Below, in pieces: positions 1 through 64,000 of a DNA stretch of 64,000 nucleotides (position 1 is its first letter; every line of letters begins with the position of its first letter). A program made the translations under genes and the position numbers. The notes beneath the pieces are model-generated. The model had not been told where the DNA came from, did no database searches, and saw nothing but the letters and a program-made list of their open reading frames with translations. Source of the stretch: Balanoglossus misakiensis (Eukaryota; Animalia; Hemichordata); contig CM082594.2 of assembly GCA_040954595.2 (NCBI GenBank), forward strand, positions 948,247 through 1,012,246, read 5' to 3'.

Positions 1-3000
1 CCTACCAATGTAGCTATTATATTTTCCACTTTTTGTAAGTGAAGCCTGACTGTCGCCTTTCTTAGGTCACCATTTCATAAGCGGTCTTACCCGTCATTGG
101 CACAAACAGTTTCAGGAAGTAAGCTTTCAGCCTACCAATGTAGCTATTATATTTTCAACTTTTTGTAAGTGAAGCCTGACTGTCGCCTGTCTTAGGTCAC
201 CACTTCATAAGCGGTCTTACCCGTCATTGGCACAAACAGTCTCAGGAAGTTAGCTTTCAGCCTACCAATGTAGCATTTATATTTTCCACTTTTTGTAAGT
301 GAAGCCTGAGTGTCGCCTGTCTTAGGTCACCACTTCATAAGAGGTCTTACCCGTTATTGGCACAAACAGTCTCAGGAAGTAAGCTTTCAGCCTACCAATG
401 TAGCTATTATATTTTCCACTTTTTGTAAGTGAAGCCTGAGTGTCGCCTGTCTTAGGTCACCACTTCATAAGCGGTCTTACCCGTCCTGGGCACAAACAGT
501 CTCAGGAAGTAAGCTTTCAGCCTACCAATGTAGCTATTATATTTTCCACTTTTTGTAAGTGAAGCCTGAGTGTCGCCTGTCTTAGGTCACCACTTCATAA
601 GCGGTCTTACCCGTCATTGGCACAAACAGTCTCAGGAAGTAAGCTTTCAGCCTACCAATGTAGCTATTATATTTTCCACTTTTTGTAAGTGAAGCCTGAG
701 TGTCGCCTGTCTTAGGTCACCACTTCATAAGAGGTCTTACCCGTCATTGGCACAAACAGTCTCAGGAAGTAAGCTTTCAGCCTACCAATGTAGCATTTAT
801 ATATTCCACTTTTTGTAAGTGAAGCCTGAGTGTCGCCTGTCTTAGGTCACCACTTCATAAGAGGTCTTACCCGTTATTGGCACAAACAGTCTCAGGAAGT
901 AAGCTTTCAGCCTACCAATGTAGCTATTGTATTTTCCACTTTTTGTAAGTGAAGCCTGAGTGTCGCCTGTCTTAGGTCACCACTTCATAAGCGGTCTTAC
1001 CCGTCATTGGCACAAACAGTCTCAGGAAGTAAGCTTTCAGCCTACCAATGTAGCTATTATATTTTCCACTTTTTGTAAGTGAAGCCTGAGTGTCGCCTGT
1101 CTTAGGTCACCACTTCATAAGCGGTCTAACCCGTCATTGGCACAAACAGTCTCAGGAAGTAAGCTTTCAGCCTACCAATGTAGCTATTATATTTTCCACT
1201 TTTTGTAAGTGAAGCCTGACTGTCGCCTGTCTTAGGTCCCCACTTCATAAGCGGTCTTACCCGTCATTGGCACAAACAGTCTCAGGAAGTAAGCTTTCAG
1301 CCTACCAATGTAGCTATTATATTTTCCACTTTTTGTAAGTGAAGCATGACTGTCGCCTGTCTTAGGTCACCACTTCATAAACGGTATTACCCGTCATTGG
1401 TACAAACAGTCTCAGGAAGTAAGCTTTCAGCCTACCAATGTAGCTATTATATTTTCCACTTTTTGTAAGTGAAGCCTGAGTGTCGCCTGTCTTAGGTCAC
1501 CACTTCATAAGAGGTCATACCCGTCATTGGCACAAACAGTCTCAGGAAGTAAGCTTTCAGCCTACCAATGTAGCTATTATATTTTCCACTTTTTGTAAGT
1601 GAAGCCTGACTGTCGCCTGTCTTAGGTCACCACTTCATAAGCGGACTTACCCGTCATTGGCACAAACAGTCTCAGGAAGTAAGCTTTCAGCCTACCAATG
1701 TAGCTATTATATTTTCCACTTTTTGTAAGTGAAGCCTGAGTGTCGCCTGTCTTAGGTCACCACTTCATAAGAGGTCTTACCCGTCATTGGCACAAACAGT
1801 CTCAGGAAGTAAGCTTTCAGCCTACCAATGTAGCTATTATATTTTCCACTTTTTGTAAGTGAAGCCTGAGTGTCGCCTGTCTTAGGTCACCACTTCATGA
1901 GAGGTCTTACCCATCATTGGCACAAACAGTCTCAGGAAGTAAGCTTTCAGCCTACCAATGTAGCTATTATATTTTCCACTTTTTGTAAGTGAAGCCTGAG
2001 TGTCGCCTGTCTTAGGTCACCACTTCATAAACGGTCATACCCGTCATTGGCACAAACAGTCTCAGGAAGTAAGCTTTCAGCCTACCAATGTAGCATTTAT
2101 ATTTTCCACTTTTTGTAAGTGAAGCCTGAGTGTCGCCTGTCTTAGGTCACCACTTCATAAGAGGTCTTACCCGTTATTGGCACAAACAGTCTCAGGAAGT
2201 AAGCTTTCAGCCTACCAATGTAGCTATTATATTTTCCACTTTTTGTAAGTGAAGCCTGAGTGTCGCCTGTCTTAGGTCACCACTTCATAAGCGGTCTTAC
2301 CCGTCCTGGGCACAAACAGTCTCAGGAAGTAAGCTTTCAGCCTACCAATGTAGCTATTATATTTTCCACTTTTTGTAAGTGAAGCCTGCGTGTCGCCTGT
2401 CTTAGGTCACCACTTCATAAGCGGTCTTACCCGTCATTGGCACAAACAGTCTCAGGAAGTAAGCTTTCAGCCTACCAATGTAGCTATTATATTTTCCACT
2501 TTTTGTAAGTGAAGCCTGAGTGTCGCCTGTCTTAGGTCACCACTTCATAAGAGGTCTTACCCGTCATTGGCACAAACAGTCTCAGGAAGTAAGCTTTCAG
2601 CCTACCAATGTAGCATTTATATATTCCACTTTTTGTAAGTGAAGCCTGAGTGTCGCCTGTCTTAGGTCACCACTTCATAAGAGGTCTTACCCGTTATTGG
2701 CACAAACAGTCTCAGGAAGTAAGCTTTCAGCCTACCAATGTAGCTATTGTATTTTCCACTTTTTGTAAGTGAAGCCTGAGTGTCGCCTGTCTTAGGTCAC
2801 CACTTCATAAGCGGTCTTACCCGTCATTGGCACAAACAGTCTCAGGAAGTAAGCTTTCAGCCTACCAATGTAGCTATTATATTTTCCACTTTTTGTAAGT
2901 GAAGCCTGAGTGTCGCCTGTCTTAGGTCACCACTTCATAAGCGGTCTAACCCGTCATTGGCACAAACAGTCTCAGGAAGTAAGCTTTCAGCCTACCAATG

Positions 3001-6000
3001 TAGCTATTATATTTTCCACTTTTTGTAAGTGAAGTATGACTGTCGCCTGTCTTAGGTCCCCACTTCATAAGCGGTCTTACCCGTCATTGGCACAAACAGT
3101 CTCAGGAAGTAAGCTTTCAGCCTACCAATGTAGCTATTATATTTTCCACTTTTTGTAAGTGAAGCGTGACTGTCGCCTGTCTTAGGTCACCACTTCATAA
3201 ACGGTATTACCCGTCATTGGTACAAACAGTCTCAGGAAGTAAGCTTTCAGCCTACCAATGTAGCTATTATATTTTCCACTTTTTGTAAGTGAAGCCTGAG
3301 TGTCGCCTGTCTTAGGTCACCACTTCATAAGAGGTCATACCCGTCATTGGCACAAACAGTCTCAGGAAGTAAGCTTTCAGCCTACCAATGTAGCTATTAT
3401 ATTTTCCACTTTTTGTAAGTGAAGCCTGCGTGTCGCCTGTCTTAGGTCACCACTTCATAAGCGGACTTACCCGTCATTGGCATAAACAGTCTCAGGAAGT
3501 AAGCTTTCAGCCTACCAATGTAGCTATTATATTTTCCACTTTTTGTAAGTGAAGCCTGAGTGTCGCCTGTCTTAGGTCACCACTTCATAAGAGGTCTTAC
3601 CCGTCATTGGCACAAACAGTCTCAGGAAGTAAGCTTTCAGCCTACCAATGTAGCTATTATATTTTCCACTTTTTGTAAGTGAAGCCTGAGTGTCGCCTGT
3701 CTTAGGTCACCACTTCATAAACGGTCTTACCCGTCATTGGCACAAACAGTCTCAGGAAGTAAGCTTTCAGCCTACCAATGTAGCTATTATATTTTCCACT
3801 TTTTGTAAGTGAAGCCTGAGTGTCGCCTGTCTTAGGTCACCACTTCATAAGAGGTCTTACCCGTCATTGCCACAAACAGTCTCAGGAAGTAAGCTTTCAG
3901 CCTACCAATGTAGCTATTATATTTTCCACTTTTTGTAAGTGAAGCCTGACTGTCGCCTTTCTTAGGTCAACATTTCATAAGCGGTCTTACCCGTCATTGG
4001 CACAAACAGTCTCAGGAAGTAAGCTTTCAGCCTACCAATGTAGCTAATATATTTTAAACTTTTTGTAAGTGAAGCCTGACTGTCGCCTGTCTTAGGTCAC
4101 CACTTCATAAGCGGTCTTACCCGTCATTGGCACAAACAGTCTCAGGAAGTTAGCTTTCAGCCTACCAATGTAGCTATTATATTTTCCACTTTTTGTAAGT
4201 GAAGCCTGAGTGTCGCCTGTCTTAGGTCACCACTTCATAAGAGGTCTTACCCGTCATTGGCACAAACAGTCTCAGGAAGTAAGCTTTCAGCCTACCAATG
4301 TAGCATTTATATTTTCCACTTTTTGTAAGTGAAGCCTGAGTGTCGCCTGTCTTAGGTCACCACTTCATAAGAGGTCTTACCCGTTATTGGCACAAACAGT
4401 CTCAGGAAGTAAGCTTTCAGCCTACCAATGTAGCTATTATATTTTCCACTTTTTGTAAGTGAAGCCTGAGTGTCGCCTGTCTTAGGTCACCACTTCATAA
4501 GCGGTCTTACCCGTCCTGGGCACAAACAGTCTCAGGAAGTAAGCTTTCAGCCTACCAATGTAGCTATTATATTTTCCACTTTTTGTAAGTGAAGCGTGAC
4601 TGTCGCCTGTCTTAGGTCACCACTTCATAAACGGTCTTACCCGTCATTGGTACAAACAGTCTCAGGAAGTAAGCTTTCAGCCTACCAATGTAGCTATTAT
4701 ATTTTCCACTTTTTGTAAGTGAAGCCTGAGTGTCGCCTGTCTTAGGTCACCACTTCATAAGCGGACTTACCCGTCATTGGCATAAACAGTCTCAGGAAGT
4801 AAGCTTTCAGCCTACCAATGTAGCTATTATATTTTCCACTTTTTGTAAGTGAAGCCTGAGTGTCGCCTGTCTTAGGTCACCACTTCATAAGAGGTCTTAC
4901 CCGTCATTGGCACAAACAGTCTCAGGAAGTAAGCTTTCAGCCTACCAATGTAGCTATTATATTTTCCACTTTTTGTAAGTGAAGCCTGAGTGTCGCCTGT
5001 CTTAGGTCACCACTTCATAAACGGTCTTACCCGTCATTGGCACAAACAGTCTCAGGAAGTAAGCTTTCAGCCTACCAATGTAGCTATTATATTTTCCACT
5101 TTTTGTAAGTGAAGCCTGAGTGTCGCCTGTCTTAGGTCACCACTTCATAAGAGGTCTTACCCGTCATTGCCACAAACAGTCTCAGGAAGTAAGCTTTCAG
5201 CCTACCAATGTAGCTATTATATTTTCCACTTTTTGTAAGTGAAGCCTGACTGTCGCCTTTCTTAGGTCAACATTTCATAAGCGGTCTTACCCGTCATTGG
5301 CACAAACAGTCTCAGGAAGTAAGCTTTCAGCCTACCAATGTAGCTAATATATTTTAAACTTTTTGTAAGTGAAGCCTGACTGTCGCCTGTCTTAGGTCAC
5401 CACTTCATAAGCGGTCTTACCCGTCATTGGCACAAACAGTCTCAGGAAGTTAGCTTTCAGCCTACCAATGTAGCTATTATATTTTCCACTTTTTGTAAGT
5501 GAAGCCTGAGTGTCGCCTGTCTTAGGTCACCACTTCATAAGAGGTCTTACCCGTCATTGGCACAAACAGTCTCAGGAAGTAAGCTTTCAGCCTACCAATG
5601 TAGCATTTATATTTTCCACTTTTTGTAAGTGAAGCCTGAGTGTCGCCTGTCTTAGGTCACCACTTCATAAGAGGTCTTACCCGTTATTGGCACAAACAGT
5701 CTCAGGAAGTAAGCTTTCAGCCTACCAATGTAGCTATTATATTTTCCACTTTTTGTAAGTGAAGCCTGAGTGTCGCCTGTCTTAGGTCACCACTTCATAA
5801 GCGGTCTTACCCGTCCTGGGCACAAACAGTCTCAGGAAGTAAGCTTTCAGCCTACCAATGTAGCTATTATATTTTCCACTTTTTGTAAGTGAAGCGTGAC
5901 TGTCGCCTGTCTTAGGTCACCACTTCATAAACGGTCTTACCCGTCATTGGTACAAACAGTCTCAGGAAGTAAGCTTTCAGCCTACCAATGTAGCTATTAT

Positions 6001-9000
6001 ATTTTCCACTTTTTGTAAGTGAAGCCTGAGTGTCGCCTGTCTTAGGTCACCACTTCATAAGAGGTCATACCCGTCATTGGCACAAACAGTCTCAGGAAGT
6101 AAGCTTTCAGCCTACCAATGTAGCTATTATATTTTCCACTTTTTGTAAGTGAAGCCTGACTGTCGCCTGTCTTAGGTCACCACTTCATAAGCGGTCTTAC
6201 CCGTCATTGGCACAAACAGTCTCAGGAAGTAAGCTTTCAGCCTACCAATGTAGCTATTATATTTTCCACTTTTTGTAAGTGAAGCCTGAGTGTCGCCTGT
6301 CTTAGGTCACCACTTCATGAGAGGTCTTACCCATCATTGGCACAAACAGTCTCAGGAAGTAAGCTTTCAGCCTACCAATGTAGCTATTATATTTTCCACT
6401 TTTTGTAAGTGAAGCCTGAGTGTCGCCTGTCTTAGGTCACCACTTCATAAACGGTCATACCCGTCATTGGCACAAACAGTCTCAGGAAGTAAGCTTTCAG
6501 CCTACCAATGTAGCATTTATATTTTCCACTTTTTGTAAGTGAAGCCTGAGTGTCGCCTGTCTTAGGTCACCACTTCATAAGAGGTCTTACCCGTTATTGG
6601 CACAAACAGTCTCATGAAGTAAGCTTTCAGCCTACCAATGTAGCTATTATATTTTCCACTTTTTGTAAGTGAAGCCTGAGTGTCGCCTGTCTTAGGTCAC
6701 CACTTCATAAGCGGTCTTACCCGTCCTGGGCACAAACAGTCTCAGGAAGTAAGCTTTCAGCCTACCAATGTAGCTATTATATTTTCCACTTTTTGTAAGT
6801 GAAGCCTGCGTGTCGCCTGTCTTAGGTCACCACTTCATAAGCGGTCTTACCCGTCATTGGCACAAACAGTCTCAGGAAGTAAGCTTTCAGCCTACCAATG
6901 TAGCTATTATATTTTCCACTTTTTGTAAGTGAAGCCTGAGTGTCGCCTGTCTTAGGTCACCACTTCATAAGAGGTCTTACCCGTCATTGGCACAAACAGT
7001 CTCAGGAAGTAAGCTTTCAGCCTACCAATGTAGCATTTATATATTCCACTTTTTGTAAGTGAAGCCTGAGTGTCGCCTGTCTTAGGTCACCACTTCATAA
7101 GAGGTCTTACCCGTTATTGGCACAAACAGTCTCAGGAAGTAAGCTTTCAGCCTACCAATGTAGCTATTGTATTTTCCACTTTTTGTAAGTGAAGCCTGAG
7201 TGTCGCCTGTCTTAGGTCACCACTTCATAAGCGGTCTTACCCGTCATTGGCACAAACAGTCTCAGGAAGAAAGCTTTCAGCCTACCAATGTAGCTATTAT
7301 ATTTTCCACTTTTTGTAAGTGAAGCCTGAGTGTCGCCTGTCTTAGGTCACCACTTCATAAACGGTCTTACCCGTCATTGGCACAAACAGTCTCAGGAAGT
7401 AAGCTTTCAGCCTACCAATGTAGCTATTGTATTTTCCACTTTTTGTAAGTGAAGCCTGAGTGTCGCCTGTCTTAGGTCACCACTTCATAAGCGGTCTAAC
7501 CCGTCTTTGGCACAAACAGTCTCAGGAAGTAAGCTTTCAGCCTACCAATGTAGCTATTATATTTTCCACTTTTTGTAAGTGAAGCCTGACTGTCGCCTGT
7601 CTTAGGTCCCCACTTCATAAGCGGTCTTACCCGTCATTGGCACAAACAGTCTCAGGAAGTAAGCTTTCAGCCTACCAATGTAGCTATTATATTTTCCACT
7701 TTTTGTAAGTGAAGCCTGAGTGTCGCCTGTCTTAGGTCACCACTTCATAAGAGGTCATACCCGTCATTGGCACAAACAGTCTCAGGAAGTAAGCTTTCAG
7801 CCTACCAATGTAGCTATTATATTTTCCACTTTTTGTAAGTGAAGCCTGCGTGTCGCCTGTCTTAGGTCACCACTTCATAAGCGGACTTACCCGTCATTGG
7901 CACAAACAGTCTCAGGAAGTAAGCTTTCAGCCTACCAATGTAGCTATTATATTTTCCACTTTTTGTAAGTGAAGCCTGAGTGTCGCCTGTCTTAGGTCAC
8001 CACTTCATAAGAGGTCTTACCCGTCATTGGCACAAACAGTCTCAGGAAGTAAGCTTTCAGCCTACCAATGTAGCTATTATATTTTCCACTTTTTGTAAGT
8101 GAATCCTGAGTGTCGCCTGTCTTAGGTCACCACTTCATAAACGGTCATACCCGTCATTGGCACAAACAGTCTCAGGAAGTAAGCTTTCAGCCTACCAATG
8201 TAGCTATTATATTTTCCACTTTTTGTAAGTGAAGCCTGAGTGTCGCCTGTCTTAGGTCACCACTTCATAAGAGGTCTTACCCGTCATTGGCACAAACAGT
8301 CTCAGGAAGTAAGCTTTCAGCCTACCAATGTAGCTATTATATTTTCCACTTTTTGTAAGTGAAGCCTGAGTGTCGCCTGTCTTAGGTCACCACTTCATAA
8401 ACGGTCTTACCCGTCATTGGCACAAACAGTCTCAGGAAGTAAGCTTTCAGCCTACCAATGTAGCTATTATATTTTCCACTTTTTGTAAGTGAAGCCTGAG
8501 TGTCGCCTGTCTTAGGTCACCACTTCATAAGAGGTCTTACCCGTCATTGCCACAAACAGTCTCAGGAAGTAAGCTTTCAGCCTACCAATGTAGCTATTAT
8601 ATTTTCCACTTTTTGTAAGTGAAGCCTGACTGTCGCCTTTCTTAGGTCACCATTTCATAAGCGGTCTTACCCGTCATTGGCACAAACAGTCTCAGGAAGT
8701 AAGCTTTCAGCCTACCAATGTAGCTATTATATTTTCAACTTTTTGTAAGTGAAGCCTGACTGTCGCCTGTCTTAGGTCACCACTTCATAAGCGGTCTTAC
8801 CCGTCATTGGCACAAACAGTCTCAGGAAGTTAGCTTTCAGCCTACCAATGTAGCTATTATATTTTCCACTTTTTGTAAGTGAAGCCTGACTGTCGCCTGT
8901 CTTAGGTCACCACTTCATAAGCGGTCTTACCCGTCATTGGCACAAACAGTCTCAGGAAGTAAGCTTTCAGCCTACCAATGTAGCTATTATATTTTCCACT

Positions 9001-12000
9001 TTTTGTAAGTGAAGCCTGACTGTCGCCTGTCTTAGGTCACCACTTCAGAAGAGGTCTTACCCGTCATTGGCACAAACAGTCTCAGGAAGTAAGCTTTCAG
9101 CTTACCAATGTAGCTATTATATTTTCCACTTTTTGTAAGTGAAGCCTGACTGTCGCCTGTCTTAGGTCACCACTTCATAAGCGGTCTTACCCGTCATTGG
9201 CACAAACAGTCTCAGGAAGCAAGCTTTCAGCCTACCAATGTAGCTATTATATTTTCCACTTTTTGTAAGTGAAGCGTGACTGTCGCCTGTCTTATGTCAC
9301 CACTTCATAAACGGTATTACCCGTCATTGGTACAAACAGTCTCAGGAAGTAAGCTTTCAGCCTACCAATGTAGCTATTATATTTTCCACTTTTTGTAAGT
9401 GAAGCCTGAGTGTCGCCTGTCTTAGGTCACCACTTCATAAGAGGTCATACCCGTCATTGGCACAAACAGTCTCAGGAAGTAAGCTTTCAGCCTACCAATG
9501 TAGCTATTATATTTTCCACTTTTTGTAAGTGAAGCCTGACTGTCGCCTTTCTTAGGTCACCACTTCATAAGCGGTCTTACCCGTCATTGGCACAAACAGT
9601 CTCAGGAAGTAAGCTTTCAGCCTACCAATGTAGCTATTATATTTTCCACTTTTTGTAAGTGAAGCCTGAGTGTCGCCTGTCTTAGGTCACCACTTCATAA
9701 GAGGTCTTACCCGTCATTGGCACAAACAGTCTCAGGAAGTAAGCTTTCACCCTACCAATGTAGCTATTATATTTTCCACTTTTTGTAAGTGAAGCCTGAG
9801 TGTCGCCTGTCTTAGGTCACCACTTCATAAACGGTCTTACCCGTCATTGGCACAAACAGTCTCAGGAAGTAAGCTTTCAGCCTACCAATGTAGCTATTAT
9901 ATTTTCCACTTTTTGTAAGTGAAGCCTGAGTGTCGCCTGTCTTAGGTCACCACTTCATAAGAGGTCTTACCCGTCATTGCCACAAACAGTCTCAGGAAGT
10001 AAGCTTTCAGCCTACCAATGTAGCTATTATATTTTCCACTTTTTGTAAGTGAAGCCTGACTGTCGCCTTTCTTAGGTCACCATTTCATAAGCGGTCTTAC
10101 CCGTCATTGGCACAAACAGTCTCAGGAAGTAAGCTTTCAGCCTACCAATGTAGCTATTATATTTTCAACTTTTTGTAAGTGAAGCCTGACTGTCGCCAGT
10201 CTTAGGTCACCACTTCATAAGCGGTCTTACCCGTCATTGGCACAAACAGTCTCAGGAAGTTAGCTTTCAGCCTACTAATGTAGCTATTATATTTTCCACT
10301 TTTTGTAAGTGAAGCCTGACTGTCGCCTGTCTTAGGTCACCACTTCATAAGCGGTCTTACCCGTGATTGGCACAAACAGTCTCAGGAAGTAAGCTTTCAG
10401 CCTACCAATGTAGCTATTTTATTTTCCACTTTTTGTAAGTGAAGCCTGACTGTCGCCTGTCTTAGGTCACCACTTCATAAGAGGTCTTACCCGTCATTGG
10501 CACAAACAGTCTCAGGAAGTAAGCTTTCAGCCTACCAATGTAGCTATTATATTTTCCACTTTTTGTAAGTGAAGCCTGACTGTCGCCTGTCTTAGGTCAC
10601 CACTTCATAAGCGGTCTTACCCGTCATTGGCACAAACAGTCTCAGGAAGCAAGCTTTCAGCCTACCAATGTAGCTATTATATTTTCCACTTTTTGTAAGT
10701 GAAGCCTGACTGTCGCCTGTCTTAGGTCAACACTTCATAAGCGTTCTTACCCGTCATTGGCACAAACAGTCTCAGGAAGTAAGCTTTCAGCCTACCAATG
10801 TAGCTATTTTATTTTCCACTTTTTGTAAGTGAAGCCTGACTGTCGCCTGTCTTAGGTCACCACTTCATAAGAGGTCTTACCCGTCATTGGCACAAACAGT
10901 CTCAGGAAGTAAGCTTTCAGCCTACCAATGTAGCTATTATATTTTCCACTTTTTGTAAGTGAAGCCTGACTGTCGCCTGTCTTAGGTCACCACTTCATAA
11001 GCGGTCTTACCCGTCATTGGCACAAACAGTCTCAGGAAGCAAGCTTTCAGCCTACCAATGTAGCTATTATATTTTCCACTTTTTGTAAGTGAAGCCTGAC
11101 TGTCGCCTGTCTTAGGTCAACACTTCATAAGCGTTCTTACCCGTCATTGGCACAAACAGTCTCAGGAAGTAAGCTTTCAGCCTACCAATGTAGCTTTTCT
11201 ATTTTCCACTTTTTGTAAGTGAAGCCTGACTGTCGCCTGTCTTAGGTCACCACTTCATAAGCGGTCTTACCCGTCATTGGCACAAACAGTCTCAGGAAGT
11301 AAGCTTTCAGCCTACCAATGTAGCTCTTATTTTTTCCACTTTTTGTAAGTGAAGCCTGACTGTCGCCTGTCTTAGGTCACCACTTCATAAGCGGTCTTAC
11401 CCGTCATTGGCACAAACAGTCTCAGGAAGTAAGCTTTAAGCCTACCAATATAGCTATTATATTTTCCACTTTTTGTAAGTGAAGCCTGACTGCCGCCTGT
11501 CTTAGGTCACCACTTCATAAGCGTTCTTACCCGTCATTGGCACAAACAGTCTCAGGAAGTAAGCTTTCAGCCTACCAATGTAGCTTTTGTATTTTCCACT
11601 TTTTGTAAGTGAAGCCTGACTGTCGGCTGTCTTAGGTCACCCCTTCATAAGCGGTCTTACCCGTCATTGGCACAAACAGTCTCAGGAAGTAAGCTTTCAG
11701 CCTACCAATGAAGCTATTGTATTTTCCACTTTTTGTAAGTGAAGCCTGACTGTCGCATGTCTTAGGTCACCACTACATAAGCGGTCTTACCCGTCATTGG
11801 CACAAAAAGTCTCAGGAAGTAAGCTTTCAGCCTACCAATGAAGCTATTGTATTTTCCACTTTTTGTAAGTGAAGCCTGACTGTCGCCTGTCTTAGGTCAC
11901 CACTTCATAAGCGGTCTTACCCGTCATTGGCACAAACAGTCTCAGGGAGTAAGCTTTCAGCCTGCCAATGTAGCTATTGTATTTTCCACTTTTTGTAAGT

Positions 12001-15000
12001 GAAGCCTGACTGTCGCCTGTCTTAGGTCACCACTTCATAAGCGGTCTTACCCGTCATTGGCACAAACAGTCTCAGGAAGTAAGCTTTCAGCCTACCAATG
12101 AAGCTATTGTATTTTCCACTTTTTGTAAGTGAAGCCTGACTGTCGCCTGTCTTAGGTCACCACTTCATAAGCGGTCTTACCCGTCATTGGCACAAACAGT
12201 CTCAGGGAGTAAGCTTTCAGCCTGCCAATGTAGCTATTGTATTTTCCACTTTTTGTAAGTGAAGCCTGACTGTCGCCTGTCTTAGGTCACCACTTCATAA
12301 GCGGTCTTACCCGTCATTGGCACAAACAGTCTCAGGAAGTAAGCTTTCAGCCTGCCAATTTAGCTATTGTATTTTCCACTTTTTGTAAGTGAAGCCTGAC
12401 TGTCGCCTGTCTTAGGTCACCACTTCATAAGCGGTCTTACCCGTCATTGGCACAAACAGTCTCAGGAAGTAAGCTTTCAGCCTGCCAATGTAGCTATTGT
12501 ATTTCCCACTTTTTGTAAGTGAAGCCTGACTGTCGCCTGTCTTAGGTCACCACTTCATAAGCGGTCTTACCTGTCATTGGCACAAACAGTCTCAGGAAGT
12601 AAGCTTTCAGCCTACCAATGTAGCTATTATATTTTCCACTTTTTGTAAGTGAAGCCTGACTGTCGCCTGTCTTAGGTCACCACTTCATAAGCGGTCTTAC
12701 CCGTCATTGGCACAAACAGTCTCAGGAAGTAAGCTTTCAGCCTACCAATGAAGCTATTGTATTTTCCACTTTTTGTAAGTGAAGCCTGACTGTCGCCTGT
12801 CTTAGGTCACCACTACATAAGCGGTCTTACCCGTCATTGGCACAAACAGTCTCAGGAAGTAAGCTTTCAGCCTACCAATGAAGCTATTGTATTTTCCACT
12901 TTTTGTAAGTGAAGCCTGACTGTCGCCTGTCTTAGGTCACCACTTCATAAGCGGTCTTACCCGTCATTGGCACAAACAGTCTCAGGGAGTAAGCTTTCAG
13001 CCTGCCAATGTAGCTATTGTATTTTCCACTTTTTGTATGTGAAGTCTGACTGTCGCCTGTCTTAGGTCACCACTTCATAAGCGGTCTTACCCGTCATTGG
13101 CACAAACAGTCTCAGGAAGTAAGCTTTCAGCCTGCCAATGTAGCTATTGTATTTCCCACTTTTTGTAAGTGAAGCCTGACTGTCGCCTGTCTTAGGTCAC
13201 CACTTCATAAGCGGTCTTACCCGTTATTGGCACAAACAGTCTCAGGAAGTAAGCTTTCAGCCTACCAATGTAGCTATTATATTTGCAACTTTTTGTAAGT
13301 GAAGCCTGACTGTCGCCTGTCTTAGGTCTCCACTTCATAAGCGGTCTTACCCGTCATTGGCACAAACAGTCTCAGGAAGTAAGCTTTCAGCCTACCAATG
13401 TAGCTATTATATTTTCCACTTTTTGTAAATGAAGCCTGACTGTCGCCTGTCTTAGGTCACCACTTCATAAGCGGTCTTACCCGTCATTGGCACAAACAGT
13501 CTCAGGAAGTAAGCTTTCAGCCTGCCAATGTAGCTATTGTATTTTCCACTTTTTATAAGTGAAGCCTGACTGTCGCCTGTCTTAGGTCACCACTTCATAA
13601 GCGGTCTTACCCGTCATTGGCACAAACAGTCTCAGGAAGTAAGCTTTCAGCCTGCCAATGTAGCTATTGTATTTTCCACTTTTTGTAATTGAAGCCTGAC
13701 TGTCGCCTGTCTTATGTCACCACTTCATAAGCGGTCTTACCTGTCATTGGCACAAACAGTCTCAGGAAGTAAGCTTTCAGCCTACCAATGTAGCTATTAT
13801 ATTTTCCACTTTTTGTAAGTGAAGCCTGACTGTCGCCTGTCTTAGGTCACCACTTCATAAGTGGTCTTACCCGTCATTGGCACAAACAGTCTCAGGAAGT
13901 AAGCTTTCAGCCTACCAATGTAGCTTTTATATTTTCCACTTTTTGTAGGTGAAGCCTGACTGTCGCCTGTCTTAGGTCACCACTTCATAAGCGGTCTTAC
14001 CCGTCATTGGCACAAACAGTCTCAGGAAGTAAGCTTTCAGCCTACCAATGTAGCTTTTATATTTTCCACTTTTTGTAGGTGAAGCCTGACTGTCGCCTGT
14101 CTTAGGTCACCACTTCATAAGCGGTCTTACCCGTCATTGGCACAAACAGTCTCAGGAAGTAAGCTTTCAGCCTACCAATGTAGCTATTATATTTTCCATT
14201 TTTTGTAAGTGAAGCCTGACTGTCGCCTGTCTTAGGTCACCACCTCATAAGCGGTCTTAACCGTCATTGGCACAAACAGTCTCAGGAAGTAAGCTTTCAG
14301 CCTACCAATGTAGCTATTATATTTTCCACTTTTTGTAAGTGAAGCCTGACTGTCGCCTGTCTTAGGTCACCATTTCATAAGCGGTCTTACCCGTAATTGG
14401 CACAAACAGTCTCAGGAAGTAAGCTTTCAGCCTACCAATGTAGCTATTATATTTTCCACTTTTTGTAAGTGAAGCCTGACTGTCGCCTGTCTTAGGTCAC
14501 CACTTCATAAGCGGTCTTACCCGTCATTGGCACAAACAGTCTCAGGAAGTAAGCTTTCAGCCTACCAATGTAGCTATTGTTTTGTAAGTGAAGCCTGACT
14601 GTCGCCTGTCTTAGGTCACCACTTCATAAGCGGTCTTACCCGTCATTGGAACAATCAGTCTCAGGAAGTAAGCTTTCAGCCTACCAATGTAGCTATTATA
14701 TTTTCCACTTTTTGTAAGTGAAGCCTGACTGTCGCCTGTCTTAGGTCACCATTTCATAAGCGGTCTTACCCGTCATTGGCACAAACAGTCTCAGGGAGTA
14801 AGCGTTCAGCCTACCAATGTAGCTATTATATTTTCCACTTTTTGAAAGTGAAGCCTGACTGTCGCCTGTCTTAGGTCACCACTTCATAAGCGGTCTTACC
14901 CGTCATTGGCACAAACAGTCTCAGGAAGTAAGCTTTCAGCCTGCCATTGTAGCTATTGTATTTTCCACTTTTTATAAGTGAAGCCTGACTGTCGCCTGTC

Positions 15001-18000
15001 TTAGGTCACCACTTCATAAGCGGTCTTACCCGTCATTGGCACAAACAGTCTCAGGAAGTAAGCTTTCAGCCTGCCAATGTAGCTATTGTATTTTCCACTT
15101 TTTGTAATTGAAGCCTGACTGTCGCCTGTCTTATGTCACCACTTCATAAGCGGTCTTACCCGTCGTTGGCACAAACAGTCTCAGGAAGTAAGCTTTCAGC
15201 CTACCAATGTAGCTATTATATTTTCCACTTTTTGTAAGTGAAGCCTGACTGTCGCCTGTCTTAGGTCACCACTTCATAAGTGGTCTTACCCGTCATTGGC
15301 ACAAACAGTCTCAGGAAGTAAGCTTTCAGCCTACCAATGTAGCTTTTATATTTTCCACTTTTTGTAGGTGAAGCCTGACTGTCGCCTGTCTTAGGTCACC
15401 ACTTCATAAGCGGTCTTACCCGTCATTGGCACAAACAGTCTCAGGAAGTAAGCTTTCAGCCTACCAATGTAGCTATTATATTTTCCATTTTTTGTAAGTG
15501 AAGCCTGACTGTCGCCTGTCTTAGGTCACCACCTCATAAGCGGTCTTAACCGTCATTGGCACAAACAGTCTCAGGAAGTAAGCTTTCAGCCTACCAATGT
15601 AGCTATTATATTTTCCACTTTTTGTAAGTGAAGCCTGACTGTCGCCTGTCTTAGGTCACCACTTCATAAGCGGTCTTACCCGTAATTGGCACAAACAGTC
15701 TCAGGAAGTAAGCTTTCAGCCTACCAATGTAGCTATTATATTTTCCACTTTTTGTAAGTGAAGCCTGACTGTCGCCTGTCTTAGGTCACCACTTCATAAG
15801 CGGTCTTACCCGTCATTGGCACAAACAGTCTCAGGAAGTAAGCTTTCAGCCTACCAATGTAGCTATTGTTTTGTAAGTGAAGCCTGACTGTCGCCTGTCT
15901 TAGGTCACCACTTCATAAGCGGTCTTACCCGTCATTGGAACAATCAGTCTCAGGAAGTAAGCTTTCAGCCTACCAATGTAGCTATTATATTTTCCACTTT
16001 TTGTAAGTGAAGCCTGACTGTCGCCTGTCTTAGGTCACCATTTCATAAGCGGTCTTACCCGTCATTGGCACAAACAGTCTCAGGGAGTAAGCTTTCAGCC
16101 TACCAATGTAGCTATTATATTTTCCACTTTTTGAAAGTGAAGCCTGACTGTCGCCTGTCTTAGGTCACCACTTCATAAGCGGTCTTACCCGTCATTGGCA
16201 CAAACAGTCTCAGAAAGTAAGCTTTCAGCCTACCAATGTAGCTATTATATTTTCCACTTTTTGTAAGTGAAGCCTGACTGTCGCCTGTCTTAGGTCACCA
16301 CTTCATAAGCGGTTTTACCCGTCATTGGCACAAACAGTCTCAGGAAGTAAGCTTTCAGCCTACCAATGTAGCTATTATATTTTCCACTTTTCGTAAGTGA
16401 AGCCTGACTGTCGCCTGTCTTAGGTCACCACTTCATAAGCGGTTTTACCCGTCATTGGCACAAACAGTCTCAGGAAGTAAGCTTTCAGCCTACCAATGTA
16501 GCTATTATATTTTCCACTTTTTGTAAGTGAAGCCTGACTGTCGCCTGTCTTAGGTCACCACTTCATAAGCGGTCTTACCCGTCATTGGCACAAACAGTCT
16601 CAGGAAGTAAGCTTTCAGCCTACCAATGTAGCTATTATATTTTCCACTTTTTGTAAGTGAAGCCTGACTGTCGCCTGTCTTAGGTCACCACTTCATAAGT
16701 GGTCTTACCCGTCATTGGCACAAACAGTCTCAGGAAGTAAGCTTTCAGCCTACCAATGTAGCTTTTATATTTTCCACTTTTTGTAGGTGAAGCCTGACTG
16801 TCGCCTGTCTTAGGTCACCACTTCATAAGCGGTCTTACCCGTCATTGGCACAAACAGTCTCAGGAAGTAAGCTTTCAGCCTACCAATGTAGCTATTATAT
16901 TTTCCACTTTTTGTAAGTGAAGCCTGACTGTCGCCTGTCTTTGGTCACCACTTCATAAGCGGTCTTACCCGTCATTGGCACAAACAGTCTCAGGAAGTAA
17001 GCTTTCAGCCTACCAATGTAGCTATTATATTTTCCACTTTTTGTAAGTGATGCCTGACTGTCGCCTGTCTTAGGTCACCACTTCATAAGCGGTCTTACCC
17101 GTCATTGGCACAAACAGTCTCAGGAAGTAAGCTTTCAGCCTACCAATGTAGCTATTATATTTTCCACTTTTTGTAAGTGAAGCCTGACTGTCGCCTGTCT
17201 TAGGTCACCACTTCATAAGTGGTCTTACCCGTCATTGGCACAAACAGTCTCAGGAAGTAAGCTTTCAGCCTACCAATGTAGCTTTTATATTTTCCACTTT
17301 TTGTAGGTGAAGCCTGACTGTCGCCTGTCTTAGGTCACCACTTCATAAGCGGTCTTACCCGTCATTGGCACAAACAGTCTCAGGAAGTAAGCTTTCAGCC
17401 TACCAATGTAGCTATTATATTTTCCACTTTTTGTAAGTGAAGCCTGACTGTCGCCTGTCTTTGGTCACCACTTCATAAGCGGTCTTACCCGTCATTGGCA
17501 CAAACAGTCTCAGGAAGTAAGCTTTCAGCCTACCAATGTAGCTATTATATTTTCCACTTTTTGTAAGTGATGCCTGACTGTCGCCTGTCTTAGGTCACCA
17601 CTTCATAAGCGGTTTTACCCGTCATTGGCACAAACAGTCTCAGGAAGTTTGCTTTCAGCCTACCAATGTAGCTATTGTATTTTCCACTTTTTGTAAGTGA
17701 AGCCTGACTGTCGCCTGTCTTAGGTCACCACTTCATAAGCGGTCTTACCCGTCATTGGCACAAACAGTCTCAGGAAGTAAGCTTTCAGCCTACCAATGTA
17801 GCTATTATATTTTCCACTTTTTGTAAGTGAAGCCTGAGTGTCGCCTGTCTTAGGTCACCACTTCATAAGAGGTCTTACCCGTCATTGGCACAAACAGTCT
17901 CAGGAAGTAAGCTTTCAGCCTACCAATGTAGCTATTATATTTTCCACTTTTTGTAAGTGAAGCCTGAGTGTCGCCTGTCTTAGGTCACCACTTCATAAGA

Positions 18001-18570
18001 GGTCTTACCCGTCATTGGCACAAACAGTCTCAGGAAGTAAGCTTTCAGCCTACCAATGTAGCTATTATATTTTCCACTTTTTGTAAGTGAAGCCTGACTG
18101 TCGCCTGTCTTAGGTCACCACTTCATAAGCGATCGTACCCGTCATTTGCACAAACAGTCTCAGGAAGTAAGCTTTCAGCCTACCAATGTAGCTATTATAT
18201 TTTCCACTTTTTGTAAGTGAAGCCTGACTGTCGCCTGTCTTAGGTCACCACTTCATAAGCAGTCTTACCCGTCATTGGCACAAACAGTCTCAGGAAGTAA
18301 GCTTTCAGCCTACCAATGTAGCTATTATATTTTCCACTTTTTGTAAGTGAAGCCTGACTGTCGCCTGTCTTAGGTCACCACCTTATAAGCGGTCTTACCC
18401 GTCATTGGCACAAACAGTCTCAGGAAGTAAGCTTTCAGCCTACCAATGTAGCTATTATATTTTCCACTTTTTGTAAGTGAAGCCTGACTGTCGCCTGTCT
18501 TAGGTCACCACCTTATAAGCGGTCTTACCCGTCATTGGCACAAACAGTCTCAGGAAGTAAGCTTTCAGCC
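1..18570. repeat. 130-bp tandem satellite, 143 monomers, continues beyond the window start
   Basis: Monomer CCTACCAATGTAGCTATTAT...CTCAGGAAGTAAGCTTTCAG repeats every 130 bp with few substitutions. Most monomers carry one AAGCTT (HindIII) site. There are 11-bp deletions at ~14580 and ~15869. The array ends abruptly at ...TTTCAGCC 18570. Confidence 0.99.
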
Positions 18571-18661
18571 GAACCGGACCCAACGACACCGACCCATAAT
18601 TATACCTTTGCAAGAAGAGAAATGAACGTAACACAACAGCCAGAAATTATGGATTCATGTG

Positions 18662-18840
18662 GCGTTCTCACTGGCATGTTCACACCGTGCTACAACGGTG
18701 TAGATTTGACACCGACGGAAAAAAACTAGTGAGAACGCTTTACGCCGGTATTACGCCGGTGTTGATTTGCGACGGCGATGGGTGGCGGGTCAGGGCCAGT
18801 GCTGGGCCAGCGCTCCGACGCAAATAGTCAGTGAGAACGC
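18662..18840. mobile_element. MITE remnant (PIF/Harbinger-like ends) next to the satellite
   Basis: 12-bp inverted repeat GCGTTCTCACTG (18662) / CAGTGAGAACGC (18829), with extra AGTGAGAAC copies at ~18728 and ~19341. No clear TSD. Confidence 0.45.
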
Positions 18841-19419
18841 AAAGATAAACAAACACCGTTCAAAAGCGCCTCCCTGCAGTGACTTTTGGGTATGTTTATT
18901 AGGTATAGCCCATTTTCTTTGGTCAGTTTCCATTGTTAAGTCAATCACACTGGACGCGAGTGGTTTTCAAACCATTCGCAGTTTGCCAGGTCTGCAACAC
19001 TCCTGTCTGCTACCAACTTTCAGAAGGTTCTCTCGATCACCGAAAAGCTGAGGCATTTTCCATTTATGGATTAACATTCATTTACTTCTAAACATTATCA
19101 AAACTGTCACAAAGTCGTCTAGAACGCATATGCAGGTATAGAAACTGAAACATGTTGCTGTAATGTCCGCGACGTCCTCAATTTTGTTAGTTGCCGTGTT
19201 GCTAAACATGGCCATTTAGACGGTGTTTATTTCAAAACAGTGGCCAAAAGTTTAGTGTGTGGACGCACGGAGATTCTGTGGGCTAATCCCCTGTGTTTGC
19301 AGAGAGTAAACACTGGCATAACACTGGTGTCGAAACTTTTAGTGAGAACAAGACTATAATGACAACAGCAGGATTTACATCAATGAAAACCTTACACAAA
19401 GAAGAAAATCGTTCGGTCG

Positions 19420-20776
19420 TCAATCAATCAATCAATCAATCAAAACAAACATTTATAAAGCGCCAGAATCAATAACAATGTTATTTCCAAAGGCGCTGAA
19501 AGTATAACATCAGTGTTCGTAGGCTTTGAGAAATAGAAATGTCTTGAGTTTTTGTTTGAAAATGTTGAGACTAGAAGCCTGTTGAATGTCAGATGGCAGA
19601 GAATTCCAAAGTTGTGGCGCGACAACGGAAAAGGCACGTCCACCATATGTTTTGAGTCTGTACTTTGGTACACACAACTGGTTCCTTGAGCTGGAGCGCA
19701 GAGCACGACTAGGCTTATATGGCTTGATCAGATCCTGAATGTAGACTGGGGCAAGACGGTTGAGAGCCTTGTATGTTAGTAGTAGAATTTTGTAGTCGAG
19801 TCTGTGTCGAGCTGGCAACCAATGGAGACTATGAAGAACTGGTGATATGTGGTTTGATTTCCTCGTGCGGGTAATGATTCTGGCTGCTGTATTTTGTGCT
19901 TTTTGAAGTAGATTAATACTGGATTCAGAAAGTCCGTACAGCAATGCATTGCAGTAATCCAGTTTAGATGACAAAACGGCATGTATTACTGTGAGACAAG
20001 TTTCCTTACTGAGATATCTTCTGATGGATCCAATTCGACGTAAGTTGGCATATATCGACTGACAGGTTATTTGAATATGCTTGTGAAACATGTGAGTATT
20101 GTCGAAGGTAACTCCAATGTTGCGGGCAGATTTAACTGGTTGTATTTTACTGGAGCCAATGGTGATACTGTCGAAAGGAACTGGAGAATGGTTAAACTTT
20201 GAACGGATGAGAATAACTTCTGTTTTGGAGTCGTTGAGTTGCAACATGTTTTCCGTCATCCAGTGCTTGATGTCACAGAAACCGGCCTCGATGGAACTGA
20301 CAGCGGTTGATGAATCATTTTGGGAGAAGGACAGGTATAATTGATTGTCATCTGCATATTGGTGAAATTCCAGGTCATGTTGTCGAATAAGTTTCCCTTG
20401 TGGAGAGATGTATATGGTGAACAAAAGTGGTCCGAGGACTGACCCTTGTGGTACGCCACACTGAAGAGGACGGGGTTTACTGGTGACATTTCCAATAATT
20501 ACTGACTGATGTCTGTCCATGAGATACGATTCGAACCATTTGAGGGCGACATCTGTAATGCCAAGGTCCGAGAGCCGGTTTAACAGTAAGCTGTGGTCAA
20601 TGGTGTCAAATGCAGCTGAAAGATCCAAAAGGACAAGTATGACACACTTTCCGGAGTCGAGAGACATGCAAATGTCGTCATGAACTTTCAGGAGAGCGGT
20701 TTCAGTACTGTGGTATTGTCTGTATGCAGATTGTAGTGGTTCCAATAGTGAGTTAGCGGTGAGATAAGTGGTGAGT
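19420..20776 (-). mobile_element. 5'-truncated L2/CR1-group LINE: RT plus C-terminal domain, 3' UTR and (TTGA)n tail
   Basis: Open frame 20776-19510 carries LEPLQSAYR, STETAL, LLDLSAAFDTIDH, GVPQGSVLGP, QYADD and LHWLP. The 3' UTR has an AGCGCC...GGCGCT stem. (TCAA)6 at 19420-19443 on the + strand is the tail. Confidence 0.95.
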
Positions 20777-20986
20777 CCCATGGCGTTGCAGTGAAACTGG
20801 GACATAAAGGTCCAAACAATGAGGCTGACCACATGGTTACGGCTCCAATTACGGCAACTGTGAAGTGTAGTGGAACTGCAGATGACTGACGTTGCCCAGG
20901 GCAACGGCGAACCAGGACCCTGGAGGGCGGAGCAGCGGGACCTGATTGACAGGAGCTGTACATAGCAGTTGTGAACATAGTATATG

Positions 20987-23030
20987 TATGGCGCGTAATC
21001 GAGGCCAAAATTAACTCCTCACTTTTTGAGTGAAAACCATTTGAATCGGACTCAACCTCATTGGCTTTGAAGGTCGACACTTTTGAATCGGAGGACCACA
21101 TTCGTTTTGAGCTGACACGCATTTGAATCGGACTCCCAAGCATTTGATTTGAAGGTCGACACTTTTGAATCGCCGGACCACATTTGTTTTGAGCTGACAC
21201 GCATTTGAATCGGACTCAACCTCATTTGAGTTGGGACAAACCATTTTTGACTTGGGGTACACTGCATTTGATTTGAGTGACGATACTTTTGAGTTGAGAC
21301 AAACTGTTTTTGAATTTGAGTCCACCGCGTTCCATTTGAGGCTCAACTTGTGAATGGGACACCATCTCATTTGATTTGACTCAGGTTTTTCTTCCAATTG
21401 ATTGTACCAGAATGTGGCTCTCCGTAAAACAACCCTTCTTTGTAGCGATTAGCTTTGCCCAGACAACATGAAACGTCACAAAGTGTCATGCCCTATGTCA
21501 CATGACGTCATTAATATATACAGGTGTTTTCTGTTACTGAACTGGGGGGTCTGGAAGGACTGACCCGGAACCATATATAGGTTGTGTGTTTCATATCAGT
21601 AATAGGTTCCCGCCCGTAGGCAACGCATGTAAGTTCCCAAAAAGTTATATTAGAAACAATGAGACAGGCCTACAAGAGAAAAAAAAAGTAATGTCTATTT
21701 CTACTTTTCAAAAGAAAACATACCCAGTATGCATAGTGATCGGACACAGGGCATGACGCTTTGTGACGTTTCATGTTGTCTGGGCAAAGCTTATCGCTAC
21801 AAAGAAGGGTTGTTTTACGGAGAGCCACATTCTGGTACAATCAATTGGAAGAAAAACCTGAGTCAAATCAAATGAGATGGTGTCCCATTCACAAGTTGAG
21901 CCTCAAAAGGAACGCGGTGGACTCAAATTCAAAAACCAGGGTTCGTACGCTCCTGGAAACTCCCGGAATTTGAAACCCCTCCTGGAAACTCCTGAAATCT
22001 CCTGGAAATTCAAAATTTCTCCTTGAAACTCCTGGAAAACCGCGAGTCACAATCGCATTTCACCGGATCGTGAAACAGTACGCGTTGCCCATTTCACTCA
22101 GCGCACCAGTTATCTTTAGACAGGCGTCCTATAAATAGTATCATTGACGTAGTAATGCACAAATTGCAACAACTAACGCAGCTCAGCATTCCGGTCGCAA
22201 CAAAATATCTAAAACTTGACAAAAGATGTAGCAACTTTTGTATGCAGACGACCGCGGCAGACACCCGTGAGATCGATGTTCAAGGGCAATTAGTGACGTC
22301 AAAATGAAGCAAAAAAGGCAGACGTTTTTGTGTGTTTTTTTCAGCAGCAAAGCAGTAATTTCCATCGGTAATTTGTCGATTTTATCACGACAGAAATCAT
22401 TGCTTTAGGGACCGTTCTTTTTTTACGGCCGAGGGTGTGGGGGGGGTGTCACTTAAATTTTAGCCAAATATATTAAATGATTTGGGAACCTAGGAGATCT
22501 CTTGGTGAAAATTGTTTTACTAGGCCTTCATGGGGAGGTCATTGAAATTTGTACTATCACAGTGAATGTAACAGTAATAGTAAAGTTTTTTGTTGCGTAA
22601 AACATCCTGGAAAATGGCATTTTTACCAAAAAAACTCCTGGAAAATTACTGGAAATCTCCTGGAAACTCCTGTAATTTTGAATTGCTCTAGGTGTATGAA
22701 CCCTGAAAAACGGTTTGTCTCAACTTAAAAGTATCGTCACTCAAATCACATGCAGTGTACCCCAAGTCAAAAATGGTTTGTCCCAACTCAAATGAGGTTG
22801 AGTCCGATTCAAATGCGTGTCAGCTCAAAACAAATGTGGTCCGGCGATTCAAAAGTGTCGACCTTCAAAGCCAATGAGGTTGAGTCCGATTCAAATGCGT
22901 GTCAGCTCAAAACGAATGTGGTCCTCCGATTCAAAAGTGTCGACCTTCAAATCAAATGCTTGGGAGTCCGATTCAAATGCGTTTCACTCAAAAAGTGAGG
23001 TGTTAAATTTGGCCTCGATTACGCGCCATA
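20987..23030. mobile_element. Non-autonomous foldback DNA element with ~510-bp inverted arms and TATGG...CCATA ends (IS3EU-like termini)
   Basis: Ends TATGGCGCGTAATCGAGGCCAAA / TTTGGCCTCGATTACGCGCCATA. Left arm is 20987-~21500; right arm is ~21742-21936 plus 22706-23030. Direct repeat GTATATG flanks it at 20980-20986 and 23031-23037. Arms contain ~82-bp subterminal repeats. Confidence 0.9.
21937..22705. mobile_element. hAT-like MITE with 6-bp TSD, nested in the foldback right arm
   Basis: TIR CAGGGTTCGTAC / GTATGAACCCTG, TSD AAAAAC at 21931-21936 and 22706-22711, subterminal CCTGGAAA repeats. The uninterrupted left arm shows the empty site. Confidence 0.9.
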
Positions 23031-23741
23031 GTATATGAAATAATTTAAAATAGTCATTGCTCTCTGGGTCCATCATTTTCAGTAGAAGTGACCTGATTTC
23101 ACATCAATAGTTTACCACCCGTCATTTCCAGCTAATTTCATGTAGTACAAAACTCCTATACAACATAATGACAATTCTAGAACCTTTTTCTGCTGGTTGG
23201 GCCGACAGACTAACACTAGTGGTTCTAAAAAGAAACTTCCATAACAACCTGTACACTTGACGCGTTCAAGTCAAGGAAGACCTAACCCATTCCAAATATG
23301 CAAATTAGGAAAAGACGCATACATGCATTCCTTGCATCCCCAGAGACACACACAGGAAATCAAGTGAGTGCGGCCACTAGCTGGAAGAGCTGAATTCAAT
23401 GCATTGCCTTGCGATGTTCGTTATACAGGGGGGTGATGATCAATGAACAGAACAGCGGTCCACTTTCACGAGTTGTAGTGCACTGATCGTGGCAAGTTGA
23501 TCATTGCAAAACAAACGACTATGTTAGATAGCAGTGCTTCACAAGTTTGGCTAATTTGTTTGAAAATCGTCTCGCCAAACACAACCTTTTTCTCGCATTT
23601 GCGATTTGGCGAGCGGGTAGCGAAAACACTGTTGGCTAATCCGTTCCGATTTCTGTCACCGTTCCAATTCTTCCTCAACACCTCAAAGCTACACACCCCT
23701 ACTAGAAAATAGTATGAATTCTTGACGGACGGAAGTAGTAG

Positions 23742-26700
23742 CAGTCGAGAAACTGGGTAGTGAATTTGCATATTTTATCATCGCCGGAGCCTCGCTTTCG
23801 AACACGCGGGAGCTGCAAACATGGCGTTCGCTACCCTCGCCATTGTCATGTTAACACATTTTTAGAAGTGGTTTATCTCAGTTAAAACCCCGAAAGAAAA
23901 AGAAAAATCAACTTTTCTGAGGTATTATAAAGTAATTATTGGGATAACGAAAAAATCCGCCATTTTTAGCGTCATTTTCTTGCAATTCAAGACCTATCTC
24001 GGCACCAGTCATTACGGTGATTTATCACGCTACGACGGGCCAACTTTCAGCGAACGGGTACGGGGTCAAGGAGGTCGTGAGCCATCACGATATTTCAATC
24101 AAATGATTTGGAAAGTTCAAGGGTACTTCAGTCCAAATATGGGAGTAGTGCCGCCTTGCAAACGCAAACGACGCAGTGTTGACTGATCCAGGTCACTTCT
24201 TCCGGGTTTCGATGTTGCGCGCGATGTGTATGCGTCGAAGTTAGTCATGCGTACAGGTCTGTAGGTTCCCGGCGTTAATTAAAGCCGCCCGGCCGCGAAC
24301 CACACGGTGTGAGCTAAAGCCCAACCTGCACGACCCAGTCCACCAGGGCTACAATTATTGCGGCTACGGTTATGCGAAATACTGACTCTCCTTGCAAGTC
24401 ACCGCGTATGTTGCATGCCCCCCCCCTACCCCCCCCCCGCCACGTACAGCCACACTGAGTTAGTAACATTGGCAAATACATTTGCTAGTTTTACCCAGCA
24501 ATTTCATCATCACTGTCAAGGTGCTATCATCAACTTCGAGAACATTTTCTTCTGGTAAATCATATTCTTGTTCATCCTCAATAATTTCTTCTATTTCACA
24601 ATTTGTGATTTCATTATCATCATTATTTGTTTCTTCTTCAATAATTTCATCAGTTTCTGTCTGCAGTTCCCTGCCCTTGTTATTGTATTGTTCACACAGT
24701 TCAGGCAATTACAGCCTGGGCCACACATCATGGCCTTCTTTTTGCATTTACATGTATTATTCCTGCATCCTGTTTTCTTACATTTACACCCTTTTGTGTA
24801 AAACATCACACGCTCTTGAACCTTCTGCATATTTTCCACAGAATCCCACAGTATATTTATTTTTCCATTTTCCACATTGTATCCTGAGTTTTCATAAGAA
24901 GGAAGTGTAATGTGATGTCGGTCAGATTGTGACCAATAACATGGGTTCTCCAACAACCAGTTTGTCCCCAACATGCATTGCATTGCTGTTTTGATTAAAA
25001 TTATTTCATCCAGCTCAGCCTCTGGATTAAAATTATCAAATTATCTTGAAGTTTACATATAATTGTTTGATAACCCTGTGTCACTTCAGTGACAATTGTT
25101 TTCTTTACATTTTTCTACTGTGCGGTACAAAGACATGTAGCACTTTTTACACAGTGTGCTAGTTTCATCCAGTTTTAATCCAGGATAGTCCCTATGTTCA
25201 GTAAAGTGCTCCATTAGTAACTCTGGATTGTGGGGATATTTTAGAGTAGAAGAGGTCAAGCGTTTATGACAATGGCTAGAAATCTGGTTTTATCATCCAC
25301 CCAGGTTTTGTGGCAAGAGACATTTCCACAAATGTGACACGTTTTGTCTTTTTGATGAGGTGCCTGTTCGGTACTACCCTGGGCTTGTGCTTCAAATTAT
25401 TTTTCTACACATATTCTTCAGCTATTGCATAGACAACCAGATGGAGATAAATTCATTTCTTTTACAACCCAATCTTTGAAATTGTCTGGCTTATTTACTG
25501 TACCCGGTATGTGGTACCATCTTGGAGTTGATGATATGCTACACTTTTTTTGGGTCCACATTTTTCTTTGTCAGGGTGAGCCTGCTGACTTAATGGAAGA
25601 ACTCCTCCAAACCCACTAATATAAATGTATAAATGCATCCCCCCTTTTGTTGGTATATTTATTTGTCCATACAAGGGTTTTCCCTGAAAGAATAATTTGA
25701 AACTATCAGTATTCAAATTTAATTCCTCAGATATTACATTTTTCAAGGAGCTGACATATGGATCTGTGAGCCGAAAAAAAATACTCATGTGAATTTAGAT
25801 GAACAATTATGTCACATCCACTTGCAATCTTTTTATCAGATTGAATTGCCTGGAATTTTGATTTGAGTCTACAGAATCTGCTTTGTATGTCACATAACAG
25901 GAGTAAGGCTTGACTGCATTGTGACAAACGTATTTTAATCATGGTTTCTGCCATAATAATGGACTTGTCTTTTATAAATTCTTGGCGACGCTTATAGCAA
26001 TGATGTTTTAGAGGTCCTGACATTTTGCACACAGACTGCAGCAATTTTTTAAACTCTTGCAGTTGATTACACACTGTTTTTATTTGTTTCACTACATTAT
26101 TTTTTACTTTACTCTTATCCCGCATTTGTTAATACAAATATAATATCGATGCTCTGCCAGTCGTTAAAATGTGGAAATATGGTACTTGTAAGCTTTGTAA
26201 TTATTAAATGAAGGCTTGCTAGCAGTTTTAAGCACTTTTAAAATATTTGCAACTTTTGTTTTTATTTCAGTTGAGTTTGTATACAGAACCTTGTTTTTTT
26301 CCACTTCAGAGCAGGTTTTCTTAATTTGCAACAGTGCATTTTTACTGACAGAGTTTATGCGTGAACGATGCACCCTCCTTGTGCACAAAGACAAGGATTG
26401 ACTCCACATACAATCACCATTTTTATGCGTTTTATGGTTATCTGTAGTACAAACATGTACTTAGTAGTATAACCCTGGAAGCCAACAATGCACCAATAAA
26501 TCCGAAAAAAATCCACTTCTCTGGTAAAACAATAGCAAAGTGATAGCTATGTTAATGTGAGACGAAAATATACACGATTTAGTCAAACATAAGTCCAACG
26601 AATCATGCGTGGATGCACCTCAGTGACACGATCACGATCCGATGAGAGAGTAAACAATCAGCCGCCATATTGGATTTTGCTGGCGTCGACCACCCAAAAC

Positions 26701-27122
26701 ATACTCAAATTCAATGGCCCGAAACTCCACTTTGGGAAGCTTGAGCCAAAACGAAACGATATCCGTTCATATAGATATAAAACTAATACAAAAAGCACAC
26801 TTGAAACAATTTTATGCTTGCAAACGGAAACGACGCAGTGTTTATTTTACCACATTCGCTAGACGTCGCTTACAAATGATATCAGAGATCGAACAGAAAT
26901 ACGATAAATTTTCCACTTTCAACACGATCGGACGATAGGTTACGTCTATCAAACCTGAGGGACGCAGTTTGGTGGCACAAATCTCACCTTTTGGTGTAGA
27001 AAAAGACGATTTTCTGAAACTGAAAGAATACACCAACGGTTCTCGAAGTAATGGTGGCGCTGTTGAAATTCAAAGTAAAATCTCATTAACATATGCAAAT
27101 TCACTACCCAGTTTCTCGACTG
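23742..27122 (-). mobile_element. Internally deleted Academ-like DNA transposon
   Basis: Perfect 32-bp TIR CAGTCGAGAAACTGGGTAGTGAATTTGCATAT at 23742-23773 and 27091-27122. 4-bp TSD GTAG. Internal Cys-rich transposase relics. Confidence 0.8.
24460..26409 (-). pseudogene. Decayed transposase frame: N-terminal region, ubiquitin-like domain, Zn fingers, then C-terminal Cys8/CXC domain and acidic tail; catalytic core not seen
   Basis: Minus-strand fragments: LFFQGKPL..HLYIYISGFGG; CSISSTPRWYH..CLCNS*RIC; CHIC; LCKKCY; ILWDSVEN..RV..GCKCKKTGCRNNTCKCKKKAMMCGPGCNCLNC. Multiple stops and frameshifts. Confidence 0.75.
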
Positions 27123-27719
27123 GTAGCTCATACCTAACTTGACAGACTCCTTTGTTTACACTTCGGAGCCAAAAAGGTTGGTGCGGGGGGGGGGGGGGTG
27201 TGTCTACATTGATGCACGTGGGGATATGAGAAACAAAATACTTTTTTTACAAGAAAAATCTATGCCGTCTCTCTGCCTGTATGTTTCTACTACAAGCTCT
27301 TATAGAAACTAGATTATGCAATAAGTTTGCAAGACTGTATGGAAGAATATCCTGAACTCAACATTAAAGTGAAGGGGTCGTCGCGCCGCGTTTGTTTATA
27401 AACATTACAATTCATCCACAACAAATTAGATCATTCTTAGAATGAACGAAGCAGCCAACTGTAGTGTAGACTGAGCATGGCAGCAACTGAAGATCCTAGT
27501 AGGTGGTGGCGACTGCAGTGGGGTTTGCACTGGTATGGGAGGGCATATTCTCATCAAGGTGGGACACCCTCGCGGCGCGACGACCCCTTCCCTACTGTTG
27601 CTGAAAAATACTTGTATATGAAAGTTGAAACAGTGATAGTTGCACATGAGGTATCTGATATGGCATTAACATAAACATAACAAAATAAAGTTTTGAATGT
27701 TCCTTGCAATCTGCAATTT

Positions 27720-28660
27720 CATGAAAATATTCTCTGTACTGTTAATAAAGTATAATGTCTGCTCCTAATTCTGCAAAACGTGTCATACTAAAATGTTATA
27801 CCATTAGTGACACTATGACTAATAATAAAATATCATACTCTCCCCTTATGTATTTCAGCTGTTAATGAAATGATATTCCCATCCCTATCTTTGTACTGGT
27901 ACTAAGCTATAAGTAAAATGTTACACTTATCCCAAGCATAGTACTGGTATTATAACTGGTAGTCCAATGCCATGCCCATCCCCTTGCTGTGTTAATTGAT
28001 AATAAAGTGTCATACCCTGCCCTTGTTCTGTACTGTTGCTGTTAATAAAATGTTATGACAATCCGTCATTGTACTACATGTAATACTTCACGGTAAGTAC
28101 AATATCATGCACATCCCTTGCTTTTTAGTAAAATGCCATGCCTTCCCCTAGTTCTGTACTATAACTGTTAGTCAAATGTTATGTCCAACACTCACTTTGT
28201 ACTATAAGTTACCAATAATAAAAATGTCATGCCCTCCCTGCTTCTCTATAGTTGTTCATAAAATGTTACTCCCACCCCAAGGGTAGTAATGGTACTTGAA
28301 CTGTTAGTAACATATCATGCCCATGTTCCTAGTTATGAACTGAAACGTTTAGGCTAATCAACTGTAATGGTCATGTACTTGGTTTAGTAAAATGTCTGCC
28401 AATGTCTTGCCTAGTTCTACAACTCATAATAAAATGCCATGCCCTCCCCTAGTTCCGTACTGTAGGGGTCAATAAAACGCATTATCTGGCCACCCCTAGC
28501 TCTTAAGTTGATCGTATGCCATGCCGAAACCTAGTTCTGTATTGTGACTTAGAGCTGCGATGGTCCTATAAAGCTTATAAAACTTGTGCACACTTCAAAT
28601 AGGCCGAAAATGTCATGTGTACCGACTGATAATAAACTGTCATTTCATCCCAGCTATGCA
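27720..28660. repeat. Degenerate ~40-bp minisatellite block, re-copied at ~29818, ~31491 and ~33339
   Basis: Recurrent AAAATG(T/C)CATGCCC..CCCTAGTTCTGTACT motif. Confidence 0.85.
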
Positions 28661-31600
28661 CCCAAAAAATGACGTGGCATTAACACTAGAGGACGTGTAC
28701 TGATCTGAGTGAATCAGATCCCGTGAGGAGTACGGTGCCCAGAGTACACGTGTACTAGTAGAGAAATGCCAAGTGTTGCTACATCTTTGCGCTTCTCCCG
28801 CCATTGCTCTCTGGAAAATAGGAGTGTGGTCGAGCGAACTGGTGCGAGCGGAAAGTCGTGTTGCGACCGTCGGTGAGGCGAATTAAGACACAGCGCTAAT
28901 AATAGTGTCTGTAACGACTATCACACCAAAACTCATTTACAGTAAATATAAAAACAAACTACGTCGGAGAAGTGTTTCGACGTGTCTTCGTTCTCGAGGA
29001 GCCATTTGTATCTGTATTTGCATACCAGAAAGCCACGCCTACCAGCCTCGTTCGCGGGTGACTTGTTTGTAATTGGCAAAGGCGAGTTAGTCATGTGCTT
29101 AGTTTGTTGGGTGTCAATGTAATCGTCCATGTTAACTTATTTGGTACAATTCGAGACATATGCACTCAAAAATGATGTGGCATTAAACACTAGAGGACGT
29201 GTACAGATCTGAGTGAATCAGATCCCGTGAGGTGTACGGTGCCCAGAGTACACGTGTACTAGTAGAGAAATGCCAAGTGTTGCTACATCTTCGCGCTTCG
29301 CCCGCCATTGCTCTCCGGAAAATAGAAGTGTGGTCGAGCGAACACGTGCGAGCGGAAAGTCGTGTTGCGACCGTCGGTGAGGCGAATTAAGACACAGCGC
29401 TAATAATAGTGTCTGTAACGACTATCACACCAAAACTCATTTACAGTAAATATAAAAACAGACTACGTCGGAGAAGTGTTTCGACGTGTCTTCGTTCTCG
29501 AGGAGCCATTTGTATCTGCATTTGCATACCAGAAAGCCACGCCTTCCAGCCTCGTTCGCGGGTGACTTGTTTGTAATTGCCAAAGGCGAGTTAGTCATGT
29601 GCTTAGTTTGTTGGGTGTCAATGTAATCGTCCATGTTAACTCATTTGGTACAATTCGAGACATATGCACTCAAAAATGATGTGGCATTAAACACTAGAGG
29701 ACGTGTACTGATCTGAGTGAATCAGATCACGTGAGGAGTACGGTGCCCAGAGTACACGTGTCCTAGTAAAGAAATGCCAAATGTTGCTACATCTTCGCGC
29801 TTCGCCCGCCAAGGTCGCCATGCCCATCCCCTTGCTGTGTTAATTGATAATAAAATGTCATACCCTGCCCTTGTTCTGTACTGTTGCTGTTAATAAAATG
29901 TTATGACAATCCCTCATTGTACTACATGTAATACTTCACGGTAAGTACAATATCATGCACATCCCTTGCTTTTTAGTAAAATGCCATGCCTTCCCCTAGT
30001 TCTGTACTATAACTGTTAGTCAAATGTCATGTCCAACACTCACTTTGTACTATAAGTTACCAATAATAAAAATGTCATGCCCTCCCTGCTTCTCTATAGT
30101 TGTTCATAAAATGTTACTCCCACCCCAAGGGTAGTAATGGTACTTGAACTGTTAGTAACATATCATGCCCATGTTCCTAGTTATGAACTGAAACGTTTAG
30201 GCTAATCAACTGTAATGGTCATGTACTTGGTTTAGTAAAATGTCTGCCAATGTCTTGCCTAGTTCTACAACTCATAATAAAATGCCATGCCCTCCCCTAG
30301 TTCCGTACTGTAGGGGTCAATAAAACGCATTATCTGGCCACCCCTAGCTCTTAAGTTGATCGTATGCCATGCCGAAACCTAGTTCTGTATTGTGACTTAG
30401 AGCTTAGATGGTCCTATAAAGCTTATAAAACTTGTGCACACTTCAAATAGGCCGAAAATGTCATGTGTACCGACTGATAATAAACTGTCATTTCATCCCA
30501 GCTATGCACCCAAAAAATGACGTGGCATTAACACTAGAGGACGTGTACTGATCTGAGTGAATCACAGCGCTAATAATAGTGTCTGTAACGACTATCACAC
30601 CAAAACTCATTTACAGTAAATATAAAAACAAACTACGTCGGAGAAGTGTTTCGACGTGTCTTCGTTCTCGAGGAGCCATTTGTATCTGTATTTGCATACC
30701 AGAAAGCCACGCCTACCAGCCTCGTTCGCGGGTGACTTGTTTGTAATTGGCAAAGGCGAGTTAGTCATGTGCTTAGTTTGTTGGGTGTCAATGTAATCGT
30801 CCATGTTAACTTATTTGGTACAATTCGAGACATATGCACTCAAAAATGATGTGGCATTAAACACTAGAGGACGTGTACAGATCTGAGTGAATCAGATCCC
30901 GTGAGGTGTACGGTGCCCAGAGTACACGTGTACTAGTAGAGAAATGCCAAGTGTTGCTACATCTTCGCGCTTCGCCCGCCATTGCTCTCCGGAAAATAGA
31001 AGTGTGGTCGAGCGAACACGTGCGAGCGGAAAGTCGTGTTGCGACCGTCGGTGAGGCGAATTAAGACACAGCGCTAATAATAGTGTCTGTAACGACTATC
31101 ACACCAAAACTCATTTACAGTAAATATAAAAACAGACTACGTCGGAGAAGTGTTTCGACGTGTCTTCGTTCTCGAGGAGCCATTTGTATCTGCATTTGCA
31201 TACCAGAAAGCCACGCCTTCCAGCCTCGTTCGCGGGTGACTTGTTTGTAATTGCCAAAGGCGAGTTAGTCATGTGCTTAGTTTGTTGGGTGTCAATGTAA
31301 TCGTCCATGTTAACTCATTTGGTACAATTCGAGACATATGCACTCAAAAATGATGTGGCATTAAACACTAGAGGACGTGTACTGATCTGAGTGAATCAGA
31401 TCACGTGAGGAGTACGGTGCCCAGAGTACACGTGTCCTAGTAAAGAAATGCCAAATGTTGCTACATCTTCGCGCTTCGCCCGCCAAGGTCGCCATGCCCA
31501 TCCCCTTGCTGTGTTAATTGATAATAAAATGTCATACCCTGCCCTTGTTCTGTACTGTTGCTGTTAATAAAATGTTATGACAATCCCTCATTGTACTACA

Positions 31601-34600
31601 TGTAATACTTCACGGTAAGTACAATATCATGCACATCCCTTGCTTTTTAGTAAAATGCCATGCCTTCCCCTAGTTCTGTACTATAACTGTTAGTCAAATG
31701 TCATGTCCAACACTCACTTTGTACTATAAGTTACCAATAATAAAAATGTCATGCCCTCCCTGCTTCTCTATAGTTGTTCATAAAATGTTACTCCCACCCC
31801 AAGGGTAGTAATGGTACTTGAACTGTTAGTAACATATCATGCCCATGTTCCTAGTTATGAACTGAAACGTTTAGGCTAATCAACTGTAATGGTCATGTAC
31901 TTGGTTTAGTAAAATGTCTGCCAATGTCTTGCCTAGTTCTACAACTCATAATAAAATGCCATGCCCTCCCCTAGTTCCGTACTGTAGGGGTCAATAAAAC
32001 GCATTATCTGGCCACCCCTAGCTCTTAAGTTGATCGTATGCCATGCCGAAACCTAGTTCTGTATTGTGACTTAGAGCTTAGATGGTCCTATAAAGCTTAT
32101 AAAACTTGTGCACACTTCAAATAGGCCGAAAATGTCATGTGTACCGACTGATAATAAACTGTCATTTCATCCCAGCTATGCACCCAAAAAATGACGTGGC
32201 ATTAACACTAGAGGACGTGTACTGATCTGAGTGAATCAGATCCCGTGAGGAGTACGGTGCCCAGAGTACACGTGTACTAGTAGAGAAATGCCAAGTGTTG
32301 CTACATCTTTGCGCTTCTCCCGCCATTGCTCTCTGGAAAATAGGAGTGTGGTCGAGCGAACTGGTGCGAGCGGAAAGTCGTGTTGCGACCGTCGGTGAGG
32401 CGAATTAAGACACAGCGCTAATAATAGTGTCTGTAACGACTATCACACCAAAACTCATTTACAGTAAATATAAAAACAAACTACGTCGGAGAAGTGTTTC
32501 GACGTGTCTTCGTTCTTGAGGAGCCATTTGTATCTGCATTTGCATACCAGAAAGCCACGCCTACCAGCCTCGTTCGCGGGTGACTTGTTTGTAATTGGCA
32601 AAGGCGAGTTAGTCATGTGCTTAGTTTGTTGGGTGTCAATGTAATCGTCCATGTTAACTTATTTGGTACAATTCGAGACATATGCACTCAAAAATGATGT
32701 GGCATTAAACACTAGAGGACGTGTACTGATCTGAGTGAATCAGATCCCGTGAGGAGTACGGTGCCCAGAGTACACGTGTACTAGTAGAGAAATGCCAAGT
32801 GTTGCTACATCTTCGCGCTTCGCCCGCCATTGCTCTCCGGAAAATAGAAGTGTGGTCGAGCGAACACGTGCGAGCGGAAAGTCGTGTTGCGACCGTCGGT
32901 GAGGCGAATTAAGACACAGCGCTAATAATAGTGTCTGTAACGACTATCACACCAAAACTCATTTACAGTAAATATAAAAACAGACTACGTCGGAGAAGTG
33001 TTTCGACGTGTCTTCGTTCTCGAGGAGCCATTTGTATCTGCATTTGCATACCAGAAAGCCACCCCTACCAGCCTCGTTCGCGGGTGACTTGTTTGTAATT
33101 GCCAAAGGCGAGTTAGTCATGTGCTTAGTTTGTTGGGTGTCAATGTAATCGTCCATGTTAACTCATTTGGTACAATTCGAGACATATGCACTCAAAAATG
33201 ATGTGGCATTAAACACTAGAGGACGTGTACTGATCTGAGTGAATCAGATCACGTGAGGAGTACGGTGCCCAGAGTACACGTGTCCTAGTAAAGAAATGCC
33301 AAATGTTGCTACATCTTCGCGCTTCGCCCGCCAAGGTCGCCATGCCCATCCCCTTGCTGTGTTAATTGATAATAAAATGTCATACCCTGCCCTTGTTCTG
33401 TACTGTTGCTGTTAATAAAATGTTATGACAATCCCTCATTGTACTACATGTAATACTTCACGGTAAGTACAATATCATGCACATCCCTTGCTTTTTAGTA
33501 AAATGCCATGCCTTCCCCTAGTTCTGTACTATAACTGTTAGTCAAATGTCATGTCCAACACTCACTTTGTACTATAAGTTACCAATAATAAAAATGTCAT
33601 GCCCTCCCTGCTTCTCTATAGTTGTTCATAAAATGTTACTCCCACCCCAAGGGTAGTAATGGTACTTGAACTGTTAGTAACATATCATGCCCATGTTCCT
33701 AGTTATGAACTGAAACGTTTAGGCTAATCAACTGTAATGGTCATGTACTTGGTTTAGTAAAATGTCTGCCAATGTCTTGCCTAGTTCTACAACTCATAAT
33801 AAAATGCCATGCCCTCCCCTAGTTCCGTACTGTAGGGGTCAATAAAACGCATTATCTGGCCACCCCTAGCTCTTAAGTTGATCGTATGCCATGCCGAAAC
33901 CTAGTTCTGTATTGTGACTTAGAGCTGCGATGGTCCTATAAAGCTTATAAAACTTGTGCACACTTCAAATAGGCAGAAAATGTCATGTGTACAGACTGAT
34001 AATAAACTGTCATTTCATCCCAGCTATGCACTCAAAAAATGACGTGGCATTAACACTAGAGGACGTGTACTGATCTGAGTGAATCAGATCCCGTGCGGAG
34101 TACGGTGCCCAGAGTACACGTGTACTAGTAGAGAAATGCCAAGTGTTGCTACATCTTCGCGCTTCTCCCGCCATTGCTCTCTGGAAAATAGGAGTGTGGT
34201 CGAGCGAACTGGTGCGAGCGGAAAGTCGTGTTGCGACCGTCGGTGAGGCGAATTAAGACACAGCAAATAATAATAGTGTCTGTAACGACTATCACACCAA
34301 AACTCATTTACAGTAAATATAAAAACAGACTACGTCGGAGAAGTGTTTCGACGTGTCTTCGTTCTCGAGGAGCCATTTGTATCTGCATTTGCATACCAGA
34401 AAGCCACGCCTCCCAGCCTCGTTCGCGGGTGACTTGTTTGTAATTGGCAAAGGCGAGTTAGTCATGTGCTTAGTTTGTTGGGTGTCAATGTAATCGTCCA
34501 TGTTAACTTATTTGGTACAATTCGAGACATATGCACTCAAAAATGATGTGGCATTAAACACTAGAGGACGTGTACTGATCTGAGTGAATCAGATCCCGTG

Positions 34601-34759
34601 AGGAGTACGGTGCCCAGAGTACACGTGTACTAGTAGAGAAATGCCAAGTGTTGCTACATCTTCGCGCTTCGCCCGCCATTGCTCTCCGGAAAATAGGAGT
34701 GTGGTCGAGCGAACACGTGCGAGCGGAAAGTCGTGTTGCGACCGTCGGTGAGGCGAAGT

Positions 34760-36256
34760 AGTCCTGTTTCAAGATGACCTACATTACAGGTCCTATGCAC
34801 ATGTATTACATGTTGTGATTGGTTTATCCGCTTCTCTAAGGTCCACTTGTGGCACGCTGATTGGAGGGACCTTATGTGTTAGGTCTTATTACTATGTATT
34901 ATTCACCAGACCTTGTAGGTTAGGTCTTATTACTATGCATTATTCACTTTACAGCTCCCTGATTGGTTAATGTGTAGGTCTGGTCCTCCAGTGTTCACTG
35001 CCTCATTATGCAGGACCTTGTAGCTTAGGTCTTATTAATATGTATTTATTCACCATACAGCTCCCTGATTGGTTAACGTGTCAGTCTGGTCCCCCCAGTG
35101 TTCACTGCCTCTTTGTGAAATGTCCCATGTGCTTCCTGGCTAGCGTTGTGGTAACACATTATTCGGGGTGTCCGCAGATCGTTCATTGATTTTCTGAGAA
35201 ATAGCCTGACTGATACTATCTCCAACATAAACCGCACCCTGGAAAGATTAAATGATCTTTTAGGTGGACTTTGAAAATCTGATTAACTCATCTAAGCATT
35301 TTAGCTAAGTTGTATATTTTTTTAATCACCCTCCTACTTCTCATCATCAATTTTATTATTGTTGTTATTACTATTTTAAAGTAAATTTGTTTTGACGAAG
35401 ATGTTGTGATAAGGAGCACGTTGTCCGTTTATACATTCGTATATTGTTTTCATAAAATGGAACTGTGACGGTGCAGCTTCGTGAAAGAAGTACAATAAAA
35501 GTAATCATACCTGTAAAGCAACTAATGAGGTATCCCAAAGAAATGCAATGCTATTCTAAACATTTCTATTGTAAGATTTTTTTGGTTTGCTCGAATGAAT
35601 AGCACACACTTCGTATTCAGCCAGATGTTACAGGAAGTGATGCGCTGAAAGGCATTACGTAACAAAACACTAGCCCATTTCAACAAACCGCCACTGGAAA
35701 TAAAATAAAAAAATTCTCCTGGCAATAATTATTTCGAGTATCTAGTTCACAGTATCACATAAAATGCCATAAATAGTGTGAAGGAAAATGTGAAATCCAA
35801 TCATTATATGAGTGCCTTTCTTTATACACTGGGATCGATCGCGAGCTTCGACCACGCGCAGGCAGCATGCCAGACATTATACGACAACTGTATTCAGAAA
35901 GTACAAAAGAATTTGCATAACGAGGCAGTGAAAACTGGAGACCTACACATTAACCAATCAGGGAGCTGACAATTGAATAAATACATATTAATAAGACCTA
36001 ACCTACAAGGTCCTGCATAATGAGGCAGTGAACACTGGAGGACCAGACCAACACATTAACCAATCAGGGAGCTGTAAAGTGAATAATACATAGTAATAAG
36101 ACCTAACCTACAAGGTCTAGTGAATAATACATAATGATAAGACCTAACACATAAGGTCCCTCCAATCAGCGTGCCGCAAGTGGACCTAAGATTACCAGAT
36201 GGACCAATCACAGATGTGGGTACATATGTCATGGACCTGACTTATGAAACAGGACT
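34760..36256. mobile_element. Foldback element copy 1, inserted in a type-1 504-bp unit
   Basis: TIR (T)AGTCCTGTTTCA / TGAAACAGGACT(A); ~350-bp inverted arms rich in CTGATTGG and TAGGTCTTATT subrepeats. Interrupts GGCGAATTAAGACAC. Confidence 0.9.
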
Positions 36257-37289
36257 ATTAAGACACAGCGCTAATAATAGTGTCTGTAACAACTATCACA
36301 CCAAAACTCATTTACAGTAAATATAAAAACAGACTACGTCGGAGAAGTGTTTCGACGTGTCTTCGTTCTCGAGGAGCCATTTGTATCTGCATTTGCATAC
36401 CAGAAAGCCACGCCTTCCAGCCTCGTTCGCGGGTGACTTGTTTGTAATTGCCAAAGGCGAGTTAGTCATGTGCTTAGTTTGTTGGGTGTCCATGTAATCG
36501 TCCATGTTAACTTATTTGGTACAATTCGAGACATATGCACTCAAAAATGATGTGGCATTAAACACTAGAGGACGTGTACTGATCTGAGTGAATCAGATCC
36601 CGTGAGGAGTACGGTGCCCAGAGTACACGTGTCCTAGTAAAGAAATGCCAAATGTTGCTACATCTTCGCGCTTCGCCCGCCAAGGTCGCCATTGCTCTCC
36701 GGAAAATAGGAGACTGCATGTAGTTGAGCGAGCACGTTCGAACGGACGATGGTATTGCTACCGTCGACGAGGCGAATTAAGACACAGCGCTAATACTAGT
36801 GTCTGTCACGACTATCACACCAAAACTGTCCTTTACAGTAAATATAAAAAAGCTATTCAAGTCGGAGGAGTCTTTCCACGAGTCTTCGATATCGAGGAGC
36901 CATTTGTATCTGCATAAATTTGCATTTCCAGTCTCGTTCGCGGATGACTTGTTTGTATTTGTCAAAGGCGAGTTAGGCACGTGCTTAGTTTGTTGGGTGT
37001 CAATGTAATCGTCCATGTTAACTTATTTGGTACAATTCGAGACATATGCACTCAAAAATGGTGTGGCATTAAACACTAGAGGACGTGTACTGATCTGAGT
37101 GAATCAGATCCCGTGAGGAGTACGGTGCCCAGAGTACACTTGTCCTAGTAAAGAAATGCCAAATGTTGCTACACCTTCGCGCTTCGCCCGCCAAGGTCGC
37201 CATTGCTCTCCGGAAAATTGGAGACTGCATGTAGTTGAGCGAGCACGTGCGAACGGACGATGGTGTTGCTACCGTCGACGAGGCGAATT

Positions 37290-38258
37290 AGTCCTGTTTC
37301 AAAATGACCTACATTACAGGTCCTATGCACACGTATTACATGTTCTGATTGGTTTATCCGCTTCTCTAAGGTCCACTTGCGGCTCGCTGATTGGAGGGAC
37401 CTTATGTGTTAGGTCTTATTACTATGTATTATTCACCAGACCTTGTAGGTTAGGTCTTATTACTATGCATTATTCACTTTACAGCTCCCTGATTGGTTAA
37501 TGTGTAGGTCTGGTCCTCCAGTGTTCACTGCCTCATTATGCAGGACCTTGTAGGTTAGGTCTTATTAATATGTATTTATTCACCATACAGCTCCCTGATT
37601 GGTTAACGTGTCAGTCTGTATGGCCAGATGTTACACGAAGTGATGCGCTGAAAGGCATTACGTAACAAAACACTAGCCCATTTCAACAAACCGCCACTGG
37701 AAATAAATGCGAAATTTCTCCTGGCAATTTTTATTTCGAGTATCTAGTTCACAGTTCCACATAAAATGCCATGAATAGTGTGAAGGAAAATGTGAAATCC
37801 AATCATTATATGAGTGCCTTTCTTTATACACTGGGATCGATCACGAGCTTCGACCACGCGCAGGTAGCATGCCAGACAGAATACGACAACAGTATTCAGA
37901 AAGTACAAAAGACTTTGCATAACGAGGCAGTGAAAACTGGAGACCTACACATTAACCAATCAGGGAACTGAAAATTGAATAAATACATATTAATAAGACC
38001 TAACCTACAAGGTCCTGCATAATGAGGCAGTGAACACTGGAGGACAAGACCTACACATTAACCAATCAAGGAGCTGTAAAGTGAATAATACATAGTAATA
38101 AGACCTAACCTACAAGGTCTAGTGAATAATACATAATGATAAGACCTAACACATAAGGTCCCTCCAATCAGCGCGCCGCAAGTGGACCTAAGATTACCAG
38201 ATGGACCAATCACAGATGTCGGTACATATGTCATGGACCTGACTTATGAAACAGGACT
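37290..38258. mobile_element. Foldback element copy 2 (lacks ~530 bp of copy 1), inserted in a type-2 unit
   Basis: Same TIRs. Junctions GCGA-ATT|AGTCC...GGACT|ATT-AAGAC give a 3-bp ATT duplication (1-bp if the termini are TAG...CTA). Confidence 0.9.
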
Positions 38259-40110
38259 ATTAAGACACAGCGCTAATACTAGTGTCTGTCACGACTATCA
38301 CACCAAAACTGTCCTTTACAGTAAATATAAAAAAGCTATTCAAGTCGGGGGAGTCTTTCCACGAGTCTTCGATATCGAGGAGCCATTTGTATCTGCATAA
38401 ATTTGCATTTCCAGTCTCGTTCGCGGATGACTTGTTTGTATTTGTCAAAGGTGAGTTAGGCACGTGCTTAGTTTTTTGGGTAATCGTAATCGTCCATGGT
38501 AACTTATTTGTCTATTACATATTTAAATGTCATCTTTCTTATCAAGCCTTGATGTAAATACATGTTATTTTCGTAAACACCACGGGTTCACAGAGTTTTG
38601 CTTCCAGGATGTCTGCAGTTGAATACAGCACACACATCTGCTTTTTGCCCCAATGTCAGAGAGCGTAGCAATAAATAATGTATGGTAATTACGTATACGT
38701 CCCTTTCTCAGATCAAAATCATTTAAGTTAACACAATAATGGTAAGTACATTAAAAATTAAATGGGGGACGAGATAAGGGTGAAGCAATATTAATTCAAA
38801 TAAAATAAAATCTAAAATACATGTGAAATCCTGGTTTGTCCTCATTAAACTAAATTGACGCGCATGAAGGGCTGCAGTCCATTTGTTAATTCTCTTGATC
38901 GTTCTCTCTATTGAACCCAACAGTAAATAAAAATACAAAAAGGTAAGCCAGTCCGGCCAGTGCTAACTTGGTCTGACTGGTACGCTGGAAAGGGAAATCG
39001 TCAGACAGCACCATTTTCAGGACAAGATGACAATTATGTTTGTGCTACCGGTGGATGCAATGGTCCTCTCATTGTATTATAGAGCTAACTATATTTACGA
39101 AATTCGCATAGCAATGCTATGTTTCGGCTTTACAACCTGAAGCCAGAGTTTGAAGCAATGTGGAAGGCTGTTGTTATGTTGACCTTCCAAATTTTTGGCC
39201 AATTGAGAAAATTATTCGGCACATCAAGGGAGAATCTCCAATAATCTCTGCCGGAACAGTTGAAAAAGGACAAATCTATCGCATATGTCCCAAATGTCCC
39301 TCGCTAATTGGGCTGTGGAGACCGGCTGCATAAATGGGTTGTCACCTCAGACGAAATCATTTACGGTGCGAAGTGTAGTTAGCGTGCGCTTGGGCCCTAA
39401 AAAATGCCAGTAATACCACAGACAAAGATAATTGGTTCCTTATCCCCACTGCGTAGTATGTTTTCGTATGATTTAGTAGTGGAGTGGTCAAGGACCCCCT
39501 GGTTGGGGACCCTTGTGTTACGCAGAGAGGAAGAAAAACAGGTTGCCACTCCTCGCGGTACAGTGATTTTGGGTGGGTGGGCGGGAGTTTTCCATGCACC
39601 ATTCGATGTGATGTGACACCTGGGTGTATGCGCACTCCAATTATATATAGGTATCTTATGAATATTCATATTCAATCAACCAATCACTACGCAGTGTAGA
39701 TAGTTCCTTATCCCCACTGCGTAGTATGTTTTCGTATGATTTAGTAGTGGAGTGGTCAAGGACCCCCTGGTCCCCCCAAATATTACTTCTTTAGATTCAT
39801 AATCACCCCTTCTCTCATGCCTTCTCTCCAAACCTCATCAACACAAAACAACCCCACAGCCATATATCAGCACGGGAGGAGACTCGAGCCCGGCTTTCCA
39901 TCCCGTCCATCGAACTTGTCTAAGCAATCTGTCTTTCATTGCCTCTCTTGGATCAAAAATCACATTACGTTCCCATGCACTCATACCAGACATCGGGTTA
40001 AGAGACTAAGAAGAAAAACCATGGGAGAAAATACTATCAATAATTTTGTCGATAAAGAAAATAACAGTAGCATAAGACACACAACCAGGGGGTTATGATT
40101 AAACCCCCAA

Positions 40111-40526
40111 GGCCAGGAAGAAAAATAAATTGTTCATCGGAATCGTCGCTTCTACTTTGGATGATTTGGAATTTTTTTTTGGGGGGGGGGGGGATCTCGG
40201 CAAATATTCTACTTCCGTGTTACAACATTCTTAGTCACTGCCGCTGGTGGCCAGAATATGTTGTGCAAACACCAACTGTAAAGTTAATTGCCTATGTTAT
40301 TGTTGGGAAATATAGTATTGAATTCAGTTACAAGTACATGTATCAGTGTTTTTTGTCTGAGATATTTCTGGTAAAAAGGGAAACAATTATCTCGCCTTTT
40401 CTGCATCTGTGCAAAAACCGCATTTACTTTCAGCCTAAACAACAAATAAAAATAAAAATATTCGCTCGCCGCTCCTGGACCTTGGTCCAAAAAATCCGAT
40501 GAACAAGATTTTTTTTCTCTCTGGCC
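40111..40526. mobile_element. PIF/Harbinger-like MITE
   Basis: Imperfect ~30-bp TIR GGCCAGGAAGAAAAATAAATTGTTCATCGGA / TCCGATGAACAAGATTTTTTTTCTCTCTGGCC; 3-bp TSD CAA. Confidence 0.75.
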
Positions 40527-40669
40527 CAAGGCCCCTTTTTTTTTAAGGCAAGCCAGCATTTAGTGAGCTGACTATACCTAAGGGCTATCGAAATAATAAC
40601 ATCAAATAAACATCCGGAAAGAAAACAAATTTCACACATGCACAACTGCAAAATCAAATAATCATTACT

Positions 40670-41160
40670 ATATCACATGTTTCCCATTGAAACACCTTTG
40701 CCCAGTATTCATACATAATTCATCACTCGTCAAATATTACATGTCTCTCAATAGGACAATCCCATACAACTACGCACACCTGTATAATCAGCCAATCACT
40801 ATGTGAATCACATAAATACTCAAACAAAATCCACGCATAAAAATTTACATGTCTCTCAACAGGACACATCCTACTTCAATATGCATACCTATGTAATCGG
40901 CCAATCACATGTCTCTCATGGGACACACAAAAAATTACGTGTCTCCCACTGGACTCCCAATTTCAGTATTCAATACACGTGTCAAATTTTATCACAAAAA
41001 CTTACGTGTCTTCCACTGGACACCCTATTTCAGTATTCAAAACACGTGTCAACTTTCATCATGAAGCATACGTACGCGTGTCTCCCACTGGACACCCCAA
41101 AACTAATTATATCAAAAACTTATATACTTCATGTCTCTCAACAGGACAAACCACTTCAAT
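40670..41160. repeat. Degenerate minisatellite
   Basis: Recurrent CATGTCTCTCAACAGGACA / CGTGTCTCCCACTGGACA motif, about 8 copies. Confidence 0.6.
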
Positions 41161-41847
41161 ACAGAAAACGTACACACCTGTGTAATCACCTATTCACAAG
41201 TCATAAACTCGTCACAGATTTCCTTTCAAATACTTACCGTAAATTATTGCATAATTTTTGTACCAACACACATGTACAAAAGCTAACTAAACCGCTTTTT
41301 CCAAATCTTCATACTCAACTTGAAGTACACTATGACAAAATTCATATGAATAAATATCGCACTGAAAACACAGAAAAACAACTTACCACCTTGTTTTGAG
41401 GTGGCGGTCTCAACTCAGCAGCCTGGGTAGGCAAAGTCGCCTGAGAGGTAGAACCCGACACAGAACCCATTACACCGCTTGGTACACTCACACGTCTTGG
41501 TAGTTGGTTACCATCCTTTTGCAGAGGTTTTGGCTACTGTGCTTGTAGTTGTGAAGTACCCTGCACTACAGGTTGTGAAGTAGACTGCATGCTGTACCGC
41601 GAGGAGTAGGGTCTGCTCTCTAGTTATCCATGCACCGTTCGATGTGATGTGACAGCTGGGTGTATGCGCACTCCAATTATATATAGGTATCTTATGAATA
41701 TTCATATTCACTCAACCAATCACTACGCAGTGTAGATAGTAAAAATATAAAACATGCGACCTTGATTAATGAGCAACCTATCGACCAAACCATACATAAA
41801 GTTTTGTTGAGCTTGATACCGTCCAGAGTTCCGGCCCGACGGCCAGT

Positions 41848-41876
41848 ATCGCTTCTCGGCCTTTTGGCTAAGATCA
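41848..41876 (+). ncRNA. RNU2: U2 snRNA 5' 29 nt; gene disrupted
   Basis: ATCGCTTCTCGGCCTTTTGGCTAAGATCA is identical to the conserved metazoan U2 5' end. The expected AGTGTAGTATCTG continuation (branch-site pairing region) is replaced. Confidence 0.93.
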
Positions 41877-43230
41877 TTGGTTGTTACTGGTGTGTTATAT
41901 CCAATCCAAGAAGAGTATTTCTACAGGTGGTTTTTTCATCGTTCGACGTCCTCGTGGAGCTTCGTTTCTTCTTTTCTTTTGGTATCAGCCAGGTGGACGT
42001 GAGCGTGAGTTGCTTCTTTTTTAGCTTCTCATTTTTCTTTGCCGTTTTTATTTTCGCTTCAGTATGGTGCGTAAAGACCGCACCTTGTTGTTGAAGTTTC
42101 GGGAGGGTGTGAGTGGGTCGGGTAGGATTTTTGAGTTATTGCGTGAGGCGGGTGTGTGTGCAGAGACCCATCTGGAGGCGGTCCAAAGATTGCCGGGTCG
42201 ATGTGTAGATGTAACGTTTAGGACATTGTCTTTTAGACGTCAGTTTGAAGACGTCTTGAGGGGTGCGAAAGAGTTCGAAACTCAGACTTATAGTTCTGAT
42301 GTTGTTACGCTGACTGCCTTGTATATTGATAATGAGTTGGACGACAATTTTGTCCAGCGGATTTTGTCTGGGTACGGGACGGTCCTGGCAGCCAGGAAGT
42401 GTGTTTTCAGGGAGGAGCCTTCGGTGAACAATGGTACGAGGCAGTATCGTGTGCGGTTGAAAAAAAACATCCCTTCGACGATCAGGATTGGTACGCGCAA
42501 CGTGTGGCTGTCCTATCCTGGACAGCCACGTACCTGTGTTAGATGTGGCCAGGTGGGGCACCTGGCCAAGGAATGTAGTAACATTAGTTGCTTCCGGTGT
42601 GGTCAGTTGGGCCACCAAGTGAATAAATGTACCTTTGATGTGAAGTGTTCCGTTTGTGGGGGGAGGGGCATGTGTTTAGAAACTGCACTCTTTCATTTGC
42701 CAATAGAGTGTCCCTGACGAAGTCTTGGCTACCGACGTCGGAAGCCACTCTGTCCCCTAGCGTGGAAGTGGTAAATAAAATAGTTGATGATATTGTGGCG
42801 GCGGCGGTCAATACGGCTCTGGGGCAGTCGTCTGCAGAGCACGTTTGTGAAGATTCTGTCCCAGGTGCTGAGTGTTCTGTTTTTTCAGACGAAATTACGC
42901 CTGGTCAGGGTGACCAGGTACAGACTTCAGGTAGTGTACAAAGTGTTGCGATGGAGGTCGAGGAAGGGCAGCAACAGAACTCGGATTTTTTTAGTCCAAG
43001 GTCATCCTTTTCATCTTTGGAAATGATTTCCACTTTTTCTGCTAAGCGTCCTCCGATGAATCTGAGGAGGATTCCAAGCGAGTTGCTGTTGCTGTTGCTG
43101 TTGATAGCGAAGCCGACTCTGATTGTTCAGTGATCTCACATGCGTCTGGTTCTGTTTCTTTACAGTCTACAGTTGAATTACGTCAAAAGGCGTTAGATTC
43201 TGTTCGTCTTTCATCCATAATGGATTTGTC
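41877..43230 (+). mobile_element. 5' part of a Tx1/L1-clade LINE (Keno-like): 5' UTR and ORF1; ORF2 absent
   Basis: Starts at the U2 break; 187-nt leader to ATG 42064. Cut at ~43230 by Penelope-like sequence (boundary approximate). Confidence 0.8.
42064..43133 (+). pseudogene. Tx1-type ORF1p (RRM-like region plus three CCHC knuckles, ZCCHC3-like), frameshifted near 42660
   Basis: NGTRQYRVRLKKNIPSTIRIG..YPGQPRTCVRCGQVGHLAKEC..CFRCGQLGHQVNKC..CSVCG(fs)EGHVFRNC, followed by a low-complexity tail. Confidence 0.88.
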
Positions 43231-43234
43231 CACT

Positions 43235-44957
43235 GTGTACTCTTCATGGAAAATATATTGTTCATGGTTCCAAGAATCGAAGTAGATAGTGAAATATAGT
43301 CACTTTGGAACAGTATTTTTGAAACAGTGCGACGTTTCGATCCGACTACAACGGAGCTTGATCACGCAATGGTGTTAATTATTCAGCGTTGATGTCTCAG
43401 CAACAGGCGGAAAGATCGCACGATGGGAAAACCACAAGAAGTTCAACGTCCGTTGTTTTCGGCAAAACATCACGCCGACCAGCATAAAGCTCAACTCTAA
43501 CGTTACCGGAAAACAAGCTGACAAGATCGTGGCCAAAGCTGAGAAACAACTCATTAATGTCCGCATTCGCCAGTGCACATATACCATCATAAAACTGGGG
43601 GACAAACTAGATGAACATCAAAAGCAACTTGACGCCATCCTGAATTCCAACGAACAAGTGGAGGTGAGGGGACTCTTAGACTCGGTGCATTGTAACACCT
43701 ATGAAGTCACCAAAGCTAGGCAAATGGTCAAGTTTGAAAACCTGAGGAAAAAGAAACAAGAGAAGCACACAGTGAGTAACACCAGTGTAAACACAGATAG
43801 ATGGGTAGTCAATCTGAGCAACAGACAGCTAAATGCTAATGAAATCTCCATTCTGAAAAAGGGACTGAACTTTGCGATAACACCAACCGAGGTACCAGTT
43901 GCTGAGATCATCGCTGGTACAGAGACAGTATGCAGTAAGCTCTCAGAAACCAAAGCAGCTGAGTTGAGAAGTGAAGTGGTACGAGTAGTAAAGCGGGCCA
44001 AAATATCCAAATCCAACATAACGAAGGAAGAGCGACATGCCCTACAAATATTACGTAAAGACGAGTCCATCATTGTACTACCAGCTGAAAAAGGCAGGGC
44101 AACAGTGTTGATGAACATGGCTGACTATAAAAAGAAAATTAACACTCTATTGTCTGACAACAACACCTATAAGACACTGAAGAAAGATCCCACTTCCAGA
44201 CACAAGACCAAATTAGTTAACATGTTGAGAGATATCAGGAAAGAAGGCAACATTAGTGACAAACTATACTGGAAACTGTACCCCAACTCTGAAGAAGCAC
44301 CCAAACTGTACGGAACACCAAAAATACACAAACCAGACGCACCACTTCGACCCATTGTGTCTACCTGTGGCAGCATCACTTACAACGTTGCGCGCCATCT
44401 AGCTGAAGTCCTTACACCACTTGTCAGTAACACAGTACACAGTATTAAAACAGTAAAGAACTGGTAGACAAGCTGAAAGATCTGCGAATTTCACCTGGCC
44501 AAAAACTGGTCTCCTATGATGTCCTAGCCTTGTTCACTAGTGTCCCAGTAGACCAAGCACTAGAAGTCACTCAAAACAAACTCAAGACAGATGACACCCT
44601 CAGCAACCGATCAGAACTCACTGTAGAACAAATAACCAAGTTATTGGAGTTCTGTCTGAAAACCACGTATTTTGTGTATGATGGGATATTCTACCAGCAA
44701 ACCCATGGAGCTGCAATGGGGTCACCAGTGTCACCCATTGTAGCGAACTTATACATGGAGTACTTTGAAGACCGTGCTATCTCCACAGCCCCCCACCCAC
44801 CATCATTGTGGCTGCGATACGTGGATGACACCTTTGTGAATACAGATGAACAGGCGGTAGACTCACTGACACAACATATAAACAGTATAGATCCTCATAT
44901 TCAATTCACCATAGAACCAGAATCAGATAAGAAATTGCCTTTCCTCGACCTCTGCGT
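43235..44957 (+). mobile_element. Penelope-like element (Penelope/Poseidon type), 3'-truncated
   Basis: Motifs WVVNLS, LKKGLNFA, LPAEKGRATV, LYGTPKIHK, PLRPIVS, SYDVLALFTSVP, GAAMGSP, WLRYVDDTF, LPFLD. One frameshift near 44460. Hammerhead-bearing inverted pLTR lies upstream. Confidence 0.93.
43325..43371 (-). ncRNA. Minimal type I hammerhead ribozyme (G3-C8 core variant) in an inverted pLTR
   Basis: Minus strand reads CAUUGC-GUGAUCA-A-GCUCCG uuguagu CGGAUC-GAAACGUC-GCACUG: stem I, core, stem II, palindromic ACGU helix III and a GUC site. Confidence 0.72.
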
Positions 44958-46644
44958 CTGTATCACCCCAATATGTAATAATTAACCCAATGTGTAATAC
45001 TAACCCAATATGTAATAACACTTAACCCAATATGTAATGCTAACCCAATTTGTAATAACACTTAACCCAATATGTAATAAACTTTAATTCTACATGTAAT
45101 AAACGTTATCAGCTAGCTGCATATGTAATAAGCGTTAACCCTATATGTTATAGACTTGAATTTTACATGAAATAACGTTAATTCTACATGAAAAAAACGT
45201 TATTAGTTAACCCTATATGTAATAAACTTTAACCCTGTATGTAATAAACTTTAACCCAATATGTAACACTAACCCAATATGTAATACCACTTAAACCAAT
45301 ATGTAACACTAACCCAATATGTAATAACACTTTAACCCAATATGTAATACTAACCCAATATGTAATAACACCTTAACCCAATATGTAATACTAACCCAAT
45401 ATGTAATAACACTTTAACCCAATATGTAATAACACTGCCCTAATGTGTTTGAATATGTAATATTAACCCAATAGAGTTGAAGTAAAACTCAAGTCTTTAT
45501 AAAAGTAGTGAAATCAAGTTGTGTACGCATGTGTGACATCAAAATATTGTCTCAGATGGAAGCTCCCAGACATATACAGAGAATACCTAGGACACATAAT
45601 TGACATGGAAAATTTCCAAATTTTAGACAGAGAATCTGATTTATTAATTAAGTCATATACATCAGGACACTTCAACCCTCACTTGTACAGATGGGGACAA
45701 GGGGGGTTACACTTTACCATCCGTGCACACTACTTGCCCGTCAAAAGTGAAACAGATACTTATATTGAATGCCTTACGCGTCAAGTATACCTTTCTTAAT
45801 TTTGAAGTCCAAAAGCGGGGGGGGGGGGGGTCATCTTTTTTTTAAAAAAAACGTTTAGGGGGTTCACATACTTATGCCACAAAACTTGTGCTTTTGAGTC
45901 CACAAAATGCAGTTTCGCACCCTTTATTTTACAAAATTTTCTAATCCCCAGCGTACCCCCGGGGCCTCCCCACCTCGGGTGATACGGGACAAATGTGGCG
46001 AATTAGCCCGGTGGTTGCAGTCCTCTAGTGGGTGGATCCGTATACTAACAGCCGATAGTAATAGTTTTGCGAAATATAGCATAAAGCTAGAGGTTCAAAC
46101 AGCAAAATTTTACCTTGATTTCATGTGGAAGCAAAGGTTAGGTAAATCTATCACTATGTTAACTTTACCAGGACTATCAAATGCTACCGGAACTTGCAAG
46201 TAATTCGTTGGGTTAGGCGGGAAGTATGTTAATCAATAGGGTTTCCCCCTCTATCACCACCTCTATTGAAAATAGATGAAATAATATTATGGTCTTTTCC
46301 CAGAAAGACAAATATACCCCCCCCCCCCCCCCTCGTATAAAAAATACAAGCCACCGTTATTACATATTGGGTTAAAGAAAAACCTTGAGTTTAGTTTTAA
46401 AACATGTTTAGTAAGGATTCCAATTCAGATACAGATATAATTTCATATTAATTTGGTGTATTTCATTTAGCTTAGCATTAAAATACATTAGGGCAGTGTT
46501 ATTACATATTGGGTTAAGGTGTTATTACATATTCGGTTAAAGTTTATTACATATAGGGTTAGTGTTACATATTGGGTTAAGTGTTATTACATATTGGGTT
46601 AGTATTACATATTGGGTTAATTATTACATATTGGGGTGATGCAG
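44958..46644. mobile_element. Foldback element with (AACCCAATATGTAATA)n arms
   Basis: TIR CTGTATCACCCCAATATGTAATAATTAACCCAAT / ATTGGGTTAATTATTACATATTGGGGTGATGCAG; tandem 17-22-bp subrepeats in both arms. No TSD. Confidence 0.85.
45589..45730 (+). pseudogene. Decayed relic of a PLE GIY-YIG C-terminus inside the foldback
   Basis: GHIIDMENFQILDRESD...IYIRTLQPSL..GGYTLP read across shifted frames. Confidence 0.55.
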
Positions 46645-47124
46645 CTAACGAAGGCTAATGTCTGTCATAGTGTGCCGGGGTTTTAGTCGAGCCAAGCCGT
46701 AGGAGATCAGACTTGATCAACGTGGTCTCTGTACGCGTGTTTCTGCTCTAGAGTGCCGGGGCTTTATCCAAGCCATGCCGTAGAAAATCGGACTTGATCA
46801 CCGTTGCTAACGTACGATAGTGTCTGTCATATTGTGACGGAGATTTAGCCGAGCCAGGCCATAGAAAAATCGACTTGTTCAACGTTACCAGTGTGCAACT
46901 GTTTCTGCTCTAGAGTGTCAGGGTTTTAGCCGACTTATGCTGTAGGAAATCTGAGTTGATGAACGGGAATCCAATGTTAGAAAACCCGTGTGGAAAGTAT
47001 CTCTACCCGTTTGAAACTAAGAATAGAATTTATTCTTATTTATTTTGTAAAAAAGACAATTTTTCGAAAAAAAGTCGAAAATGGTAATTTTGTCTTGGGT
47101 GATTCAAATTATACCGCCTTTTCT

Positions 47125-47502
47125 CATCGTCGCAAACCACGGCCCTTTTACGGCAGCGCTCTGCTCCCCCCAAAAAGGCCGTGGTATAATACGGCCATGT
47201 ATTCAGTATTTGGTCTAGGCGCTTTCATAGTACACCCAACAACCAATCAGATTGCTTGTTACATCCCATTCACGCATCTCATTACATCTCATTCTAAACA
47301 ACATGGCGGCTTCCAGTGTGGAAGTGCTATTGTCCCAGCTCTCCTTGAGAGACGGGCTTTGATTGGCCAGATTATAATGATGTCATCTCATGAATATGCA
47401 TTACCAATATGTTCAAATACCAGCGCGGTACTCCATTTTAACCAGAGTACGTGATTTCGATAGTGAAACGAAAGAAATCCGTAGTCTGGTGGGGCGAGAA
47501 TG
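47125..47502. mobile_element. MITE with CA...TG ends and 8-bp TSD (P- or hAT-like)
   Basis: TSD CCTTTTCT at 47117-47124 and 47503-47510; imperfect TIR CATCGTCGC / GCGAGAATG; empty paralogous site at ~49560. Confidence 0.85.
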
Positions 47503-50500
47503 CCTTTTCTGGAATTTGCAGCACTTTTTACAAGAGAACGACACTTCATGCTCCATAATATTTCCGAAAATGAAGAAAAGAGTTAATTTTTTATGATTTT
47601 TTAAAAATTTACCATTTTTGTCAAAATATGGCCAAAATGGCTATTTTTTCTTGAATTCGGTCAATATCTCTGCATTTTTGGAGTGGTCGAACGTTTTAAC
47701 ATACAATCAACATGTCATATATGATCAGGGCACCAAATTCGAAGAACAAAGGTTTTTTTCTTTTTTTTTTCTTCTAAAAATGACATTTTCAAGTAAAATT
47801 TGGTAAAACGCAATTTTGTCTGCAGTGAGCCAAATTAGACTGTCTTTTATGAAATTTGTATCGATATATACATACGAAGAGCATTCTATACTCCATCAGA
47901 ATTCCGAAAATGTAGAAAACAGGTATTTTTTGTAAATTTCAAAAAATTACCATTTTGACCAAATTGTGGCCAAAATGTTTGTTTTCGTATTGAATGCCGC
48001 CTGTGTCACTGCTTTTAAAAGTCATAACAACTTTTAACATACAAGCAATTGTTTATATATGATCAGGTCACCGAATTAAAAAAATAAAGAATGTTTTGCC
48101 TAAAAATGACCTTTTTGGTGCAAAAACGAATAAAACGCAATTTTGTATTAAATCAGCTCATTCAGAGTGCATTTTTTATAATCAGCACTTTTTTTACATA
48201 TAATGGAAATTTCATACACCATCAGATATCCAAATATGAAAAAATGATTTAGATTTTAGATGATTGTCCAAAATTAGGTGATATCTAATAAATGTAGTAT
48301 TGAACCGTTCTGTTCCCCCCCCCCCCCTACATTATATGCGGTACGCCGATGTCAGCTTACCCGGCAGTACTGCAGGCCGTGCCCCCAACTAACGTCGGTG
48401 TTTGAAACGCCCTGGTTAAATTCGGGCTTTCTCTATAAATTGACAGGCAATAATGCAGTAATACCCGAACAAATGTCGAGTGATGACCCGCTGTGACTTT
48501 CCCTCTTCGGTTTGCCCGACTTAGCCAACGTCTTTGTACTAGAGTGTCGGGTCTTTTGCAGAGCCAGGCCGAAGGAAATCCGACTTGATCACCGTTGCTA
48601 ACGAACGCTAGTGTCTGTCATGGCGTGCCGGGGTTTTAGTCGAGCCAGGTCGTAGGAGATCTGACTTGTTCATCGTGGTCAATGTACGCGTGTTTCCGCT
48701 CTAAAGTGCCGGGGCTTCAGCTAAACCAGGCCGTAGGAAATCCGACGTAATCACCGTTGATAACTTACGCCAGTCTGTGTCATATAGAGCCGGTGCACCA
48801 GCCGAGTCACGCCGTAGGAAATCTGACTTGATCAACGTGGTCAATGTACGCCTGTTTCTGCTCTAGAGTGCCGGGGCTTCAGCTGAGCCAGGCCGTAGGA
48901 AACCCGACGTGATTACCGTTGTTAAATTACGCCAGTCTGTGTCCTATATATAGTGCCGGGGCATCAGCCGTGCCAGGCCGAAGGAAATGTGAGTAGATCA
49001 ACGTGGTCTCTGTACGCGTGTTTCTGCTCTAGAGTGCCAGGGCTTTAGCCAAGCCATGCCGTAGGAAATCTGACTTGATCAACGTTGCTAACGAACGCTA
49101 GTGTCTGTCATAGTGTGCCGGGGTTTTAGTCGAGCCAAGCCGTAGGAGATCAGACTTGATCAACGTGGTCTCTGTACGCGTGTTTCTGCTCTAGAGTGCC
49201 GGGGCTTTATCCAAGCCATGCCGTAGAAAATCTGACTTGATCACCGTTGCTAACGTACGCTAGTGTCTGTCATATAGTGACGGAGATTTAGCCGAGCCAG
49301 GCCGTAGAAAAATCGACTTGTTCAACGTTACCAGTGTGCAACTGTTTCTGCTCTAGAGTGTCAGGGTTTTAGCCGACTTATGCTGTAGGAAATCTGAGTT
49401 GATGAACGGGAATTCAATGTTAGAAAACCCGTGTGGAAAGTATCTCTACCCGTTTGAAACTAAGAAAAGAATTTATTCTTATTTATTTTGTAAAAAAGAC
49501 AATTTTTCGAAAAAAAGTCGAAAATGGTAATTTTGTCTTGGGTGATTCAAATTATACCGCCTTTTCTGGAATTTGCAGCACTTTTTACAAGAGAACGATA
49601 CTTCATGCTCCATAATATTTCCGAAAAAGAAGAGAGTTAATTTTTAATGATTTTTTTAAAATTTACCATTTTTGTCAAAATATGGCCAAAATGGCTATTT
49701 CACATACAACCAACATACAATCAACATGTCATATATGATCAGGGCTCCAAATTCGAAGAAAAAAGGTTTTTTTATTTTTTTTTCTTCTAAAAATGACATT
49801 TTCAAGGAAAATTTGGTAAAACGCAATTTTGTCTGTAGTGAGCTAAATTAGACTGTCTTTTGTGGAATTTGTATCGATATATACATACGAAGAGCATTGT
49901 ATACTCCATCAGATTTCCGAAAATGTAGAAAACAGGTATTTTTTGTAATTTTCAAAAATTTACCATTTTGACCAAATTGTGACTAAAATTGTTATTTTCG
50001 TGTTGAATGCCGCGAGTGTCACTGCTTTAAAAAGTCATAAAAACTTTTAACATACAAGCAATTGTTTATATATGATCAGGTCACCGAATTAAAAAAATAA
50101 AGAATGTTTTGCCTAAAAATGACCTTTTTGGTGCAAAAACGAATAAAACGCAATTTTGTATTAAATCAACTCATTCAGAGTGCATTTTTTATAATCAGCA
50201 CCATTTTTACATATAATGGAAATTTCATACATCATCAGATATCCAAATATGAAAAAAATGATTTAGATTTTAGATGATTGTCCAAAATTAGCTGATATCT
50301 AATAAATGTAGTATTGAACCGTTCTGTTTCCCCCCCCCCCCTTACATTATATGCGGTACGCCGATGTCAGCTTACCCGGCAGTACTGCAGGCCGTGCCCC
50401 CAACTAACGTCGGTGTTTGAAACGCCCTGGTTAAATTCGGGCTTTCTCTATAAATTGACAGGCAATAATGCAGTCCTACCCGAACAAATGTCGAGTGTTG

Positions 50501-50616
50501 ACCCGCTGTGACTTTCCCTCTTCGGTTTGCCCGACTTAGCCAACATCTTTGTACTAGATTGTCGGGTCTTTTGCAGAGCCAGGCCGAAGGAAATCCGACT
50601 TGATCACCGTTGCTAA

Positions 50617-51578
50617 GTAAAGGATAATGTACGAGTGGAGTGCAATCGTTCAGATATTGAACGACACGAGGGCCGCAGGCCCGAGTGTCGTTCAATATCT
50701 AAACGATTGCACGACACGAGTACATTATCCGGCTTACAATACGTCGCAACATCTGTGATCTTGATATATGCTAAACAACTTCTCAACCACATCAACCAAT
50801 CACAAGCGTCGCAAAATACACCTGGTGTATGACTCATTTCGATTGGATACTTGTCAACCAGGGCATTTGTCACGTGGTCATTGAGGTGCCACGTTTCCAT
50901 CATCATTCGGAACTCAACCTTCGACAGACAAACACCATGGCCGAAAGTAGCGACGAGCACGAGCTTTTCATTACCCATGGAGCACGTTCCGACACCCAAG
51001 CGAAAGCGAAGGGCGTAGCTTTTACGATATGGACTGGATTTTCCAAGATTTTGGTAGCTTCATTGAAGATAATGTACATAAACCATCGGTCATGGAAAGT
51101 GTCCTGCAGAAAATCAAGGGTGCCTTTCTCCTGGCCTGCAGCCGCCATTGCGCACATCCTCAGTCTGTAAGTACCATTTTTCTGTCATTTTCCTCGGAAC
51201 TTGTAAATTTGTAGTTTTATATTGATCAGGAATGTTCGATTGTACGTCAGCGTAGGCACTTCAGGGAAGTTTTGGTACGTCGAAAAAAATCAAGCTTTCA
51301 GGTGAATCCGTGTGTGAGGTAGAAACGAACCCCCAACCAAAGGTTGAGCCCTGCAGCGCAGAGATCACGACAAAGAAAGATGGACGAGCCAAGTGTGTGC
51401 ACCTGGAAGCAGTTCTTCCCGCCGGAGGCAGCACCTCCTGTCAAAGCTATCTTGTTTGTTGTAGTGAATCTTATTATGCCAGGTGCAGTGCAATATCCAG
51501 ATATTGCACTGGTACCAGTGCATTATCATAGATAATGTCCCAAGAGAACAAAGAGTCTGGTCACATGTAGTGTTGTAA
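50617..51578 (+). mobile_element. Crypton-like non-autonomous insertion with a terminal 109-bp palindrome
   Basis: Palindrome 50622-50730 centred on GAGGGCCGCAGGCCCGAG; second palindrome CAGTGCAATATC-CA-GATATTGCACTG near 51490. Interrupts GTTGCTAACGAACG with TAA on both sides; empty site at ~48600. Confidence 0.7.
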
Positions 51579-53352
51579 CGAACGCTAGTGTCTGTCATGG
51601 TGTGCCGGGGTTTTAGTCGAGCCAGGCCGTAGGAAATGTGACTTGATCAACGTGGTCAGTGTACGCGTGCTTCTGCTCTAGAGTACCGGGGCTTCAGCTG
51701 AGCCAGGCCGAAGGAAACCCGATGTGATTACCGTTGTTAACTTACACCAGTCTGTGTCCTATATATAGTGCCGGGGCATCAGCCGTGCCAAGCCGATGGA
51801 AATGTGAGTAGATCAACGTGGTCTCTGTACGCGTGTTTCTGCTCTAGACTGCCAGGGCTTTAGCCAAGCCATGCCGTAGAAAATCTGACTTGATCAAAGT
51901 TGCTAACGAACGCTAGTGTCTGTCATAGTGTGCCGGGGTTTTAGTCGAGCCAAGCCGTAGGAGATCAGACTTGATCAACGTGGTCTCTGTACGCGTGTTT
52001 CTGCTCTAGAGTGGTGGGGCTTTATCCAAGCCATGCCGTAGAAAATCTGACTTGATCACCGTTGCTAACGCCGCCCAACAACTCTTCATGATAAAGGAGC
52101 TGTATAATTCGTTTGTTGCACTTCCATACAGCCCATTGAGAGACTGCGTAGACCATGACACATGGAAACACATTCGTTTACAGTTTTACTAGGAAATACG
52201 AAACGCATAGCAGTGCAGTACCACTTTATCTATACATGTACCATTGTATCCCGGGCCACGCTTGGTTGTACGTTGTACTAGAAGCCCTACGTACAGGCCG
52301 AGCGTATAGACCCCCCCCCCCCCGGGTTACTTCGAAAATTTTCGGACTGGGTCCGTTTGCCGCCCAAGTTGAGCACACCGAAAATCAACATTGAGTTTTT
52401 TGAAAATCAAAGGCAGGGACAAACCAATGAGGACAAAATACTGTTACAGAAAAGTGTTCTCGGTGACGTTGAGATGTGACCCAAACCATGAAACATATTA
52501 TTATTCACGAAGCAATGTCTCCCGGAAAATGTAACATTACCAGGGGCATCAGATTGCGCCAGTGTACGTGTGCTGCATGTATGTCATGAAATGGCTGATT
52601 TGTCTTGTCTCTGCCGTTGCTAAATGACCGTCCGTCGCCGTTCGCAATCATATAAATAGTCTTTGTTCGCATTGTCACACTGACACCAGCGCACTGTTGC
52701 TGTGGGGTCACACTGGAAGGAAATCATGTCTGTATTGTCAATGTTTAGCGACAAGAACAGGTGAACTTAAAGTGTAAAGTGCGTAACTAAGTGAAACATA
52801 GACCGGAGTCTATTATTTAAAGCAACACTTTTGGCTTGTCATAACAGCTGTCTGCAGTCTTTAAACGACATAGGCTGCCATTATCAACTTGTAATATCAC
52901 TGTGCCCACAGTTTCTGTGCTCCGCCTAACCAACCATTGGCCATGGAAAGTCAGAGCAATGTGTAAACTGAGTAGTAATGGCCTCATCGGAAAGCAACAA
53001 GCTGGCAAACACGTGTACGTTGTCAATGTTTGTCGCTTGTCTTCAGCGGTCGGAAACCTGTGAAATGTGTGATCGAAATTGACAAGTGGAATTGAATGCA
53101 AAGTAACACTTCTGGGCCATTATCAGCATCACAAAAGTGTCTGTGTTTTTCAGTATGTTTTCCTATTGTTTTAAATGACAACAATTCAGGACTTTGCAAG
53201 GTTTCCGTAATGTCACCTGATCTTTTCTGGGAGATGCGCGTGCATATTGCCGAAATTACTGTGGAGAGTTGCAAAATACGTGTTTTGAGTTTTTCCAAAA
53301 ACGGGATGAAGACTGCACCAGTGAAAAAAAAAATCGCTCGCTGCCTCAGCCC

Positions 53353-53430
53353 TAGCTGTGGCAACGCTGCTGTTCCGCCGGGGGGAGGGGGCCTAATCCC
53401 CCCGGCGGAACAGCTGCGTTTCCACGACTA
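53353..53430. mobile_element. 78-bp all-hairpin micro-element with TAG...CTA ends
   Basis: TAGCTGTGGCAACGCTGCTGTTCCGCCGGGGGGA, a 10-nt loop, then TCCCCCCGGCGGAACAGCTGCGTTTCCACGACTA. Confidence 0.6.
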
Positions 53431-54155
53431 CCTCAGACTTGCGTCAAGCTCTCTGGTGACTTCCGACCACTGGGGTCAGAGGTCGCTGAAACACCCGCAT
53501 ATGATCATTTTCAGACCAAGAAAAGAGAGAGTTGATCTGCAGCCCTGCAAACACGGAAAGGGAAGTTTGTCACTCTGATGTTAGATTGGTGATACATGTG
53601 AACTTACAAGATAAGCTCACACTGGTGTTCTAAATGCAGCTATAATTGATATAATTTCCACATAAAGTGATTCGATCATTTGTGTGTGTACTAGTATTTA
53701 CACCACACTTATTGAGGAAAACCATTTGATTTCTTTGCATGGAAGATTTGGGTATGTCAACAAAAATCAGTCACTGTTACAGTAACATTCTTTTTGGATT
53801 GCCAGTCCATCGTTTTCCTCAAGGCAATGCAGAAGAATTTCTTTTCCTTGACACCTATCAACATTTTTTCCCTCCAGATATCCTCCCATCCACCCCCAAA
53901 ATCAATTGAGTATTTGGTCATCAATAAAACATACATGTATAGGCATACATATAAAACGCATAGAAAAGTTCTCTTCAAAAAGTTCATCCTTTATTTCAAA
54001 GTCATGTTTAAAAAAACTTTCTTAAAATTCATAGCAATTACCATGACAACAAGCAACATTAAATATATACAGTATTGCGCTTACAATTATTTTACAAAAT
54101 CTGGTTCACTAGAGAATATAAAACTTCCAAAGAATATTTCATTTAATTAATATAT

Positions 54156-54663
54156 TGTGACAGAGACATTGAACGTCATCTGTAGACAGTAAAACAGGCT
54201 GTATTCCTAGTACTTTTACAAATGGGGTTGCCATGTACTTCTAGTTCTATGTAGTTTCATTGTACCTATTCTGTTCGTTGCCTAGTTACGTCACGTAGGA
54301 CCTATGGTAATGTTGCAATTTTAGGCGGCAAGCTCTGTACATTAGTTTGCTCTCTTCGGGGTGACCGGGCATATAAAAAGACGTACGTACTACGACTCCG
54401 TGTTGTGTGAGTTATTCCTCCTGTTTAGTGGAAGTCCTCTCAAAGAGTTCCCATCAAAGAAAGGTCCACCTACCCAGACGTTCTCTTCCCTGTGTTTTGG
54501 GCATAGAAACTACAAGAAGTATTACAGGTGATACCCGTTGATTTGCAGTCGGAACCTGTTGACCGAGAACGGTATCGTCGCCATTTTGTCAGTGAAAGTT
54601 CTCTGTGATCGTGTTGGGGAAAATAACCGGACCCATATTTGTCCCGACAACCGCACGATTACA
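54156..54663 (+). mobile_element. 5' LTR of a Gypsy/Ty3 element (508 bp)
   Basis: TGTGA...TTACA ends, TATAAAAA at ~54373, followed directly by a PBS. The left boundary is inferred because no 3' LTR is present. Confidence 0.8.
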
Positions 54664-54665
54664 TT

Positions 54666-54683
54666 TGGTGGCAGCGGTGGGAT
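54666..54683 (+). promoter_or_regulatory. Primer binding site, tRNA-Leu
   Basis: TGGTGGCAGCGGTGGGAT, complementary to the tRNA-Leu 3' end, 2 nt after the LTR. Confidence 0.88.
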
Positions 54684-55119
54684 TTAACATTAATGTTGCA
54701 TGTTTCGGCCCAGTAGCTGTGACGTTTTATTTGGCATTGATCGTGGCAGGAAACAATTCTCCACCAACTACTTGCCTGTAAGCGTCGCGGTTGCAATACA
54801 AGTGTGTGTCACTCGCTCGTCCGACATTACATTTAATTTGACAATCAAATCTTTGCGGCAGAAATTTTGTGGACAGTATAGACTGGCATTTCTTGGGCAC
54901 TGTACTCCTTACAGGACTGACTTACTCGCATAATTATTTGTGTGTAAGGGAGTCGGGTGACAGTCGACGTGTCCACACTAAATCTTTCAAAAAAACAAAA
55001 ACAAAACCCGTATACAGGGCAGTAGGACCGAGTGACACAGGACACGGAAATGTTGGTGTCTTACTTGAGTCTTGGGAATTTCTTTTGTCGGTGGCATTAT
55101 ACCCCTGCCAGAGATCACG

Positions 55120-56633
55120 ATGGCAGATGAGTCAGTGGATAGTAGAGTTGTTACGTTTAAAAGTGAAGCAAGTGTAGGACATGAGTCAGATGGAAGTAGG
55201 GGCAAAGCTGTTGAAGAGAACAACAGTACAGTGGGCGCGGGGGCCATAGGGGGCAAGGGGCCCACCCCGAATGAACAGCTGCAGGAGGAAATATCACAGT
55301 TAAAATCTCTGCTGCTGAAAGAACAAGTACAAAGACTTGCTCTTGAAAAACAAATTCAGCGTTCAGACTTGCTTACGCAACTGAAAGAAAATATCAGCGG
55401 TTCTTCGCCAGGCAGTCAAATTTGACCCCTGACAAGTCAAACAGTGTGGAGGGTAGAATGTACACACTACCAACACCTGGTAAAATAAAACATGGGATAG
55501 TGACAAGCACTCCAAAGATAGTCCAGGGTAATCAGAATAATGGAGATTCTCCAATAGGGTCTGCCAATAAAACACCACTGGCCAATACAATCGGTGCAGG
55601 CAGTGGTACACAAGTGGGAGGTTACAATTTGACATCCCCCAAAGGCATCAGAAGTGGTAATTTTGACTTGTGTTACACACCGTCAAACAGAACACCCTCA
55701 AATGATATTTCTTCAATGGGTACCAATAAATCGATTAAATCACAAATAAAACCTGATCGCTATGATGGTACAGACATATGGAGGGACTACAAAACACACT
55801 TTGAAATATGTGCTCAGCTAAATAACTGGGATGAATGGGAGAAAATTCAGTATTTGCAGATTGCATTGAAGGGCCCTGCATATAAGCTGTTGACTACTGC
55901 GAAGCGTAGTGGATTAACGTATAATTCACTCTGCGATATGCTTGAACATAGGTTTGGTACCGAAGGTCGGGATGACATGTACCGCTTGACGTTACGCAAG
56001 CGAACCCGACAACCTGAGGAATCTTTAAGGGGGTTAGCCCAAGATATGAGAGAACTAGTGAGTTTAGGGTACCCACAAGCTGTTGGCCCTATGTATGACC
56101 GACTTTGCATTGAGTACTTTTTTAATTCACTGACCGATACTCATTTGCGACGTGCAGGTAATGAGAAAGGGCGACGTGATGGTGTAAGTTTTGATGAGGT
56201 TGTTAGAGCAGCTGTTTGTGAAGAGAGTTTTCAACAAGCAGAAAGAGTCAATGATTCTAACAGTACTAATGACCCTGTGAAACGGACACATGGTAAACAT
56301 ACTTGTGAAGTAAATGTGTCTTCAGTAAGTGGAAGTGGGTCAACAACTGGGAACTCTGCTGGAGAGGCTTTGTCACTTCTCAACAAAACCATGAAACAAA
56401 TGACCGATACAGTAGTTGAGAAACTCTCAGAATTACAGACAGAAATAAAATCACATGTTGGGACCAGAGACCAAACTGTAAGGGACAAGAGAACAGATAG
56501 AACTCCCAGTAGTGTTACATGCTGGCGATGTGGACAAATGGGGCACCTTCGCAGGGTTTGTCCAGTGCCAAGTAGGCCTATCGATTCGGGAAACGGCAAA
56601 AGACTGGTTGGGTGGCCCAACAACCAGTCTTAG
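55120..56633 (+). pseudogene. gag: Gypsy gag, one frameshift near 55420
   Basis: KPDRYDGTDIWRDYKTHFE..NNW, RTRQPEESL and the CCHC knuckle CWRCGQMGHLRRVC. Confidence 0.9.
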
Positions 56634-56645
56634 GAAAGGGGCCCA
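56588..56645 (+). promoter_or_regulatory. -1 ribosomal frameshift signal
   Basis: G GGA AAC in gag phase, 6-nt spacer, perfect 10-bp stem AGACTGGTTG/CAACCAGTCT. pol is in the -1 frame. Confidence 0.85.
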
Positions 56646-57871
56646 CAGTTGTAAGGTCAAATGATACCAATTGGGCAAAACCTGGGGTGCGTTCTTCGAA
56701 AACTCAGATTGAAAATCCACAGGACAGTTTGACCTCAGGTCACAAACAGGCCTTGTATGTTAATGCCGTTATAGGGGGAGAAAGGGGAAGCTTTCTCATT
56801 GATACAGGAGCCACTGATTCAGTTATCTCAACACATTTTTATGACCGCATGGTGACCAACCACAAACCACAGTTACGCACTCTGAATGCTGAAGTCCGAC
56901 AAGCTGATGGCACACCATTAAATGTACATGGTTTCACTAGTATGACTATAAGTTTAGGGAATCAGGCAGCTACAGCACCAGTTTTCGTGGCTAGGCTACA
57001 AAATGATGGCCTGTTGGGTATGAGTTTTCTCTCCGCCTTGGGTTGCTTAGTGGACACTCAAAGGGGCAAATTAATTATAGGGGAAGAAAGGATTGTCTGT
57101 CATAAGGAGATTGTTAGGCCATTCATTTGTAGGCTAATGGTAGAGGTGGGAACCGAGATCCCACCGGGTTGTGAAGTGATCATTCCTACTCGTATGTCAC
57201 GTAAACCATGTAAAGGCGAAGCCGGGTATAAATCAGCAGCCGAGGGGTATACTAGAACACATGTATCAGTGATTCATTCCTCTCAAATTGAGATCCCGAT
57301 GTTTGACACGGCCCAAACTGACTTGACTGACATTGCAATTGTTGAACCAGTGAAGGGGGAGACGTTGATCGGGAGAGGGTTAGTTGCCTGTAAGGCCTTA
57401 GTAGACCCAAGGGAAACTTGCCTCCCTGTTAGGGTGTTGAACATAGGGGAGGAAACTACATGTGTAAAACCTCGGGAAACTGTTGGGCTGCTGCGCGTAG
57501 ATTCGAATGGGGGTGAAATCAATTCCTTCCTATCTGGCACTATGTTTGAGGATGTCCCCACGATTGATGAGAATTTAAAAGAGATGGGAACTGATATTGT
57601 TCAAGTCCCACAACATCTCAAAGGGCTATATGAAAAAAGCTGTAGACATTTGAATAGTGGACAGCGAACAAAAGTTGCCAAACTGTTAAAGAACTATGCG
57701 GACGTATTTAGCAGCGGAGACTATGACATTGGTCGCACTAAGATAATTAAACATGAAATAAATACAGGTAATGCCCCACCAATTAGACAGGCTCCTTACC
57801 GTGCTCCTATCTGGAAGCAGAAGGAGATTGATAGGCAGGTCAAAGATCTGTTAGAGCGTGAATTAATACAA
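56588..57871 (+). pseudogene. pol: Gypsy pol 5' fragment (aspartic protease, linker, start of RT), truncated
   Basis: FLIDTGA, LLGMSFL and HEINTGNAPPIRQAPYR..EIDRQVKDLL; ends before the RT core. Confidence 0.92.
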
Positions 57872-58277
57872 TAAGCTGCGTTGATAATAGCTCATGTTGC
57901 ATTTCCACACACCCGAACTTGTGAGATAGCGTTTCTTGTGATTACGGAAAGTGCGCGCTGCCAAACTCTGGCGGCAGCCTGGACACTGCTGCCGATAACC
58001 TTGGCGAGACTTCGGCATTTCGGTGGTGAATCTGGGGAAAGTGTTGCGGCTGATTTTGAGATTCTGTGCGTGTTTTACGTTTGGAACGGCGGTCTAGTGG
58101 GTTGAAATACCAAACTAACAAACATTGATCCGACCTCCTAGGTGGCCCTTTTAAAAGTTTATAACTGAGCGGGCTCGTCCGGCAGCCCAATTTAACAAAT
58201 TACAACTAAGATAAGGGGTTACACATGTTCACACCTTGACCCATAAAAGCGAGTCACATCCTCTCAGAAAACACCAT

Positions 58278-58813
58278 TCTGAACGAAAACACCATCACTG
58301 TAACTCACTCCTGTATGGTCTCCCAGAAAACACAATCGCCCTACTTCAAAGAGCTCAGAATACTTCAGCCAGAATAGTCATGCGCACTAGGAAATTCACG
58401 CCAATCACTCCAGTTCTTGCCCAGCTCCATTGGTTACCAGTTCGTCTCAGGATCGACTACAAAATTTTGTTGATAACGTTCAAAGTTATCCAAAACCAGA
58501 CTCCAGCTTACATCAGTGATCTACTGCAGCCATACACTCCCACTCGTACACTGCGTTCATCCACCAAGAAACTTTTAACATGTACAACCTACAAAAACAA
58601 GACTTATGGCGGCCGTGCCTTCTCCTATGCAGCCCCTAAACTGTGGAACGCACTACCTCTTGACATCAGGGAATCAACAAACCTGGAGACTTTCAAAAGA
58701 AAACTGAAAACTCATATGTTCGAAAGAGCATACAGTGTGGTTTAACCATGAGCGTCATTGGGCAACATTTCTTTTTGGATTTTGGCGCTATATAAACTTT
58801 GTTGATTGATTGA
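58278..58813 (+). mobile_element. 3' fragment of a second L2-type LINE with (TTGA)n tail
   Basis: CNSLLYGLP..LQRAQN..LHWLPVRLRIDYK..GGRAFSYAAPKLWN..FKRKLKT; UTR AGCGTC...GGCGCT stem; TTGATTGATTGA. Confidence 0.92.
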
Positions 58814-58856
58814 AGATAGAACGGAGAGTGTCCTCTCGTCACCCTTGCAACGCAGC

Positions 58857-60172
58857 ATGCCGAAGGGTAACAATTTGCTAGAAAAAGTTCTGGAGGAATT
58901 GAGAAAAGCCCGCGAAGACCGAAAGATGTTGCTGGAGCGGATTTCAGCAATGGAATCAAACAGGAGTGACGCGGGGGCGCCAAGGAAACGAAGAGCGCTT
59001 CTTATCCCAATAGGGTGTGCTGTAAGTTAAATTGTACACGTTTCTTGTTCATGCTCTGGCACCGTAATTCAAGTTTAAATCATTCTTTCCTGTAATAGAC
59101 ACATGATTAGAAACGAGTTACACCATTTTGTCACTAAAACTATGTTTGCATGTAGATTTTCTGTTGCTTGTAAATTTATCCTGTCAACTCTTATTTTCAT
59201 GTTTCAGAATGCTGTGCACGAAGTCTATCGAGAATTGTTGAAAACGGACTTCGAAGGATTTAATTTACCAATGGGTGAGTAAACATTATGCACATAGCAT
59301 ATTGTAATCACTTTTGATTGTCTCTTTTATTTTATGAAAATGTGATATAAATATATCGCGTGAATCCGGGATGTGAATCAATGATACCATAAACACAAAA
59401 CTGTTTGCATGACTTCCACAACTGCAACTATGAGTAAAATGGTGATGTAGTATGTATGTAGTATGTATGGGATTAAATATAGGTGGAACTTGGGACGAGT
59501 CATTAATTCTATGTCCATTTCACTTTTCTAAACAGGTGCAATGTGAATTCTACTAACAACCAAACCACCATTGGTAAATTAGTAGTAGAAGTTCAAGCAT
59601 CCTATGGGAGGAATAAGTGGGAGAGAGCTGTCATAAAAGGTATTTAAAACTTTATGAAGGAAATGCGACGTTTTGTAACCGTTGAGTAGTTTTACCTTTG
59701 TTTTGGGGGCATTATATATGTCAGAGGGTGTTTACAACCGGATTGTCAACATTCAGTGTATTTTCCTAGTTAGAAAGCTGCTTCTGCAATAGGGTACAAC
59801 AATTACAATTTAATACGTTTGAATTGCTTATAATTGATAAGATAACATTGTCTCCCTTTCATATCATAGAAGCCTGCAAGAGATATTACAAAAGTCTGCG
59901 ACTATCACAGCTCCGAGAGTGCTGGAGAAGACAGCCAGGCAAGCGCGGGGTCCAAGAGAACTAGAAAAAGGCTGCCATGGGAACGAAAAGAGCTGAAACG
60001 ATGCAAAAAGGCTTGGGACGACTGCTTTTTGAAGACCTGTTCGAGGGCGTCCAAGAGAATGTTGGTCGAAGTAGAGACCAGCGACACCTTTTCGTCGAGA
60101 GAAATACCGGCAGGGGCACCAAAGTGGGCTGTCAGGGTACGGGGAAATTTGTCAGATAATACAAGCAATTAG
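58857..60172 (+). pseudogene. Four-exon C14orf93-like pseudogene, possibly a transposon accessory gene
   Basis: GT-AG introns define exons 58857-59021, 59208-59274, 59536-59639 and 59870-60172. Peptides NAVHEVYRELL, VIKEACKRYYKSLR, SSESAGED..RKRLPWERKEL..APKWAV. AATAAA at 60203. Phase mismatch between exons 2 and 3, and a frameshift in exon 4. Confidence 0.6.
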
Positions 60173-62519
60173 ATTTATGTATATATTTTGTTTTCGTTTA
60201 TTAATAAAGGTGTGTATTTTGGCTATAAAAAATTATGTTTTTTTTTTACTTACCCCCCCCCCCCCCCCCCCCCCCCCCCCACACACACACTATTTTTTGT
60301 GGGTACAAACAAAAATCACACCCACTCCCTGAAAATTGTATTTCTACCTGTTTGTCATTCCGGGCAAATTCCCGAGTTTGGCAATACTATGTATGCCGAT
60401 GCCTGATGAAATCCAACATTCAAAACTGTTCCAACGTTTTTTTTTTTACGACTGGAAAATCTTAAAATCTGACTTTGAATACCATCCCAGTAGCACCCAT
60501 AGGGAGACTTCCAAGGAGGTGATAATTAAGTGTTTGTTGACACACATTAGCGAACAAAGACTTGCTTGGTCCATATCTATTGCAGCTGTTTGTTTGAAAA
60601 GATCAACTATGGCACTGTTATATCGAAAAGGGCTTCTTTCATTGGTCGGCCTCCACACAGGTCTCGTACCGTTTGAGGCAATCGCCGATGGGGCCCCCAA
60701 CAGAGACAATGAGAGTAGTCCCCAACAGCGACCTACGGCCGGCGGCCTCAAAGGCCTAAGCCAACAACGTTACGTCTCCCTATTGCCATGGTTGTACCGA
60801 ATCTAATTTCTCTCCGCAAATCGTCATGTGAATTAATTCACGTCACTGACGACATTATCGTGTGATTTTCTTGTTGAATTTTTCAGCACAGCTCAAACCC
60901 AAGTTATTCAGGGAACGTGTTCTCGTAGCTGTTCACACTGTTAGGAGAACATGTGGTTCCGGTTGCTTTTCCCAAATGAATTTATACCGAAGCGAAGCCC
61001 ATGTCAATTTTAGCAGCGTTACTTTCAAATGTGCACAGAGCCCGAGCGTAATCTACGTACTAAATAATAATTTCTACCGCCACACACACTCGATCAACTC
61101 CTCATTATCACTGACGCGACGCGACTGTCGTGGCAGACGAGCGGCGGTTGTAAGGTATCTTTAGCCGTAGCTAACGACACAGCGGCCGCATTTTTTTCAC
61201 CCAATTCCAATAGACCAGAACATCGTGGGCTTCAGTTCGTTGTTTTCACAAAAAACCTTAACAAATTCTGTGAGTAGATGCTTTAGCAAAGAATCGCAAA
61301 AGCATACCAACTTCTCGCCTACAGCTCAAAGTTGCACGGCTCCGCGAAAACCACTGGTATACGATGACTTCAAACTAATGGGATTATATATAATACACCA
61401 AACGTTTCTTGAACCAAAACTATATGTTGAGGAAAGTAAAGCACCGACTGTAAAGATACCCGCAGAGGGAACAGTGTGTTCATTTTTTTGAATAAAAATA
61501 TTTCAGAAACCATTAACGACAACTCCGCAACAATGGAGTGATCAAAGCCTCTTGCGCCCTTTGTTGCCTGTTTCACGAAGTTTGTCAAGGCTCGTCTTCA
61601 TGTGACAGGAAGTAGTTCAGGCCTGTATCGCACGAGTGGCGACCAGGTTGAGTGGCGACAATCACAAACGCCAGTGATAATAAAGGAGTTAATCAGTCAT
61701 GAAAACTTGTGTTCCTGGTTACATTATCGTTTCTCGCTTATGACTACACATCTTCCGACTCGAAAATACTAGTAATGTGATCTTTTTAATTTGTTCGAGT
61801 TTTCTGTAGGCCTATATTAGTCTGGGTTGCCGACGTCGACAGTGATTGACTTAAACATATATAGAATACCAGTATGAAAAGTTTATTTTATCGACACTAC
61901 GAACCCAACGCAACTTTTAAAATTCTGTAAGTAATTGCGGTGCCGACTTTGGAAAGGCAAAAAATAGGAAGGAGAAAATGATGTAGAATTCAAACGAACA
62001 CATGTATGTCCGCGTCCGTTTGTCATTTTAACGATGTTCGTAGAGTTGTCTTTCCATGGTTCAGGTCCTAAATAGTCTCAATCCCGACTGGCGTGTTTTT
62101 CGCTAGCACGTTTGTCCGGATTCCAGACTGGGTCCTATATATACAACGGTATTGTCTCAAGCCCGTCGCTCCATGTAATGTATCTCCATGGTTTATTTCG
62201 GAAAGCCAAAACATTTTTCTCGGAGAGCATCTTTTAAAAAACGGAGTGTCTATTGACAGGCGCGTGTCAATACCCAGTGCGTAGGTGGCCGGCTATTGAC
62301 ACGCGAGGACTTTATTCTCAAATAATTGCCGATTTTTGAAAACCAAAGCACATATCACATAGTCCATTAAATGATTCGTCTTTTCTTCCCCGAAAATGAG
62401 ATGAAACGAAGTGCAAAATTCCGAAAGTCAAAGCGTATGTCATAGTTCTTCCACCCGTTCTACGCGTGTACGCCTAGCGCCTGCCGATTCTAAGCTTATA
62501 TCCTGACCGTGACACGGGA

Positions 62520-63264
62520 GAATTAAATTTTTTTTACCGCTAATTTTCACATGCCCCCCTTCCGAACTGCCAATATTTTCAAATCCCCCCCTTCCGAACT
62601 GCCAAAATTTTGAAATCCCCCCCCCCCATTTTTTTTCACAAAGCAAAACACATCACCTATCTATCTTGTAAAAAGAAAAAACAGCGCTCCCATGAAAAGA
62701 ATTTGAAACTGATGTTTCCCCTCATCAGTGGGTATTAAAACTGAACATTGTTTTTATTTTTTAAGTACACATATTTGTATTCTGTGTTGGGAGACATTGT
62801 AAACCGAGAATTGAAGGGGGTGGGTTTTTTCTAAAAAAATTATAAAATACAGAGCTCAAAGCTGCATTTTAATGAACCCGGCAAAAGCAAATTAACTCAA
62901 CTACCGGTATGTTGGGGAGGACAAATTTAACCGTCGGCGCTCAATGTCATCATGGAGTGGGGCAAGTCCCTTGACCTGGGACACTAGATAAACCAGTCAA
63001 TGATTGAAAGGTGTTGATGAATGGAGGGGGTGGGTGTAGGAGGGGGTGTCCCCCTCCCACATTAGAAAATTTTGTAAAATAAAGGGCGCGAAACTGCATT
63101 TTTGTGGACTCAAAATAAATATTTAGTCGTTAAAGTTTTCAAGTCCCCCCCTTTCAGTCCCTAAATTATTTCAAATCCCCCCTTACATAACCTCAATTTT
63201 TTCAAATCCCCCCCCTCAATTCTCCTGCCCCCCCCCTCCAGAGGTGTTTGTGAATGCAGCCTAA
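62520..63264. mobile_element. MITE fragment with C-rich subterminal repeats; one end visible
   Basis: Repeated TTTCAAATCCCCCC motifs, ending TGTTTGTGAATGCAGCC-TAA. Confidence 0.45.
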
Positions 63265-63705
63265 GCTAAATTTCTAGTTGCTTGCAACTTACGTAGGCAT
63301 ACGTGTATGTCTATAAACGTTCGTGACCTTTTTATTTTGCTAAAACTCACACACAACTCGTGAAAAAGTTCATATTTTAGCTAGGACTATACTGTTTTTG
63401 TGTTTGTTTTTTTTGCCGGCGGGGGCATTGCTGTACCAAAACATGCATGCTACACGTTTTATCCGATTAACGAGGGTTATTTAGAAATGTTTCCGAGCGA
63501 TTCCCCGTGCGTATAAGCTAAGATCCGTTGTTCTGATTGGCGTCGGTTATCAGACGAAACCGTCTCATTTCTGCTGAACGGAAATGCGGCATATAAGCGG
63601 ACGGTTCTGTGAAGGTCACGCAAGACGGTTACATAACGGGAAACCTGTGTGACCGCAACATAAACGGCACAGTTAGGTCTGACTTAAACGCAACTTTTCA
63701 TGCAG

Positions 63706-64000
63706 TGCGTTTCAAACACCGAAGTTAGTTGGGGGCACGGCCTGCAGTACTGCCGGGTAAGCTGACATCGGCGTACCGCATATAATGTAGGGGGGTAGGG
63801 GGAACAGAACGGTTCAATACTACATTTATTAGATATCAGCTAATTTTGGACAATCATCTAAAATCTAAATCATTTTTTTATATTTGGATATCTGATAATG
63901 TATGAAATTTCCATTATATGTAAAAATGGTGCTGATTATAAAAAAATGCACTCTGAATGAGCTGATTTAATACAAAATTGCGTTTTATTCGTTTTTGCAC
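63706..64000 (-). repeat. Third, inverted copy of the AT-rich segment of the 46.6-52 kb unit (runs off the window end)
   Basis: Reverse complement matches ~48118-48410 and ~50131-50425. Confidence 0.93.

What the first reader, a model, noticed from the sequence alone, without database searches (positions are those of the whole stretch)
25603..25813. Ubiquitin-like domain ending in Gly-Gly embedded in an Academ-like transposase
Removing one base from the A8 run at ~25774-25781 joins two minus-strand ORFs into DIIVHLNSHEYFFRLTDPYVSSLKNVISEELNLNTDSFKLFFQGKPLYGQINIPTKGGMHLYIYISGFGG. This follows the ubiquitin pattern (helix, RLIFAGKQL-like strand, LHLVLRLRGG-like end) and directly precedes the Zn-finger region. 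Inference: a transposon polyprotein that host deubiquitinases or Ubl proteases could cleave after GG to release or regulate the transposase. I do not know of this being described for Academ.
Basis: partly seen in the sequence, partly recalled or inferred. Interest (0 to 1): 0.72.

Follow-up and report, generated by a model that had tools for sequence, protein, structure and literature searches.

The report
Ubiquitin-fold leader on an Academ transposase
A broken copy of an animal cut-and-paste jumping gene (likely Academ type) encodes a domain predicted to fold like ubiquitin and ending in Gly-Gly just ahead of the transposase's zinc fingers, which may be a cut-off leader controlling the enzyme, although its tail lacks residues that host ubiquitin-cutting enzymes usually need.

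Summary
Window 23742-27122 is a 3.4-kb internally deleted DNA transposon with 32-bp perfect ends and a 4-bp target duplication. The A8 run is A7 in the main contigs of both runs covering it, which opens one 210-aa frame through the domain. One relative was found, an acorn-worm protein (40% identical over the domain). It keeps S-G-x-G-G and runs in frame into zinc fingers and the N-half of an Academ-type transposase. Its predicted model matches ubiquitin (Foldseek probability 1.0; Z 10.3, rmsd 1.8 A) and puts the GG on ubiquitin's G75-G76. Fuller relatives share the CAGTC ends and 4-bp duplications and carry the DUF6589 core plus a CXC end, but no detectable ubiquitin-like domain. Best reading: a captured ubiquitin-fold leader, likely cut after GG by a non-canonical protease (0.45); rival, an uncut regulatory or degron module (0.35). 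Earlier scan notes report analogous GG leaders on Helitrons, not this element.

The parts
23742..27122 (-). Whole non-autonomous DNA transposon, 3381 bp, internally deleted (no DDE core or nuclease region retained)
   Evidence: of the query pieces from the near-complete relative L095, only the C-terminal one matches it
27091..27122 (-). 5' terminal inverted repeat, 32 bp, starts CAGTCG
23742..23773 (+). 3' terminal inverted repeat, 32 bp, identical
27123..27126 (.). 4-bp target-site duplication (GTAG on +), upstream copy
23738..23741 (.). 4-bp target-site duplication (GTAG on +), downstream copy
26107..26460 (-). Upstream open stretch (98 aa in the window, 118 aa with the runs' majority bases); no homology found
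25814..26128 (-). About 105-aa N-terminal extension in frame with the domain; no homology found
25603..25813 (-). Ubiquitin-like (beta-grasp) domain
   Evidence: Pfam PF00240 E=2.7e-4; homologue P0001; model and fold searches on the homologue
25774..25781 (.). A8 run; one base longer than in the main contigs of both covering runs, which shifts the frame in this copy
25603..25608 (-). Gly-Gly codons (tail I-S-G-F-G-G; I-S-G-K-G-G in P0001)
25552..25602 (-). Linker and conserved H-P-x-K-E-x-C-G-P start of the first zinc finger
25545..25551 (.). Approximate site of a second frame break, shared with the main contigs, that uncouples the domain from the zinc fingers
   Evidence: the exact site is inferred
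25089..25570 (-). Degraded Cys/His zinc-finger remnants in two frames
   Evidence: weak: z=4.0, 0 of 300 shuffles against P0001; profile from relatives E=2e-4 among 5 pieces but not significant against the whole window
24591..25040 (-). Transposase C-terminus with Tesmin/TSO1-like CXC (Cys-rich) domain at about 24794-24687
   Evidence: Pfam PF03638 E=1.2e-5, above cut-off; tblastn with L095 C-terminus E=6e-15
24463..24708 (-). Acidic tail in the next frame
   Evidence: similar acidic tails follow the CXC in relatives

Best explanation
This is a domain predicted to have the ubiquitin fold, encoded in an internally deleted, non-autonomous copy of a likely AcademX-type DNA transposon; in the intact transposase it likely acts as a removable leader that a cysteine protease would cut off after the Gly-Gly, freeing the zinc-finger/DDE/nuclease protein. 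Shown: element boundaries, the domain's sequence similarity to ubiquitin, the frameshift private to this copy, the GG in both domain-bearing sequences, and in-frame continuation into Academ-type zinc fingers in the acorn-worm relative. Predicted: the fold and the canonical position of the GG. Inferred: capture of a ubiquitin-like gene by one lineage, cleavage, and its purpose (a new N-terminus, timing or turnover of the transposase). Because the tail has Ser and Gly where ubiquitin has Arg72 and Leu73, the protease is more likely a relaxed or dedicated one (SENP/Ulp1-like or transposon-encoded, acting in trans) than a typical host USP. The copy in this window cannot make such a precursor.
For: (1) Model of the homologue's domain: mean pLDDT 74, about 80-88 over residues 1-70, beta-beta-alpha-beta-beta order; Foldseek 218 PDB matches at E<=0.001, the top 50 ranks all ubiquitin or ubiquitin-like, probability 1.00; VIA-align Z 10.3, rmsd 1.8 A over 68 residues to Dsk2 UBL. 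(2) In the structural alignments, ordinary ubiquitin chains end in step with the model (1tbe 72=72, 3h7p 75=75, 5zq5 76=76), which puts model G75-G76 on ubiquitin's di-glycine. The C-terminally retracted mutant 5oxi and the folding intermediate 9pl1 align two residues off (74=76), the register the sequence profile gives; an engineered variant, 8t2d, ends 70=74. (3) G-x-G-G is kept in 2 of 2 domain-bearing sequences at 40% identity and is followed by a low-confidence linker (pLDDT<50 at 73-85). (4) The first zinc-finger Cys is the 15th residue after the GG in the window and the 13th in P0001. In L095, which lacks the domain, the first Met of the long ORF lies 15 residues before that Cys, so a cut at GG would yield about the same N-terminus; L094 has S-F-G-G 10 residues before a Cys (suggestive only). 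(5) Precedents: SDE2 is cut after its UBL by USP5 (PMC13572447); pestiviruses use captured ubiquitin as a processing signal (PMC8310069 passages); Ginger1, Mutator and Helitron elements carry Ulp1 or OTU proteases (PMC2836005 passages).
Against: The positions matching Arg72 and Leu73 are Ser and Gly in both sequences under the structural register; in SDE2, R73A abolishes and L74A halves cleavage. Under the sequence register ubiquitin's G75-G76 align to G-F or G-K, so the canonical di-glycine is broken and the GG lies two residues further out. Two conserved glycines at 40% background identity are weak evidence (about 0.4 x 0.4 = 0.16 by simple arithmetic), and n=2. The residue after the GG differs (Val, Gly). 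Pfam scans of four long ORF pieces of L095 and one of L094 listed no protease family. The domain is internal here (about 105 aa upstream). It was not detected in 3 of 3 contaminated genomes holding relatives or in 14 related loci. No sequence was found with both the domain and a DDE core; P0001 ends before the core. The frame breaks after the GG in the window and in the main contigs. The model is of the homologue, from a 2-sequence alignment, and the five models ranged from pLDDT 74 to 39.
Confidence: 0.45

Rival explanations
1. The domain is an uncut, integral ubiquitin-like module (like those of Dsk2, Rad23, UHRF1 or a non-cleavable ubiquitin fusion). It would bind host ubiquitin receptors or the proteasome and so limit, localise or recruit repair factors to the transposase; the glycines are a flexible linker.
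For: Non-canonical tail in both registers; top structural matches include integral UBL domains (Dsk2, BAG1, UBL4A, NP95); internal position; downstream H-P-x-K-E-x-C-G-P is conserved as well as the GG, so the whole junction may be under structural constraint.
Against: The GG falls on ubiquitin's di-glycine by structure; the relative without the domain starts about where the cut would fall.
Confidence: 0.35
2. An ordinary host deubiquitinase (USP or UCH type) cuts it as it cuts ubiquitin-ribosomal fusions or SDE2. This is a sub-case of the best explanation.
For: Ubiquitin is the closest sequence and fold match; USP5 and USP16 accept divergent UBLs (PMC13572447 passages).
Against: No Arg at the Arg72 position and no Leu at the Leu73 position in either sequence; about 20% identity to ubiquitin.
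Confidence: 0.12
3. A captured passenger with no role: a ubiquitin-like fragment picked up once and drifting.
For: Not detected in fuller relatives; both carriers are or may be incomplete elements.
Against: The two carriers are 60% diverged yet keep the fold-forming residues and the reading frame into the zinc finger, which points to long purifying selection.
Confidence: 0.15
4. Chance resemblance or assembly artefact.
For: The Pfam score is below the curated cut-off; Atlas feature hits are only 0.87-0.90; single-sequence folding of a longer piece of the homologue failed (pLDDT 36).
Against: Independent homologue, fold searches, and sister contigs that restore the frame.
Confidence: 0.05

Closest known systems
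AcademX DNA transposons (Academ superfamily; Kapitonov and Jurka 2010, Kojima 2020; neither could be read here; TSD and nuclease statement from PMC10045372 passage)
   Same: 4-bp TSD; relatives with the same CAGTC termini carry zinc fingers, a DUF6589 DDE-type core, a FEN1/XPG-like stretch and a Cys-rich end in one reading direction.
   Different: An N-terminal ubiquitin-fold domain with a GG end, not found described in the papers searched; this copy has lost the core and nuclease.
SDE2/Sde2 ubiquitin-fold precursor (PMC13572447; passages and section 8 part 1 read)
   Same: Divergent ubiquitin fold fused in front of a functional protein, with a glycine-rich junction (GGKGG there; S-G-K-G-G-G in P0001).
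   Different: SDE2 keeps the Arg and Leu that USP5 reads; this tail does not. The downstream protein is a transposase.
Cytopathic pestivirus ubiquitin insertions (PMC8310069 passages)
   Same: A parasite captured ubiquitin-family sequence in front of its key enzyme; there it is a processing signal.
   Different: Those are recent, near-intact host ubiquitin inserts cut by host hydrolases; this domain is old and about 20% identical to ubiquitin.
Ulp1/OTU-bearing Ginger1, Mutator and Helitron transposons (PMC2836005 passages)
   Same: DNA transposons that carry parts of the ubiquitin/SUMO system.
   Different: They carry the protease; this element carries the ubiquitin-like substrate fold, and no protease was seen.
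Integral UBL domains (Dsk2, Rad23, UBL4A, UHRF1/NP95)
   Same: Same fold, top Z scores.
   Different: They generally lack a terminal di-glycine (recalled, from no call).

Membership tests
AcademX (Academ superfamily) | 3- or 4-bp target-site duplication | tested here: met
   4-bp TSD in the window and in L078, L094, L095; none seen at L097; criterion from PMC10045372 passage
AcademX (Academ superfamily) | Terminal inverted repeats shared with autonomous members | tested here: met
   32-bp TIR; the first 5-6 bases CAGTC(G) are shared with L095, L094, L078, L097. They diverge afterwards, so Repbase's 11-base terminal rule (PMC4455052) is not met against these distant relatives; no Repbase entry could be compared
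AcademX (Academ superfamily) | Academ DDE transposase core | tested here: inconclusive
   Deleted from this copy. Present in relative L095 as DUF6589, E=8.7e-9, above cut-off, linked through the window C-terminus (E=6e-15) and P0001 (E=3e-5). That DUF6589 is the Academ core comes from recall and an unchecked scan note; PMC10799480 does not mention it
AcademX (Academ superfamily) | XPG/FEN1-like nuclease after the core (XPG label recalled) | tested here: inconclusive
   Deleted here. A 3-sequence profile from relatives hits human EXO1 only at E=1.4 (two of three hits, GCDY motif); no Pfam hit
AcademX (Academ superfamily) | C-terminal Cys-rich zinc finger (Cys8 label recalled) | tested here: met
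   PF03638 above cut-off; matches relatives
Ubiquitin-like (beta-grasp) domain | Beta-grasp fold | tested here: met
   Predicted model of the homologue; the window's own joined domain was not folded
Ubiquitin-like (beta-grasp) domain | Pfam PF00240 above curated cut-off | tested here: not met
   21.1 bits against 25.4 for the truncated window ORF; 12.0-12.6 bits for P0001 pieces
DUB-processed ubiquitin-fold precursors (ubiquitin fusions, SDE2, FUBI) | Di-glycine at the end of the fold | tested here: inconclusive
   Met by structural register, shifted by two in the sequence register; the tail has low pLDDT
DUB-processed ubiquitin-fold precursors (ubiquitin fusions, SDE2, FUBI) | Arg72- and Leu73-equivalent tail residues | tested here: not met
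   Ser and Gly in both sequences; requirement in SDE2 from PMC13572447
DUB-processed ubiquitin-fold precursors (ubiquitin fusions, SDE2, FUBI) | Demonstrated cleavage after GG | not testable with these tools
   needs an experiment

The most novel reading that the evidence does not exclude
One lineage of Academ transposons makes its transposase as a precursor with a captured ubiquitin-fold leader whose last strand has slipped two residues and whose tail was re-extended to keep Gly-Gly at the canonical cutting distance. A non-canonical protease, possibly supplied in trans by Ulp1- or DUB-encoding transposons of the same genome, removes it and so licenses transposition.
Probability: 0.3. Interest if true: 0.78.

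Novelty: new variant of a known kind. Interest (0 to 1): 0.52.

Why it matters
DNA transposons are known to carry ubiquitin and SUMO proteases, and their substrates are mostly unknown. A transposase that carries the ubiquitin fold itself, with a GG at the cutting position, offers a concrete candidate substrate and a simple GG-versus-AA test of proteolytic control of transposition. Even if uncut, a built-in ubiquitin-like domain would be a new way for a transposase to engage the host proteasome or repair machinery. The copy in this window is a dead derivative, so the interest lies in its family.

Tried and rejected
No genome is held for the window, so copies were seen only as collapsed contigs of one sample; no RNA holder was listed. 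Protein searches: window ORF against longer proteins, 0 of 50 candidates; P0001 residues 25-310 against longer proteins, 0 of 269; P0001 at near length, only itself among 3122. Of 2 hits in the representatives search, P0002 (bacterial PPC/RHS repeats) was dropped as unrelated. The Atlas gave ubiquitin-family leads at 0.87-0.90 for the window ORF and nothing for P0001. Viral contigs: no relatives; 2 + 2 pattern matches were unrelated. Metagenome pattern scan: 28 loci, none related beyond the motif. Genome pattern scan: 4 of 47 loci matched the C-terminal ORF by tblastn, L070 was added by eye, and the rest were dropped. A wider search of 301 + 301 prokaryote assemblies found only the two already known. 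Single-sequence folding of P0001 1-185 failed and its Foldseek hits are meaningless. A ubiquitin-like domain in L061 or L094 was considered and not supported; the L061 stretch recurs inside a small inverted-repeat element. An adenovirus/Polinton-protease reading of I-x-G-x-G (consensus recalled, not checked) was considered and left as a lead only. NCBIfam gave nothing relevant. No complex prediction was run. The Kojima 2020 AcademH paper was not held, so a mention of this domain there or in Repbase Reports cannot be excluded.

Full report
The element. The finding lies in a 3381-bp DNA transposon at 23742-27122, bounded by identical 32-bp inverted repeats (2 matches, 0 in 100 shuffles) and a 4-bp duplication. 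Its coding remnants are on the minus strand: an upstream ORF, the ubiquitin-like segment, zinc-finger pieces, and a C-terminal ORF with a Tesmin/TSO1-like CXC domain above Pfam's cut-off (E=1.2e-5). Nothing matches the catalytic core or nuclease region of a fuller relative, so it is an internal-deletion derivative.

The observation. The segment 25813-25603 is split by the A8 run at 25774-25781. Contigs of two runs lack one A there (X1 depth 3123.5 of 5023.5; X2 390.2 of 390.2; X3 no cover). All three runs are one sample, possibly the window's source, and contigs collapse copies, so this shows that an in-frame form exists and probably predominates, not how many copies there are. With the runs' majority bases the frame is open for 210 aa, 26128-25498. 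A minor variant lacking one base at 25639 would break the frame before the GG (857.9 of 10703 and 161.6 of 1312.8). The frame then ends 35 codons after the GG, and the zinc fingers continue in another frame; the main contigs of both runs show no gap that repairs this.

Is it ubiquitin-like? The unjoined downstream ORF hits Pfam ubiquitin at E=2.7e-4 (below cut-off) and ubiquitin-family Atlas clusters at lead level. A search of 1.8 billion representatives gave 2 hits. One was unrelated; the other, P0001, is XP_077986832.1 of the acorn worm Glandiceps talaboti, 40% identical over the domain and the following H-P-x-K-E-x-C-G-P. A profile of the two finds ubiquitin chains throughout the PDB sequences (242 at E<=1). 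AlphaFold2 on the 2-row alignment, with P0001 residues 29-119 as the modelled chain, gave mean pLDDT 74 for the best of five models (range 74-39). Foldseek returned 218 matches at E<=0.001, led by ubiquitin at probability 1.00. VIA-align gave Z 10.3, rmsd 1.8 A over 68 residues (Dsk2 UBL) and Z about 10 for many ubiquitin chains. A single-sequence fold of a longer piece failed. The window's own joined domain was not folded.

Where is the GG? Both sequences end I-S-G-x-G-G. The sequence profile aligns ubiquitin's L-H-L motif to (M/L)-H-L and so puts G75-G76 on G-F or G-K, leaving the GG two residues further out. The structural alignments end in step for ordinary ubiquitin (72=72, 75=75, 76=76), which places the GG on G75-G76; the C-terminally retracted mutant 5oxi and the folding intermediate 9pl1 take the shifted register, and one engineered variant (8t2d) ends further off. 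These ranges give only first and last aligned residues, and the tail beyond residue 72 has pLDDT below 50, so the register is a prediction. In the structural register the Arg72 and Leu73 positions hold Ser and Gly. In SDE2, a natural ubiquitin-fold precursor, R73A prevents cleavage and L74A halves it (PMC13572447; I read passages and section 8 part 1). Either register therefore gives a tail that a typical USP would read poorly.

The family. A DNA pattern for the CXC end found 47 loci in prokaryote assemblies; 4 matched the window's C-terminal ORF (E 5e-20 to 3e-7) and look like animal DNA carried along in those assemblies. Searching those assemblies gave further copies. L095 (3056-9927, 6.9 kb) has CAGTCG ends and a 4-bp TSD and encodes zinc fingers, DUF6589 (E=8.7e-9), a nuclease-like stretch and the CXC end. 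L094 and L078 also have CAGTC ends with 4-bp TSDs; L097 has CAGTCG ends without a TSD. Of 9 loci scanned for terminal pairs, 2 gave such a pair with a TSD and 1 a TAGTC pair without. The window's C-terminus matches L095 at E=6e-15 and P0001's second half matches L095's N-half at E=3e-5 (21% over 221 aa). The nuclease-like stretch reaches human EXO1 only at E=1.4. AcademX is described as having a nuclease and 3- or 4-bp TSDs (PMC10045372 passage). The XPG and Cys8 labels are recalled, the DUF6589-Academ link comes from recall and an unchecked scan note, and the primary papers were not held. AcademX-type is thus likely, not proven. The window's own zinc-finger remnants match weakly.

Distribution of the domain. 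The two-sequence profile found no domain in 3 of 3 assemblies holding relatives or in 14 related loci; a two-sequence profile is insensitive and most of those elements are degraded. L095's long ORF has its first Met 15 residues before the first zinc-finger Cys, while that Cys is the 15th (window) and 13th (P0001) residue after the GG. The domain is therefore dispensable in the family, and a cut after GG would give about the N-terminus that L095 is predicted to have; its true start is inferred and introns are possible. L094 has S-F-G-G 10 residues before a Cys, with no sign of the fold upstream. P0001 stops before the DDE core, so no single sequence with both domain and core was seen.

Mechanism. 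I favour a removable leader cut after GG (0.45), more likely by a relaxed or dedicated protease than by an ordinary USP (0.12, counted within that). The main rival is an uncut ubiquitin-like module that engages ubiquitin receptors or the proteasome (0.35); a neutral passenger (0.15) and an artefact (0.05) fit less well. Precedents exist for each half: SDE2, pestivirus ubiquitin inserts (PMC8310069, passages) and Ulp1/OTU proteases in Ginger1, Mutator and Helitron elements (PMC2836005, passages). Unchecked scan notes report Ulp1- and deubiquitinase-bearing transposons in this same genome and GG leaders on Helitrons elsewhere; these are leads only.

Novelty. Five literature searches did not turn up a ubiquitin-like domain in an Academ or other DDE transposase: Academ + transposase + ubiquitin, 3 papers with 2 listed, and passages of one (PMC10799480) read and irrelevant; Academ + XPG + transposase, 0; DNA transposon + ubiquitin-like domain + transposase + zinc finger + Repbase, 0; transposable element + ubiquitin-like + diglycine + transposase, 2, listing only; transposons + Ulp1 + OTU + ubiquitin-like + Ginger, 3. 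PMC5751038, PMC4455052 and PMC10294476 were read as passages on Academ. Repbase Reports, Kojima 2020 and supplements were not seen and may bear on this. Verdict: a real, apparently undescribed accessory domain on a known kind of transposon, with the cleavage mechanism open.

Noticed in passing
window 1-18570: Long satellite of 130-bp units (142 overlapping matches at about 95-97% identity to the first).
   Followed up: no
window 19510-21018 (-): 5'-truncated non-LTR retrotransposon ORF with reverse transcriptase (RVT_1 E=5e-26), abutting the next element.
   Followed up: partly
window 20987-23030: Foldback-like element with 325-bp inverted arms containing 82-bp subrepeats and inner 201-bp arms at 21306-21936.
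   Followed up: no
window about 28640-31570: Repeated units of about 500 bp and larger with recurring short ORFs; no Pfam match for one tested ORF.
   Followed up: partly
window 23807-26976 and 24912-26001: Run X2 holds contigs that skip 3168 and 1088 bases of the element, suggesting a MITE-sized derivative and a derivative lacking the ubiquitin-like domain (the second has only 24 bases on its short side).
   Followed up: no
window 23742-23773 and 27091-27122: Each TIR contains ATGCAAAT, the octamer motif of POU factors (label recalled).
   Followed up: no
G001 and G002 (L055, L061, L066, L078, L094-L101): Two prokaryote assemblies of 10.4 and 16 Mb contain long contigs of animal-like DNA with Academ-type transposons, probably host contamination.
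   Followed up: partly
L095 3056-9927: Near-complete 6.9-kb AcademX-type element with few frame breaks; a useful reference for the family.
   Followed up: partly
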